Assembly (NCBI RefSeq): GCF_022045235.1
Contig: NW_027266343.1
Location: 27,900,001 to 27,964,000, forward strand
Direction: 5' to 3'
Source of the DNA: Haliotis cracherodii
Taxonomy: Eukaryota
Length of the DNA stretch: 64,000 nt
Below are positions 1-64,000 of this stretch, piece after piece; positions within the stretch are counted from its first letter, which is position 1, and every line of letters starts with the position of its first letter. Below the pieces are notes generated by a model. That model was not told the DNA's origin, searched no databases, and saw only the letters and a list, made by a program, of their open reading frames with translations. Both the position numbers and the translations under genes were made by a program.

Positions 1-7
1 GTTAAGG

Positions 8-300
8 GCAGTTGAAAATGAAATTCATTTCATTCTTGTTTGCCCTATTTATGAAGATATTCGTTCAAAATATTTCCCATATTTAGACTTCATTACTATT
101 AATAATCGTAAAGACACACTGGTTAGAATGTTAAACTCTTCTGATGTAAACCGCCTTGAGAACTTAAAACTTAAAAATGCTATCTGTCTTCGTTCTTCTT
201 ACCTGTCAATATTATTTCATGCAGCACTTGATGTGAAACTAATTTGTATATACATGTACGTGGGCCTGAGGCCTTATTACCAAATAAACTGATTGATACA
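8..300 (+). mobile_element. 3' end of a non-LTR retrotransposon (LINE ORF2 C-terminus plus 3' UTR), truncated by the window edge
   Basis: The frame from nt 8 reads AVENEIHFILVCPIYEDIRSKYF, matching the ExExHFxLxCPxY zinc-knuckle end of CR1/L2-group ORF2. AATAAA and a short gatt tail follow near 285-300. Confidence 0.6.
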
Positions 301-2962
301 ATATATACAGTTATTTCATTGACAAAATCAAAGAACTTGTTTGCTATTATCAAATTTGTTGATGAACAATTTGTTAGTTGTGTTAATGTACTGATTAATA
401 CGTCGACTAATACTAGTAATAAGGATATAACAAATATTTTGAGGATAGAGCTTGTGATTATTTGGGTTGTTTAATCGTAATTTGCCAGTCAGAATCAATG
501 TAACTTTCTCAGATATATTCAGAGATGAAGATGATCCATGGATCACGACTATATGTTGCCACTGATTTTGTCATTAAAGTTCAATGCGGATTTGATTGAA
601 TACTTAATTCTCTATTGAAATTAGGCTTTCGAGTTTCGCAATACTTCTAATATCACTGCATCCTCAACCTACACAAATAGGTCTAGCATAATAAGCACTG
701 AAATTATGTCAGAGTTGCTGTCAGTGTCAGGCAGAACGGTCGACTATCGTGTAGGGGTGATGGTGCTTGTCCAAATAAAATCATACTGTTTATACTTACA
801 TGCTTTTCTTATGCAAAGTGATTTGTAGTTTGGTGCACAGTGACCCCTGTAGGCATGGTCATTAAGGCCAATAATGTACTAAAAGAATGCATTAATCTAA
901 ATTATTACTGCAATCATAAGCCTTCTTTATGTACCGGAAACAGCCCCCTGTTTCAAGGGACATAACTCCCAATGACAAAGTATTCCCGGAAAAACTTATT
1001 GTGTTTATTTAGCTGAAAAGGCGTCTGTTGTTACATTTATCATTGTGTACTGTTAATATTATGCAAGACTGAACTTGACTGGCCGTAATAGTCTGCACCT
1101 TTGCTCATTCACGAAGAATTTGAATAAGACTCGGAAGACTGAATGTCAAAATGGATTGTAATAATTATGAAATTTGACTCGTTTAGGATATAAGGTGGAT
1201 TATGAAACAACAAAATATCGTACTTCAGGTTAAAATATGTATGCCATTGTCAAACCATAACACATAATGAGGAGAACATTTGAAATATGGTAGAATATTT
1301 GACCTTTTGATCCTGATATGAAATCAGGCCGTCCGTTAGTGGGCGTGGCTTATGTTTTTTCACGGATTATGGAAACAAGAATGCCAAAAATAATTGCTTC
1401 AAGTGCCACAGAATTATTTTTTGTGCGTGATCTTAAAAAATATTTTTGAAGTAGTAATATTTTGGAATATTCAAATGTTTTTCATTTTAATTTCTTTGAA
1501 GTTATACAGAAATTGGCATATACACTTACGGATTGGCACGAAGAAAGAATAACACGAAACATATGCTACAAAAAACAACAAGAAAATGAAATAAATTACC
1601 GAGATGTCTGTAGTTTTTATTGGCCTCATTGGAAAGAAACGTAACACAGAACTTGGTGATCAATGTAATAAAAACGTCTGCCTCTGCATTATAACGACAG
1701 CAGCTAAAACACACAATTGTTGTAAAAATATGTTAATCATGCCAATATATATGTATAACAAAGATTTTGATGACCGATCATGTTACAATCTGGGTTGATT
1801 TATCATAACGTGCCTGTCAGCATCACTCTAACTTTCACGCCAAGACAAATGTTTCTGAAGTGCAGTTTTAATTGGCTATGGCTTTCAACTCGTACCACGC
1901 ACGAGACTCATCAAGCCATATCTGATAAACGGACGTTTGTTATATTGTGGCTGAGGGTTTGTGCTGTGCTTTTTCTCTCTGTATATGGCCTAGTATATAT
2001 AACTTAATAATTACCTCAAACATAACCGCATTGTTATATTTTAAAATTCATCAGAATCTTCGATGAACTCTTACCTGTCGTAAATTATGTGTCAGCTTTT
2101 GGAGATAAAGGGGTTTCCAGTTAGAGCTGGCTTGGTAGCTGAAGAAGTAACGGCACTAAATAAGATTTGGAACAGAGCGATAAGTAATGTTTGTCTTTGG
2201 GTAGTTGTGTTTCAGATTTACAGTATCTGTGTTCATGAGGAAATATTTGACAATAACAAACCGTGAACCTATCAGCAGCTTTACTGGAGGTGACACCTTG
2301 TGTGCATTATTATTTAAACTCGATATGGTGCTCTACGTGGTAAATGACATTGTTCGTGCCTGACTACACACAGGCAACACAGTTGGATTACGGATCCTAT
2401 AATAGAACATGGAGTCACCTCCTAGCCCAAACCTATATAAGTGTTTAATAGCTCTCTTCTGATTTTATTGAGTAGAGGTGTTTAATTTACCTTTCAGAGT
2501 ATTGGCTGTTGAGCTAGCTGGTTTTGTAGATAGTTGACACATGACTCAGGGTTGTAGCTGTATGACAGACAATGTTTCAGTCCTGGTGAGATGCAATCAG
2601 TTTCCCGATACATGTACATGTGTATAGCTCACGTGTCTCACTGTCTCAACTATTTGTATAATACGAACATATCATTATTATCTACAGTGGTTGAAGAAAT
2701 ATACTTAGAAAGAAACGATACTAAATGAAATAGTTCTGCCATTCTATCTCGATTTTTAATGGCCTCTTATACATAGACATGTTGCAATCGGAATGCTACT
2801 TTGTGTATCGCGTATGATATTATGGAACGTTCACGTATGATAACAATTTATCCACTGAGTTGGCACCGTGCAATCACCAGCAGCAGATTTCCTGGTTGTA
2901 ACCAAGGAGACATGTTCACCAGGGACTGACTATTTGTTGTAGATCATACATACGGCAACACC

Positions 2963-4976
2963 ATGTCAAAGGGTGCAGTAGCAGTTATCGACAAGAAGGA
3001 TATGACGTCATTAAAATCCCTAAACAAACCGCTTCAGCTGGTTAAAGAGCTCCTGACAGTGACACTCCTGCTCCTGGGCTACCCTGAGAAGGAGGCTGAG
3101 GTAGGGTAAGGCCCAAAACGTAACACAGTGATGGGGGATGGGAGGTGTGTGTGTGTGCGTGCTTGCGTTCGTGCATGCGTGCGCGTGTGTGTGTGTGTTT
3201 GGGGGGGGGGGGGGGGGGGATAAGGTATTCTGACATTAGAGACAGAGAGCTGTTTCAGTTTCACCCAGGTGCTTTGGTGGTAAAATATGAAATACCTGCA
3301 TACCAAATACCCTTACTTATTATAAGCATATTATAATACCTGCAAACAAAATACCCTTACTTATTATAAGCATATTATAAGCATTCCATACCTTGCACAC
3401 ACCGATTACGTCCATGTGATCTATCAAAAAAAAGTGGGTCAATGGTTTCAATAGCCAGATGTCTTAAGAAATACAATATGACCAAAATATTATGACATAA
3501 ACTGCATTTAACCTTTTGGCAATTTAGATTTGGGCGGTTTTGATTCACTGTAATGACTGATAAGATTTTGGCGCTGTCTGGTAGTCTAGTGGTTAAAGAC
3601 ACCAGTTCGATTTCCCATATTGGCAGAATGGGTAGAAGCCAATTTCTGGTGTCCCCCGCCGTGATATTCCTGCAATTTTGAACTTGATACACAGCCTAAC
3701 ACTGGGCATAAATGTGTGCTTTAAATGATATTTGTCCCTCTAATTAATGTTGTAAACGGGAATTGTTGCAGAATCACTTCAACAAACTTCAACATATCTT
3801 AACTTGACGGGGATTGTTCTGAGCCATGATTGGCCGTTTCCCATGTCATTATAATTATGATTTATGTATTATTGGTTTTACACCAGAACTATTACATATG
3901 CCGTCGTGTCTTGGCTGCCCCGGGGAAGGATGGTCTGCAACAGCAGATGATGAACAAGGACGCCAGCTCCATCCCTCCTGACACAGTGGCTAAAGTCAGG
4001 GCTAAGCTGCAAGAGCACTCAGTGGAGAGGACTAAAAATGCGTCCTTAGAATCAGTCGGGCTATACACTTGGGTAAGTGACCAGTTGGCTATACACGTGG
4101 GTAAGTGACCAGTTGGCTATGCACTTGGGTAAGTGACCAGCTGGCTATACACTTGGGTAAGTGACCAGCTGGCTATACACTTGGGTAAGTGACCAGCTGG
4201 CTATACACTTGGGTAAGTGACCAGCTGGCTATACACTTGGGTAAGTGACCAGCTGGCTATACACTTGGGTAAGTGACCAGCTGGCTATACACTTGGGTAA
4301 GTGACTAGTTGGCTGTACACTTGTGTAAGTGACCAGTTGGCTATACACTTGGGTAAGTGACCAGTTGGCTATACACGTGGGTAAGTGACCAGTTGGATAT
4401 ACACGTGGGTAAGTGACCAGTTGGCTATACATGTGGGTAAGTGACCAGTTGGCTATACACGTGGGTAAGTGACCAGGAAAATGCATCGGTTATCGTTTTT
4501 GTCACAGATGCATCAAATATCGAAATGACCTTAACATGTCTACCATAAATCTTCACTTCACAAAGCTTTACTGAGGCCTTAAATGTTGTAACCTTCATCA
4601 AACAACATTAGCGTAAGACCCTCTTTGAAATCATCATAGAAAGAGCAAGCTCGGTTGTACCTCAAAGTTATGAAATGTAAACACAAAAGCCTGGAGCTGC
4701 TGGAAAATTGCTCGACATTAAGGAAAAGTTGACCATTGGAAAGTTGAAGTCATCTTTCTTGTCATACAGTCTTGTGGGGTGTTTTAGGCGTCCAACAAGT
4801 CAGACTAAGTGATATTTCACAGTAATGGCAGAGCTTATGAGGTTTGCGTACGATACTCTGACAATTGTAATCCTGACAATCCATATATAACATTTCTAAT
4901 AATTGTTCACATGATGATGAAGTATTTTGCATCATGTTTTTACTTTTTATTGCAGGCAAGCAAAATGACAGCCTAA
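2963..4976 (+). CDS. Stand-alone dynein-stalk MTBD-like microprotein, copy 1 (114 aa; exons 2963-3100, 3887-4072, 4956-4976)
   Basis: GT/AG phase-0 junctions at the same positions in all three copies. Protein: MSKGAVAVIDKKDMTSLKSLNKPLQLVKELLTVTLLLLGYPEKEAE/NYYICRRVLAAPGKDGLQQQMMNKDASSIPPDTVAKVRAKLQEHSVERTKNASLESVGLYTW/ASKMTA*. It matches the dynein MTBD pattern DIxEIKSxxxPPxxVK..LLG..D..IP..S.A..GL..W. This copy lacks the TATA box and non-coding first exon seen in copies 2 and 3. Confidence 0.72.
3580..3690 (+). mobile_element. Degenerate short tRNA-derived SINE (same family as 33151-33290)
   Basis: ggtagtctagtggttaaag (A-box-like), gttcgatttcc (B-box-like), and the core aagcc(a/c)atttctggtgtcccccg shared with the 33151 copy. 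Confidence 0.6.
4061..4476 (+). repeat. 28-bp minisatellite of reiterated exon end plus 5' splice site (15 units)
   Basis: Unit ctatacac(g/t)tgg|gtaagtgaccag(t/c)tgg, with GT positions from 4073 to 4465 at exact 28-nt spacing. Confidence 0.95.
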
Positions 4977-5049
4977 GTTATAAATGACTGGACATTAGCA
5001 CACGGAATTCGACGAGAACCTGAAGCAAAGACCAAACAGCTTACGAGCA

Positions 5050-5575
5050 TCGGATACACAGAACCAATCAGCCGACCACCATCTGATACACAGCTCCAAT
5101 AAGTTTACCACCATCTGATACACAGCTCCAATCAGCCTACCACCATCTGATACACAGAACTTATCAACCTACCACCATCTGATAAACACAACCAATCAGC
5201 CGACCACCATCTGATACACAGAACCAATCAGCCTACCACCATCTGATACACTGAACCAATCAGCCTACCACCATCTGATACACAGATCCAATCAGCCGAC
5301 CGCCATCTGATACACAGATCCAATCAGCCTACCGCCATCTGATACACAGAACCAATCAGCCGACCACCATCTGATACACAAAACCAATCAGCCGACCACC
5401 ATTTGATACACAGAACTTATCAACCTACCACCATCTGATACACAGATCCAATCAGCCGACCGCCATCTGATACACAGAACCAATCAGCCGACCACCATCT
5501 GATACACAAAACCAATCAGCCGACCACCATCTGATACACAGAACTTATCAACCTACCACCATCTGATACACAGAG
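5050..5575 (+). repeat. 32-bp minisatellite 3' of the copy 1 stop codon, CCAATCAG-rich
   Basis: Unit atctgatacacagaaccaatcagcc(t/g)accacc, about 16 copies. Confidence 0.9.
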
Positions 5576-6584
5576 TCAGCCTTCTAACCAAAAGGATTGT
5601 AATACATTAATGTAAGCCCCAGCACTGGGTTTGCCAACAGTTTACTTGTTGGACAAAGTAGGAACGAATGCTCTGAATGTTTCTGTTTGTTTACAATATA
5701 AGGAAGACCAAATTAAATAAAACAACTCGTGCTTGTGTCCATTTGTTCGTATGTTTCCCCTTCAGCTGAAGGCCCCCGTATGAAAAGGTCCGTGATACGG
5801 GTCATACAGAGCGTGGCCTAATGCTTCTACAACAAGGAACAAGTTGGCCAATCAAGTGTTCAATCAAGGGCTCAATGAAGTAAGCACAGTCCACCTGTTA
5901 AGTTTGTTCACTGTCTACTTCAGAAGATGATCAAATATGGAAGGATCTCAGTTTATTAAAAGAACATTTCTACATTTCCAATCATACGGCGATAGCTGAG
6001 TTAAAAGAATCGTGCAATCGTCTACATCAGCTAAACATAATAATTAAATAACAAGAATGTGACAACCTTCTTTGGCTTTATAAATTATTTATTTTATTCA
6101 GAGACACGAGGTATAACAAGGACAATAAAACCTTTCAAAAAAGGAAGAAACAACAACATTCTCGTAAAACTACAGCCGTAAAAGACACCATGCTTCGGAT
6201 AAAATAAATAAAATTTGACCTATTTAAATTGGGGTTGTCTATGAAGTCGTGCATGCCTGGACAGGTGGATATCATATGCTGAATTGTTGAGAAGACAGTC
6301 ACGGAAGGGGTGTTCTTGACAAACAAAGTTCTTATGTCATAAAGCAAGCCTTAACGTACGTAATGGGTTTTCATGTGATGAAACCCTTGTGAAAACGTTC
6401 ATTGAGCATTTAGTAGACAAACCTTGATGTTCCAATGATTTGAACACCCTAGTTCTCACATTAATCATCGTTTGCGTTTTTTGAAAACAGAAATATAATT
6501 TCATTGAAAGAATGATACAGTAACTCATTTTGAACATTCACATGTCAAATAGTTTCCCAGGACAAGGTTTTGTTTTAAAGTATG

Positions 6585-6910
6585 AATGCTTCACGTAGAG
6601 GTACTGCTGTGGTTTTGTCCTGAGGTCTGTATGTCTCACGCAAAGGTACTGCTGTGGTTTTGTCGAGATGCTTCACGTACTGTTTCGGTTTTGTCGTAAA
6701 GTCCTTATGCTTCACGTACAGGTACTGTTTCGGTTTTGTCGTAAAGTCAGTATGCTTCACGTACAGGTACTGCTGTGGTTTTGTCGTGAAGTCTATGCTT
6801 CACGTACAGGTACTGCTGTGGTTTTGTCGTGAAGTCTGTATGCTTCATGAACAGCAACTGCTGTGGTTTTGTCTGAAGTTTGTATGCTTCACGTGCAGGT
6901 ACTGCTGTTG
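6585..6910 (+). repeat. 45-bp minisatellite
   Basis: Unit tatgcttcacgtacaggtactgctgtggttttgtcgtgaagtctg, about 7 copies, with a paralogous array at 14120-14675. Confidence 0.9.
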
Positions 6911-8550
6911 TTTTAGTTTCAACCAGAGAAATGCAGATCGTTCTATGACAACATGACATGTTCACAAACATGTAGCAATATCTGAAGCATACCATTTGAG
7001 CTAAGCAACATTTGCTCCTCAAATTAATTGAATAGTTGACATACGTATTATCATATTTATTTATTCAACAATTAGTTAAATATTGTCATAACAAAAACTA
7101 CCAATACATTATGTTTGGTTATTTCAACAATGAAAGTAACTTACATTATTATGCTGTTTCGTATAAACAATATCATACAAATAAAATATAAAAAATATAG
7201 TGTATAAGTGTATGCATATATCTTGGTAGTAACAGCTTTGACACAAGGTAACAGTATTCAGTTACATTGTTACACATGTCAGTCTGTCATATTGCATACT
7301 TCATTTAAAATAATATCATACATCTTGCAAACAATGTTGTGTTGAACATTGTCTGTTGCTGAGCAAGGGGTTCCTGAAAGAGATAAATACAGTGTGGCAA
7401 CATCAAGATCATCTTGGTAACAGTCATGTCTTCAACTCATGACTTATACGTAAGAGTGGAAATAGCGGTAAAAATAATATGAATGGGGCACTGAAAAGCA
7501 GCGATGAAAGTAACAAAAGAGGCATACATGTGTAAATGCAGTAACTTAATTTAAAAAATAGCAGCTACATTAAGAGTTAATACAACTTGTAACCCCATTT
7601 ATACCATCCTCTTTGAACTTATGTCAAACATTACCAATTCAACAAAAGGAAAATAGAAGCCTTCTCTCGATTTAAAACCCGTTAAAGAACATATAAGTTT
7701 ACAGTTTAACCATATTTCTCATGTGGTCTAAAAACATAAACTCATACGTACAACATTAGGACATGGTGATCGAGAATTAAAACAAGATTATTTAGAACAG
7801 GTTCAAACGAAGAGGTAAGTCTGTTGTTGAGGGCGGTCTAAGTAGTGATAACTTGTGCACAAAACGGTTCACATAAATAATTCAAACGAAGCACGTGTCT
7901 ACATCCCACAAATGGGTAAAACGAATGATTTGTCAAAAGCAAACGCAACTGGAGAATGGGGGAACAGGTGAACGGGGGACAGGGACTTGTCGCCCATAAA
8001 GAAGTATTGGCCTATAACAATATCTAAACAGATCAACAGTCCCACTGAAGGTCCACAGCGTGTGCGTGTCGAGCACACAACTTTGTTTACGAATCTCTAT
8101 AATTAGTAGTGTACGTGGTAAATGACATTATTCGTGCCTGACTACACCTGGCTGCCAATCTCGGATTAATTTGCATGGTTTCCAGAACTGCGACGTGCTC
8201 CTGCAATATAATATGACGTCATCGTCTTACTCGTGGCTATAGCAGTGTTGATTGTTCTAGAATGCCTTGACTGAGACTGAATGCAAGGCAGGACAGGTGA
8301 GAACACTCATGTGTACATTCTCCTTAACGATACTGTAATCAGCAGCCTTACTGGAGGTGACACCTTGTGTGTGTCGTGCACACGGCATCATTATTTAAAC
8401 TCGATATGGTGCTCTACGTGGTAAATGACATTGTTCGTGCCTGACTACACACAGGCAACACAGTTGGATTACGGATCCTATAATAGAACATGGAGTCACC
8501 TCCTAGCCCAAGCCTATATAAGTGTTGAATGTTCTCGAGTGTTGGGTCAG

Positions 8551-8611
8551 TATATAAAGCAGGACAGCGGCGACTTAAACACATACATTTACATCACCAG
8601 GACAGGTGAGT
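8551..8611 (+). promoter_or_regulatory. TATA box and short non-coding first exon of MTBD-like copy 2
   Basis: TATATAAA at 8551-8558, then ...caggacag|gtgagt with a donor at 8606. The acceptor ttgttgtag lies about 20 nt before the ATG at 9178. Copy 3 has the same arrangement. Confidence 0.65.
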
Positions 8612-9177
8612 ACGCTAACATGTTCATTTTCTTTAACAATACTGTAATGCTTTAATAGCCATCTTCTGATTTTATTGAGTGGAGGTGTTTAATTTACCTT
8701 TCAGAGTATTGGCTGTTGAGCTAGCTGGTTTTGTAGATAGTTGACACATGACTCAGGGTTGTAGCTGTATGACAGACAATGTTTCAGTCCTGGTGAGATG
8801 CAATCAGTTTCCCGATACATGTACATGTGTATAGCTCACGTGTCTCACTGTCTCAACTATTTGTATAATACGAACATATCATTATTATCTACAGTGGTTG
8901 AAGAAATATTCTTGGAAAGAAACGATACTAAATGAAATAGTTCTGCCATTCTATCTCGTTTTTTAATGGACTCTTACGAATAGACATGTTGCAATCGGAA
9001 TGCTACTTTGTGTATCGCGTATGATATTATGGAACGTTCAAGTTGTCTTATATGATAACAATTTATCCACTGAGTTGGCACCGTGCAATCACCAGCAGCA
9101 GATTTCATGGTAGTAACCAAGGAAACATGTTCACCACGGACTGACTATTTGTTGTAGATCATACAGAAAGCAACACC

Positions 9178-12100
9178 ATGTCAAAGGGCGGAAATACAGT
9201 TATCGACAAGAATGATATCACGGTAATAAAATCCTTAAGTAACCCGCCTCAGCTGGTCAAAGAACTCCTGACAGTGACACTCCTGCTGCTGGGCTATCCG
9301 GAGAAGGAGGCTGAGGTATTTTCCGTCTCATCGGGGTGTCTTGTCATCCAAAAAAGTCTCGACAGCAATATGGCCTGTTGACTACAATTTGTCTACAGTC
9401 AAACCTCCTTGCGACGTGGTCATGCGTTGCTCCTTTGTGTATCAGACCAACAGCTTGTTCTTGCTGTTGAAGCGTTAATCTACCCATGCTCATGTCCTAC
9501 AGTTTGAGTGTGAATGAACGGTACATCGTTCTTTGTATATCAATATCTGTGTTATTTTGGCATGCTGTTAGTGCAGCCAGAGTTTCACTTACAACTCACG
9601 TTCCCTTGATCTGGGTACCGTAGCACGTGCATTACTCAGCATATTGTTTTGGTTGTGTTTGGGAGATTGACTCTCAACCATTTTGTATCACTATTCTGGC
9701 TTTGGACCCGACGTGTCCAAATTTAAGTTTGGTAACGTTTCTACGTCAGTTTACATCAACAGTTATGCTATTTATGTCCATTATCCACAATCTTAGTAAC
9801 TGAAATGTTCATTCCTCGATCAGTTGTGAATACATATCATGTCAAGTTGACCAGTTTACAAGATGTAAAGAATGCACTTATATTATACCAAAATTCTTTG
9901 AACCATGACCACGCCCCCCCCCCCCCCCCATGGCCGTTTCCCATATCATTATAATTATGATTTATATGTTATTGGTTTTACACCAGAACTATAACATATG
10001 CCGTCGTGTCTTGGCTGCCCCGGGGAAGGATGGTCTGCAACAGCAGATGATGAACAAGGACGCCAGCTCCATCCCTCCTGACACAGTGGCCAAAGTCAGG
10101 GCTAAGCTGCAAGAGTACTCAGTGGAAAAGGCAATGTGCGTGTGCTGTGCTTCAGTCGGGCTATACACGTGGGTAAGTGACCAGTTGGCTTTACACGTGG
10201 GTAAGTGACTAGTTGGCTATACACGTGGGTAAGTGACCAGTTGGCTATACATGTGGGTAAGTGACCAGCTGGCTATACACGTGGGTAAGTCACCAGTTGG
10301 CCATACACGTTAGTAAGTGACCAGCTGGCTATACACGTGGGTAAGTAACGAGTTGGTTGTACACGTGGGTAAGTGACCAGTTGGCCATACACGTTAGTAA
10401 GTGACCAGCTGGCTATACACGTGGGTAAGTGACGAGTTGATTGTACACATGGGAAAGTGACCAGCTGGCTATACACGTGGGTAAGTGACCAGTTGGCTAT
10501 ACACGTGGGTAAGTAACGAGTAGGTTGTACACATGGGAAAGTGACCAGTTGCCTATACACGTGGGTAAGTGACCAGTTGGCTATACATGTGGATAAGTGA
10601 CCAGTTGGTTGTACACGTGGGTAAGTGACCAGCTGGCTGTACACGTGGGTAAGTGACGACTTGGTTGTACACGTGGGTAAGTGACCAGCTGGCTATACAC
10701 ATGGGTAAGTGACCAGGTGGCTATATAAGTGGGTAAATAACGAGTTGGTTGTACACGTGGGTAAGTGACCAGTTGGCTATACACGTGGGTAATTGACCAG
10801 CTGGCTGTACACATGGGAAAGTGACCAGTTGGCTATACACGTGGGTAAGTGACCAGTTGGCTATACACGTGGGTAAGTGACCAGTTGGCTATACATGTGG
10901 ATAAGTGACCAGTTGGTTGTACACGTGGGTAAGTGACCAGCTGGCTATACACATGGGTAAGTGACGACTTGGTTGTACACGTGGGTAAGTGACCAGCTGG
11001 CTATACACGTGGGTAAGTGACGACTTGGTTGTACACGTGGGTAAGTGACCAGATGGCTATACACATGGGTAAGTGACCAGGTGGCTATATAAGTGGGTAA
11101 ATAACGAGTTGGTTGTACACGTGGGTAAGTGACCAGTTGGCTATACACGTGGGTAATTGACTAGCTGGCTGTACACATGGGAAAGTGACCAGTTGGCTAT
11201 ACACGTGGGTAAGTGACCAGTTGGCTATACACGTGGGTAAGTGACCAGTTGGCTATACACGTGGGTAAGTGACCAGCTGGCTATACACGTGGGTAAGTGA
11301 CCAGTTGGCTATACACGTTAGTAAGTGAGCAGTTGGCTATACAACTGGGTAAGTGACCAGTTGGCTATACAAGTGGGTAAGTAACGAGTTGGTTGTACAC
11401 GTGGGTAAGTGACCAGTTGGCTATACACGTGGGTAATTGACCAGCTGGCTATACACGTGGGTAAGTGACCAGTTGGTTGTACACGTGGGTAAGTGACCAG
11501 CTGGCTATACACGTGGGTAAGTGACCAGTTGGCTATACACGTGGGTAAGTGACCAGTTGGCTATACACGTGGGTAAGTGACCAGCTGGCTATACATGTGG
11601 GTAAGTGACCAGTTGGTTGTACACGTGGGTAATTGACCAGTTGGCTATACACGTAGGTAAGTGACCAGTTGGTTGTACACGTGGGTAATTGACCAGTTGG
11701 CTATACACTTGGGTAAGTGACCAGCTGGCTATACACGTGGGTAAGTAACGAGTTGGTTGTACACGTGGGTAAGTGACCAGCTGGCTGTACACGTGGGTAA
11801 GTGACGACTTGGTTGTACACGTGGGTAAGTGACCAGTTAAAGCTGTGTTGACAAACAATGTATAGGCTGAAGTTTACATAGGTATTGAAAATAAATAAAA
11901 GCTACAAAAAACACTTTTGATATTCATAAGAAATATCGGCTAAAAGCAGGGTAGATTGTGCGATTCTGACTATATCATAAGCATGTATTTATGAAGCACT
12001 TATCAAATAGTGATGATAGCAGGTGTCCGTGAAAGGTTGAGTGTATCATGCCCCACCGGTGGCGTCCGTCACAAACACATACAAAGGCAAGTCAACTGTT

Positions 12101-12641
12101 CACCTAAAAAGACGAGAACATATGGTACGTGTTAAAATAGGAAATTGCATCCGTCATCGTTTTTGTCACAGATGTGTCAAATTTGGAAATGACCTCAACA
12201 TGTCTACCATAAATCTTCACTTCACAAAGCTTTACTGAGGCCTTAAATGTTGTAACCTTCATCAAACAACATTAGCGTAAGACCCTCTTTGAAATCATCA
12301 TAGAAAGAGCAAGCTCGGTTGTACCTCAAAGTTATGAAATGTAAACACAAAAGCCTGGAGCTGCTGGAATATTCCTCGAAATAAAGGAAAAGTTGACCGT
12401 TGGAAAGTTGAAGTCATCTTTCTTGTCATACAGTCTTGTGGGGTGTTTTGGGCGTCCAACAAGTCAGACTAAGTGATATTTCTAAGTAATGACAGAGCTA
12501 ATGACGTTTGCTTACGACACACTGACAATTGTAATCATAACAATCCATATATAACATTAGTTAATATCTGTTCACATGATGATGAAGTATTTTGCATCAT
12601 GTTTATACTTTTTATTGCAGGCAAGCAAAATGACAGCCTAA
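9178..12641 (+). CDS. Stand-alone dynein-stalk MTBD-like microprotein, copy 2 (114 aa; exons 9178-9315, 9987-10172, 12621-12641)
   Basis: Same exon lengths (138/186/21 nt) and splice sites as the other copies. Protein: MSKGGNTVIDKNDITVIKSLSNPPQLVKELLTVTLLLLGYPEKEAE/NYNICRRVLAAPGK...LQEYSVEKAMCVCCASVGLYTW/ASKMTA*. Confidence 0.8.
10161..11837 (+). repeat. 28-bp splice-donor minisatellite (60 units)
   Basis: First donor GT at 10173, last at 11825. The difference is 1652 = 59 x 28, so there is no net indel. Confidence 0.95.
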
Positions 12642-12713
12642 GTTATAAATGACTGGACATTAGCACACGGAATTCTACGAGAACCTGAAGCAAAGACCAA
12701 ACAGCTTACGAGC

Positions 12714-13220
12714 ATCTGATACACAGAACCAATCAGCCGACCACCATCTGATACACAGCTCCAAGCAGCCTACCGCCATCTGATACACAGCACCAATCAG
12801 CCTACCGCCATCTGACACACAGAACCAATCAGCCTACCACCATCTGAAACACAGAACCAGTCAGCCTACCACCATCTGATACACAGAACCAATCAGCCTA
12901 CCACCATCTGATACACAGCTCCAAGCAGCCTACCGCCATCTGATACACAGCACCAAGCAGCCTACCGCCATCTGACACACAGAACCAATCAGCCTACCGC
13001 CATCTGAAACACAGAACCAATCAGCCTACCACCATCTGATACACAGATCCAATATGCCTACCACCATCTGATACACAGAACCATACACAGAACCAATCAG
13101 CCTACCGCCATCTGATACACAGAACCAATCAGCCGACCACCATCTGATACACAGATCCAATCAGCCGACCACCATCTGATACACAGATCCAATATGCCTA
13201 CCACCATCTGATACACAGAG
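12714..13220 (+). repeat. 32-bp CCAATCAG-containing minisatellite 3' of the copy 2 stop codon
   Basis: Same unit as 5050-5575. Confidence 0.9.
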
Positions 13221-14119
13221 TCAGCCTTCCAAAAGGATTGTAATACATTAATGTAAGCCCCAGCACTGGGTTTGCCAACAGTTTACTTGTTGGACAAAGT
13301 AGGAACGAATGCTCTGAATGTTTCTGTTTGTTTACAATATAAGGAAGACCAAATTAAATAAAACAACTCGTGCTTGTGTCCATTTGTTCGTATGTTTCCC
13401 CTTCAGCTGAAGGCCCCCGTATGAAAAGGTCCGTGATACGGGTCATACAGAGCGTGGCCTAATGCTTCTACAACAAGGAACAAGTTGGCCAATCAAGTGT
13501 TCAATCAAGGGCTCAATGAAGTAAGCACAGTCCACCTGTTAAGTTTGTTCACTGTCTACTTCAGAAGATGATCAAATATGGAAGGATCTCAGTTTATTAA
13601 AAGAACATTTCTACATTTCCAATCATACGGCGATAGCTGAGTTAAAAGAATCGTGCAATCGTCTACATCAGCTAAACATAATAATTAAATAACAAGAATG
13701 TGACAACCTTCTTTGGCTTTATAAATTATTTATTTTATTCAGAGATACGAGGGAAAACAAGGACTATTAAACCCTTCAAAAAGGAAGAAACAACAACATT
13801 CTCGTAAAACTACAGCCGTAAAAGACACCATGCTTCGGATAAAATAAATAAAATTTGACCTATTTAAATTGGGGTTGTCTATGAAGTCGTGCATGCCTGG
13901 ACAGGTGGATATCATATGCTGAATTGTTGAGAAGACAGTCACGAAAGGGGTGTTCTTGACAAACAAAGTTCTTATGTCATCAAGGAAGCCTAAACGTACG
14001 TAATGGGTATTCAGGGGATGAAACCCATGTGAAAACGTTCTTTGATTATTTAGTATAAAAACCTTGATGTTGATGATTTTGAACACCCCAGTTCTCATAT
14101 AAAAGATCGTTTGCATTTT

Positions 14120-14675
14120 AGAGGTACTTCTGTGGTCTCGTCGATAAGTCTGTATGCTTCACGTAGAGGTACTTCTGTGGTCTCGTCGATAAGTCTGTAT
14201 GCTTCACGTAGAGGTACTTCTGTGGTCTCGTCGATAAGTCTGTATGCTTCACGTAGAGGTACTTCTGTGGTTTCGTCGATAAGTCTGTATGCATCACGTA
14301 GAGGTACTGCTGTGGTTTTGTTTTGAAGTTTGTATGCTTCACGTAGATGTACTGCTATGGTTTTGTCATGAAGTCTGTATGCTTCACGTACAGGTACTGC
14401 TGTGGTTTTGTCGTGAAGTCTTTATGCTTCACGTAGAGGTACTGCTGTGGTTGTGTCGTGAAGTTTGTATGCTTCACGTACAGGTACTGCTGTGGTTTTG
14501 TCTGAAGTTTGTATGCTTCACATAGAGGTACTGCTGTGGTTTTGTCGTGGAGTCTGTATGCTTCACGTACAGGTACTGCTGTGGTTTTGTCGCGAAGTTT
14601 GTATGCTTCACGTACAGGTACTGCTGTGGTTTTGTCGTGGAGTCTGTATGCTTCACGTACAGGTACTGCTGTGGT
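14120..14675 (+). repeat. 45-bp minisatellite
   Basis: Same unit as 6585-6910, about 12 copies. It explains the periodic ORFs at 14111-14883. Confidence 0.9.
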
Positions 14676-16088
14676 AACTTACATTATTATGCTGTTTCGT
14701 ATAAACAATATCATACAAATAAAAAATAAAAAATATAGTGTATTAGTATATACATATATCTTGGTAGTAACAGCTTTGACACAAGGTAACAGTATTCAGT
14801 TACATTGTTACACATGTCAGTCTGTCATATTGCATACTTCACTTAAAATAATATCATACATCTTGCAAACAATGTTGTGTTGAACATTGTCTGTTACTGA
14901 GCAAGGGGTTCCTGAAAGAGATAAATACAGTGTGGCAACATCAAGATCATCTTGGTAACAGTCATGTCTTCAACTCATGACTTATACGTGAGAGTTGAAA
15001 TAGCGGTAAAATAATATGAATGGGGCACTGAAAATCAGCGATGAAAGTAACAAAAGAGGCATACATGTGTAAATGCAGTAACTTAATTTAAAAAATAGCA
15101 GCTACATTAAGAGTTAATACAACTTGTAACCCCATTTATACCATCCTCTTTGAACTTATGTCAAACATTACCAATTCAACAAAAGGAAAATAGAAGCCTT
15201 CTCTCGATTTAAAACCCGTTAAAGAACATATAAGTTTACAGTTTAACCATATTTCTCATGTGGTCTAAAAAACATAAACTCATACGTACAACATTAGGAC
15301 ATGGTGATCGAGAAATAAAACAAGATTATTTAGAACAGGTTCAAACGAAGAGGTAAGTCTGTTGTTGAGGGCGGTCTAAGTAGTGATAACTTGTGCACAA
15401 AACGGTTCACATAAATATTTCAAACGAAGCACGTGTCTACATCCCACAAATGGGTAAAACGAATGATTTGTCAAAAGCAAACGCAACTGGAGAATGGGGG
15501 AACAGGTGAACGGGGGACAGGGACTTGTCGCCCATAAAGAAGTATTGGCCTATAACAATATCTAAACAGATCAACAGTCCCACTGAAGGTCCACAGCGTG
15601 TGCGTGTCGAGCACACAACTTTGTTTACGAATCTCTATAATTAGTAGTGTACGTGGTAAATGACATTATTCGTGCCTGACTACACCTGGCTGCCAATCTC
15701 GGATTAATTTGCATGGTTTCCAGAACTGCGACGTGCTCCTGCAATATAACATGACGTCATCGTCTTACTCGTGGCTATAGCAGTGTTGATTGTTCTAGAA
15801 TGCCTTGACTGAGACTGAATGCAAGGCAGGACAGGTGAGAACACTCATGTGTACATTCTCCTTAACGATACTGTAATCAGCAGCCTTACTGGAGGTGACA
15901 CCTTGTGTGTGTCGTGCACACGGCATTATTATTTAAACTCGATATGGTGCTCTACGTGGTAAATGACATTGTTCGTGCCTGACTACACACAGGCAACACA
16001 GTTGGATTACGGATCCTATAATAGAACATGGAGTCACCTCCTAGCCCAAGCCTATATAAGTGTTGAATGTTCTCGAGTGTTGGGTCAG

Positions 16089-16149
16089 TATATAAAGCAG
16101 GACAGCGGCGACTTAAACACATCCATTTACATCACCAGGACAGGTGAGT
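16089..16149 (+). promoter_or_regulatory. TATA box and non-coding first exon of MTBD-like copy 3
   Basis: TATATAAA at 16089-16096 and donor cag|gtgagt at 16144, near-identical to 8551-8611. Confidence 0.65.
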
Positions 16150-16715
16150 ACGCTAACATGTTCATTTTCTTTAACAATACTGTAATGCTTTAATAGCCAT
16201 CTTCTGATTTTATTGAGTAGAGGTGTTTAATTTACCTTTCAGAGTATTGGCTGTTGAGCTAGCTGGTTTTGTAGATAGTTGACACATGACTCAGGGTTGT
16301 AGCTGTATGACAGACAATGTTTCAGTCCTGGTGAGATGCAATCAGTTTCCCGATACATGTACATGTGTATAGCTCACGTGTCTCACTGTCTCAACTATTT
16401 GTATAATACGAACATATCATTATTATCTACAGTGATTGAAGAAATATATTTGGAAAGAAACGATACTAAATGAAATAGTTCTGCCATTCTATCTCGTTTT
16501 TTAATGGACTCTTACGAATAGACATGTTGCAATCGGAATGCTACTTTGTGTATCGCGTGTGATATTATGGAACGTTCACGTTGTCTTACATGATAACAAT
16601 TTATCCACTGAGTTGGCACCGTGCAATCACCAATAGCAGATTTCATGGTTGTAACCAAGGAGACATGTACACCACGGACTGACTATTTGTTGTAGATCAT
16701 ACAGAAGGCAACACC

Positions 16716-19700
16716 ATGTCAAAGGGCGGAAATACAGTTATCGACAAGAATGATATCACGGAAATAAAATCCCTAAGTAACCCGCCTCAGCTGGTCAAAG
16801 AACTCCTGACAGTGACACTCCTGCTGCTGGGCTACCCTGAGAAGGAGGCTGAGGTCAGTTCCGTAACACCATGGTGAGAGGGGAGGGGGGGGAGCGTTAG
16901 TAGTGAGGTAGTGAGGTCGGTCATACGCGAGGCAGAGATGCGGGTCGGCCGACTAATGGTGGGTGACTGCAGATGACAATCACATTGATTATATGGGGTG
17001 GACAGTTGGATTTCTGGCGGCTGGCGAAGTATGTGTGTGTATTTGGGAGAGGAGGGGGTAGGGGGTAGAATGTTCTTATAACTGCTTGAAAATAAATCTC
17101 ATCATCTAAAGAAGTCTATCGTTCGTCAACAGCCAAACCTCCCTGGTCATCCGTTGCTCCTTGATGTCTGTATCAGAGCAACAGCTTGTTCTTGCTGTTA
17201 AAGCGTAATCTTCCCATGCCCCTGTCCAACCGTTTGATTGTAAATGAACAGTACATCTTTATTTTTATATCCATATCTATGTAGGTTGGCATGCTGTTAG
17301 TGCAGCCAAGTTTCACTTAAAACTCACGTTCCCTTGATCTGGGTACCGTAGCACGTGCATTACTCAGCAAATTGTTTGGGCCATTGACTCTCAACCATTT
17401 TGTATCACTATTCTGGCTTTGGACCCGACGTGTCCAAATTTCAGTTTGGTAACGTTTCTTCATCAGTTTACATCAAAAGTTATGCTATTTATGTCCATTA
17501 TCCACAATCTTAGTAATTGAAAAGTTCATTCCTCGATCAGTGTTGAATACATATCATGTCAAGTTGACCAGTTTTCTGTCATTCTGAAGAAGACTGAACA
17601 CTGGGTGCTTGCCATACAAGGTGTAAACAATGGTCTTTTATTATTTCAAAATGCTTTAGTATGCTGCTATTTTAAATGTTCTGTTATAAAACCACCTACT
17701 TATATATCGCCTAAATATCACATCAACCGCCCCAGAGATGGGTATCAGTGAACGAACAGATTATACGACTCTTCAAATGGGAAAATGGACGTCACATTAT
17801 TTGAAGACATCTACATTTGGAAATGATGAAGGGTTGGGCGAAAAGCAATGATGGTAGATCCCTGCATTCAGGAAGACTGGTAGATTGAACTTTCTTGAAA
17901 TAGTACATATTAAAGATTCAAGTTAGTACAGCTAAACACCATTGATAATGGCTGATGTTAATACTGATGCAAGTGCATTTACCCAAACACGATGGATACT
18001 AGAGTGTATCCTTTCTAAACAAAATAAGGGGTACACCACAAAGGCAATATTTTCAAGAGAAGAATTGTAAAAGATGTCATAATGCAGGCTGCAGGAAACT
18101 GCACATATTCATCTTCGTGGCGACTCCCCATGATTGGCCGTTGCCCATGTCATTATTATTATGATTTCTGTATTATTGGTTTTACACCAGAACTATAACA
18201 CGTGCCGTCGTGTCGTGGCTGACACAGGGAAGGATGGTCTGCAGCAGCAGATGATGAACAAGGACGCCAGCTCCATCCCTCCTGACACAGTGGCCAAAGT
18301 CAGGGCTAAGCTGCAAGAGCACTCGGTGGAAAGGGCTAAGAAAGTGTCCTTAGCTTCAGCCGGACTATACACGTGGGTAAGTGACTATTTGGCTATACAT
18401 GTGGGTAAGTGACCAGTTGGCTATACACTTGGGTAAGTGACCAGTTGGCTATGCACATGGGTAAGTGACTAGTTGTCTATGCACGTGGGTAAGTGACCAG
18501 TTGGCTATACACGTGGGTAAGTGACCAGTTGGCTATACACGTGGGTAAGTGACTAGTTGGCTATGCACGTGGGTAAGTGACCAGTTGGCTATACACTTGG
18601 GTAAGTGACCAGTTGGCTATACACGTCGGTAAGTGACCAGTTGGCTATACATGTGGGTAAGTGACCAGTTGGCTATACACGTGGGTAAGTGACTAGTTGG
18701 CTATACACGTGGGTAAGTGACCAGTTGGCTATACACGTGGGTAAGTGACCAGTTGGCTATACACGTGGGTAAGTGACCAGTTGGCTATACATGTGGGTAA
18801 GTGACTAGTTGGCTATACACGTGGGTAAGTGACTAGTTGGCTATACACGTGGGTAAGTGACCAGTTGGCTATACACGTGGGTAAGTTACCAGTTGGTTCA
18901 ACAGTATGGTCTGTGTGGTGCTATACTTGTGGGTAAGTGACTGGTTCAACAGTATGATCTGTGTGGTGGAATACTTGTGGGTAAGTGACTGGTTCAACAG
19001 TGTGGTCTGTGTGGTGCTATACTTGTGGGTAAGTGACTGGTTCAACAGTGTGGTCTGTGTGGTGTATTACTTGTGGGTAGGTGACTAGTTCAACAGTGTG
19101 GTCAGGGTGGTGCAATACTTGTGGGTAAGTGGCCGGTTCAACAGTGTGGTCTGTGTGGTGCAAAACTTGTTGGTATGTGACTGGTTCAACAGTGCTGTTT
19201 GGGCGGTGCAATACTTGTGTGTGACCTGTTCAACAGTGTGGTCAGGGTGGTGCAATGCTTGTGGGTAGGTGACTGGTTCAACAGTGTTGTCGGGGTGGTG
19301 CAATGCTTGTGGGTAGGTGACTGGTTCAACAGTGTTGTCGGGGTGGTGCAATGCTTGTTGGTAAGTGACTGGGTCAACAGTGTGGTCTGTGTGGTGCAAT
19401 ACTTGTGGGTAAGTGACCGGTTCAACAGTGTTGTCGGGGTGGTGCAATGCTTGTTGGTAAGTGACTGGGTCAACAGTGTGGTCAGGGTGGTGCAATACTT
19501 GTGGGTAAGTGACCGGTTCAAAAGTGTTGTCGGGGTGGTGCAATGCTTGTGGGTAAGTGACCGGTTCAACAGTGTGGTCTGTGTGGTGCAATACTTGTGG
19601 GTGGGTGACTGGTTCAACAGTGTGGTCTGTGTGGTGCAATACTTGTGGGTAGGTGACTAGTTCAAATGTGGTAAGGGTGGTGCTATACTTGTTGATATGT

Positions 19701-20114
19701 TACATGAGTGCGAGACACATGAATATGGAATATTAGTGTTTTAAGTGATAGCTTACGTTTGTGTAGAGAATGTTAATATTTTCAACATACAGTAATCTAC
19801 GTTGCATTATTTTATTTATTATAACCATTGGTCATTATAAGCACATATACAGCATACAGACAGGACCAAAACACAGTTCATTATATCCGCCAATTCATTA
19901 TAACCGTGTTCAATATAAACATAGTTTACTGTACATTGTATAACTGTTAGTGTATTGGGCATTGATGACTGGGTATCTGGAAAGGTCTTAGTTTGAAGTA
20001 TAGCCAAGTGTACAGGTTTTCAACCAATCTAAAGGGTTAAAGGGTAATGTTTCTAATATAAACGTTGTACATCACATGTGTGTTTTATTGCAGGCAGCCA
20101 AGATGACAGCGTAA
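16716..20114 (+). CDS. Stand-alone dynein-stalk MTBD-like microprotein, copy 3 (114 aa; exons 16716-16853, 18191-18376, 20094-20114)
   Basis: Protein: MSKGGNTVIDKNDITEIKSLSNPPQLVKELLTVTLLLLGYPEKEAE/NYNTCRRVVADTGKDGLQQQMMNKDASSIPPDTVAKVRAKLQEHSVERAKKVSLASAGLYTW/AAKMTA*. The last exon keeps its acceptor, frame and stop although its flanks are diverged from copies 1 and 2, which supports the gene model. This copy is closest to the dynein consensus (DITEIKS..NPP; KKVS.A.AGL..W). Confidence 0.82.
18365..18895 (+). repeat. 28-bp splice-donor minisatellite (19 units)
   Basis: Donor GT from 18377 to 18881, a difference of 18 x 28. Confidence 0.95.
18896..19700 (+). repeat. 48-bp minisatellite retaining the tgg|gtaagtgac donor core
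   Basis: Unit tacttgtgggtaagtgactggttcaacagtgtggtctgtgtggtgcaa, about 16 copies. It accounts for the periodic ORFs at 18906-19660. Confidence 0.9.
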
Positions 20115-22278
20115 TCTGGACACGCAGCCTTCAGCAATGGGTGGCTGTGTCTGTAATGCCATCATGTACAATACCCTCTAAAGGACAAGTATATATGTAT
20201 ATGGGTTTTGCGATCTTGTCAAGCGTTTGCATTTTGGACAAAACATAAAGAGATGAGGCTGGGTCTGAAAGAAAATGGATTGTATTTGTCTTAGTTTTAC
20301 CAGGAACAACAAAAGAATGATGTTAGCTGTTTAATGTTCATTATATTGTTATTGCGGAGTTATTGTTGTGTTAACCTTCCATTTTCAGGGTCCCAAGGTT
20401 ATTTGTACTAAATAAGGGGGGCAAAACACATTTAGAACAAAGGATAGGAGGCTTTGAGCAATCAAGTGTACTGTGTAGTAGTTCAATTACATACCGTAGC
20501 TGTGAGGGCACATTATTTAGCCTTGTCTATCAGTTACAAATGATGGTGTCAAGATGAGGTGATAGGTGGTTTAATACATCAGAGACCTTTCAGAGTGTCA
20601 GCATATGTTTTACGTACATGTATTTAGTATTATTATCATTATTATTATTATTATTATTATTATTAAATATGGTATCCAGGTACTTATTTCAGCTTAAATG
20701 GCGCGGTTTTATTTTTTACCCAACCAGTGAATCAGTTTGCATTCCAGTTATCATTCTCATCTCCCTGGGGAGTATACAACCCATGCTGCCTATGGGCGTT
20801 AGAGGGTTTTTACATCCACCTCACATATGTGTTCACCAACAAAAGAAACGCAAATACCATAAATGTTGGTTTATGTACGAAGAATTACTCATATTTGAGT
20901 GATATTAGATTGGTTTGATGCACAAACCAACTAACTCGTGTCTTGTGTGAACCCATGCTCATGAACGCATCACATGTGACATCATAGACCCATGACTTGA
21001 GATGCGCCATTTGTCTCATGCAGGATTAGTGTGTCAAGTTTTGAAATCATGTGCAGCATATTGTGATAAGAATAAAGACACTCTGTGGTAACTCTTGACT
21101 GATTGTCCTTTAAGTGGTACACATTGGAAACATGTCTTCTTAATGTATGTACTTCTCTGGTTCTCTTGGCAGTGAGTATTTAAATGATAATGACATATAA
21201 ATACTAATAAAGCCCATGGGGCGATTCCAGATTATGATTGGTTACAAATAAGGTATGCTTGTCGCCAGGGGCTAAATTGATCAGGGTTGTTGAGCTTGTT
21301 AGTTGGGTGGCATCCTAATCCAGCGTGAGACGTTGCTCACAATATCAGTCAATGGTTTGTGTTGAAGACTTGATTAGTTCCACACAACTGGGATACATTA
21401 GAGCAAAATAAATTAAATGACTTGTCAAGGACAATAAAATTCATTTATTAACAAAGCATGGATTCATTTCAAATTTTATTATTTGAATAAACAATTCTAC
21501 AGTTCAAGTCGGACAATAAGCTCACAAAACAATTATCATGCATTCATCTTTATCAAATATTAATAACAAATAAATGAAAAAATCTATGGCAATCATTCTT
21601 TCTTTGGTTTCTTTAATTATTTATTATATTCAGACATACATGTATGTCAAAACAAGAGAATCACAGGAAGACGAGCGTCATGAACAATAAACTGTTCATA
21701 TTAGCAAACAAACACACCAAGCATACTGGTTATGACAAGACAATGTTTTGAGTATTATAAATAACATTTACTTCAAACATTGAAAACTGTAATTACACTG
21801 TTTACAAGTTCATTCAAAATGAAGCCAGCACTAAAGACATGTAGAAACATATTTAAAAAACAAAAAAACTTTCTTCATGTTAAAAGTTATCTAAAATATA
21901 TCAAATATTCCATGTTCGACATAAATCACATGAAATCACTTCAAACAATTGTAAATTTTCTCAAAATGCATCTGTTTATATAGCTGTCAGTGATGTAAAT
22001 GATTCAGCTTTACGCAAACATTTATTTCTGATATGACGCAATGACAGATTCATCTTGAAGTTCACAATCGATAAACCAGTCTAAAAGAGCCACTAGATAG
22101 CAGTCTATGGAGATCTGTGAATGTCAGAAAGTAGTTTAGAACTGGCTCCATGTCTTTCAACAGCTGCACCAATACTCAGCCTAGTTCTTCAAAACCACAA
22201 GATTGGGTGTCACCACATATACACATACCTGATTACAGGGATTATGGATGAACTTTCCTGGTTGTTGAATGAATGAGA

Positions 22279-22545
22279 CAGTGAGTGAGTGAGTTTAATG
22301 CCGCCTTAAACAGTATTCCGGTTATATCACTGCATCAGCTTAATGTATGAGAAAAGCCCCAAAAGTGATGCAGGTCTCAGACGTTTATCACTTTGGTGAA
22401 ACCCACGAGCATTGGTATGGTGGTGACAAACCAAGAAACAGGATTCGAACCCAGGATCATTGGTTTCAGGCATGCCCAAGGGAGGCAACTCTGCACAGTG
22501 AATTGTGGCACCTAAGATGACTGCTGGCCCCAGTGCTCCTTTTTG
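22279..22545 (-). mobile_element. SINE-like interspersed repeat with (ACTC)n tail (second copy at 32540-32860)
   Basis: Blocks shared with 32540-32730: cagtattcc..tatatcac, tcagcttaat..gaaaagccc..aagtgatgcaggtctc, gattcgaaccca, gcccaagggaNgcaactctgcacag. Confidence 0.65.
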
Positions 22546-23923
22546 AATGGTGTTTAGTTCTCAGCCATAAATTAAAGCCTTTGGCAAGTATTTCACAAGC
22601 ATTTGGCGAGATTCTGTTCAACATTCCCTCATGAGCGAGAGAGACAGATAAGCTATTACCGTACGTTTCTACACACAGCAGCAATATGACATCATGAACA
22701 ATAAGAATGTTCAACTGACCAATCAAAACAAAGATTACATTACGGTAACATATTAAAAAGTTATTACCCAGTAGATTTAATTCATATATGAAACAATCTG
22801 TATACTTGAATTTTTTGTAAAAATACAGAAACAAATTCTGGTAAAACCACTTTTTAATGGAAGATTCTGTGAAGATACTTGGCATATTGTGTTGACTTAA
22901 AAAACATCATTACACTGAGAAACCACGAAAACATCAAGGGAACAAAAAAAATCTTACAGTAAAAAGTACAAACCAGATTTTTCGTTGAAATAAATAAGAT
23001 AGAGATTTTGATTTCAAAGCTCACTACAAAGTTATGATAGTCCATATGAGGTATTGTACCTTCAGATAAAAAAGCCATCAGCTTATGCTATGACAACTTC
23101 AGTCACACTCTCATATATAATTGACACAACATTAACAAGTACCGTCCACATGAATACTTACATGACACGTACAGGGCAACAACATGCCCTCTGTTGTCAC
23201 CAGAATACTATTTCTGTCCTATAATGGATAGTAATATCGACTTAATTAACCAATATCAAAACTTGATATCATGATCTAGTAAATATGCAAATGAGCTCAC
23301 CTATTAGGAACAACTTTTAAGTTCCATAACTTGATGTAAAGTGTGTTTGATTGACGTTCCCAGAATGTTGTGACAGGGGTTTCCCCATGTGTTGGTGTTT
23401 CAGAAGAAAAACATGGCTGAAAATCATTGGTACTATATGATAAATGCAACTAGGCATGAAGCCCACACAGAGACTGGCCGTGCTGTTTCCCACCCCAAGG
23501 TAACAATGATGAAAGTCACTGGGCATGACACATTACACATAATGATGTGAGGGTAACAATGTGGATCATCGGGACATGTTCTTTCACTGCACGACCAGCC
23601 TCCATCCAGACATATATATTATGAGATATATATTAAACAATGTGTAAACATCATCATACTGTATTCTACCTAATAAACCCCCTTCTCTGTATAAGAAATC
23701 CCAATCTCAAGTGTAGTGACGGGCACCCCACCCTGGCTCGATAGAGTTAAACAATTGCCCCAAAACATATTTTACACAGTGCAAAAATATATTGACTCTT
23801 CACTTGCCCACAATAAAATTCATTTGCCCAAGTTTAATGATTTTAAGACTTCTCTGGTCGGCCACAACCAGGAACTAAACCATTCTGCATTCTGTGTAGT
23901 GTTACAAAGTGTCCTGGACATTA

Positions 23924-24242
23924 GGTGAGGTGCAATGGGGTTTAACGTCGCGTCCAAGACTATTGCACTTATATAGCGATGTGCACGCGTGTGTTTATGT
24001 GTGTGTGTATGGCTGCTTCCTAGTCCGGGGTGATGATGGTTTTTATTGGTAGCACACTGAGACACCATGCCGCAGTTTAAGATGAGTACCCCACTCAGAC
24101 ACAATATACTGAGTCCGAGCTGATCAATCCTTGTTTTAGCCCCTTAATGACAAGTCTTTTGGTATGACACGGCCAGGAATCAAACCTCGGACCTTCTTCT
24201 CTTGGGGCGGACGCTCTACCACTAGACCACAAAGGCGGTCTC
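23924..24242 (-). mobile_element. tRNA-derived SINE with 12-bp TSD
   Basis: The minus strand starts with a tRNA-like head (tagtggtagagcgtccg ... ggtttgattcc). The TSD tcctggacatta is at 23912-23923 and 24243-24254. Homologous to 35504-35862. Confidence 0.85.
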
Positions 24243-24558
24243 TCCTGGACATTAACACCTGAGATAGGGAGTAACTGAAAACATCATAAAAATGAATGTT
24301 CTATGTTAAACTCTTATCTCATTAAATAACTATGAAAAGTAGGATTTATTTACTGTTTCTGTTAACATATTCAGATGCCTGGATCAATCAATCAGTGAGG
24401 ATGGATGTACAACATGTAGTCTGACCTGTACACAATACTGTACACGTGGTCTGGCGAAGGTAATTTTACATAAATACATACCGCCAAAATATGCTATTGC
24501 TGCACTTAAAACAAAAGAATGCTTAGACAAAGAACTGATGGTAACAATATCAGAACTC

Positions 24559-24938
24559 CCTCGCCAGTGGTATCCATATTAATGCCTGATTTGACTTGTA
24601 ACTAACCTTGCCAGTGGTATCCATATTAATGCCTGATTTGACTTGTAACTAACCTCGCCAGTGGTATCCATATTAATGCCTGATTTGACTTGTAACTAAC
24701 CTCGCCAGTGGTATCCATATTAATGCCTGATTTGACTTGTAACTAACCTCGCCAGTGGTATCCATATTAATGCCTGATTTGACTTGTAACTAACCTCGCC
24801 AGTGGTATCCATATTAATGCCTGATTTGACTTGTAACTAACCTTGCCAGTGGTATCCATATTAATGCCTGATTTGACTTGTAACTAACCTCGCCAGTGGT
24901 ATCCATATTAATGCCTGATTTGACTTGTAACAAACCTA
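24559..24938 (+). repeat. 47-bp minisatellite, 8 near-identical copies
   Basis: Unit cctcgccagtggtatccatattaatgcctgatttgacttgtaactaa. Confidence 0.92.
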
Positions 24939-38438: not shown

Positions 38439-39112
38439 CATTAATGTGCTTGTGGATTTTATCATGATAAAAGTCTGTGACCTTTGTCACTTTTTGCTTT
38501 CCTCCAAAATTGAGCTAATATGCTTGATATGACTAACCACAAGCAAAATACTGTATTTCGTCTATTAGACACCAGGCCTCCAATGACGTCGGTTCGTATG
38601 CTCTGTCCAAAACATGAGAAGCCAGGTCTCTATTTGATGCCGGGTAATTAATAATGACCGTATTACTAGATCTTTGGATTCTAGTTATACGCTTGCGCAA
38701 ATTTAATAGACACCAAGGCTAATAGAGGAGATATGGTATGTGTGAGACAAGCTTGCCCTCCAAACCCATGCAATAAAGGCAGGGTAGGTGAAAATAGTGT
38801 CTGAGACAATTCCTGAGGAATAATTAGAAAAACAATTGCACAAATCTATCGGTGTTTCCCATGGCTTTTGACACTGCCTGTCCCAGTGGACTGGCAACTC
38901 TAAAAGTCTCAACTTTGAACAAATATATAAATGTATGAAAACTGCCTTGTTTTGATTCTTTCAACATCATGTTCAATGTGGTGTGTGTTCATGGCAGACA
39001 CATTCAATGGTGTCATCTCTGAAGTAACTTAGATGTACACATCATTCACACAAAGTTCAATTATATTTTCTCTGCTTTTCTTTGTCACTTTGGTTCAAGA
39101 CTAAGTCACTAC

Positions 39113-39671
39113 CAATCTCATTAAAATCAGATCTTAGTTCTCGCTATCGCTAAACGAAGATCTGAAGACATCTCATTTCTTGTCACGTCAGAACGACCTT
39201 TCATCCGACCAATCAAAGCGTAGCTTACCAGAAAAACGTTAACACGGGGTATTCCAAATGACCGTTACAGCCCGTACAGCTGATTCCGTCACAATTATCG
39301 TCTATCTCTCGCCTCCGTGGGATAAACATTTTAACAGAGGAGGCGTTGAACAGTACGTGGGAAGCACTGCCATACAATCTCAATCATATTAGACATTCCG
39401 GAATGTTCGTTTTTTCAGTTTTCCAAATGTTAATCGAGAACTGTGTCCACTTATTTTTCAAGCGATGTCTAAAATGGAAGTCGCCAGCTTGAAACGAGTG
39501 CTGTAAAACTAGTGAAAGCTGCTTTCTAATTGGCTGATGTCAACTTCTTGTTCGTCATTTCAGTGGTCGGTCAAAGTTTGTGAAAGGTCGTTCTGACGTG
39601 ACCCTTAATGAGGTGTCCTCAGATCTTTGCTTAGCGGCAGCGAGAACTAAGATCTGATTTTAATGAGATTG
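39113..39671. mobile_element. Mutator-like MITE with ~90-bp TIRs and a perfect 9-bp TSD
   Basis: TIR caatctcattaaaatcagatcttagttctcgct..., with TSD agtcactac at 39104-39112 and 39672-39680. Confidence 0.9.
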
Positions 39672-40222
39672 AGTCACTACAAAGAGATCTTTATCCTTGA
39701 GACACAGCAAAAGGTTATTTCCTTGAACAACGGGAAACCCTGATGTTTACTGAAACCTACGTTATCAACTCACCACAAAATAATAGTTATAACCTTTATT
39801 CCCGCAAAACAACGTCACCAGAAAGTCTATAAACTATACATTATATAATCAAAAGAAATAGAGGAAAATGCACCAACAGGAACAACGGGAAACCCAGACA
39901 AGCTGACTTTGTTCGAAAAATATAGTTTATTGATTATCACCAATGTTTTGGTTAACAACAATTATGTATAAGGTACCGGTACTATATTTGCCGTTCCACA
40001 AGGACTGGCAGCCACATGATTTACTGTCCAAAGCCTAACACTACTGGTAAAAAAACCTTGTAAATACCGGTAAACGGGAACGCTGTGTATGTACAATATT
40101 GAAAGTGTTTATAGAATGCATTCTTACCCATATTATAAATATGCGAGGTAAAGATGCAGAAATAAAATTTGATTTCTAATTGCAGTAACAATAAGTGCTT
40201 CCTCTGCTGAACAATTTTCAAG

Positions 40223-41009
40223 ATGGAGAAACAGTATTCAGTTGAGTTCTTTATGAACTTTGTGGAAAACATTCAGAATCTATGTCACAACTTTCTTGAG
40301 TTCAATCAGAATGTGGAGGTGAGCGGCTATGTCTGTGTGGACATCGACAACATGAAGAAGGAGAGGTATGTTCTCAGTGAGATAGTCCAAATGGGAGGCA
40401 ACTCCATCAGCGAGAGCTACTGTACTAAAGTCTTCAAAACCACTCCCACAGGCACTGTGCAGAGGAGTGGATTCCGGGACATCACAAACGCTCGAGTCCC
40501 CAGTACAGCAACAAGTTCGGGGGAAGTGAATGTGCCAGGACATTCGTATTCATCACAAAGGATGAGGACTGGTCATCAGAGGAAAAGTGAAAGCTCCCAC
40601 ACATTATCTTTGAACATGGCTGTTTCACCAAGGTCACAAACAAAGACAGCTATTGACCAAACTTGTAGTGTCTTTCAAGGTCATAATGCCAGTTCAAACA
40701 GTAATAGTAGTTTTCTTAACCCCAGTGTGACAGGCATTCAAGGACGTGAGTCTGGCTCAGGGGATTCCCAAAATCGGACGAAGTCAAGACAGTTGACTCC
40801 AAAAGTATGTAGACCAGCAACAGTGCCTAACAGTTCTGTGCTTAAAAGACGGTGTGAACCTTCCCCCCTGTCAGACAGCGGTGATGATGCGGATGTGATA
40901 GTTGTGAAGCAAGAGCCGTGTGACGAGGAGCGGGAGGAGCACGGCGATCAGCCTCCTGTCAAGCGCCGGAGCGAGACGTTCCGTCTACCTTCATCACTAA
41001 CAGGAGGAG
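40223..41009 (+). CDS. Common first coding exon (A) of a zinc-finger gene: shared unnamed N-terminal domain plus Ser-rich linker
   Basis: Acceptor ttctaattgcag before 40186, ATG at 40223, donor gag|gtatgt after 41009 (787 nt, phase 1). The first ~73 aa align without gaps to the N-terminus of the minus-strand gene. A SUMO consensus VKQE is present. Confidence 0.85.
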
Positions 41010-41276
41010 GTATGTAGTTATTTCATCAGTCATCGTCATGCTGTTTTTATGTTCTCTTAGTAATATTTGAATGTTGAATGCTATGCAATGCTCAGATTTA
41101 ATGATATGGCTATACACTATCTCTGCAACAGTAAACCTGCTCACATGAAAATGTTTTGTCATTGCTATACATTTACGTTTTTACAAGACAGTACTCACCA
41201 CAAGTAGGTCTGGGGAGCAATCCTTCTAAATCTGTAAATAGGTAATGCTTCTGCAATAATGTTTCCAAAATGGTTG

Positions 41277-41396
41277 CAGCATTAGAAATTGGCACGAGTC
41301 CTGTAGTCCTGTCCAAGAAATTTGCGGTTTTAAGGGGTTTGCTATATGTTATCATTATAAGGACTAGTGGGCTAAAACTGTTAGTTTCTACTGCTG
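41277..41396 (-). mobile_element. Small MITE, inverted homologue of 38283-38438
   Basis: Termini cagcattagaaa ... tttctactgctg and shared internal blocks. Confidence 0.6.
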
Positions 41397-41512
41397 GTTT
41401 GCCTGAAGAATTGTTAGAAATTTACAGGGCTCCCAGGCTCCCATAGGTCTTTTGACTATGATTCAATCTGAGGACCATCAACCATTATTCTTGAAATGTT
41501 TTTCGCATGATC

Positions 41513-42670
41513 CCTTTGACTTTAATCCTTTGTAAGGATTAGGAACACTATTGGCTTTAATCCTTTGTGGGGAACACTGTTGGCATTAATCCTTTGTAAG
41601 GACCACTTGATTCAAGCCTTGGAACATGTGGTAGGGAACACTTTGACTTTAATCCTTGATAGGGAACACTTTGACTTTAATCCTTGTAGGGAGCACTTTG
41701 ACTTTAATCCTTGTAGGGAGCAGTTTGATTTTAATCCTTTGTAAGGAACACTTGATTTCAATCCTTGTGGGGAAGAACTTGACTTCAATCCTTTGTAAGG
41801 AGCACTTTGACTTTAATCCTTTGTAGGGAACACTTTGACTTTATTCCTTTGTAAGGTGCACTTTGACTCTTAATCCTTGTAGGGAACATTTTGACTTTAA
41901 TCCTTGTAGAGAACAATGGACTTCAATCCTTTGTAGGGGACACTGGACTTCAATCCTTTGTAGGGAACACTTTGACTTTAATCCTTTGTAAGGAGCACTT
42001 TGACTTTAATCCTTTGTAAGGAACACTTTGACTTTAATCCTTTGTAGGGAACACTTTTACTTTAATCCTTCGTAGGGGGCACTTTGACTTTAATCCTTTG
42101 TAGAGAACTCTTTGACTTTAATCCTTTGTAGGGAACACTTTGACTTTAATCCTTTGTAAGGAGCACTTTGACTTTAATCCTTTGTAAGGAACACTTTGAC
42201 TTTAATCCTTTGTAAGGAGTACTTTGACTTTAATCCTTTGTAAGGAGCACTTTGACTTTAATCCTTGTAAGGAACACTTTGACTTTAATCCTTTGTAAGG
42301 AACACTTTGACTTAAATCCTTTGTTAGGAGCACTTTGACTTTAATCCTTGTAAGGAACACTTTGACTTTAATCCTTTGTAAGGAACACTTTGACTTTAAT
42401 CCTTTGTTAGGAGCACTTTGACTCTAATCCTTTCTAAGGAACACTTTGACTTTAATCCTTTGTTAGGAGCTCTTTGACTTTAATCCTTTCTAAGGAGCAC
42501 TTTGACTTTCATCCTTTGTAAGGAACACTTTGACTTTAATCCTTTGTAAGGAGCACTTTGACTTTAATCCTTTGTAAGGAACACTTTGACTTTAATCCTT
42601 TATAAGGAACACTTTGACTTTAATCCTTTGCAAGGAACACTTTGACTTTAATCCTTTGCAAGGAACACTG
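41513..42670 (+). repeat. 28-bp intronic minisatellite (~40 units), almost all with TAATCC
   Basis: Unit ctttgactttaatcctttgtaaggaaca, degenerate at the 5' end and more homogeneous at the 3' end. Confidence 0.92.
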
Positions 42671-43434
42671 TTGATGACCAATTGCTTTATTCATCCTTAC
42701 ACAAGCCAGAGCTAAACATGTTTATAAAGTTATTTGAGTTGTGGGAAAAGATTTTCCTTTGGGAAATTGATTCTAGTGTCTCCATCTGATACATAGTGCA
42801 CATTACAAGAGCTATGTTGATGTCTTTAGAGGCTTGGTCATGTTGATCATAAAGCTGTATTTCTCAAGACAACAGGAATTCCAGGAAACTTCCTGATGCT
42901 TGTGATCATTGGTTCATATATTGTGAATCACACCCCGGACATCAATGGCATCATTGTAATTTCACAAAGGTCAGATGATGGTGATCATGTTGATGATTAT
43001 AATACTTACTTACTTGTATGTATTTGTTTCTCAGAGGGACCTTTACTACTTGTGTTTGAAGATGTCTGCATGATAAGATACAAATATGTTTGTGGAGCCA
43101 CAGCAAGCCAGGCATCAATAGTGGTAATCTAATCATGGTTGCTAATAACAACGCTGAGTATGTGTGATTTGCCAATCAGAATGATCAATCTTCTGGCTAT
43201 GTCGCTGAAATTAGTAAATAGATTTATAACATAAAGCCAGATATTCAGTGAACACCAGATAAGGTAATTACAGGACTAATTTGTGTACTTCAGTTCAAAT
43301 TTGACATGCTCCTGTCGGTGTTACTGGCACCAGGTAGTGTAGGTTGCTGCTGTATATGGATATGGATGTAGGTGCTCCTGGCCACAATGTTCAAGGTACA
43401 TCTGTTGAAGAGGATGTCTTGCTTTCATCTGCAG

Positions 43435-43994
43435 GCTCAGGCTGGGCTCCTGACGACGACGATGATGCCTCAGACTCCATGTTCTACACTGAAACCTCTT
43501 CCGACCTGGCAGACTCGGGAACAGAAGTGCATCAATTTGCAACAACTGTGGATGCGTCTTCAGAGCATGGAGCCAAGCCTAGCATAGCCAGTGTTGTCAG
43601 TAATATGCGCCCAGCTCCACTTGTTACAGAGACTGCCGGTGGTAAGAAGATGACTTGTCAGCTGTGTGGCAACTCGGCCTGGTCCGACATGGGCTTCATG
43701 ATGCATATGAACAACCACCCATCGTGTAAAGAGTGTGGGGTCTACATGGCCACCCACATGGATCTGCGGGGCCACATTGAGATGGAGCATGGCCGGATGA
43801 ACATGCACATGTGCAGATTCTGTGACAAGGTGTTCTTGACGAAGAGCGGAGTGACAGAACATCAGCGCCTCAAGCATGAGAAGACTGCCCCCAAGTTTGT
43901 GTGTATGATTTGCGGCCATGTTTGTGTCCGGAAACGCCATCTTGAAGATCATGTGGAAAATGTTCACAACAGAAGGAACAAATTGACTCCATAG
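43435..43994 (+). CDS. Terminal exon B: acidic linker plus 4 C2H2 zinc fingers (448-aa isoform with exon A)
   Basis: Acceptor tcttgctttcatctgcag| at 43435 is phase 1 in the 43344-43994 ORF. Fingers: CQLC..HMNNH, CKEC..HIEMEH, CRFC..HQRLKH, CMIC..HVENVH. The exact acceptor is uncertain, since a weaker phase-1 site exists at 43372. Confidence 0.78.
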
Positions 43995-44707
43995 TGCTTG
44001 TGTGTGTGTTTGTGTGTCAACAAGGAAAGGGCTTAGATAATATTATTATATCTTCATATTAGAATGATCAGGTCTGATTGGTTCATGTGATCTTGATAAA
44101 ATACTATGTATCCCACCAGGGAGGGAAATAAATTTCTGATTGTGAAAATAAATCCCTTATAGTTATACCCCACCTTGAAGAAAACAGACTGCACATGGAT
44201 TTCTGAGCAGGAGATAAATCACTTATACCCCCCTTCATAGCAAAAGGCCGCACACTTTTTCCGAGTCAATGATGCATCATGACATAGCACAAATTAACCT
44301 CAGCTCAATCGAACAGCTGTTTTCTATCAATTTTGAATTATGTTTTAATACTCTTGCAATGGCAAATTATAACATGTCAGGAAGATAAATTTGTTGTAGC
44401 AATATCACTAGGAGTACATGTGGTTTTATGCGTCCCTTGTTAGGTTTTATACCACGAGTCGGATGAAACCTAACACGTGAAACATCATGTACCCCTTGTG
44501 ATACTGCTACAACTTATATTAATTTGAACCAACAATTCCTGTTGGTTGTCCATCCAGAATATTTTTCAATTTGAATAACTTCACATCAGTAAGAATATCT
44601 GTATGGTATAAGCAGGATATAAGGTAGAATATAATTAAGTGGAAATTAGGGCTGAATTGTAATCAGAAAATACAAAATGTTCTACCTCTGAATTACGCGT
44701 CATATGT

Positions 44708-45260
44708 CATCTTCCCGAGGCAAGGGATTATAAAATTGCAGTTTCCAACCTTGCCAAACTAGGCTGGAATTTCGTGGTTCGATCGTTGTGCCACCAGTGA
44801 CTATAACGAGTTATGTCCCTTCTATGTCTGTCCTATTGGCCAAACAGATTCAACCTTTCACGTCACTTGCATATGCTTCAAACAAAATGGTATTGCTCTA
44901 TTACATGATCTGATCAATTTAATCGAAAGAAGTTTCCCATTCCCTGCCAGACAGACACCTGGTGCCAATCAGTCAAGTCTTTGCAGGATGGAAAAGACAT
45001 TTTCTTTTCAACAAAGAGATGTAATAGGAAAACCCTATCGTGTGATGTGTGCCAGTTTTGTATGAAATCTTATACTCGCACCTATGCATTCGGCCAAAAT
45101 CTGCACGCTATCGCCATGTTGTTTACCGCCATGTGGATATCGTTACACCATTTTATATTGGACTATGCAAAGACTCGTCATGCCAGCTAACATATAACTC
45201 AGACGTTCCAGCCTAGTTTGGACTTTCCTAGTCAGTTAACTCCCTTGCCTTGGGAAGATG
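44708..45260. mobile_element. MITE, same family as 61494-61977
   Basis: Termini catcttcccgaggcaaggga / tcccttgccttgggaagatg and subterminal ccaaactaggctggaa / ttccagcctagtttgg. Confidence 0.8.
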
Positions 45261-46117
45261 GTCGTATATTGCTGTCTCACTACAAAACAACTCACCTCAT
45301 TGTATTGAGCAATTTTATGTCACTTGTGGTGGAGTACTGTGGGGTGAACTGTTTGCTTCAAAACATGTCAATACAACAAGATTTCTGAATGTATTTTGGT
45401 GGGGAAAGTTTGAGTATGTCTTCAAGAGCAAACAAACATAAGTAAAAATAATACATGATATTGCATATTAAGTAAGATAAAAACATGTGTGACACTAAGC
45501 TTCTTTATTTGAATTAATATTGTTACATTAAATAATTGACACTTCTCTGGGACCCCCATATTTTAACCTGGAGCTCCAAAGGTTGCGAGTCCCTTGGACC
45601 CCCAAACAGATAATCCAGGTAAATGCCTGACAGTGTACTTATCCTAATGTATGTAGAGTAGAGGTACACCACAGGAAAACTTTACAGCTTGTTTTGAGAA
45701 ATATTGAAGGGACGTGTGAATACATTTGCTTTCAACTTTCCATTCTGTGTTGGCCCGGACCAACAAGATGCACAATGTCTTTGTTATCTTATATCACTGT
45801 TTGTGAAAGGCATTACAAAAATGGTTTTGCATTTCGTACAAAGGTGTCAAAACATTGCATTAAAACTGCTCCCAGTTATGAAATAGTCTTTAGTTGATTC
45901 TAGTGCTATGAAGGAGTATTATTTGAAGCCAGATGTAGCAGTGTTTGTGAAAAAGCCTGCACTACCAAAATACTTGTAGTATGTGTAGAATGTGTATGTG
46001 AACTCTTGATACTGCCCATACAAGTGATAATAAACATGGACTTAGTAAATGAAATGATGTTTGCTTATCCTTAACGTTGATGGAAGGTTTTACTTACATT
46101 AATACATAGTCAACACC

Positions 46118-47695
46118 CGTTACTATTGACATAATTATCATGATCAATTCAACACACGTTACAATTTACATAATTAACATGATCAATTCGTCACATGTTA
46201 CTATTGACATAATTATCATGATCAATTCAACACACGTTACAATTTACATAATTAACATGATCAATTCGTCACACGTTACTATTTACATGATTAACATGAT
46301 CAATTCATCACGCGTTACTATTTACATAATTAACATGATCAATTCGTCACATGTTACTATTTACATAATTAACGTGATCAATTCATCACACGTTACTATT
46401 TACATAATTAACATGATCAATTCGTCACACGTTACTATTTACATGATTAACATGATCAATTTATCACACGTTACTTCATATATTTACATAATTAACATCA
46501 TCAATTCGTCACATGTTACTACTTGTATTTAAATAATCAACATGATCAATTTGTCACACGTTACTATTTACATAATTAACATGATCAATTCGTCACACGT
46601 TACTACATGTATTTAAATGATTAACATGATCAATTCGTCACACGTTACTATTTACATAATTAACATGATCAATTAGTCACACACTGCTACATGTATTAAA
46701 TAATTAACATGATCAATTCAACACACGTTACTATTTACATAATTAACATGATCAATTCGTCACAGGTTACTATTTACATAATTAACATGATCAATTCGTC
46801 ACACGTTACTATTTACATAATTAACATGATCAATTCGTCACGCGTTACTATTTACATAATTAACATGATCAATTCGTCACATGTTACTATTTACATAATT
46901 AACGTGATCAATTCATCACACGTTACTATTTACATAATTAACATGATCAATTCGTCACATGTTACTATTTACATGATTAACATGATCAATTTATCACACG
47001 TTACTTCATATATTTACATAATTAACATCATCAATTCGTCACATGTTACTACTTGTATTTAAATAATCAACATGATCAATTCATCACATGTTACTATTTA
47101 CATAATTAACATGATCAATTAGTCACACACTGCTACATGTATTAAATAATTAACATGATCAATTCAACACACGTTACTATTTACATAATTAACATGATCA
47201 ATTCATCACACGTTACTCTTTACATAATTAACATGATCAATTCGTCACAGGTTACTATTTACATAATTAACATGATCAATTCGTCACACGTTACTATTTA
47301 CATAATTACCATTATCAATTTGTCACACGTTACTATTTACATAATTTTACATAATCAATTGGTCACACGTTACTATTTACATAATTAACATGATCAATTC
47401 ATCACACATTACTATTTACATAATTAACATGATCAATTCGTCACACTTTACTATTTACATAATTAACATGATCAATTCATCACACGTTACTCTTTACATA
47501 ATTAACATGATCAATTCATCACACGTTAGTACATATATTTACATAATTAACATGATCAATTCATCACACCTTACTATTTACATGATTAACATGATCAATT
47601 CATCACACATTACTACATATATTTACATAATTAACATAATCAATTTGTCACACGTTACTATTTTCATAATGAACATGATCAATTTGTCACACATA
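46118..47695 (+). repeat. 39-bp AT-rich minisatellite (with 45-bp variants, ~40 units)
   Basis: Unit aattaacatgatcaattcgtcacacgttactatttacat, giving the MINSSHVTIYIIN pseudo-ORFs. A higher-order duplicated block is visible (about 46260-46530 vs 46790-47060). Confidence 0.92.
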
Positions 47696-47710
47696 TTAAT
47701 GTAATTAGTA

Positions 47711-48447
47711 ATTTATTATCCCCTGCCCAACGAAGTTGGCGGGGAATATAGAAACGGTCTCCGTCCCTCTGTCTGTCCATCCATCACGTTTCGTTTCCGG
47801 AGCATAACTCAAACCGTTAAATATTTTTTCATGAAACTTTGCATGTCTGTCAGGTACATGCTGAACTGGTGCCTTTTGATATTTAGAAATTTTAGAAAAA
47901 TTTATTTTTTACGTTTCCATGGCACAACATAAAATGTGTGTGGCACTCGTGGCAGCCTACTTTCTCGCAGTGAGTGCCGGTAACATGACACTAATGTTTT
48001 TTCTTTCTCCCACGCTAATGAATTCAGCAGTAAATGTAGTAACTGGTTTTGTCAGTTTGCACTTACATCATGTTTTTTGTGGAGAAGGTTTCATTTTTTT
48101 TCCTGAACTTCATAGAAATTGTGTTTTGCTGCTTTTTATTTTGTTTCTTCAGGATATTTTACATCAAGTAGATGCTCCCCTGCTGCCTATTACACCTTAC
48201 AAAGTTTTGAATATTTTCAAATGTATGTGTTTGTGTGATCAAATTTCACTATTGTTGACATAATATACACTTCATTTGCTGGGCAGGAGACTTGGCCACG
48301 TTAGGCAAACTCTTCTTTTTTTACAATTTCCATGACAACAAGTTCAACCTCGGTTAAAAAAGGTTAGGGTTTGTTTAGATTTAATTATGTCATAAATTCT
48401 GCAACAGGGGCGGGGGATATAGCCACGTTAGTGGCAAACTCTTGTTT
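47711..48447 (+). mobile_element. DINE-1/HINE-like non-autonomous rolling-circle (Helentron-associated) element
   Basis: T-rich insertion site, 5' subTIR tatcccctgcc with a nearby inverted copy ggcggggaata, ccgtc/ctgt microsatellite-like tract, 3' subTIR ggcgggggata, and stem-loop gccac-gtta-gtggc before the terminal tcttgtt. Confidence 0.7.
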
Positions 48448-48809
48448 TAGTTGATAATTTATTGGATGAGCAAAATAACAGAACCCAAGTACAGTTTCCA
48501 CTAATATACAATTCCAAGACTAGTGCTATGACTTGTACATATTATGATGATTAGTTAATAAAAGATAATTTCAAATGCTTTTGGTGACCTACAATATTGA
48601 CTTGACTTCTTGATTTCACCACTGGCTACCTGGAGAAAAACTTTAACTTGGAAGCCTGATTACTATTTACTTTACTTTGTTACTAAATCACAAAGGTGGC
48701 CGCTCTCCTACACAGCACAGACAGGTAGAAACATTGCCAGTCTTCTCTCACCAGGATGGTGTAAGTTGAACTCATATCCTGTGTGTCATGCAGTCCTTCC
48801 ATCAGAACT

Positions 48810-49075
48810 AGATCCAGGGTAGAATAGGTCTTCAGCAACCCACCCTTGCCATAAAAGGCAACTATGCTTGTAGTAAGAGGCGACAAATAAGATCGGGTGG
48901 TCAGGCTTGCTGACTTGGTCGATGCATGTCATAGATCCCAATTGCGGAATGTTGCTCATGATATTAATCACTGGACTGTCTGGTTCAGACTCGATTATTT
49001 ATAGACCACCGTCATACACCTGTTATGTTGCTGAGTGCGGCGTTAAACAACAAACCAACCAACCAACCAACCATC
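48810..49075 (+). mobile_element. SINE with Nin/Deu-like core and (AACC)n tail
   Basis: cttgtagtaagaggcgac..gatcgggtggtcag core and a 3' gctgagtgcggcgttaaacaacaaaccaacc tail. Confidence 0.65.
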
Positions 49076-49112
49076 AAAACTAGTTTAATTTTATTTGGAA
49101 ATCTTAAAGGAA

Positions 49113-50338
49113 CATCAATATCATGTCCCCCCCAGCTCATCAGTATCCTATCCACACATCCTCTCATCATATCCACACATCAATATCATGTCCCCCCCAG
49201 CTCATCAGTATCGTATCCACACCTCCTCTCATCGTATCCACACATCAATATCATGTCCCCCCCAGCTCATCAGTATCATATCCACACATCCTCTCATCGT
49301 ATCCACACATCAATATCATGTCCCCCCCAGCTCATCAGTATCGTATCCACACCTCCTCTCATCGTATCCACACATCAATATCATGTCCCCCCCAGCTCAT
49401 CAGTATCGTATCCACACCTCCTCTCATCGTATCCACACATCAATATCATGTCCCCCCCAGCTCATCAGTATCCTATCCACACATCCTCTCATCGTATCCA
49501 CACATCAATATCTTGTCCCCCCAGCTCATCAGTATCGTATCCACACCTCCTCTCATCGTATCCACACATCAATATCTTGTCCCCCCAGCTCATCAGTATC
49601 CTATCCACACATCCTCTCATCGTATCCACATCAATATCATGTCACCCCAGCTCATCAGTATCCTATCCACACATCCTCTCATCGTATCCACACATCAATA
49701 TCTTGTCCCCCCAGCTCATCAGTATCCTATCCACACATCCTCTCATCGTATCCACACATCAATATCTTGTCCCCCCAGCTCATCAGTATCCTATCCACAC
49801 ATCCTCTCATCGTATCCACACATCAATATCATGTCACCCCAGCTCATCAGTATCCTATCCACACATCCTCTCATCGTATCCACACATCAATATCATGTCA
49901 CCCCAGCTCATCAGTATCCTATCCACACATCCTCTCATCGTATCCACACATCAATATCTTGTCCCCCCAGCTCATCAGTATCGTATCCACACCTCCTCTC
50001 ATCGTATCCACACATCAATATCTTGTCCCCCCAGCTCATCAGTATCCTATCCACACATCCTCTCATCGTATCCACATCAATATCATGTCCCCCCCAGCTC
50101 ATCAGTATCCTATCCACACATCCTCTCATCGTATCCACATCAATATCATGTCCCCCCCAGCTCATCAGTATCCTATCCACACATCCTCTCATCGTATCCA
50201 CATCAATATCTTGTCCCCCCAGCTCATCAGTATCATATCCACACATCCTCTCATCGTATCCACATCAATATCATGTCACCCCAGCTCATCAGTATCATAT
50301 CCACACAGCCTCTCATCGTATCCACACATCAATATCAT
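49113..50338 (+). repeat. ~65-bp C-rich minisatellite (~19 units)
   Basis: Unit catcaatatcatgtcccccccagctcatcagtatcctatccacacatcctctcatcgtatccaca. It has no TAA/TAG/TGA on the + strand, hence three overlapping long ORFs. Confidence 0.92.
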
Positions 50339-50362
50339 ACCCTCACATCTGAAGGATCCTTG

Positions 50363-50972
50363 TGTTCTGAAGACATGTTCTGAAGACATGTTCGTTCATT
50401 AAAAGTGTGCTCCATAACGCACCCGGAGCCTATAGATCGCGCTTCACGTGCACTCGTGTTAGTTTTAAAAAGGAATCTGTTCTCCAAAACACACCCGATG
50501 CATAACGATCGCATCGCCTGAACACACCAACGTATGGCTGTGACTGCACGTGAAATGTGAGGATGTAAGCAAATATAAGGCGGTAGCGCGCATCAGTTAG
50601 TTAGTTGGTCATAGTTCGCTAGAGAGCTGGTTAGAGTTCGCTAGATGGTTAGTTAGATGGTTAGACAGTTGACCAGAGTTCGTTAGAGAGTTCGTTGGTT
50701 AGACATGGCGTTAGACAGTGTTAGACAGTGTTAAGACTCCCTTAGGAGTAACTGTTAGAATTAGCATTTAGTTTCTTTCATTTGAGGTTGATTCATCTTT
50801 CCTTCATATAATAACAGGTAATCACGTTTAGTTCCTTATAGGTCTTCATAGTTTTATAACAGGTTATCACGTTTAGTTCCTGGATACCACAAAAAAGGTA
50901 AGTCATACAAATTTTACATTAGTTTTCATTTAAGTTAAACCACGCTCAAATATTCAGTTCCACTGCGCAACA
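50363..50972 (+). repeat. 5' LTR
   Basis: Starts tgttctgaagaca (x2) and ends gcgcaaca. It appears identical to 56730-57339. Confidence 0.95.
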
Positions 50973-51074
50973 TTTGGTAGCAGAGCGTGGTTTCTCTGGT
51001 TAGAATATTTTAGTTTTGTATTAGGCTTTCGTTAGTTTAGCATTAGGTATAGCTGATTGTTACATGCAAGCAGT

Positions 51075-54000
51075 ATGTCGCAGTTAGGGTCTGCGAGTAA
51101 GGCGGAAATAGAAAAGGATACTTCTTCAGACGTAGCGCTGAAACGGTACACTTCTTCAGACGTTGGACTAAAACAGAACACTTCTGAGCTTGAGCTAAAA
51201 ATAGCTAAACTTAAGCATCAGAAAACTATTACAAAGTCAGCTTTGACAAAATCAAAAAACAAATTGTTGAATTTAGTTGAACTTGAGTCACCAGATCGTA
51301 AGACAATTAGGAGTCTAATTGATCAGGTAAGTTTTCTGCAAAGCAAGGCTATAGGTCTCATAGTTGAGTTACTAGAAGCTTACAACTGGGCTGGTGACCT
51401 AGAGAAAGTTCAGAAAACTAGTAAAGAGATAGAAACTGTTGAAGATGAAAATGAACTTGCCCTTGATAAGGCTGAATCATTTCTTAAAAATAGATCACAT
51501 GTTAGTTCGGACGCAAAAGGCATTCAGTCAGAAATGTCAAGATCTCGTCAATTCGATGCGGATCGGTCGCATGACTTGGACAGTGGTGGCACTGGACAAA
51601 TCAGTAACCAAGGTTACAAACATGCTGCGTTCAATTTAGGCCATTTTCAACAAAGGTCAAATATGGATATGAAACGGACACCAGTCCCTGATAACACAAA
51701 AGGGTGTTATACAACTTCAGGTAAGTCATCTAGGCAACACAATTTAGGTGAAGACATGTGGAAACAATTGAGGAGAGTTTCCATTCCAGTATTTTCTGGC
51801 GATGTCAGAGAATATGAAGGCTGGAAGTCTGCTTTTATGGCATGTGTTGATAAAGCTCCAGCCACCAATGAATATAAACTTCTGCAATTGAAGCAGTACC
51901 TTTCTGGAGAAGCAGCACACATAGTTGCAAGGCTAGGTCACAGTGCTTCGGTCTATGATGTAGCCTTGGAGAGATTGGACAGAAAATATGGCGGCAAGAG
52001 ACGCCAGGTAGCATTACAATTGGACGAAATATACAATTTCAAGCCAATACGATTAGGGAATGCTAAGGATATGGACAGATTTGCGGACATGCTTGATGTA
52101 GCTGTAGTCAGTCTGAGGGAATCTGATAAAATAGAGGAACTTGGTAGTGGATGCTTGTATTCACTACTGGTTAAGAAAATGAATGAGCCTATGATAACTC
52201 AGTTCCACAGATGGTTATTTGAGCACCAAAGACAAGAGTCTGTTGAGACGCTTAGGGAATGGATTCTGCAAGAAGCAGAGTTCCAAACGATAGCTTCAGA
52301 GGTAAAACATGGAATAGCTGATAGGTCAAAGACAACAGACAAGAGAGATAGTTCTAAGAAAGGAACATATGCAACCACACACAATAAAACTAGGGCAAGG
52401 CAATGTCATGTGTGTCATGAAGCAGATCATGACACTTCAGATTGCACAGAGTTTAAATCTATGGGCTTGCCTAAACGCTGGGAAAGGGCAAAACAGTTAG
52501 GTTTATGCTTTCGTTGCCTTGATATCGGTCATCTGGGAAGATCGTGTAGCAGAGTTTTGAAGTGTGGGATTGATGGTTGTAAAGCAAATCATAACAGGTT
52601 ACTTCATGATCAAACCAAAGTTACAAGCAGTGCTAGGGCCGACAGTGGTAATGTAGAGATGAAACATACCACAACAACACCACAAGCAGGTAGGTCAGAA
52701 ACAATCACCATGGCAACTTCTAAGCAGGAAGGTCATTACCTTTCACTTAGGACAGTTCCTGTTATCCTTAAGAGTGGTCAGCACAGAATGATGGTTAATG
52801 CCTTGCTGGATGATGCCAGCACGCATACTTACATCAACGAGGATGTAGCAGCAGAACTTGGTGTTCAAGGTCAGACACAGCAAGTGTCAGTCAATGTCCT
52901 CAATGACAAACAGGAAATATTTGATAGTATGCTGATTGATATTGGCTTAGAAAGTACTGATGGTTCTGTTGACATGAACATCACAGCTTTGACAACTACC
53001 AAAGTAACAGGTAGAATGGAAGTCATTGATTGGCGAAAACATGCAAAGGAATGGCCACATTTGATGAAAATAAAATTTCCAAAGGTAAGTTCTCGTCCAA
53101 GAGTTGACATACTGTTAGGTATGGATTATTTAGAGCTGCATTCCTCTCTTAAAGAGGTCCGTGGAGCTCAAGGAGATCCTGTGGCTCGGTTGACACCCTT
53201 AGGTTGGACCTGTGTTGGTGCTGTATCAGGTTCAGACAAAACACATGTAGCAGGTTCCTTCTTCATCAGAAATACAGAAATAGAAGCAATCGCAGATACA
53301 GATATTGAATCTTTGATTCACTCATTTTGGGAGTCTGAAAGCATTTCTGGTTTGACATCGATTAGAAGCATTGATGAGAATGATGCAGTTAAGGCTGTAG
53401 AACAGTCCCTTGTTTACAAAGCAGACAAATATCAGGTTGGCATTCCATGGAAGGAGGGTCATGAGAATCTGAAAAACAACTATGACATGGCATACAATCG
53501 TCTTCTTAATTTAGAAAGGAAGTTGTCAAAGGATCAAACGATTTCGGGAGCCTACAATGAAGTCATAGAACAATACCTGAAAAAAGGTTACATCAGAAAG
53601 GTACCTGAAACAGAAATAGATCAAAGTAAATGGTACTTACCACATTTTCCAGTCATTAAACCAGACAGAAGTACAACAAAGGTAAGAATCGTATTTGACG
53701 CATCTGCAAAGAATAAAGGCATATCTTTAAATGATGTCATTCATCAAGGACCAAAACTCCAGAATGATCTATTTGAGATCTTGCTTCGTTTTCGCAAACA
53801 TCCTGTTGCAATCATTTGCGATATTGCTGAAATGTACCTTCAAATTGAAGTCGCTCAGGATGACCGTCCATATTTAAGGTTTCTTTGGAGGTCTATGGAT
53901 CTGAACAAAAAGCCAGATGTGTTTGAGTTCTCAAAGGTTGTGTTTGGACTAAATTGTTCCCCCTTTTTAGCTCAGTATATCACTCAAGAACATGCTAAGT

Positions 54001-56615
54001 CCATGGAGAAAGAACTTCCATTGGCTGCAGCAACCGTGGAAAAGTCAACATATATGGATGACAATATGGATTCCGTTGACACAAATAGCAAAGCTATAGA
54101 GCTTTACAAACAGCTGCAACAGCTGTGGAGTACAGCAGGTATGCACGCTCGTAAGTGGGTTTCCAATTCCGTGCAAGTCCTCCAAGAAATACCAGAAGAG
54201 GATAGATTGAAAGAGATTAATATTCAAATGAGTGAATTGCCATCTGTAAAAGCACTTGGCTTACTATGGAATGCAGAATCAGATGAGTTTAGATTTTCTT
54301 TCATGTCCTTAAAGCAGGATATCAAGATGACTAAGAGGAACTTCTTGAAAGAAACTGCTAAGCTGTTTGATCCTCTTGGGTTCTTAGGTCCATTCATCAT
54401 TAGGGCAAGGGTTCTTCTGCAAGAAATGTGGATATCCGGTGTTAACTGGGATGAAACCCTCAGTCCAGATCTGGAACAAAAAGCATGGTCTTGGTACCTT
54501 GAAATTGAAAAGTTGTGTTCTGTTAAAATTCCAAGGGGGCTTGAGGTTAGCTTAGATACTTCAAAGATGAAGTTGCACACATTTGTAGATGCTTCAGAGG
54601 CAGCATTTGGAGCTGTGGTATATTTAGTAACCACTCGTGAAGATGACACAAAGTCGAGTTATCTAGTTGCTTCCAAGTGCCATGTTGCTCCCCTCAAGGC
54701 AGTTAGTATGCCTCGATTGGAGCTGCTTGCGGCAGTTCTGGGTGTACGACTGTTACTGGCTATAACAAAGGCATTAGAATTACCTTTGCAGCGTGCAACG
54801 CTATGGTCAGACAGCCAGAACGTACTGTGGTGGATCAAAAGACAGAGTCGATGTTTTAAGCCATTTGTAGCAAATAGGATTGGATATATACAGGAGCATA
54901 CAAACATCAGTCAGTGGAAATACGTACCATCCAAACTGAATGCTGCAGACATTCTTAGTAGAGGTGTTGACGCTGAAGCACTTTTGACAGAGAAATGGCT
55001 GAATGGACCTGAATTTATGACACATGATGAAACTGAATGGCCGAAGCAGACCACTGACATGGACAATACTGAGACATCAGAACTGAAGAAGCCTTCTCAA
55101 GTAAACATCGCCATGTTTACTAAGTCTGATCCAATCTCTTGGAGATTAGCGCCAGCTAGATTTTCTAGTTGGAAGAGATTGTGTAGAGTGTCGGCATGGA
55201 TCTTTAGATTTCTGAACAACGCTAGGGTTCCATATTCACTTAGGAAAAAGGGTGAACTTGATCCTGAAGAAATTGAGGACGCCGAAACTACAATTATGGT
55301 CAGGACTCAAAGAGAAGAATTTTCTGATGACTACTCGTCACTGATGAGGAAATCAAACTTGCCTTCAAACAGCAAGTTGTTTGGCTTACAGCCTTACGTT
55401 GATAAAAATGGGTTGATGAGGACAGGAGGGAGACTCAGATTTGCTGACGTATTGTCATTCAGTGCCAGATTTCCAATTATACTCCCTAGACATAGTTGGG
55501 TCACCAAACTGATTGTCAAGTTTTACCATGAGCAGGTCAATCACACAGGTACGAACAGTACGTTATCAGCAGTTTCATCTAGGTTTTGGATTATTTCAGC
55601 TAGAGAGGAAATTCGTCAGTGGGAAAGAGAATGTTCTTGGTGTAGACGACAAAAAGCCAAACCAGCGCATCAGATAATGGCAGACCTACCGAAGATCAGA
55701 GTGAGGTGTACAATGAAAGCATTTGTGACAACAGGTGTGGACTATGCAGGTCCCTTTTTCACGGTACAGGGTCGAGGCAAGAGTCGACAGAAACGTTATC
55801 TCTGCCTTTTCACATGTTTGTCAACCCGAGCGGTTCATTTAGAAATGGCATTCGGTTTAGACACGGATTCCTTTCTGAATGCCCTGTTTCGTATGGCCCA
55901 CAGACGAGGTATGCCAAAGGAGGTAATCTCGGATAATGGAACCAACTTTGTTGGTGCTGCAAAGGAGCTGAAGCAGCTCATTTCTGGACTAAACTCGGAT
56001 GTGATTAAGTCAACCTTGGCAAACAAAAGTGTGAAGTGGTTGTTTAATCCTCCACACGCACCATATTTTGGAGGTGTTTTCGAGTCTTTAGTGAAGTCAG
56101 CAAAACGGGCTATCTATGCTATACTGAGTTCAGGTGACGTCAGTGATGAAGAGCTGATGACAGCCTTTACAGGAGCTGAAGCTCTTCTGAATTCTAGGCC
56201 TTTAACCTATCAAAGTGCACATCCACAGGATGATGTGCCTCTTACGCCCAACCATTTCCTACATGGTCAGGTGGGTGGAGATTTCGCACCAGAGTTAGAC
56301 TCTACCTCATTCAGCCCAAAGAAGCGATGGAGGAGAGTTCAAGAACTCATCAGACATGTGTGGAAACGATGGATGAGGGAGTGGCTCCCGACTCTCAACA
56401 TTAGAAAGAAATGGTTTACACCATCCAGAGACATACAGGTTGATGACGTTGTCATTGTGGTATCTCCAGATACTCCTCGTGGAGTTTGGCCTCTTGGCAG
56501 AGTTCTCAAAACGTATCCTGGAAAGGATGATCACGTGCGCGTCCTTGATGTTCAAGTTGGCAAAACAGTCTTGAAAAGACCTATCACGAAGGTCTGCCCT
56601 CTTGAATGGAGTTGA
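51075..56615 (+). CDS. BEL/Pao Gag-Pol polyprotein (~1846 aa from the ATG at 51075)
   Basis: DUF1759-like gag (IPVFSGD..EW..F), three CCHC/CCHH knuckles, protease ALLDDAS, RT YMDD, Pao RNase H (FVDAS..AFGAV, PRLEL), integrase HHCC plus DDE (VDYAGP, SDNGTNF, E), and C-terminal WPLGRV. Confidence 0.96.
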   Translation: MSQLGSASKAEIEKDTSSDVALKRYTSSDVGLKQNTSELELKIAKLKHQKTITKSALTKSKNKLLNLVELESPDRKTIRSLIDQVSFLQSKAIGLIVELLEAYNWAGDLEKVQKTSKEIETVEDENELALDKAESFLKNRSHVSSDAKGIQSEMSRSRQFDADRSHDLDSGGTGQISNQGYKHAAFNLGHFQQRSNMDMKRTPVPDNTKGCYTTSGKSSRQHNLGEDMWKQLRRVSIPVFSGDVREYEGWKSAFMACVDKAPATNEYKLLQLKQYLSGEAAHIVARLGHSASVYDVALERLDRKYGGKRRQVALQLDEIYNFKPIRLGNAKDMDRFADMLDVAVVSLRESDKIEELGSGCLYSLLVKKMNEPMITQFHRWLFEHQRQESVETLREWILQEAEFQTIASEVKHGIADRSKTTDKRDSSKKGTYATTHNKTRARQCHVCHEADHDTSDCTEFKSMGLPKRWERAKQLGLCFRCLDIGHLGRSCSRVLKCGIDGCKANHNRLLHDQTKVTSSARADSGNVEMKHTTTTPQAGRSETITMATSKQEGHYLSLRTVPVILKSGQHRMMVNALLDDASTHTYINEDVAAELGVQGQTQQVSVNVLNDKQEIFDSMLIDIGLESTDGSVDMNITALTTTKVTGRMEVIDWRKHAKEWPHLMKIKFPKVSSRPRVDILLGMDYLELHSSLKEVRGAQGDPVARLTPLGWTCVGAVSGSDKTHVAGSFFIRNTEIEAIADTDIESLIHSFWESESISGLTSIRSIDENDAVKAVEQSLVYKADKYQVGIPWKEGHENLKNNYDMAYNRLLNLERKLSKDQTISGAYNEVIEQYLKKGYIRKVPETEIDQSKWYLPHFPVIKPDRSTTKVRIVFDASAKNKGISLNDVIHQGPKLQNDLFEILLRFRKHPVAIICDIAEMYLQIEVAQDDRPYLRFLWRSMDLNKKPDVFEFSKVVFGLNCSPFLAQYITQEHAKSMEKELPLAAATVEKSTYMDDNMDSVDTNSKAIELYKQLQQLWSTAGMHARKWVSNSVQVLQEIPEEDRLKEINIQMSELPSVKALGLLWNAESDEFRFSFMSLKQDIKMTKRNFLKETAKLFDPLGFLGPFIIRARVLLQEMWISGVNWDETLSPDLEQKAWSWYLEIEKLCSVKIPRGLEVSLDTSKMKLHTFVDASEAAFGAVVYLVTTREDDTKSSYLVASKCHVAPLKAVSMPRLELLAAVLGVRLLLAITKALELPLQRATLWSDSQNVLWWIKRQSRCFKPFVANRIGYIQEHTNISQWKYVPSKLNAADILSRGVDAEALLTEKWLNGPEFMTHDETEWPKQTTDMDNTETSELKKPSQVNIAMFTKSDPISWRLAPARFSSWKRLCRVSAWIFRFLNNARVPYSLRKKGELDPEEIEDAETTIMVRTQREEFSDDYSSLMRKSNLPSNSKLFGLQPYVDKNGLMRTGGRLRFADVLSFSARFPIILPRHSWVTKLIVKFYHEQVNHTGTNSTLSAVSSRFWIISAREEIRQWERECSWCRRQKAKPAHQIMADLPKIRVRCTMKAFVTTGVDYAGPFFTVQGRGKSRQKRYLCLFTCLSTRAVHLEMAFGLDTDSFLNALFRMAHRRGMPKEVISDNGTNFVGAAKELKQLISGLNSDVIKSTLANKSVKWLFNPPHAPYFGGVFESLVKSAKRAIYAILSSGDVSDEELMTAFTGAEALLNSRPLTYQSAHPQDDVPLTPNHFLHGQVGGDFAPELDSTSFSPKKRWRRVQELIRHVWKRWMREWLPTLNIRKKWFTPSRDIQVDDVVIVVSPDTPRGVWPLGRVLKTYPGKDDHVRVLDVQVGKTVLKRPITKVCPLEWS

Positions 56616-56729
56616 GTTCTGAAATTGTCAAATTGGATAACAGCAACAAATGTACATACTCATAGATTCAGTTTCCTTTCAGTTTAGTCGGTTTTCATGA
56701 TAGACATGGATCTATCATGGAGGGGGGCA

Positions 56730-57339
56730 TGTTCTGAAGACATGTTCTGAAGACATGTTCGTTCATTAAAAGTGTGCTCCATAACGCACCCGGAGCCTAT
56801 AGATCGCGCTTCACGTGCACTCGTGTTAGTTTTAAAAAGGAATCTGTTCTCCAAAACACACCCGATGCATAACGATCGCATCGCCTGAACACACCAACGT
56901 ATGGCTGTGACTGCACGTGAAATGTGAGGATGTAAGCAAATATAAGGCGGTAGCGCGCATCAGTTAGTTAGTTGGTCATAGTTCGCTAGAGAGCTGGTTA
57001 GAGTTCGCTAGATGGTTAGTTAGATGGTTAGACAGTTGACCAGAGTTCGTTAGAGAGTTCGTTGGTTAGACATGGCGTTAGACAGTGTTAGACAGTGTTA
57101 AGACTCCCTTAGGAGTAACTGTTAGAATTAGCATTTAGTTTCTTTCATTTGAGGTTGATTCATCTTTCCTTCATATAATAACAGGTAATCACGTTTAGTT
57201 CCTTATAGGTCTTCATAGTTTTATAACAGGTTATCACGTTTAGTTCCTGGATACCACAAAAAAGGTAAGTCATACAAATTTTACATTAGTTTTCATTTAA
57301 GTTAAACCACGCTCAAATATTCAGTTCCACTGCGCAACA
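56730..57339 (+). repeat. 3' LTR
   Basis: Follows the PPT and matches the 5' LTR. Confidence 0.95.
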
Positions 57340-57866
57340 CCTTGTGTTATCTAGTTAGCAGCTCTAAGTTTGGATGTGTGTACAAATCAGTCCCTATTCA
57401 GACAGGATACTTCAGGTGGTCACTGGTGAACTGGGCTTGTGCACATTGGCAGCCCAAGTAACTTTGATTTAAATCTTTGAAACACTACTTTGTTTATGCT
57501 TTCTCAATTAAAACCTTTCTGATGATATATTAGTAAAGGGACACACGTCTGTAACTATGACTTGGTAATCAGTCAATCAGAGGGTCCCGCTTAAAATGGT
57601 AGCATATTGCAAGTTGGAGTAGCACTATATGTCATTCTACGCCATCATTTACATGCCGGTAGACACAATGTCTTCACACAAGACACTAATTTCAGTGTCA
57701 AGATCTCAACTGGAAACGGCATGGAACAGTTGAGCATAATCCGTCGTTAGTTTAATGCTAAATAATCAAACCAAGGTGAGCTTCTGTTACACAGCCGTCA
57801 GTAAAGCTAATGTTCAAATAATTGTTCAGTTTCAGTCGACCCTGCATTTGTTCCTAGTCCCGTCAT

Positions 57867-59504
57867 TAAGGGTGTAAAGATAAACTGATACGATACACGA
57901 TACACGTTGGACTATATATTGATACGCCACAATACGTAATGCAACCCTAAGTACAGTGTTCCTTCGCCGTTGCACCCTTCAATATAGCATAGCACTAACT
58001 CAGTTATAGCGTGCGCGGTAACTTATGGCTCCCAAAACTTACTTACATTATTAATAAGCTCATGTTTTACTCTGACATCATGTTTTTCCCCATCTCAAAA
58101 AACATTATCAGCTGATCACCATGAGCAGGTAACACCGGAACTCCGAACTGAAGTATGCAATTAAATCCCATTAGTATACTATCTGGTGATGAAAATGTGT
58201 TCATTGTATATCTGGACTTATGTATGTAATATATTTTATTGATCTTATTCATAATTTCATTCAATATTGTTTACATTACTTTAGGCGAAATCGTGTGTAA
58301 AGTGATCAGTCAGATTACTGCTTCTGACGTCTTGAAACAAACTTTAGTTGCCAGAGAATGCATACATATGTTATAAATGCCATACTTTGACGTGTTTAAA
58401 GTCATCTTTGTGGCAATTTTACTACTATATGTCAACATAACATTTTCGCAATTGAAATACAAATAGTGCAGGAAGTTCCGGGTGACTGGTCAAATTGTTC
58501 CATAGGTAAAAATATCCTGCAATAGCAAACACCTGTACCAAAGTGCTGCGCTTATGGTTCTTATAATATTAAATATATATAGTAAAAGCTCCAACTTAAG
58601 TAACACAATATTGGAATATGTTAATCCTGATGAAACAATAATTTCAGATACAATTTCTTCCAACCACTGCATCAAATATTTTTGAAGTTGTATCATTGGT
58701 ACTTTTTAATTGAATCATCAGTAGATTGGGAGAAAATGCGTTTAGAGCTGATTGCTTTTTCCATCTTAGTTTACGAGAAAATGCACATGGTAATCCTAAA
58801 TCTCTGCATATAAAACAATGCCTGTGAGAGCAGGAAATTCAATTTTTATGGTAAATCATTGTGTCTAGTGTGTCATATTTTTATTGACCAAGTTTGTTGT
58901 ACTTGTTTGTTCATCTGAATTCGCTGAAGGGTTACGATGTGGGTTTTTTAAAGCACTTAACACTTCATAAATATTTTTGGACACTATGAATCATAAACAA
59001 CTACTATCCTAATCTTTTTTCAAGTCTGAAATGCTCATCATAGATCCTGTTAGGTAGGCAGAGCATGTAGTCCACGACTCCACCCCCGGTAACACTCAAC
59101 AGCAGGAGACACTGTCAGTACCTAGAGGACATCACTATCCCCCCGACAATGTTGACATTTTAATTTTCAGACCATGAAGTACATCAATTATTTTCTCATG
59201 TTTGAACTTTGAAGTTTTCTGCTGTTTTGAAATTTGAAGTGTTTTGAAGGAAAAGTAGAGAAAATTCCACTTTGCAGCTTAACAACTTCAGAAGTTGTCA
59301 TTTTAAAAGAATTGTGACTGTTCGAAAATCATGAAAGGTCCAATCCTAACATGCTTGAAGTCTTGAAACTTAATAAATGCTAGAGTACCGGAGTAATGTT
59401 ATCTGGGTTTTTTTTATCGTTGCATATCGAGATACGTATTGTATAATGACCAGACTTTCGAGATACATATCATATCGTGACCTTCCTGTATCGTTGCAGC
59501 CCTA
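57867..59504. mobile_element. Old non-autonomous hAT-like DNA transposon inserted in an exon
   Basis: Imperfect TIRs: taagggtgtaaagata vs reverse-complemented right end tagggctgcaacgata (12/16). Subterminal cgatac/gtatcg repeats. 8-bp TSD cccgtcat (57859-57866) / ccaatcat (59505-59512), 6/8 match. Confidence 0.65.
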
Positions 59505-59749
59505 CCAATCATCCAACATCCTCATCCAGCCCCTAGCTCAAGCAACACCAGAGGTGAGAATAAGAGTTATCTCTCTTCATCCAGCAAGGAAACAAGCAAT
59601 TCAACACATCATGATGATAAGAAACCAGACTTGTCCGTGGAAGAGATTCAGAACTTGGAGGACTATGAAGTAGAACTTGTTCCGTCAGATGCGGAAGAGG
59701 AGAGCCTGGACCTGACTTTCCAAGTGGCACATCCAGGAGGAGCTGTACA
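59500..59749 (+). CDS. Internal exon C1 (acidic, Ser-rich linker) of the distal zinc-finger module; not called in this frame by the ORF track
   Basis: Acceptor cttcctgtatcgttgcag| (phase 1), open frame (A)LPIIQHPHPAPSSSNTRGENKSYLSSSSKETSNSTHHDDKKPDLSVEEIQNLEDYEVELVPSDAEEESLDLTFQVAHPGGAV, and donor ca|gtaagt (phase 2), which matches the phase-2 acceptor at 60469. Confidence 0.65.
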
Positions 59750-60468
59750 GTAAGTGGGGGAACATGGGGTTGTCACCTGTCCCTGAAACCAAGAATGGCT
59801 ACTCACTTCACAACTAGCCCTGAGATGACACTAGAAGTAACCTTCCGTTGCTAAACTTAGAATGATGTGGGTCTGAAAACTTATCACAGGGAGCTTCAAA
59901 TCTGATCAGGAATGGAAGTAACTCCTCCATTCTGCCATTTTAAGAGAAGTGAAGGCTTTTATTTGTCAAACGAAATCATGTTGATACTTTGTGAATTAGA
60001 ATGAAAGAAATCGCCCCTGACTCCTTAGTTTGAGACACAACATGTGATTTCTGAAGGATATTTGCAAGCGGAATTGACAAACAAATATTAAAAATTGTGT
60101 CAAGTTTCAGTTCTTGGTCAGTTTACAAGAGAATACACATGGTCATCTTAATCTCTGCCTATGAGAGAAGAAAATTCAATTTTAATGGTAAATCATTGTG
60201 TCTAGAGATGCTGATTGTGTCAGTTCATGTTTAGTGATCAAAGGTTACCTGTAGTGTTATTCCAGAGGTTCACGTAAAGCGAGTCATTCAACGAATACAC
60301 CTTGTTTTGATACCAAGTTTATTGGATTGGTTCATAACACTATCCATTACATGATAATCAATATTCCACTTTCATATGGTTCAGGTGTATGTGTCTGCGA
60401 AATAAGTCATTATCACCAGCTGAGTTGTGTACAGTCTTAATTTAATGAGAACTTTGATTGTGTTTCAG

Positions 60469-61021
60469 ATCCAGTGTTATTGGAGCACAAGATTCAGGTA
60501 ATTCTCCTTCTACTCACATTAATCACGCACACACAATTATCTCTGATAAAAACCTCCACCCGACACCTGAACAGGGCATGCTGCATGATAACCGGGCCTG
60601 TCATATTGATGGGTACCAGGCAGGGGTTGAAGCCTGGCAGTGTTCTCAAACCCAGCCTGGTGGAATAGTCTACAGTTGTGAACAGTGCTTCCAGACATTC
60701 ACCAGCATCTGCGATCTAAAGACTCATGCGCTAAAACTTCATCACAATACATATGTTTGTGATTGGTGTGGAAAGCAGCTGAAATCTTCCCATGGCTATA
60801 AACTTCACTGTAACTCTCATGCTGGTGATTATAGATACATATGTCCTATTTGTGACAAACGTTTTCAACAGTCTTCTCATTTGGAAGGGCACATCAACAC
60901 ACACAATTCTGTCCGTCCTTTCAAATGTCCAACATGTTTTAAAGGCTTTTCATACAGATTTAGCATGACCAAGCATGCAAAAACATGCCGGAATGGAATT
61001 AGTCAGAGTGGTTTAGACTGA
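60469..61021 (+). CDS. Terminal exon C2: 3 C2H2 fingers plus 1 C2HC finger (529-aa isoform as A+C1+C2)
   Basis: Acceptor ttgtgtttcag|. Fingers: CEQC..HALKLH, CDWC..HCNSH, CPIC..HINTH, CPTC..HAKTC, with TGEKPY-like linkers (AGDYRY, NSVRPF). Confidence 0.82.
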
Positions 61022-61493
61022 AAATAAAATTCTGTATGTTGGTTATTTGTCAGTGAAAAAAACAAAAATGGATGCCAATGTGGATGTCACCCATGTGTTT
61101 AAAATTTGTGTTGTGCATTTATTTGTCGAAAACAATATGCTTGTTGGAAAAGCTTCTCAGCAACTTGTTGCCAGGTTGAAATTTAATGGTGTTACAAATA
61201 ATGTCATTGGAAAATGGCAATGGCAGTTGCACTGGAAGTATCAGACGTGATGGTGTTGAAGTGATGCAGGGCCACCAACTGTTGGGACCAGGAACGTAAG
61301 CAATGTTGAACCAAGCTCACTCACTAACTCACTGACACAGATGGATTCTGTGTAGGAGAGGAGTAACTCCTCCAGACATCTGGCCAGTATGGATTGAGTA
61401 GGAAAGAGTGAGGATCAGTTGGACACAATGGGTACAAGCTGTTGGTAGTGCTTGAAAGGGTGACATTTGAAGACTTACATACATTGCATCTGT

Positions 61494-61977
61494 CCGAGGC
61501 AAGGTAGTTAACTGACAGTAAAAGTCCAGTTTCCACCCTTGCCAAACTAGGCTGGAATTTCTGGACTCGATCGTAGTGCCACCAGTGGCTATTACAAATT
61601 ACGTCCCTTCTATGCCTCTCCTTTTGACCAATCAGATTCCACCTCTCAGGTCACTTGCATTTGCATCAAACAAAATGGTGGCGCCCAGTCAAGACTATCC
61701 GATAGGTGAGCAAGATATATGTTGTAATAAAACGAGTCTTACATTAAATACATGAAATAATTTGGAAAATATCTGCTGACACCCACTTGACGGTACACAT
61801 CCTTTACCATTCCTGCAGTTGACAAAAATCTGCTTGTTGAAATCCATGTTGTTTACGAACCCGAATGTTGAATTCGATATGCTATTTGATTAGACTCGTA
61901 AGTCCAGTCAAAATATAACTCCATAATTCCAGCCTCGAAACTGGACTTTTACAGTTGGTAAACTCCTTTGCCTTAGG
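61494..61977. mobile_element. MITE, same family as 44708-45260
   Basis: Termini ccgaggcaaggtagttaac / aaactcctttgccttagg. The first ~190 nt align to about 44715-44890. Confidence 0.78.
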
Positions 61978-64000
61978 TAATATGCAGACATTGTGAATTG
62001 GCTCAGGTTGTTGTTGTCTGACCAAATGGAGAAAACCCTGATGAATTGATCACCGCTCCATTTTACCTCTATGTTTTATCCACTGTTTCATGTCGTGGTG
62101 TACTGAGGTGTTCTTGTAGCTACTGCGTAGGTTCCAGTTTACAGGGAAAGTGACAGCACATGCTCCCCAGTAATGATAACATGTAGTTCACTGATGGATG
62201 ATTTATTATACTGATATAGAAGATAAACATACTTTGTTCTCAATGTAGTGCTAGGTTACCTGTAGATTTAACCATGTTAAATTGAATTTAAAACATACAG
62301 CAAAAAATGTATTGTTGTGTATACTTGAATACTGTAGTAACCTCAACAGCCTGCGAGCTATTATTGGACATAACATTAGTTCAAAATGCCTAGCAACACT
62401 GATTGAGAGAGAAGCACTTTTCTATTGATAATGGCTTCTATGAGCATCAAATCTGTAAGAGGAGGTTGTTGTGGTTTGACATTTTGATTGACTCGTCAGA
62501 ACTGAGGATTTTCCAAATTTAAGGTAGAATAATTGTTTTCCTGTACTTATCCAATGATCTATTGTCCCTATCCATAATCAATTACATTGTATATAGAAAA
62601 TGTTTGTAATGGGACATTTTATGTTAACTATTCATACATTCATTGAATCTACACACAATATGACATGAACACATTATTATTTAAAACATATACCATATTT
62701 GCCACATGAAGCACCCAGCCCCAATAAGCACTAAGTGATCAACTTTTAGACCAATCCCTATAAGCACCAAGTACTAATCCAGAAAGTTTTACATGAAACA
62801 GCTCTTAGGAATGTAGCATATTTTGCTGAATACCCTGACCAAATTGTATGTACATTATAGTTGTCGTAAATTTCAAATTTCCCCATGTATTATTCTTTTT
62901 GCAGATATCGATGAAATGTTAAAGGTCAAAGTCACATACACTTTCTCAAAAAGTATTAATGCATGTATCATTTGCTTTTACTTGGATTTACCTTCTCTAA
63001 AACTAAGGTCAAGGTCATTGTTCAATTCACAGATTGACATATGTTTATTTTAAAAGAAATGGCTGTCATGTTTGTTGTGTTGTTACAAGTTTATAAGCTT
63101 TACAGAAATAATAATTCAATGATTGTTTAAAAAATATTCTAATGGAAAAATATATCTGTGCTTCATATTATGTTCAATCAAAATAATTTTTTTCTGAAAA
63201 ACATAATTCGACTTTCAATACATATTCTTGAAGACATCTCCTCGACCTTAAGGGAATGATCTTAAGGTTCATGTTTATGCACAGCGCAAAACTTGGATGT
63301 TTGGGTTTCTGTTGGGAACATGATACTCACACAAATGATTTTCTATTGTGAACCTCACACAATAACTGTTTATCTATCAGGTGCTCATATAAACACTTTT
63401 GTTTAACTGTAAATAATGCTTATGCAATGCCACAGTTTGCTGAAATCAACATTTCCGTGACATGGCAATGCTGAAAAACAGGAATGGTGCAAAACAAAGT
63501 TGTTCATCGAAACACAGTATCAGTATCTTTGGCGACGTTATCTACAGAAGGGCAACACTCATGACTTGCCGCAGGCCAGTCGTCCACTTGTGACATAACG
63601 TCAACAAGACAACCATATTCGGTTGGTGCATCTATGGAATTGATACCTAACTGCCACATTAACAGCTTGGACAATTCCTGGTTTCAGACCAATTAGTGTG
63701 AGAACCAAATGCACCCGGTGGAGGGAACACTACATCCGGATCAGATGTCCACCGATACGCCCAATTTTGCTGCCACATCACAATCAGGCATGCCCAGCTT
63801 GGTGTAGACATCATCTTAGGTTTAGAAGACAAGACTGACACAGCATACTGTTCACAGATGAGACCAGGTTTCATATGGGCAGTTCTGATTGTCGTGCAAA
63901 TGTAGTCGTATAATGCTCCCCAGCCCAAGGAGATGTCATGTTTACCCAAAGTTTTTCCTGAAGCCAAATAAAGACAATATTAGTGGAGATGTAAAACATT

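Follow-up and report, generated by a model that had tools for sequence, protein, structure and literature searches.

We identified three tandem genes that each encode a 114-residue microtubule-binding domain (MTBD), with neither stalk nor motor, in a 64,000-nucleotide window of Haliotis cracherodii contig NW_027266343.1. The genes (copies 1–3, all on the forward strand) have a common exon structure, a dynein MTBD fold and a mosaic ancestry. Their amino-acid differences cluster in three patches on the predicted microtubule-facing helices, and copies 1 and 2 have lost E16 and K97. We tentatively favor an explanation to which we give slightly less than an even chance: conversion homogenizes the copies while selection keeps the predicted microtubule face apart, such that copy 3 would dock on tubulin in the manner of dynein, with weak or different binding by copies 1 and 2.

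Three motor-less MTBD genes

The preliminary description of this DNA reported three coding sequences, and each indeed encodes 114 residues. Copy 1 has a first coding exon at 2963..3100 (residues 1–46, including H1 and H2, with S16 and L24 in place of a conserved E and P), a second at 3887..4072 (residues 47–108, H3–H6, with N97 and E101) and a last, including the stop, at 4956..4976. The first coding exon of copy 2 (9178..9315) is copy-3-like, with 4 of 138 bases different, and encodes V16. Its second (9987..10172) is copy-1-like over the first 130 bases (3 differ) and encodes an H6 with M96, C97, C99 and C100; its last (12621..12641) has the same sequence as that of copy 1. Copy 2 also has two alternative first exons within 8280..8605 (donors after 8296 and 8605), of which the upstream one is used in protein P0005. 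The main first exon of copy 3 (15963..16143; 5' end not fixed, contigs starting at 15971–16067) is joined to 16696 with GT..AG ends. The copy 3 coding exons follow at 16716..16853 (E16 and P24 retained), 18191..18376 (K97 and S99 retained) and 20094..20114. The last of these includes the stop, is reached by the loose end of the X8 contig and falls past the end coordinate (18376) given in the preliminary description. The splice donor of exon 3 has expanded into a 28-bp minisatellite in copy 1 (4059..4476, 15 units), copy 2 (10159..11838, 60 units) and copy 3 (18365..18896, 19 units).

Spliced contigs, which skip introns and are presumed to derive from RNA, give a four-exon structure of the copy-3 type. 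The exon 2–3 joint has GT..AG ends in three of four runs and the exon 1–2 joint has them in two of four; a single X8 contig covers exons 1–3 and continues into the stop exon. Within the two first exons, in-frame stops are found 67 and 12 codons upstream. A fragment of a dynein heavy chain is ruled out, as the 114-residue frame is closed by these upstream stops and by the spliced stop exon. The AAA+ motor ring and coiled-coil stalk that a dynein heavy chain carries on the same polypeptide are absent, and no further MTBD or dynein exon was seen in the 10 kb upstream.

Contigs from organisms B and C are ~4–6% different from copy 3, with more amino-acid-changing letters at codons 6–12 in organism B. 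An organism B contig has 3 differences from copy 1 over 4001–4077, and a last exon of the copy 1 type forms the loose end of an organism B contig. Among 11 candidates scored for each exon, at least three genome matches were found for exon 3 and at least five for exon 2, two of the latter being distant genes. An assembly artefact, with alleles represented as false duplicates, is unlikely: the copies differ in their introns and in H6 type, and two of the types are found again in other organisms.

Upstream of copy 1, a remnant at 2271..2446 lacks ~126 bp that make up the bulk of exon 1, splice donor included, in copy 2 (8525–8650). Both first-exon donors of copy 1 are gone, and copy 1 may be silent here. 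In organism A, no contig with copy-1 letters in exon 2 was among those listed for X1–X3; as contigs record presence only, this does not count against expression. Copies 1 and 2 could be decaying duplicates, with the patches arising by mutational accident from a handful of multi-base events and the edges of conversion. The lost donors fit this account, as do database searches that returned no copy-1 protein and the coincidence of the copy 2 cysteine run with three copies of a 5-base repeat. We nonetheless consider it very improbable. All reading frames and coding splice sites are intact in copies 1–3, and few amino-acid changes fall outside the patches. Copy 2 is an annotated gene whose H6 type is also present in H. 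rufescens P0004, and organism B has a copy-1-type H6 spliced to the last exon.

The AlphaFold model of copy 3 (pLDDT 84.8) has six short helices (H1–H6) packed as in solved MTBDs. Its best VIA match among 48,161 chains is the mouse MTBD 3ERR (Z 14.1, rmsd 1.9, 105 aligned). In Foldseek the four leading rows had TMq values of 0.73–0.77, with none reaching E ≤ 0.001. By family profile, model and VIA match, the three proteins are dynein-type MTBDs. Pfam PF12777, whose model spans the whole 344-position stalk (gathering cut-off 24), scored 19.7 bits for copy 3, 15.3 for H. rufescens and 29.3 for H. rubra; single exons gave no Pfam score above the cut-off.

A search of 1.84 billion representatives yielded 360 family proteins at E ≤ 0.001. 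Motor-less members, annotated as 'dynein heavy chain-like' or uncharacterized, occur in Pecten, Argopecten, Ostrea, Saccostrea, Nucella, Elysia, Aplysia, Mactra, Lingula, Clavelina and Batillaria. Motor-less MTBDs are widespread, and the literature searched contained no description or functional study of them. In the family tree, the abalone clade alone is resolved. Two further structural matches serve as leads only: a Toxoplasma intraconoidal-microtubule chain (9ya2_L, Z 7.5) and a radial-spoke chain (7jtk_C, Z 10.2). The parts of PMC12819142 covered here do not mention a dynein fold.

Mosaic ancestry and local divergence peaks

Blastn blocks and exon singleton patterns delimit a tandemly duplicated segment (3831..18134) in which ~3831–9930 is repeated as ~9931–18134. 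The junction lies near the 3' end of intron 2 and makes copy 2 a chimera, with a copy-3-like front and a copy-1-like back. Singleton changes differ between the exons (0 of 5000 permutations). The preliminary description held that kilobases of neighboring non-coding DNA are almost identical between duplicates. This is accurate for 7138–9326 against 14676–16864 (98.4% identical) and for 5575–6479 against 13220–14118 (96.2%), but not for intron 2, which is 87% identical between copies 2 and 3 in its alignable part. Neither most of copy 1 intron 2 nor, in copy 3, the late part of intron 3 and the 3' UTR can be aligned with the other copies.

Four-fold silent sites differ by 10–17%, compared with 2.9% for intron 1. 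The flanks are homogenized, and we dismissed them as a neutral yardstick for this reason. Between copies 1 and 2, 9–14 differences per 50 bases are found at H1 and H6, compared with 0–5 in aligned windows on either side; 10 consecutive windows of the 3' flank have none. Silent divergence climbs together with replacement divergence (pS/pN 0.20/0.21 at H1 and 0.49/0.43 at H6). Local silent and replacement peaks therefore stand amid homogenized DNA of mosaic ancestry. Paralogous flanks here are only 0–1% different, compared with ~4–6% between copy 3 and the contigs of organisms B and C, yet the copy 2 type of H6 recurs in H. rufescens and the copy 1 type in organism B. Under gene conversion, divergence peaks are expected to mark selected sites (PMC3924837).

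These patterns are consistent with a sequence of events in which an old duplication would have produced copy-1 and copy-3 types, and copy 2 would then have arisen by unequal crossing-over towards the end of intron 2. Later conversion would have overwritten the flanks and core, leaving the patches as islands of divergence. Selection acting against conversion of the patches would yield joint silent and amino-acid peaks rather than dN/dS above 1. H3 and H6 are at the edges of exon 3, beside a diverged intron and the minisatellite, where conversion tracts may stop without selection. H1 alone lacks such an exon-edge explanation.

Substitutions on the predicted microtubule face

The aligned sequences bear out the earlier observation of three patches with invariant blocks between them, and the profile alignment, the AlphaFold model and the VIA match agree in placing the patches on H1, H3 and H6. 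Twenty-six of 114 positions vary: 3 at 5–7 (N-terminus), 7 at 12–24, 5 at 49–58, 10 at 90–103 and 1 at 110. Residues 25–48 and 59–89 are invariant across copies 1–3. With helix limits taken from the model (H1 11–18, H3 48–56, H6 92–98; a strict set of 24 sites), 12 of 24 interface sites vary, compared with 10 of the 77 others in residues 8–108 (Fisher p=0.0004). Merging adjacent variable codons leaves 11 runs, 6 of which overlap the strict set (p=0.045) and 9 a wider set drawn with knowledge of the patches (p=0.007). This suggests clustering on the predicted interface beyond chance, though weaker than the site count implies. Part of the clustering is owed to multi-base events.

Control pairs place these values in context. 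Among 56 independent non-abalone domain pairs, the pooled ratio of interface to remaining divergence is 0.95 and the maximum 3.26; the abalone pairs reach 4.52, 4.52 and 3.17. In a protein of the snail Batillaria with two tandem MTBDs, the domains differ at 15 of the 38 sites in the wide set and at 2 of the 62 others (7 of 24 and 10 of 76 under strict limits), and both retain E16 and K97. Only four of 10 within-protein pairs at 60–95% identity are enriched at p<0.01, two of the four being from the same Batillaria gene. Fast interface change is not confined to duplicates, since copy 3 and H. rubra also differ more at the interface (11 of 24 sites compared with 19 of 76, p=0.07; p=0.015 with the wide set). 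Selection of some kind on the predicted microtubule-facing surface is likely, because the clustering is unusual relative to control pairs and recurs in another snail. On a broader and rather doubtful reading, gastropods would repeatedly duplicate a motor-less MTBD and selection would retune its tubulin-facing helices only, producing graded site blockers or tubulin-code readers that compete with dynein.

The preliminary description proposed diversifying selection on binding specificity. Repeated positive selection (dN/dS above 1) of this kind could tune the copies to tubulin isotypes or modifications, or reflect a sperm-related arms race. Whole-gene dN/dS is 0.46–0.53. It reaches 1.02–1.20 (Fisher p=1.0) in the patches named by the preliminary description, which were chosen after the fact, 1.28–1.34 (p=0.37–0.49 against 1) on the model-derived helices and 0.18–0.32 outside the patches. 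We compared site models M1a and M2a using our own implementation (F3x4) on a star tree of three sequences, which recombine and offer little power. On one tree, M2a assigned ~6% of sites an omega near 8 (p=0.049); with exon-specific branches p was 0.039. Multi-base changes are reportedly a recognized source of false positives in such tests, and the p values rose to 0.49 and 0.43 when adjacent double-base changes were allowed; a three-segment tree gave p=0.10. The further codon 6–12 changes in organism B and the interface enrichment in Batillaria favor positive selection. The joint climb of silent sites argues against it, as does the high conservation of tubulin docking residues (PMC4298687), which leaves little to be specific for. 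What survives of the proposal is probable selection of some kind, with clustering unusual for control pairs; the signal of dN/dS above 1 is borderline and disappears under the double-base model, and we regard repeated positive selection as quite unlikely.

E16 and residue 97 map, in a residue map hand-read from the profile alignment, to yeast E3122 and R3201, which form two alpha-tubulin salt bridges (PMC7042235; PMC4298687). Of 268 non-abalone domains, 254 have E16; conservation is 96% for E16 and 93% each for P24 and S99. Only 120 of 268 family domains carry a basic residue at 97. Copy 1 has S16/N97, copy 2 V16/C97 and copy 3 E16/K97. We scored six yeast dynein tubulin salt-bridge residues (K3117, E3122, R3124, R3152, R3159 and R3201): copy 3 keeps four (K11, E16, K18, K97), and copies 1 and 2 keep two of the six. 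Of the dynein contacts, K11, K18 and R52 are shared by all abalone copies and E16 and K97 are found in copy 3. The dynein H3 salt-bridge positions 49 and 57 are basic in no abalone copy; R52 and R53 might substitute for the missing residues on H3 of copy 3. Since both alpha-tubulin contacts are lost, copies 1 and 2 are predicted to have weaker or altered binding rather than a new specificity.

The cysteine cluster of copy 2 had been put forward as a lipidation or redox site. Lipidation motifs include the C-terminal CaaX box and N-terminal Gly2. The cysteines lie at 97–100 of 114 and residue 2 is Ser, so neither motif is present and the suggestion is unsupported.

The loss of conserved contact residues fits relaxed constraint, which we consider possible but less probable than our favored explanation. 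Here copies 1 and 2 would be freed from microtubule binding, and their contact face would drift neutrally and escape conversion once diverged, while the fold would be maintained, either for reasons of dosage or to serve a partner at the H2/H4/H5 side. H5 of an outer-arm dynein MTBD is a binding surface for light chain 1 (PMC10205576). Changes strike the most conserved residues (E16, P24, S99), and profile scores drop from 122.9 bits in copy 3 to 113.9 in copy 2 and 102.5 in copy 1. Codons 25–46 and 59–89, a region picked post hoc, contain 7 silent and no amino-acid changes. The low dN/dS outside the patches also agrees, and a patch value near 1 is expected from neutral drift of a relaxed surface. 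However, copy 3 has changed in H3 too with its contacts intact, the Batillaria pair diverged on the same helices yet kept E16 and K97, and the H1 peak adjoins a 97% identical intron.

The predicted function is that of a small, static protein that would decorate microtubules from the alpha/beta intradimer cleft, where dynein binds, and so could stabilize the lattice or compete with motors. Binding would range from strong to weak across the copies.

Comparison with known systems

The MTBD has so far been studied almost only as a motor tip. A widespread stand-alone MTBD would represent a new kind of small microtubule-associated protein on the dynein footprint. The abalone copies offer a ready comparison: a near-identical core with and without two salt bridges important for dynein. 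If binding differs, the locus is a compact case of paralogue divergence held against gene conversion; if binding is alike, it is a small tandem cluster of an ordinary kind whose surface residues are relaxed.

Human red/green opsin duplicates (PMC3924837) are likewise close tandem copies with homogenized flanks and a local divergence peak at functional sites. The functional difference is measured for the opsins and predicted for the abalone copies, and copy 2, unlike the opsin duplicates, is a chimera.

The MTBDs of dynein heavy chains (the central part of PF12777 'MT'; 3ERR, 5AYH, 6RZB, 6KIO, 8I3J and 6L4P) share with the abalone proteins the six-helix fold and the start of CC2 (Z 12.8–14.1, rmsd 1.8–2.2), with 23–27% identity to the best structural matches. 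The family profile matches dynein heavy chains at E values down to 5e-21. The abalone proteins differ in lacking the AAA ring and the coiled-coil stalk, hence a registry switch, and the flap of DNAH7-type dyneins is represented in them by no more than a short loop.

Motor-less MTBD proteins are also known from other invertebrates and from protists; they are 28–40% identical and have the same stand-alone design of 105–130 residues. In many relatives, unlike in the abalone proteins, the domain is repeated 2–9 times in tandem or forms the end of a KY/transglutaminase-like, TPR or CFAP97-like protein.

Stand-alone microtubule-binding domain genes

A gene of four exons occurs three times head to tail in the window, each copy encoding a dynein microtubule-binding domain (MTBD) of 114 residues; the coding regions of copies 1, 2 and 3 lie at 2963-4976, 9178-12641 and 16716-20114, and exon 1 is non-coding. 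The copy 3 product is identical to H. cracherodii protein P0001 ('cytoplasmic dynein 2 heavy chain 1-like' in the annotation), and protein P0005 is identical to the copy 2 product plus 12 residues gained through an alternative first exon. An exon 3 search of the same genome identified these three loci only (3 of 11 candidates scored). When contigs were compared with copy 3, the exon 2-3 joint with GT..AG ends was found in three of four runs and the exon 1-2 joint in two, the remaining two carrying one extra letter. A single 1022-base contig joins exon 1 to the stop exon, and the two first exons have in-frame stops at 67 and 12 codons upstream. A fragment of a dynein heavy chain is thereby ruled out. 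Copy 1 lacks ~126 bases that hold most of exon 1, including its donor, and the alternative first-exon donor sought there is absent too; its reading frame and the splice sites of its coding exons are preserved.

A 28-bp minisatellite at 4059-4476, 10159-11838 and 18365-18896, an amplified exon 3 end with its splice donor, carries a perfect donor motif in 14, 43 and 18 units, respectively. Later donors, if used, would alter the C-terminus (119-166 residues); the compared contigs use the first. A piece of a highly abundant short interspersed repeat, matched by hundreds of contigs per run, lies in intron 2 of copy 1 (~3600-3680). Elsewhere in the window, 51075-56615 (+) is occupied by a Pao/BEL-type retrotransposon whose single 1846-residue ORF has protease, RT and integrase domains; matching repeats lie at ~50360-50660 and 56730-57020. 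An N-terminal module of ~70 residues with no Pfam match starts three ORFs (27417-28784 (-), 40223-41017 (+) and, at locus L015, 8235-9119 (-)) that are apparently members of a local gene family. Close to them lie ORFs with DUF3504 and C2H2 zinc-finger domains (26020-27063 (-) and L015 1071-2447 (-)).

The AlphaFold model, built from a 37-sequence alignment, has a pLDDT of 84.8 and helices at 11-18, 25-37, 48-56, 63-69, 77-88, 92-98 and 100-113. The structures that it matches best are those of dynein MTBDs (3ERR: Z 14.1, rmsd 1.9, 105 residues); six of 48,161 chains searched reach Z 8, and each of the top six rows is a dynein stalk or MTBD entry. Two chains align across insertions and are possible unrecognised motor-less MTBD folds: 7jtk_C from the Chlamydomonas radial spoke (Z 10.2, rmsd 2.6, 110 aligned) and 9ya2_L from Toxoplasma intraconoidal microtubules (Z 7.5, rmsd 3.2, 104 aligned).

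Searching 1.84 billion representatives with a profile identified 360 proteins at E<=0.001, the best 150 of which were listed. The named stand-alone proteins belong to bivalves, gastropods, one brachiopod and one tunicate. Pfam analysis of 60 relatives (P0011-P0070) revealed single and tandem MTBDs and KY/transglutaminase-like, TPR and CFAP97-like hosts; no AAA motor family was found among them. Six KY-like immunoglobulin proteins (P0018, P0049, P0052, P0062, P0064 and P0068), the majority of them also containing a transglutaminase-like domain, have an MTBD-like domain, mostly C-terminal, that Pfam leaves uncalled. H. cracherodii also has MTBD-like exons in other genes (L007/L013 on G000:C34, L008/L010 on G000:C16, L014 on G000:C1); in L007 and L008 they follow a helical segment, as in KY/transglutaminase-type relatives, and L009 (C45) resembles cytoplasmic dynein itself. 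No description of motor-less MTBD proteins was found in the literature searched, whose coverage stops short of subscription papers, and the consulted parts of a dynein survey do not mention them (PMC5100056).

Variation on the predicted tubulin interface

The tubulin interface of dyneins comprises helices H1, H3 and H6 (PMC6629372; PMC7042235). As the preliminary description had claimed, the differences among the three copies are clustered: 26 of 114 positions vary, concentrated on these helices, and its three patches (residues 12-24, 49-58 and 90-103) do fall there. Within residues 8-108, 12 of 24 H1/H3/H6 sites vary versus 10 of 77 elsewhere (p=0.0004); merging adjacent variable codons into 11 runs reduces the enrichment to p=0.045. 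The clustering is real, and it is not general to the MTBD family. Across 56 independent non-abalone domain pairs of 50-92% identity, the interface/rest ratio is 0.95 pooled and at most 3.26; abalone pairs give 4.52, 4.52 and 3.17.

Ten within-protein pairs of 60-95% identity include four enriched at p<0.01, two of them from the same Batillaria gene, and six that are not. The two tandem MTBDs of a Batillaria protein differ at 15 of 38 interface sites versus 2 of 62 others under wide helix limits, drawn with the patches in view, with H4 and H5 identical; strict AlphaFold limits give 7 of 24 versus 10 of 76. In Batillaria attramentaria P0011/P0160 it is likewise on H1, H3 and H6 that the two tandem domains differ, with H4 and H5 again identical; the protein may be a fusion of two gene models.

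A profile alignment read by hand places residues 11, 16, 18, 49, 57 and 97 at mouse K3299, E3304, R3306, K3334, R3342 and R3382; in yeast, residues 16 and 97 correspond to E3122 and R3201. These two yeast residues bridge alpha-tubulin R402 and E415/E420 (PMC7042235), and Dictyostelium E3390 and R3469 are described as highly conserved and critical (PMC4298687). E16 and K97 are both present in copy 3; the corresponding residues are S16 and N97 in copy 1 and V16 and C97 in copy 2. Among 268 non-abalone domains, 254 have E16 and 120 a basic residue at 97; just 8 have neither an acid at 16 nor a base at 97. P24 (93% conserved) is changed in copy 1 and S99 (93%) in copy 2. The sequences point to canonical contacts having been lost in two copies rather than to three surfaces of equal quality. 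K11, K18, R52 and R53 are unchanged in all copies, so some electrostatic binding may remain.

The Cys cluster of copy 2 (residues 97-100), earlier put forward as a possible lipidation or redox site, matches neither the prenylation nor the myristoylation rules, and the suggestion gains no support. The cluster overlaps three copies of a 5-base repeat, and a single templated event may therefore account for M96 and C97. H. rufescens also has M96, C97 and C99, so the cluster is old.

Proposed selection and probable conversion among the copies

Nei-Gojobori dN/dS for the three copy pairs is 0.53, 0.46 and 0.51, reaching 1.02-1.20 within the patches and 0.17-0.19 outside. A fixed-sites model gives 1.28 for the strict helices and 0.32 elsewhere, and 1.28 does not differ from 1 (p=0.49), a value that relaxed constraint would also produce; we regard that explanation as a close rival to the reading favoured below, possible though short of probable. 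The proposed diversifying selection (dN/dS >1) is not demonstrated by the site models. The comparison of M1a with M2a is borderline at p=0.049; exon-specific branches give 0.039 and a split into three segments 0.10. Allowing adjacent double-base changes raises p to 0.49 and 0.43 and by itself improves the fit by 7.6 log units. Multi-base mutations are a known source of false selection signals (10.1101/165969). Between copies 1 and 2, silent and replacement divergence rise together in the patches (0.20 and 0.21 in H1, 0.49 and 0.43 in H6). Classical diversifying selection appears improbable.

The neighbouring non-coding DNA, described as nearly identical, is so only in part: some flanks are identical over 500 bases, and others are 87% alike or unalignable. 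Four-fold sites differ at 6/49, 8/48 and 5/52, well above the 2.9% of intron 1, and the flanks are a misleading yardstick for neutral divergence. Singleton changes set copy 1 apart in exon 2 (17/20) and copy 3 apart in exon 4 (4/4) and the first part of exon 3 (7/9). Copy 2 combines the front of copy 3 with the back of copy 1, the mosaic that unequal crossing-over towards the 3' end of intron 2 would be expected to give. H. rufescens carries a copy-2-type H6, and a contig from organism B, with only 3 differences from copy 1 among 77 bases across H6, is joined to the last exon of the copy-1/2 type; the H6 types thus appear to predate homogenisation of their own flanks. Neutral escape at exon edges could be a source of the H3 and H6 peaks.

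The earlier account therefore holds as an observation and only partly as an interpretation, positive selection being unproven. The likeliest reading, held tentatively, is that conversion homogenises the copies and selection for distinct faces would keep one strong and two weak or altered predicted binding faces apart. The three copies form a testable natural series within an unstudied domain architecture. Divergence peaks within converted DNA are a described signature of selection keeping duplicates different (PMC3924837).

Follow-up and report, generated by a model that had tools for sequence, protein, structure and literature searches.

[quoted passage not shown] Comparisons of sequence, intron position and phylogeny identify as their nearest kin the previously unrecognised MTBD-like domains found at the C-terminus of mollusc KY/ltd-1-like transglutaminase-fold proteins, and indicate that motor-less MTBD-like domains make up a lineage in molluscs whose split from dynein heavy chains is ancient. 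This lineage appears to take two forms, a stand-alone form (Haliotis, Pecten, Argopecten and Ostrea) and a C-terminal domain of KY/ltd-1-like proteins. A literature search found no published description of a mollusc motor-less MTBD family or of the KY-like C-terminal domain. The gene models of genes 2 and 3 were already known from RefSeq; what is new is the recognition of the KY-type domain as the closest relative and of stand-alone homologues in scallops and an oyster.

Structure and origin of the gene array

The window, defined here as the whole stretch of 64,000 nucleotides that was analysed, contains three genes with coding exons of 46, 62 and 6 codons (Table 1). Their introns are all in phase 0 with GT-AG boundaries, and each spliced frame comprises 114 codons plus a stop, with no internal stops, terminating 6 residues past a conserved Trp. 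This agrees with the exon structure, protein length and termination that the initial annotation had read from the sequence. Its remark that the open reading frame track hides these genes does not extend to existing gene catalogues, since the spliced products of genes 2 and 3 exactly equal RefSeq proteins. The product of gene 3 matches XP_071090926.1 (P0005) at every residue, and that of gene 2 matches XP_071090949.1 (P0008), for which the RefSeq model begins 12 residues earlier, at an ATG in an additional upstream exon (exon 1a, giving a 126-aa isoform). These two database proteins were used as queries for searches and fold work, and the product of gene 1 was joined from the window sequence only. 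RefSeq models of these proteins span 113-126 aa in three Haliotis species and are named 'dynein heavy chain-like' by the automatic NCBI pipeline; a distinct family is masked where proteins of ~114 aa carry automatic labels such as 'cytoplasmic dynein 2 heavy chain 1-like'.

Table 1. Features of the array, in positions of the window.
Feature	Position	Strand	Remark
Gene 1 CDS	2963-3100, 3887-4072, 4956-4976	+	read from window sequence
Gene 2 CDS	9178-9315, 9987-10172, 12621-12641	+	read from window sequence
Gene 3 CDS	16716-16853, 18191-18376, 20094-20114	+	read from window sequence
Gene 1 truncated copy of upstream promoter block	2281-2445	+	compared with the blocks of genes 2 and 3
Gene 1 first coding exon (ATG 2963; 46 codons; encodes H1-H2 of the MTBD fold)	2943-3100	+	
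Gene 1 second coding exon (62 codons with phase-0 boundaries on both sides; H3 to Trp of H6)	3887-4072	+	
Gene 1 28-nt minisatellite, last intron, 14.9 units	4059-4476	+	
Gene 1 last coding exon (6 codons + stop)	4956-4976	+	
Gene 2 alternative first exon 1a, ATG to donor	8281-8296	+	join to 9158 matches P0008 N-terminus
Gene 2 TATA-like box (8552-8560) and non-coding first exon 1b, donor after 8605	8552-8605	+	predicted from sequence
Gene 2 first coding exon (the 114-aa form begins with the ATG at 9178)	9158-9315	+	
Gene 2 second coding exon (62 codons)	9987-10172	+	
Gene 2 28-nt minisatellite, 60 units	10159-11838	+	
Gene 2 last coding exon (6 codons + stop)	12621-12641	+	
Gene 3 alternative first exon 1a, ATG to donor	15819-15834	+	homology with gene 2
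Gene 3 TATA-like box and non-coding first exon 1b, donor after 16143	16089-16143	+	window sequence
Gene 3 first coding exon (ATG 16716)	16696-16853	+	identical to P0005 residues 1-46
Gene 3 second coding exon (62 codons)	18191-18376	+	identical to P0005 residues 47-108
Gene 3 28-nt minisatellite, 19 units, then 48-nt array, 16.8 units	18365-19692	+	
Gene 3 last coding exon (6 codons + stop)	20094-20114	+	identical to P0005 residues 109-114

When exon 2 was searched in six frames against the 1.18 Gb genome, copies at E < 1e-25 were recovered at these three loci only. The local triplet arose by tandem duplication. Synonymous divergence (dS) between copies is 0.15-0.24, and the 5′ flanks of the genes are 94.8-96.7% identical in blastn comparisons. 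Gene 2 groups with the sole annotated H. rufescens protein. No family members from run assemblies were found within the protein collection.

The TATA box and non-coding first exon that had been reported upstream of two of the genes were seen again at genes 2 and 3. Both genes also carry a second upstream first exon, bearing an ATG, that the initial annotation had missed. The corresponding block of gene 1 has lost its TATA-proximal part together with both first exons; the reading frame of gene 1 is intact, but it has neither a first exon nor a promoter block that can be recognised, and it may be silent. The unit of the minisatellite in the last intron of gene 1 consists of the final 14 nt of exon 2 and the splice donor, and genes 2 and 3 carry this same 28-nt repeat.

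Homology to the dynein microtubule-binding domain

The homology of the abalone small proteins to the dynein MTBD is solid. A profile of the family matched 36 distinct sequences in the PDB, all of them dynein heavy chains aligned at the MTBD (best match DNAH10, E 3.8e-6), and the H. rubra orthologue matched Pfam MT (PF12777) with 29.3 bits, against a cut-off of 24, over profile positions 97-207. The window proteins fall below that cut-off, with 19.7 bits (E 4.9e-4) for P0005 and no Pfam MT match for P0008; single exons are likewise below threshold, reaching at most 12.2 bits (E 0.09, for one exon only). Searched against 1.84 billion representatives, an exon-2 profile retrieved the H. rubra protein and three spurious low-complexity matches. 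The dynein-like residue motif on which the assignment to the globular stalk tip had originally been based is present in the proteins.

Structure prediction, which had been proposed as a check alongside the profile searches, leads to the same domain. An AlphaFold2 model of the small abalone protein (pLDDT 81.6, built on four sequences) predicts six helices, H1-H6, in a globular fold that can be superposed on solved MTBDs. Among Foldseek results for this model, about the first 40 listed matches were dynein MTBDs, with best TM values of 0.69-0.77, and the ten top-ranked matches in VIA-align were all dynein MTBD structures (Z 10.4-13.9, 2.0-3.0 Å), with mouse dynein 5ayh aligned at Z 13.9 and 2.0 Å over 105 residues. 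The window proteins have in common with the dynein MTBD (part of Pfam MT; PDB 3err, 5ayh, 6rzb and 6rza) the helix pattern, a length of ~105 residues and the signature residues, and differ from it by two small indels. They also differ in what surrounds the domain. H1 begins at residue 11, and since the protein starts ~10 residues before H1 and stops 6 residues past the Trp of H6, it contains neither coiled coil nor motor. Whereas a dynein MTBD is placed between the antiparallel CC1 and CC2 stalk helices of a heavy chain that unites AAA+ ring and linker in one polypeptide, the window encodes chains of 114-126 aa devoid of these elements; lacking both the CC1/CC2 coiled coil and the AAA+ ring, they would have no registry switch.

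Kinship with KY/ltd-1-like proteins

The kinship with dynein put forward in the initial annotation thus stands as homology, but the nearest relatives appear to be motor-less MTBD-like domains instead of dynein heavy chains. KY/ltd-1-like proteins, represented here by sequences from H. asinina (P0010), Saccostrea (P0012), Liolophura (P0013), Mactra (P0015) and H. cracherodii (P0016), comprise a transglutaminase-like core, KY Ig-like domains, a linker, a CC1-like helix and an MTBD-like domain, and end ~10-20 residues past the Trp. The window proteins lack the first four of these elements, and PF01841 and PF23265 (transglutaminase-like core, KY Ig-like), present in the KY relatives, are absent from them. 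Pfam makes no call on the C-terminal MTBD-like domain of the KY-like proteins. A whole-protein KY profile nevertheless matched dynein MTBD and CC1 in the PDB (E 8.6e-7), and the AlphaFold model of P0012 displays the helix pattern of the small proteins at 490-596. Foldseek results for the whole P0012 model were dominated by Ig-like matches and said little about the C-terminal domain, and a single KY-type exon gave no match in the PDB and only noise in the ESM Atlas. Hillarin W180 domains were ruled out as the MTBD-like part, the hillarin-like proteins retrieved having no such C-terminal domain.

Several lines of evidence bring the small proteins closer to the KY-type domain than to dynein. Six KY-like proteins were aligned by the micro-family HMM across 100 positions with no gap (28-38 bits), and hhalign scored the small proteins against the KY domain at 99.1% (E 7e-19), as compared with 97.9% (E 4e-13), with indels, against six abalone dynein MTBDs. 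The two groups have in common the exact domain length, a Gly-Lys-Asp/Glu insertion and an end soon past the Trp, whereas several of the dynein-like residues kept in the small proteins have been lost from KY-type domains. Both phase-0 intron positions, eight residues past the Leu-Leu-Gly motif and directly past the H6 Trp, are shared exactly by the three window genes and loci L036, L037 and L039/L038, while the introns of abalone dynein genes lie elsewhere; P0033 and P0034 read through into the intron at the first of these shared positions. In a tree that took in ten abalone dynein MTBDs (about five other abalone dynein genes being left out), the dyneins were split from the small proteins and KY domains with support of 99/98, and the KY domains formed their own clade (98/97). 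The idea that the abalone genes arose recently from within the KY genes of abalone is disfavoured only marginally (AU p 0.047-0.055), so that either the free or the fused form may have come first.

Stand-alone homologues of 113-121 aa, all small proteins named 'dynein heavy chain-like', were identified in two scallops, Pecten maximus (XP_033763218.1, 119 aa) and Argopecten irradians (XP_069114549.1, 121 aa), and in the oyster Ostrea edulis (XP_048763978.1, 113 aa). They match the abalone profile with E values from 1e-10 to 4e-16 and, at 32-39% identity, resemble the abalone proteins in size, in starting just before H1 and in lacking stalk and motor. The scallop proteins differ in having no Gly-Lys-Asp-Gly insertion and in extending ~17 residues past the Trp. 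Scallop and abalone small proteins group together with support of 83/86, the placement of the Ostrea edulis protein being unstable, and a search of the H. cracherodii genome with the Pecten protein returned the genes of the window as best matches.

Candidate functions and their alternatives

In dynein, the stalk tip is always primed for the microtubule and H1 alone moves with stalk registry (PMC6629372), so a tip with a free H1 should occupy the tubulin intradimer site without ATP control. There the small protein could act as a small microtubule-associated protein or, alternatively, compete with dyneins or KY-type proteins for the site they use. ATP-independent microtubule binding is no more than our leading guess, and a broader scenario is distinctly more tentative: free stalk tips may have been kept in molluscs since before the gastropod-bivalve split as ATP-independent competitors or tuners of axonemal or cytoplasmic dynein, with the same tip tethering KY-type proteins to microtubules.

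The pattern of divergence speaks against tubulin as the ligand. Differences between copies and species cluster where dynein faces tubulin, namely the N-terminus, H1, H3, the H5-H6 loop and H6, while H2, H4 and H5 are nearly unchanged; such variation would be unexpected for a surface binding invariant tubulin. It is possible, though we consider it unlikely, that the fold has been repurposed, the domain binding some other, possibly fast-evolving partner instead of microtubules, or serving as a microProtein-type decoy of the partner of the KY/ltd-1-like C-terminal domain and damping the larger proteins. Variation among paralogues and orthologues on H1, H3 and H6 around almost invariant core helices would fit such a role, as would the fast divergence of the family (67% identity between the H. 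rubra and H. cracherodii proteins, about 94% between the H. rufescens protein and gene 2), the membership of its closest relatives in non-motor proteins and the disappearance from KY-type domains of several dynein-like residues that the small proteins retain. Fold, length and hydrophobic core are nonetheless those of the dynein MTBD, the net positive charge of most abalone proteins (pI 7.7-9.4) suits the acidic tubulin surface, and the results point to no alternative partner. MicroProteins such as Id and LITTLE ZIPPER are single-domain decoys of larger proteins and act via transcription-factor dimerisation domains. The likeness to them is one of architecture only, that of a small protein with one interaction domain that the same genome also encodes within larger multi-domain relatives; the module here is a cytoskeletal binding one.

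Decay offers a much less probable account, in which the genes are non-functional pieces from partial duplication of a larger gene, annotated because short frames and good splice sites survive. It would accommodate the loss of both first exons and the promoter block from gene 1, the change of the conserved Pro-Pro to Pro-Leu in the same gene, and a dN/dS among paralogues of 0.44-0.50, a value that also counts towards the preferred reading but is not far below 1, with a weak selection signal (Fisher p 0.02-0.07 on few sites). Against it, three paralogues and three Haliotis species have kept frames and splice sites intact, and the core helices do not vary. Scallops and an oyster, moreover, have homologues that match in size and limits, implying that the family has been retained since gastropods and bivalves diverged. 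Least credible of all is that the exons belong to a much larger dynein heavy chain or KY-like gene, of which the short models would be truncated annotations: the metagenome-style ORF P0033, in which a micro-like H1-H2 exon is preceded by ~45 further helical residues, means that longer relatives with such a domain may exist, but, in keeping with the initial view that these are not exons of a dynein heavy chain, the genomic sequence upstream of the ATG contains an in-frame stop, the last exon of all three genes has a stop after 6 codons, the DNA between copies holds TATA-like boxes and first exons in place of coding exons, no KY, AAA+ or further coding exons were found within 1-21 kb, and RefSeq models in three species are 113-126 aa long.

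A natural free stalk tip would bear on how this domain is understood. The dynein MTBD is known as a part of heavy chains, in which the AAA+ ring controls its affinity over a distance of about 15 nm. Its counterpart in KY/ltd-1-like proteins, whose own function is poorly understood, would illustrate how proteins unrelated to a motor can capture one of its parts; Chlamydomonas FAP246, a distant relative of this family, is located in the ciliary central apparatus. If true, a conserved free-standing MTBD would offer a ready test of how the domain behaves without regulation, and might compete inside the cell for the microtubule site of dynein.

Structure, annotation and history of the gene triplet

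The window is eukaryotic sequence of about 40% G+C with many minisatellites, and it holds one small gene in three head-to-tail copies on the forward strand. The shared exon structure proposed in the initial annotation was recovered in every copy: coding exons of 46, 62 and 6 codons (114 residues) followed by a stop, no internal stops, phase-0 GT-AG introns throughout and an in-frame genomic stop immediately 5′ of the ATG. Other substantial reading frames are absent from 1-21 kb of the window, except repeat-derived ones, and a six-frame search of the whole assembly (1.18 Gb) returned only these three copies. The TATA box and non-coding first exon attributed to two of the genes were found for genes 2 and 3, where the 114-residue form uses a non-coding first exon behind a TATA-like box; an alternative, ATG-bearing upstream first exon is the source of the 12 extra N-terminal residues in the 126-residue form of gene 2. 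Gene 1 is missing both first exons and retains a truncated remnant of the upstream block. Its intron 1 also contains a tRNA-like stretch, probably a SINE, not present in genes 2 and 3.

Coordinates of features in the window and of related loci elsewhere in the H. cracherodii genome
Feature	Gene or locus	Position	Strand
Coding exons	gene 1	2963-3100, 3887-4072, 4956-4976	+
Coding exons	gene 2	9178-9315, 9987-10172, 12621-12641	+
Coding exons	gene 3	16716-16853, 18191-18376, 20094-20114	+
Upstream first exon with ATG	gene 2	8281-8296	+
Upstream first exon with ATG	gene 3	15819-15834	+
Non-coding first exon, donor	gene 2	after 8605	
Non-coding first exon, donor	gene 3	after 16143	
Truncated remnant of upstream block	gene 1	2281-2445	+
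tRNA-like stretch, intron 1	gene 1	3570-3650	
28-nt minisatellite	genes 1, 2, 3	4059-4476, 10159-11838, 18365-18896	
32-nt minisatellite	genes 1, 2	5031-5574, 12696-13219	
45-nt minisatellite	intergenic	6566-6914, 14119-14675	
Compared flanks		8000-9177 vs 15540-16715	
Compared flanks		4977-8000 vs 12642-15540	
KY-like loci	L036, L037	C16:9192000-9211999	
KY-like loci	L038, L039	C34:18768000-18787999	
KY-like locus	L042	C34:20358000	
KY-like locus	L040	C1:29094000	
KY-like locus	L043	C1:57797000	
62-codon exon matching P0009	C1	C1:57806181-57806363	
Intronic minisatellite	L039, 1-3000	C34:18778000-18781000	

When 1.84 billion representative proteins were searched with an exon 2 profile, XP_046576571.1 was retrieved, a 113-residue protein of Haliotis rubra, from which the RefSeq entry for H. 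rufescens LOC124111702 (two isoforms) and two H. cracherodii entries were reached. The initial annotation had the short exons hiding the genes from the ORF track, but RefSeq already holds models equal to spliced genes 2 and 3: XP_071090926.1 of H. cracherodii is identical to the gene 3 product over all 114 residues, and XP_071090949.1 is the gene 2 product with 12 additional N-terminal residues. The gene models are therefore already known, predicted by RefSeq and automatically named 'dynein heavy chain-like'; for the gene 1 product, no match was found among annotated proteins. Full-length analyses used the annotated proteins equal to the spliced products.

The last intron of every copy is filled by a minisatellite whose 28-nt unit joins the 3′-terminal 14 nt of exon 2 to the splice donor. 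Because the unit carries the donor, genes 1, 2 and 3 possess 15, 60 and 19 tandem candidate donors, respectively; reading on from the first unit leads to a stop after 12 codons, and a 28-nt shift changes the frame. Two further arrays, a 32-nt minisatellite directly past the stop of genes 1 and 2 and an intergenic 45-nt minisatellite, differ in length between copies.

Pairwise comparison of the three genes yields dS of 0.15-0.24 and dN/dS of 0.44-0.50 (Fisher p 0.02-0.07). Some flanks are far more similar than the coding exons, with 93-98.6% identity in neighbouring non-coding flanks (98.6% over 1176 bp for the 5′ flanks of genes 2 and 3), and the other introns show no similarity between copies, intron 1 of gene 1 having nothing in common with that of gene 2. 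Such patchwork similarity suggests that unequal exchange has occurred repeatedly, perhaps by way of the last-intron minisatellite, and is indicative of gene conversion or of unequal crossing-over whose break points fall within the genes. In trees, gene 2 clusters with the sole annotated H. rufescens protein, so the duplication is older than that species split.

Homology to the dynein stalk tip

Identification of the products as the tip of the dynein stalk, the microtubule-binding domain (MTBD), was upheld by profile and structural comparison. Pfam searches of single exons gave scarcely any signal. The MT profile (PF12777) matched the full-length H. rubra protein at 29.3 bits (cut-off 24) over profile positions 97-207, which correspond to the globular tip, and the gene 3 protein at 19.7 bits (E 4.9e-4), below that cut-off; it did not match the 126-residue gene 2 protein. 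A four-member family profile retrieved 36 distinct PDB sequences at E < 1, every one a dynein heavy chain matched at the MTBD, with DNAH10 as the best (E 3.8e-6). The AlphaFold2 model, a prediction from a four-sequence alignment, is all-helical and confident (pLDDT 81.6). Dynein MTBDs make up about the first 40 listed Foldseek matches (top TM 0.69-0.77) and all ten of the top-ranked matches aligned by VIA-align (Z 10.4-13.9), including the mouse dynein stalk (5ayh, residues 3288-3399; Z 13.9, 2.0 Å, 105 residues). The fold itself is of a known kind. The chain starts about 10 residues before helix H1 and, as originally described, stops 6 residues past the conserved Trp, in H6; these limits bear out the claim that coiled coil and motor are lacking, no part of the coiled coil being contained in the small proteins.

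Two non-dynein axoneme and conoid structures, PDB 7jtk chain C (residues 460-581) and 9ya2 chain L, also superpose on the model (Z 10.0 and 7.5); helical bundles reach such values by common arrangement, so these are merely a lead to other MTBD-like folds.

Kinship with KY/ltd-1-like proteins

Weak genomic matches of exon 2 led to KY-like genes on contigs C16 and C34. These encode a transglutaminase-like core plus KY Ig-like domains (PF01841, PF23265); next come repetitive, charged exons, then a helical exon whose end resembles H1-H2, and finally a 62-codon exon with Trp as its last residue. The H. cracherodii genome contains at least 13 such 62-codon exons, and C16 carries tandem repeats of the MTBD-like exon pair together with the charged exons ahead of it. 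The full architecture is annotated in H. asinina, H. rubra, H. cracherodii, Saccostrea (oyster), Mactra (clam) and Liolophura (chiton), with the MTBD-like domain C-terminal and the chain ending about 10-20 residues past the Trp; the domain is absent from vertebrate KY and from the hillarin-like proteins retrieved. Pfam MT was not called on the KY-like proteins (one reached 14.6 bits, under threshold). In PDB, a whole-protein KY-like profile matched dynein MTBDs (E 8.6e-7), and also DNAH2 and DNAH6 with part of the CC1 stalk helix included; for the Saccostrea protein, the AlphaFold model has the small-protein helix pattern at 490-596, with a long helix ahead of it. The profile also matched the papain-like domain of FAP246 (PDB 7n6g chain 6E / 7sqc; E 7e-12), the top Foldseek match of the Saccostrea model (P0012). 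FAP246 is a C1b central-apparatus protein of Chlamydomonas (bioRxiv 10.1101/2021.06.16.448709), and the match hints that a ciliary location is possible for KY-type proteins.

The RefSeq model of P0009, a H. cracherodii KY-like protein encoded on contig C1, ends in 38 unrelated residues past its H1-H2 exon and probably misses its last exons: a matching 62-codon exon is present in the genome and forms part of the orthologues in H. asinina and H. rubra. At KY-like locus L039, about 3 kb of minisatellite lies in the intron that corresponds by homology to intron 1 of the window genes.

Both introns of genes 1-3 agree exactly in position and phase with those of the C16 and C34 KY-like loci, whereas abalone dynein genes have the introns of this region at other positions. 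An HMM of five abalone small proteins scored 28-38 bits against six KY-like proteins, gapless over 100 positions. In profile-profile comparison, the small proteins matched KY domains without gaps (99.1%, E 7e-19) and six abalone dynein MTBDs with three indels (97.9%, E 4e-13); KY domains matched dyneins at 97.6% (E 3e-12). Stand-alone homologues were retrieved with the family profile from Pecten maximus (119 aa), Argopecten irradians (121 aa) and Ostrea edulis (113 aa), together with two further ORFs that, at the first of the shared intron positions, read on into intron sequence; the best matches of the Pecten protein in the abalone genome are the genes of the window. A maximum-likelihood tree over about 110 columns, covering 8 small proteins, 11 KY domains and 10 abalone dynein MTBDs (some five abalone dynein genes, with H1 exon not located, left out), separated dyneins from small proteins plus KY domains (support 99/98). 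KY domains (98/97) and abalone small proteins (99/96) each formed one clade, scallop and abalone small proteins grouped at 83/86, and the oyster small protein had no stable placement. By these sequence comparisons, the nearest relatives of the small proteins are KY-like proteins, not dynein heavy chains. Constraining the abalone small proteins into the KY clade cost about 13.5 log-likelihood units (AU p ~0.05), so their recent origin out of an abalone KY gene appears unlikely.

Surface that faces tubulin in dynein, and possible function

According to cryo-EM of dynein MTBDs, the domain is permanently primed to bind microtubules, H1 alone moving with stalk registry (PMC6629372). An MTBD whose H1 is free would thus be expected to bind at the intradimer site of tubulin, uncontrolled by nucleotide. 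By this analogy, the small proteins could act as small microtubule-associated proteins or as competitors for that site; microtubule binding itself we consider plausible, though somewhat less likely than not. Counting against it, the 26 positions that differ among genes 1-3 lie in three places (the N-terminus together with H1; H3; and H6 plus the loop joining it to H5), which also hold most of the 50 positions differing among five abalone proteins; these are the parts that face tubulin in dynein, and H2, H4 and H5 are nearly invariant. This pattern would fit either a relaxed surface or one tracking a changing partner, and it sustains a repurposed fold or decoy as an alternative to a microtubule binder, an alternative that we regard as rather unlikely.

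Our incomplete survey of the literature returned no description of a natural motor-less MTBD, of its mollusc-wide presence or of MTBD fusion to KY/ltd-1-like proteins. We hold with high confidence the structural and evolutionary account: a motor-less MTBD fold that stands free, without means of registry control, its size and limits conserved across distant molluscs.

Follow-up and report, generated by a model that had tools for sequence, protein, structure and literature searches.

Within a window of 64,000 nucleotides of Haliotis cracherodii DNA (contig NW_027266343.1, positions 27,900,001 to 27,964,000, forward strand), one gene combines a single constant exon with alternative endings of DNA-binding type, namely two zinc-finger arrays and, beyond the window end, a predicted BEN-like domain. 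The endings are probably selected by cis-splicing coupled to the choice of poly(A) site, and the products probably bind different DNA sites and associate via their common N-terminal domain. The core of the initial annotation, which compared the locus to Drosophila lola and mod(mdg4), is thereby supported, and the gene is a small member, with three endings, of a gastropod-wide family with the same layout.

Results

Exon layout

The constant coding exon A (40223-41009 on the plus strand, counted from the ATG; 787 nt) starts with an unnamed N-terminal domain of about 75 residues (40223-40447), continues with a low-complexity linker and ends in a phase-1 donor (GAG/GTATGT). Terminal exon B (43435-43994, plus strand) encodes four C2H2 fingers and its own stop, and is followed by AATAAA poly(A) signals at 44127 and 44147. 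Further downstream on the same strand, the acidic and Ser-rich hub exon C1 (59500-59749), common to isoforms X1 and X2, precedes the composite terminal exon C2 (60469-61021), which when read through yields four fingers (three C2H2 and one C2HC) and a stop, with AATAAA at 61023. The GT/AG ends, the phases and the length sums verified that exon A joins either B or C1 plus C2 in frame, with a single terminal stop in each product (A+B, 1347 nt; A+C1+C2, 1590 nt), and the A+C1+C2 translation is identical to RefSeq isoform X1. The finger arrays of B and C2 are as dissimilar as had been claimed (25-28% identity between the two), and a genome search with the N-terminal 73 residues gave no match between A and C1, in agreement with the earlier statement that C1 and C2 have no N-terminal exon of their own. 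The intron between B and C1 harbors a BEL/Pao LTR retrotransposon (50363-57339, plus strand), with 610-bp LTRs that are 100% identical, TG..CA termini, a 5-bp target duplication and one frame of 1852 residues (51057-56615), which lies outside the coding design of the gene.

Transcript and annotation support

Junctions were assessed in contigs from seven sequencing runs presumed to be RNA, none of them on record as RNA, and the contigs carry no strand, expression level or full-length phasing. The 41009/59500 junction was confirmed by run contig X1 record 1, which passes from 40901-41007 straight into 59498-59749. For the 41009/43435 junction, the loose ends before 43433 in runs X17 and X14 consist of the last letters of exon A; such A-to-B joins occur in two of four runs, from two studies of related organisms (F and G) and not from organism A, the one closest to the window. 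Run contig X3 record 23 extends 32 letters beyond C1, the length common to both continuations from that exon. The joints listed for these contigs include neither C1-to-C2 nor C2a-to-D, the list with the A-C1 joint being taken up by repeats. The A-C1 contig, together with RefSeq isoform X1 in four species, excludes the case in which C is silent and A is joined only to B.

The RefSeq models of H. cracherodii (XP_071090312/313) and their orthologues in H. rufescens, H. rubra and H. asinina include X1, identical to A+C1+C2, while X2 and X3 supply the other endings; X1 and X2 are found in four Haliotis species and X3 in two. H. asinina and H. rubra have the exon B ending in their isoform X3, and no X3 record was found for H. 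cracherodii. These models are named "uncharacterized" or after a chance zinc-finger likeness, and neither the N-terminal domain nor the family layout is named in them.

A predicted third, BEN-like ending beyond the window

A third ending, predicted by RefSeq models and overlooked in the initial annotation, is reached via a donor inside C2. In isoform X2 only the first 29 nt of C2 are used (C2a, 60469-60497, plus strand), and an internal phase-1 donor after 60497 (CAG/GTAATT) leads to D1 (G000:C80:27,979,661-27,979,728), D2 (G000:C80:27,980,144-27,980,381) and D3 (G000:C80:27,981,199-27,981,347), all past the window end. C2a plus D1-D3 is the only exon set in the searched ranges that reproduces P0034, and the ending is annotated in four Haliotis species. 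It resembles the BEN domain of the NACC1/Insensitive type over 112 residues (E 0.093 against NACC1, which gave the only PDB matches), yet stays below the Pfam BEN cut-off (E 0.063; 13.9 bits against 23.2). Its Atlas matches are BEN clusters (0.91-0.92, 192 shared features), and it aligns with family endings that themselves pass Pfam BEN. The full-length X2 model with this ending has a pLDDT of 33. The BEN-like domain is divided between D2 and D3, and no second BEN half-exon was found among 2064 acceptor frames.

Two further phase-1 acceptors with short open frames had been pointed out, at 43035 (32-residue frame) and 62905 (49-residue frame). These proved to be at chance level, with 27 comparable sites on the plus and 30 on the minus strand in 26,426 intronic bases; no coverage of 43028-43071 was present in four runs, and neither frame had a Pfam match. 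A Pfam scan of 124 of 145 frames on both strands, to 100 kb downstream, disclosed no extra endings, the 21 omitted frames overlapping known exons or the LTR element. Apart from transposon pieces, the 124 frames matched only the following gene (LIM-domain-binding) and, in one weak match, an AAA-ATPase.

Conservation and the N-terminal domain

Across Haliotis species the finger arrays are identical at 100-106 of 106 residues (94-100%), with 106/106 and 104/106 for the exon B array in two species, and the BEN-like part at 106-111 of 112 residues. In the N-terminal domain 72-75 of 75 residues are identical in other Haliotis, and in the exon A linker 133-147 of 187 (71-79%) in the distant species H. 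asinina and H. rubra. Judged from these alignments, each ending is under strong constraint.

The N-terminal domain had no Pfam or PDB sequence match, and exon A as a whole had none in Pfam at E<=0.1. Among 23 family members compared with Pfam at E<=1 none matched BTB, no BTB chain appeared in PDB sequence searches with the domain at E<=10, and the FxLRWN motif of Tramtrack-group BTB is absent from the domain alignment. By sequence, the constant domain is thus not a BTB domain. Across 108 aligned sequences the sole invariant residues are F9, C21, G35, D42 and E53. The predicted structure (pLDDT 73.7) consists of a helix (residues 3-24) and a beta-hairpin (30-41/45-56). In fold searches with this model of a helix and two strands, nothing reached E<=0.001 or Z>=5; the top match, the MADS domain of MEF2D, has a chance-level Z of 3.9 (rmsd 4.1, 49 residues aligned, 2% identity), and MADS domains also rank 13th and 32nd. 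The ESM Atlas gave no usable match for the domain, and in the literature outside subscription journals neither domain nor family was found described.

The family in gastropods

The H. cracherodii genome (G000) contains 24 matches to the N-terminal domain, 16 of them clustered at C80:2.59-2.92 Mb, so the family also grows by whole-gene duplication. A neighboring paralogue lies in the window on the minus strand. Its first coding exon (27521-28784) encodes the same N-terminal domain (66-69% identical) and has a phase-1 donor, and its terminal exon (26020-27098) encodes DUF3504 (PF12012; E 1.1e-13, 52 bits against a cut-off of 29.7). The phase-1 junction ascribed to this gene (27521/27098) was verified, and a single ending was seen; the H. 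rubra orthologue is P0043 (774 aa). Most paralogues in this genome likewise show only a DUF3504 ending, one per gene, so that interchangeable endings are not a feature of every family member. The paralogue at C80:2,869,431 combines a hub-exon tier like that of the present gene with seven or more endings, each of them downstream and on the strand of the gene itself.

A protein search for relatives gave 390 representatives at E<=0.001, and every relative that is named among the best 150 of these is a gastropod. Of 274 proteins that carry the domain, 267 have its start among their first 30 residues. Among 269 proteins, 30 groups share a common prefix of at least 150 aa followed by 2-9 distinct ends; four of these groups represent the present gene, two represent one paralogue in different species and 13 are Gigantopelta genes. 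The family isoforms are automatic RefSeq models, with isoform numbers of 20-35 in relatives (up to X35); loci of Physella and Pomacea have 34-35 numbered isoforms. The relatives' endings match C2H2, HTH_psq, FLYWCH, CENP-B_N, HTH_Tnp_Tc5, zf-Tnp_2, homeodomain, Nrf1, BEN and DUF3504. Multi-ending genes occur in both main subfamilies of the domain (in a quick tree whose rows include some linker), and the swap layout recurs in several distant gastropod groups, snails and limpets among them. A phase-1 junction is not general in the family, because the Gigantopelta junction residues, as far as protein sequences indicate, point to phase 0. P0098 had been considered as a tandem of N-terminal domains and was rejected, as a single domain is present.

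Discussion

We envisage that the exon A donor would pick B or skip 18.5 kb to C1, both junctions being present in contigs. Past C1, exon C2 would either be read through to the fingers and the poly(A) signal, or be cut after 29 nt and continued in D1-D3; this choice follows the RefSeq models, and the contig geometry fits. Each ending would confer a different DNA-binding specificity, as the domain families and their conservation suggest. We infer that the N-terminal domain associates with itself, since the modeled helix-hairpin, probably of insufficient size to form a closed core by itself, may pair with a second copy. Isoforms and paralogues could then form mixed complexes, by analogy with the role of the Tramtrack-type BTB in arthropods.

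Exon choice could be real and the N-terminal domain could nevertheless bind a common cofactor, such as a chromatin or corepressor complex, or fold on a metal or partner via the invariant Cys21. KRAB is a known domain that binds a common cofactor, the sparse invariants (F9, C21, G35, D42, E53) would also suit a partner surface, and none of the fold matches is significant. However, the core of a MADS dimer is likewise an arrangement of a single helix and one hairpin, to which the predicted structure may correspond, MADS ranking first although with a chance-level Z. Moreover, many endings are short modules that would gain from multimerisation, an argument that part of PMC11426971 makes for TTK-BTB proteins. 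We therefore consider a cofactor- or metal-binding domain rather unlikely. It is highly improbable that the gene merely has ordinary alternative last exons, with B and C as leftovers of tandem duplicates and a superficial likeness to lola. Alternative last exons are common, the gene has only three endings and whole-gene duplication has taken place in the family (the 16 clustered matches), but the endings are unrelated or only 25-28% identical and each strongly constrained, no N-terminal exon stands ahead of C, and the layout is repeated in both domain subfamilies and in several distant gastropod groups.

Trans-splicing of the kind known from mod(mdg4) and lola might account for at least some of the same products, from endings with promoters of their own and possibly shared between paralogues; cassettes had been noted to be frame-compatible between the two genes in the window. 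The contigs do not distinguish cis-splicing from trans-splicing on the same strand, mod(mdg4) also trans-splices same-strand endings according to a section of PMC4387717, the phase-1 junctions are common to the present gene, its neighbor and the C80:2.87 Mb paralogue, and relatives have 20-35 numbered isoforms. The only loose ends before B nevertheless belong to exon A (in the two of four runs), so that exon A alone precedes B in contigs, and cross-gene joins found no support. No opposite-strand endings were present in the 124 frames of the present gene, and all seven of the C80:2,869,431 paralogue are on its own strand. GGTRAGTA, which resembles the TSA core, is absent from three scanned introns and the A-B intron contains no 9/11 U1 match, both weak arguments, as the motifs are from flies. 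Cis-splicing suffices because every mapped ending is colinear, and a contribution of trans-splicing appears improbable.

The preferred reading, a constant exon with cis-spliced alternative endings, invites comparison with the Tramtrack-group BTB genes. Parts of PMC11426971 and PMC4387717 give about 20 isoforms for lola, mostly with C2H2 endings, and 30 or more for mod(mdg4), mostly with FLYWCH. In both designs the alternative 3' exons encode domains of DNA-binding type and are spliced to a constant 5' part, and similar endings recur: C2H2 in the present gene, psq/HTH and FLYWCH in its relatives. In contrast to the BTB of lola and mod(mdg4), the abalone constant domain is about 75 residues of predicted helix-hairpin; the abalone gene has four-finger arrays where theirs have one or two fingers per ending, and exhibits no sign of their trans-splicing. 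According to PMC11426971, Mollusca yielded no TTK-type BTB. PMC10027918, in the portion considered, describes CENP-B, HTH-Psq and related transposon-derived factors in Aplysia, Biomphalaria and others; these are treated there as separate domesticated genes, and the main text does not contain the word "isoform". A non-BTB domain combined with alternative ends of DNA-binding type is in line with the convergent system proposed initially, and the abalone layout likely works like lola and mod(mdg4) by convergence.

More tentatively, gastropods, and perhaps spiralians, may possess a BTB-free counterpart of the Tramtrack group, in which a multimerising helix-hairpin domain and swappable last exons (dozens per locus), many of them transposase-derived modules, provide a combinatorial code of chromatin regulators independent of that in flies; we regard this as possible, at somewhat less than an even chance. 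Genes like lola and mod(mdg4) have been regarded as arthropod oddities, bound to a BTB domain that is specific to arthropods. The same layout with similar endings on an unrelated domain, in a second lineage, would show that the design has evolved repeatedly, and the snail system could be used to ask whether the design requires trans-splicing or whether this is an addition made in flies. It would also bring together a large set of unannotated snail proteins, likely transcription or chromatin factors, that are now dispersed under misleading automatic names, among them proteins of Biomphalaria, Lottia and farmed abalone.

Exon structure and transcript evidence

Exon A (40223-41009, forward strand), which encodes an N-terminal domain of about 75 residues followed by a low-complexity linker, ends in a phase-1 GT donor, and on the same strand exons B (43435-43994) and C1 (59500-59749) are each preceded by a pyrimidine-rich AG site. 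C1 is a hub exon leading to terminal exon C2 (60469-61021, forward strand), which has an internal donor after 60497. When spliced in silico, A+B gave 1347 nt and A+C1+C2 1590 nt, each with one stop, and AATAAA is present 3' of both B and C2. The exon coordinates, phase-1 donor, frames and totals of the initial annotation were thus all borne out on recheck, as was the dissimilarity it claimed for the finger arrays of B and C2 (identity just 25-28%). It had also seen no separate N-terminal exon for C, in agreement with a genome search with the N-terminal domain, which found no second copy between A and C1. The acceptors at 43035 and 62905 were dropped as further cassette sites, their frequency being at chance level. 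Three minisatellite arrays lie in the introns (about 41500-42670, 46100-47700 and 49100-50350), the last a source of long spurious open frames.

The window lies at G000:C80:27,900,001-27,964,000, and RefSeq proteins labelled Haliotis cracherodii, an abalone, agree with its translation. The products of the gene are already in RefSeq as unnamed isoforms: isoform X1 (protein P0031) equals A+C1+C2 letter for letter, and isoform X3 of H. asinina and of H. rubra is the counterpart of A+B. In contig record 1 of sequencing run X1, a probable RNA run (run numbers are unrelated to isoform numbers), 40901-41007 continues directly as 59498-59749, and a contig join that spans 18.5 kb at the splice sites demonstrates splicing. 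The proposed 41009/59500 junction was thereby seen in a contig, while 41009/43435 was seen solely in related organisms: in runs X17 and X14, probable RNA from two further studies and organisms, what immediately precedes 43433 is the closing stretch of exon A (6 and 9 differences in 557 letters), a place not covered by contigs of runs X2 and X11. Both joins of A and their reading frames are shown; C1-C2, missing from the listed contig joints, which repeats occupied, and the join of C2a (the first 29 nt of C2) to the D exons are annotated and consistent.

An annotated third ending, apparently BEN-like

Isoform X2, annotated in four Haliotis species (P0034, P0003, P0004 and P0007), exits C2 after 29 nt via the donor at 60497 and resumes beyond the window in D1 (79661-79728), D2 (80144-80381) and D3 (81199-81347; all forward strand, extended window numbering), which reproduce it. 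Contig record 23 of run X3 extends 32 letters beyond C1, the exact length common to both continuations, and this fits a fork at C2, as read from length and not from letters. Ending D appears BEN-like by three concordant but weak lines, namely Pfam BEN (E 0.063), a PDB sequence search in which NACC1 was the sole match, over 112 residues, and BEN clusters in the Atlas at 0.92. The gene is two-tiered: A is observed to choose B or C1, and by annotation C2 is afterwards either read to its end or interrupted at the internal donor. Of the further cassettes to be sought beyond the window, this annotated one was found, and a search to 100 kb downstream gave no additional ending.

Two Tc1/mariner-type HTH frames (L003:4082-4627 and L003:5692-6003) lie 7-9 kb past D3 on the gene's strand; they are likely transposon remnants and are of the same kind as endings used in relatives. 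A LIM-domain-binding (Ldb/Chip-type) gene is also found downstream (L009:7206-7457 and L010:6100-6426, forward strand).

Constant domain and sequence constraint

Residues 1-75 gave no significant match to Pfam or PDB sequences. An AlphaFold model (108 sequences) consists of a single helix plus a beta-hairpin (pLDDT 73.7), and fold searches with it returned nothing significant, the best row being the MEF2D MADS domain (Z 3.9, rmsd 4.1, 49 aligned). So small a helix-hairpin unit would require a partner copy, and the domain may mediate self- or cross-association.

Identity to H. asinina and H. rubra, respectively, was 74/75 and 72/75 in the N-terminal domain, 106/106 and 104/106 in the B fingers, 100/106 and 104/106 in the C2 fingers, and 106/112 and 108/112 in the BEN-like part. 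Since the endings are better kept than the exon A linker (133/187 and 147/187), all three are likely under maintaining selection.

A gastropod family

The N-terminal domain has 24 matches in this genome, and most of the paralogous proteins found, both neighbours included, have a DUF3504 ending. The gene (40223, forward) and its minus-strand paralogue (28784) are arranged head to head with 11.4 kb between them, and a third paralogue (minus strand, G000:C80:27,899,098, on the window's contig), with an ending resembling those of the DUF3504 paralogues, immediately precedes the window. The B-C1 intron holds a BEL/Pao LTR retrotransposon (50363-57339, forward strand) with identical 610-bp LTRs, a 5-bp target duplication and an unbroken 1852-aa frame, and the element is very young; contigs of run X4 extend over most of the element and differ from it by about 1-4% substitutions.

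A profile search gave 390 representatives clustered at 50%, with named members in Patella, Lottia, Haliotis, Gigantopelta, Littorina, Pomacea, Babylonia, Nucella, Physella, Biomphalaria, Bradybaena and Candidula. Among 269 proteins, 30 groups had at least 150 leading residues in common and differing ends; six of these are two genes sampled from several Haliotis species, and 13 correspond to genes of Gigantopelta, represented by up to 19 of the proteins compared. RNA evidence was examined for the window gene alone, and the family isoforms, whose RefSeq numbers reach X34 in Pomacea and X35 in Physella, are automatic models. In 136 family-member scans (one protein entered twice), endings matched C2H2, HTH_psq, FLYWCH, CENP-B_N, Tc5 and Tc3 transposase HTH, zf-Tnp_2, homeodomain, Nrf1, BEN and DUF3504, and many had no domain match.

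Sixteen matches form a cluster on both strands at G000:C80:2.59-2.92 Mb (loci L021-L040); in most of them the coding sequence is one long frame whose ATG directly follows a splice acceptor. At H. rufescens LOC124149187 and LOC124149185, isoforms that RefSeq assigns to a single gene differ entirely in their coding sequence, which suggests that they have a non-coding first exon in common. The paralogue at G000:C80:2,807,055-2,869,431 (minus strand; L034, L062-L067) has at least seven endings, colinear and on its own strand (four zinc-finger arrays, zf-Tnp_2, Nrf1-like and a basic helix), four of them downstream of a 22-codon hub exon; three of the seven were placed using H. rubra proteins and one using H. 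rufescens. This locus is a better test than the window gene. In Gigantopelta LOC121383032 (P0064, P0245-P0250) the isoforms share a first BEN half and differ in the second, with the swap point at the position of the window gene's D2/D3 intron, an arrangement of half-domain cassettes.

Mechanism and relation to known systems

Endings would be chosen by cis-splicing coupled to poly(A) choice, and each may direct the protein to distinct DNA targets. The cross-gene joins raised initially found no backing. The layout can do without trans-splicing, and nothing speaks positively for it: no opposite-strand ending was found, no TSA motif (itself fly-derived) in the introns scanned, and no foreign exon, nothing but A, ahead of B in the contigs. 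Same-strand trans-splicing is compatible with the contig data.

Broad and fruitless are further genes likened to this design. The suggested lola/mod(mdg4)-like layout on a non-BTB N-terminal domain held: the gene is alike in layout to the Tramtrack-group loci (Drosophila lola, mod(mdg4)) but not a member, no BTB being detected by sequence. According to PMC11426971, BTB proteins of the TTK type are multimerising factors specific to arthropods, their ends being of C2H2, HTH/psq and FLYWCH type, and none is reported from Mollusca. PMC4387717 sets out the features of trans-splicing in mod(mdg4) and lola, and PMC10027918 lists mollusc factors of transposon origin, each as a gene of its own. A literature search returned no description of the N-terminal domain or its family. 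The window gene is real and conserved; contigs show two of its endings, and the third is known from annotation. It is a small member of a gastropod family, apparently undescribed, whose design runs parallel to that of the Tramtrack-group loci.
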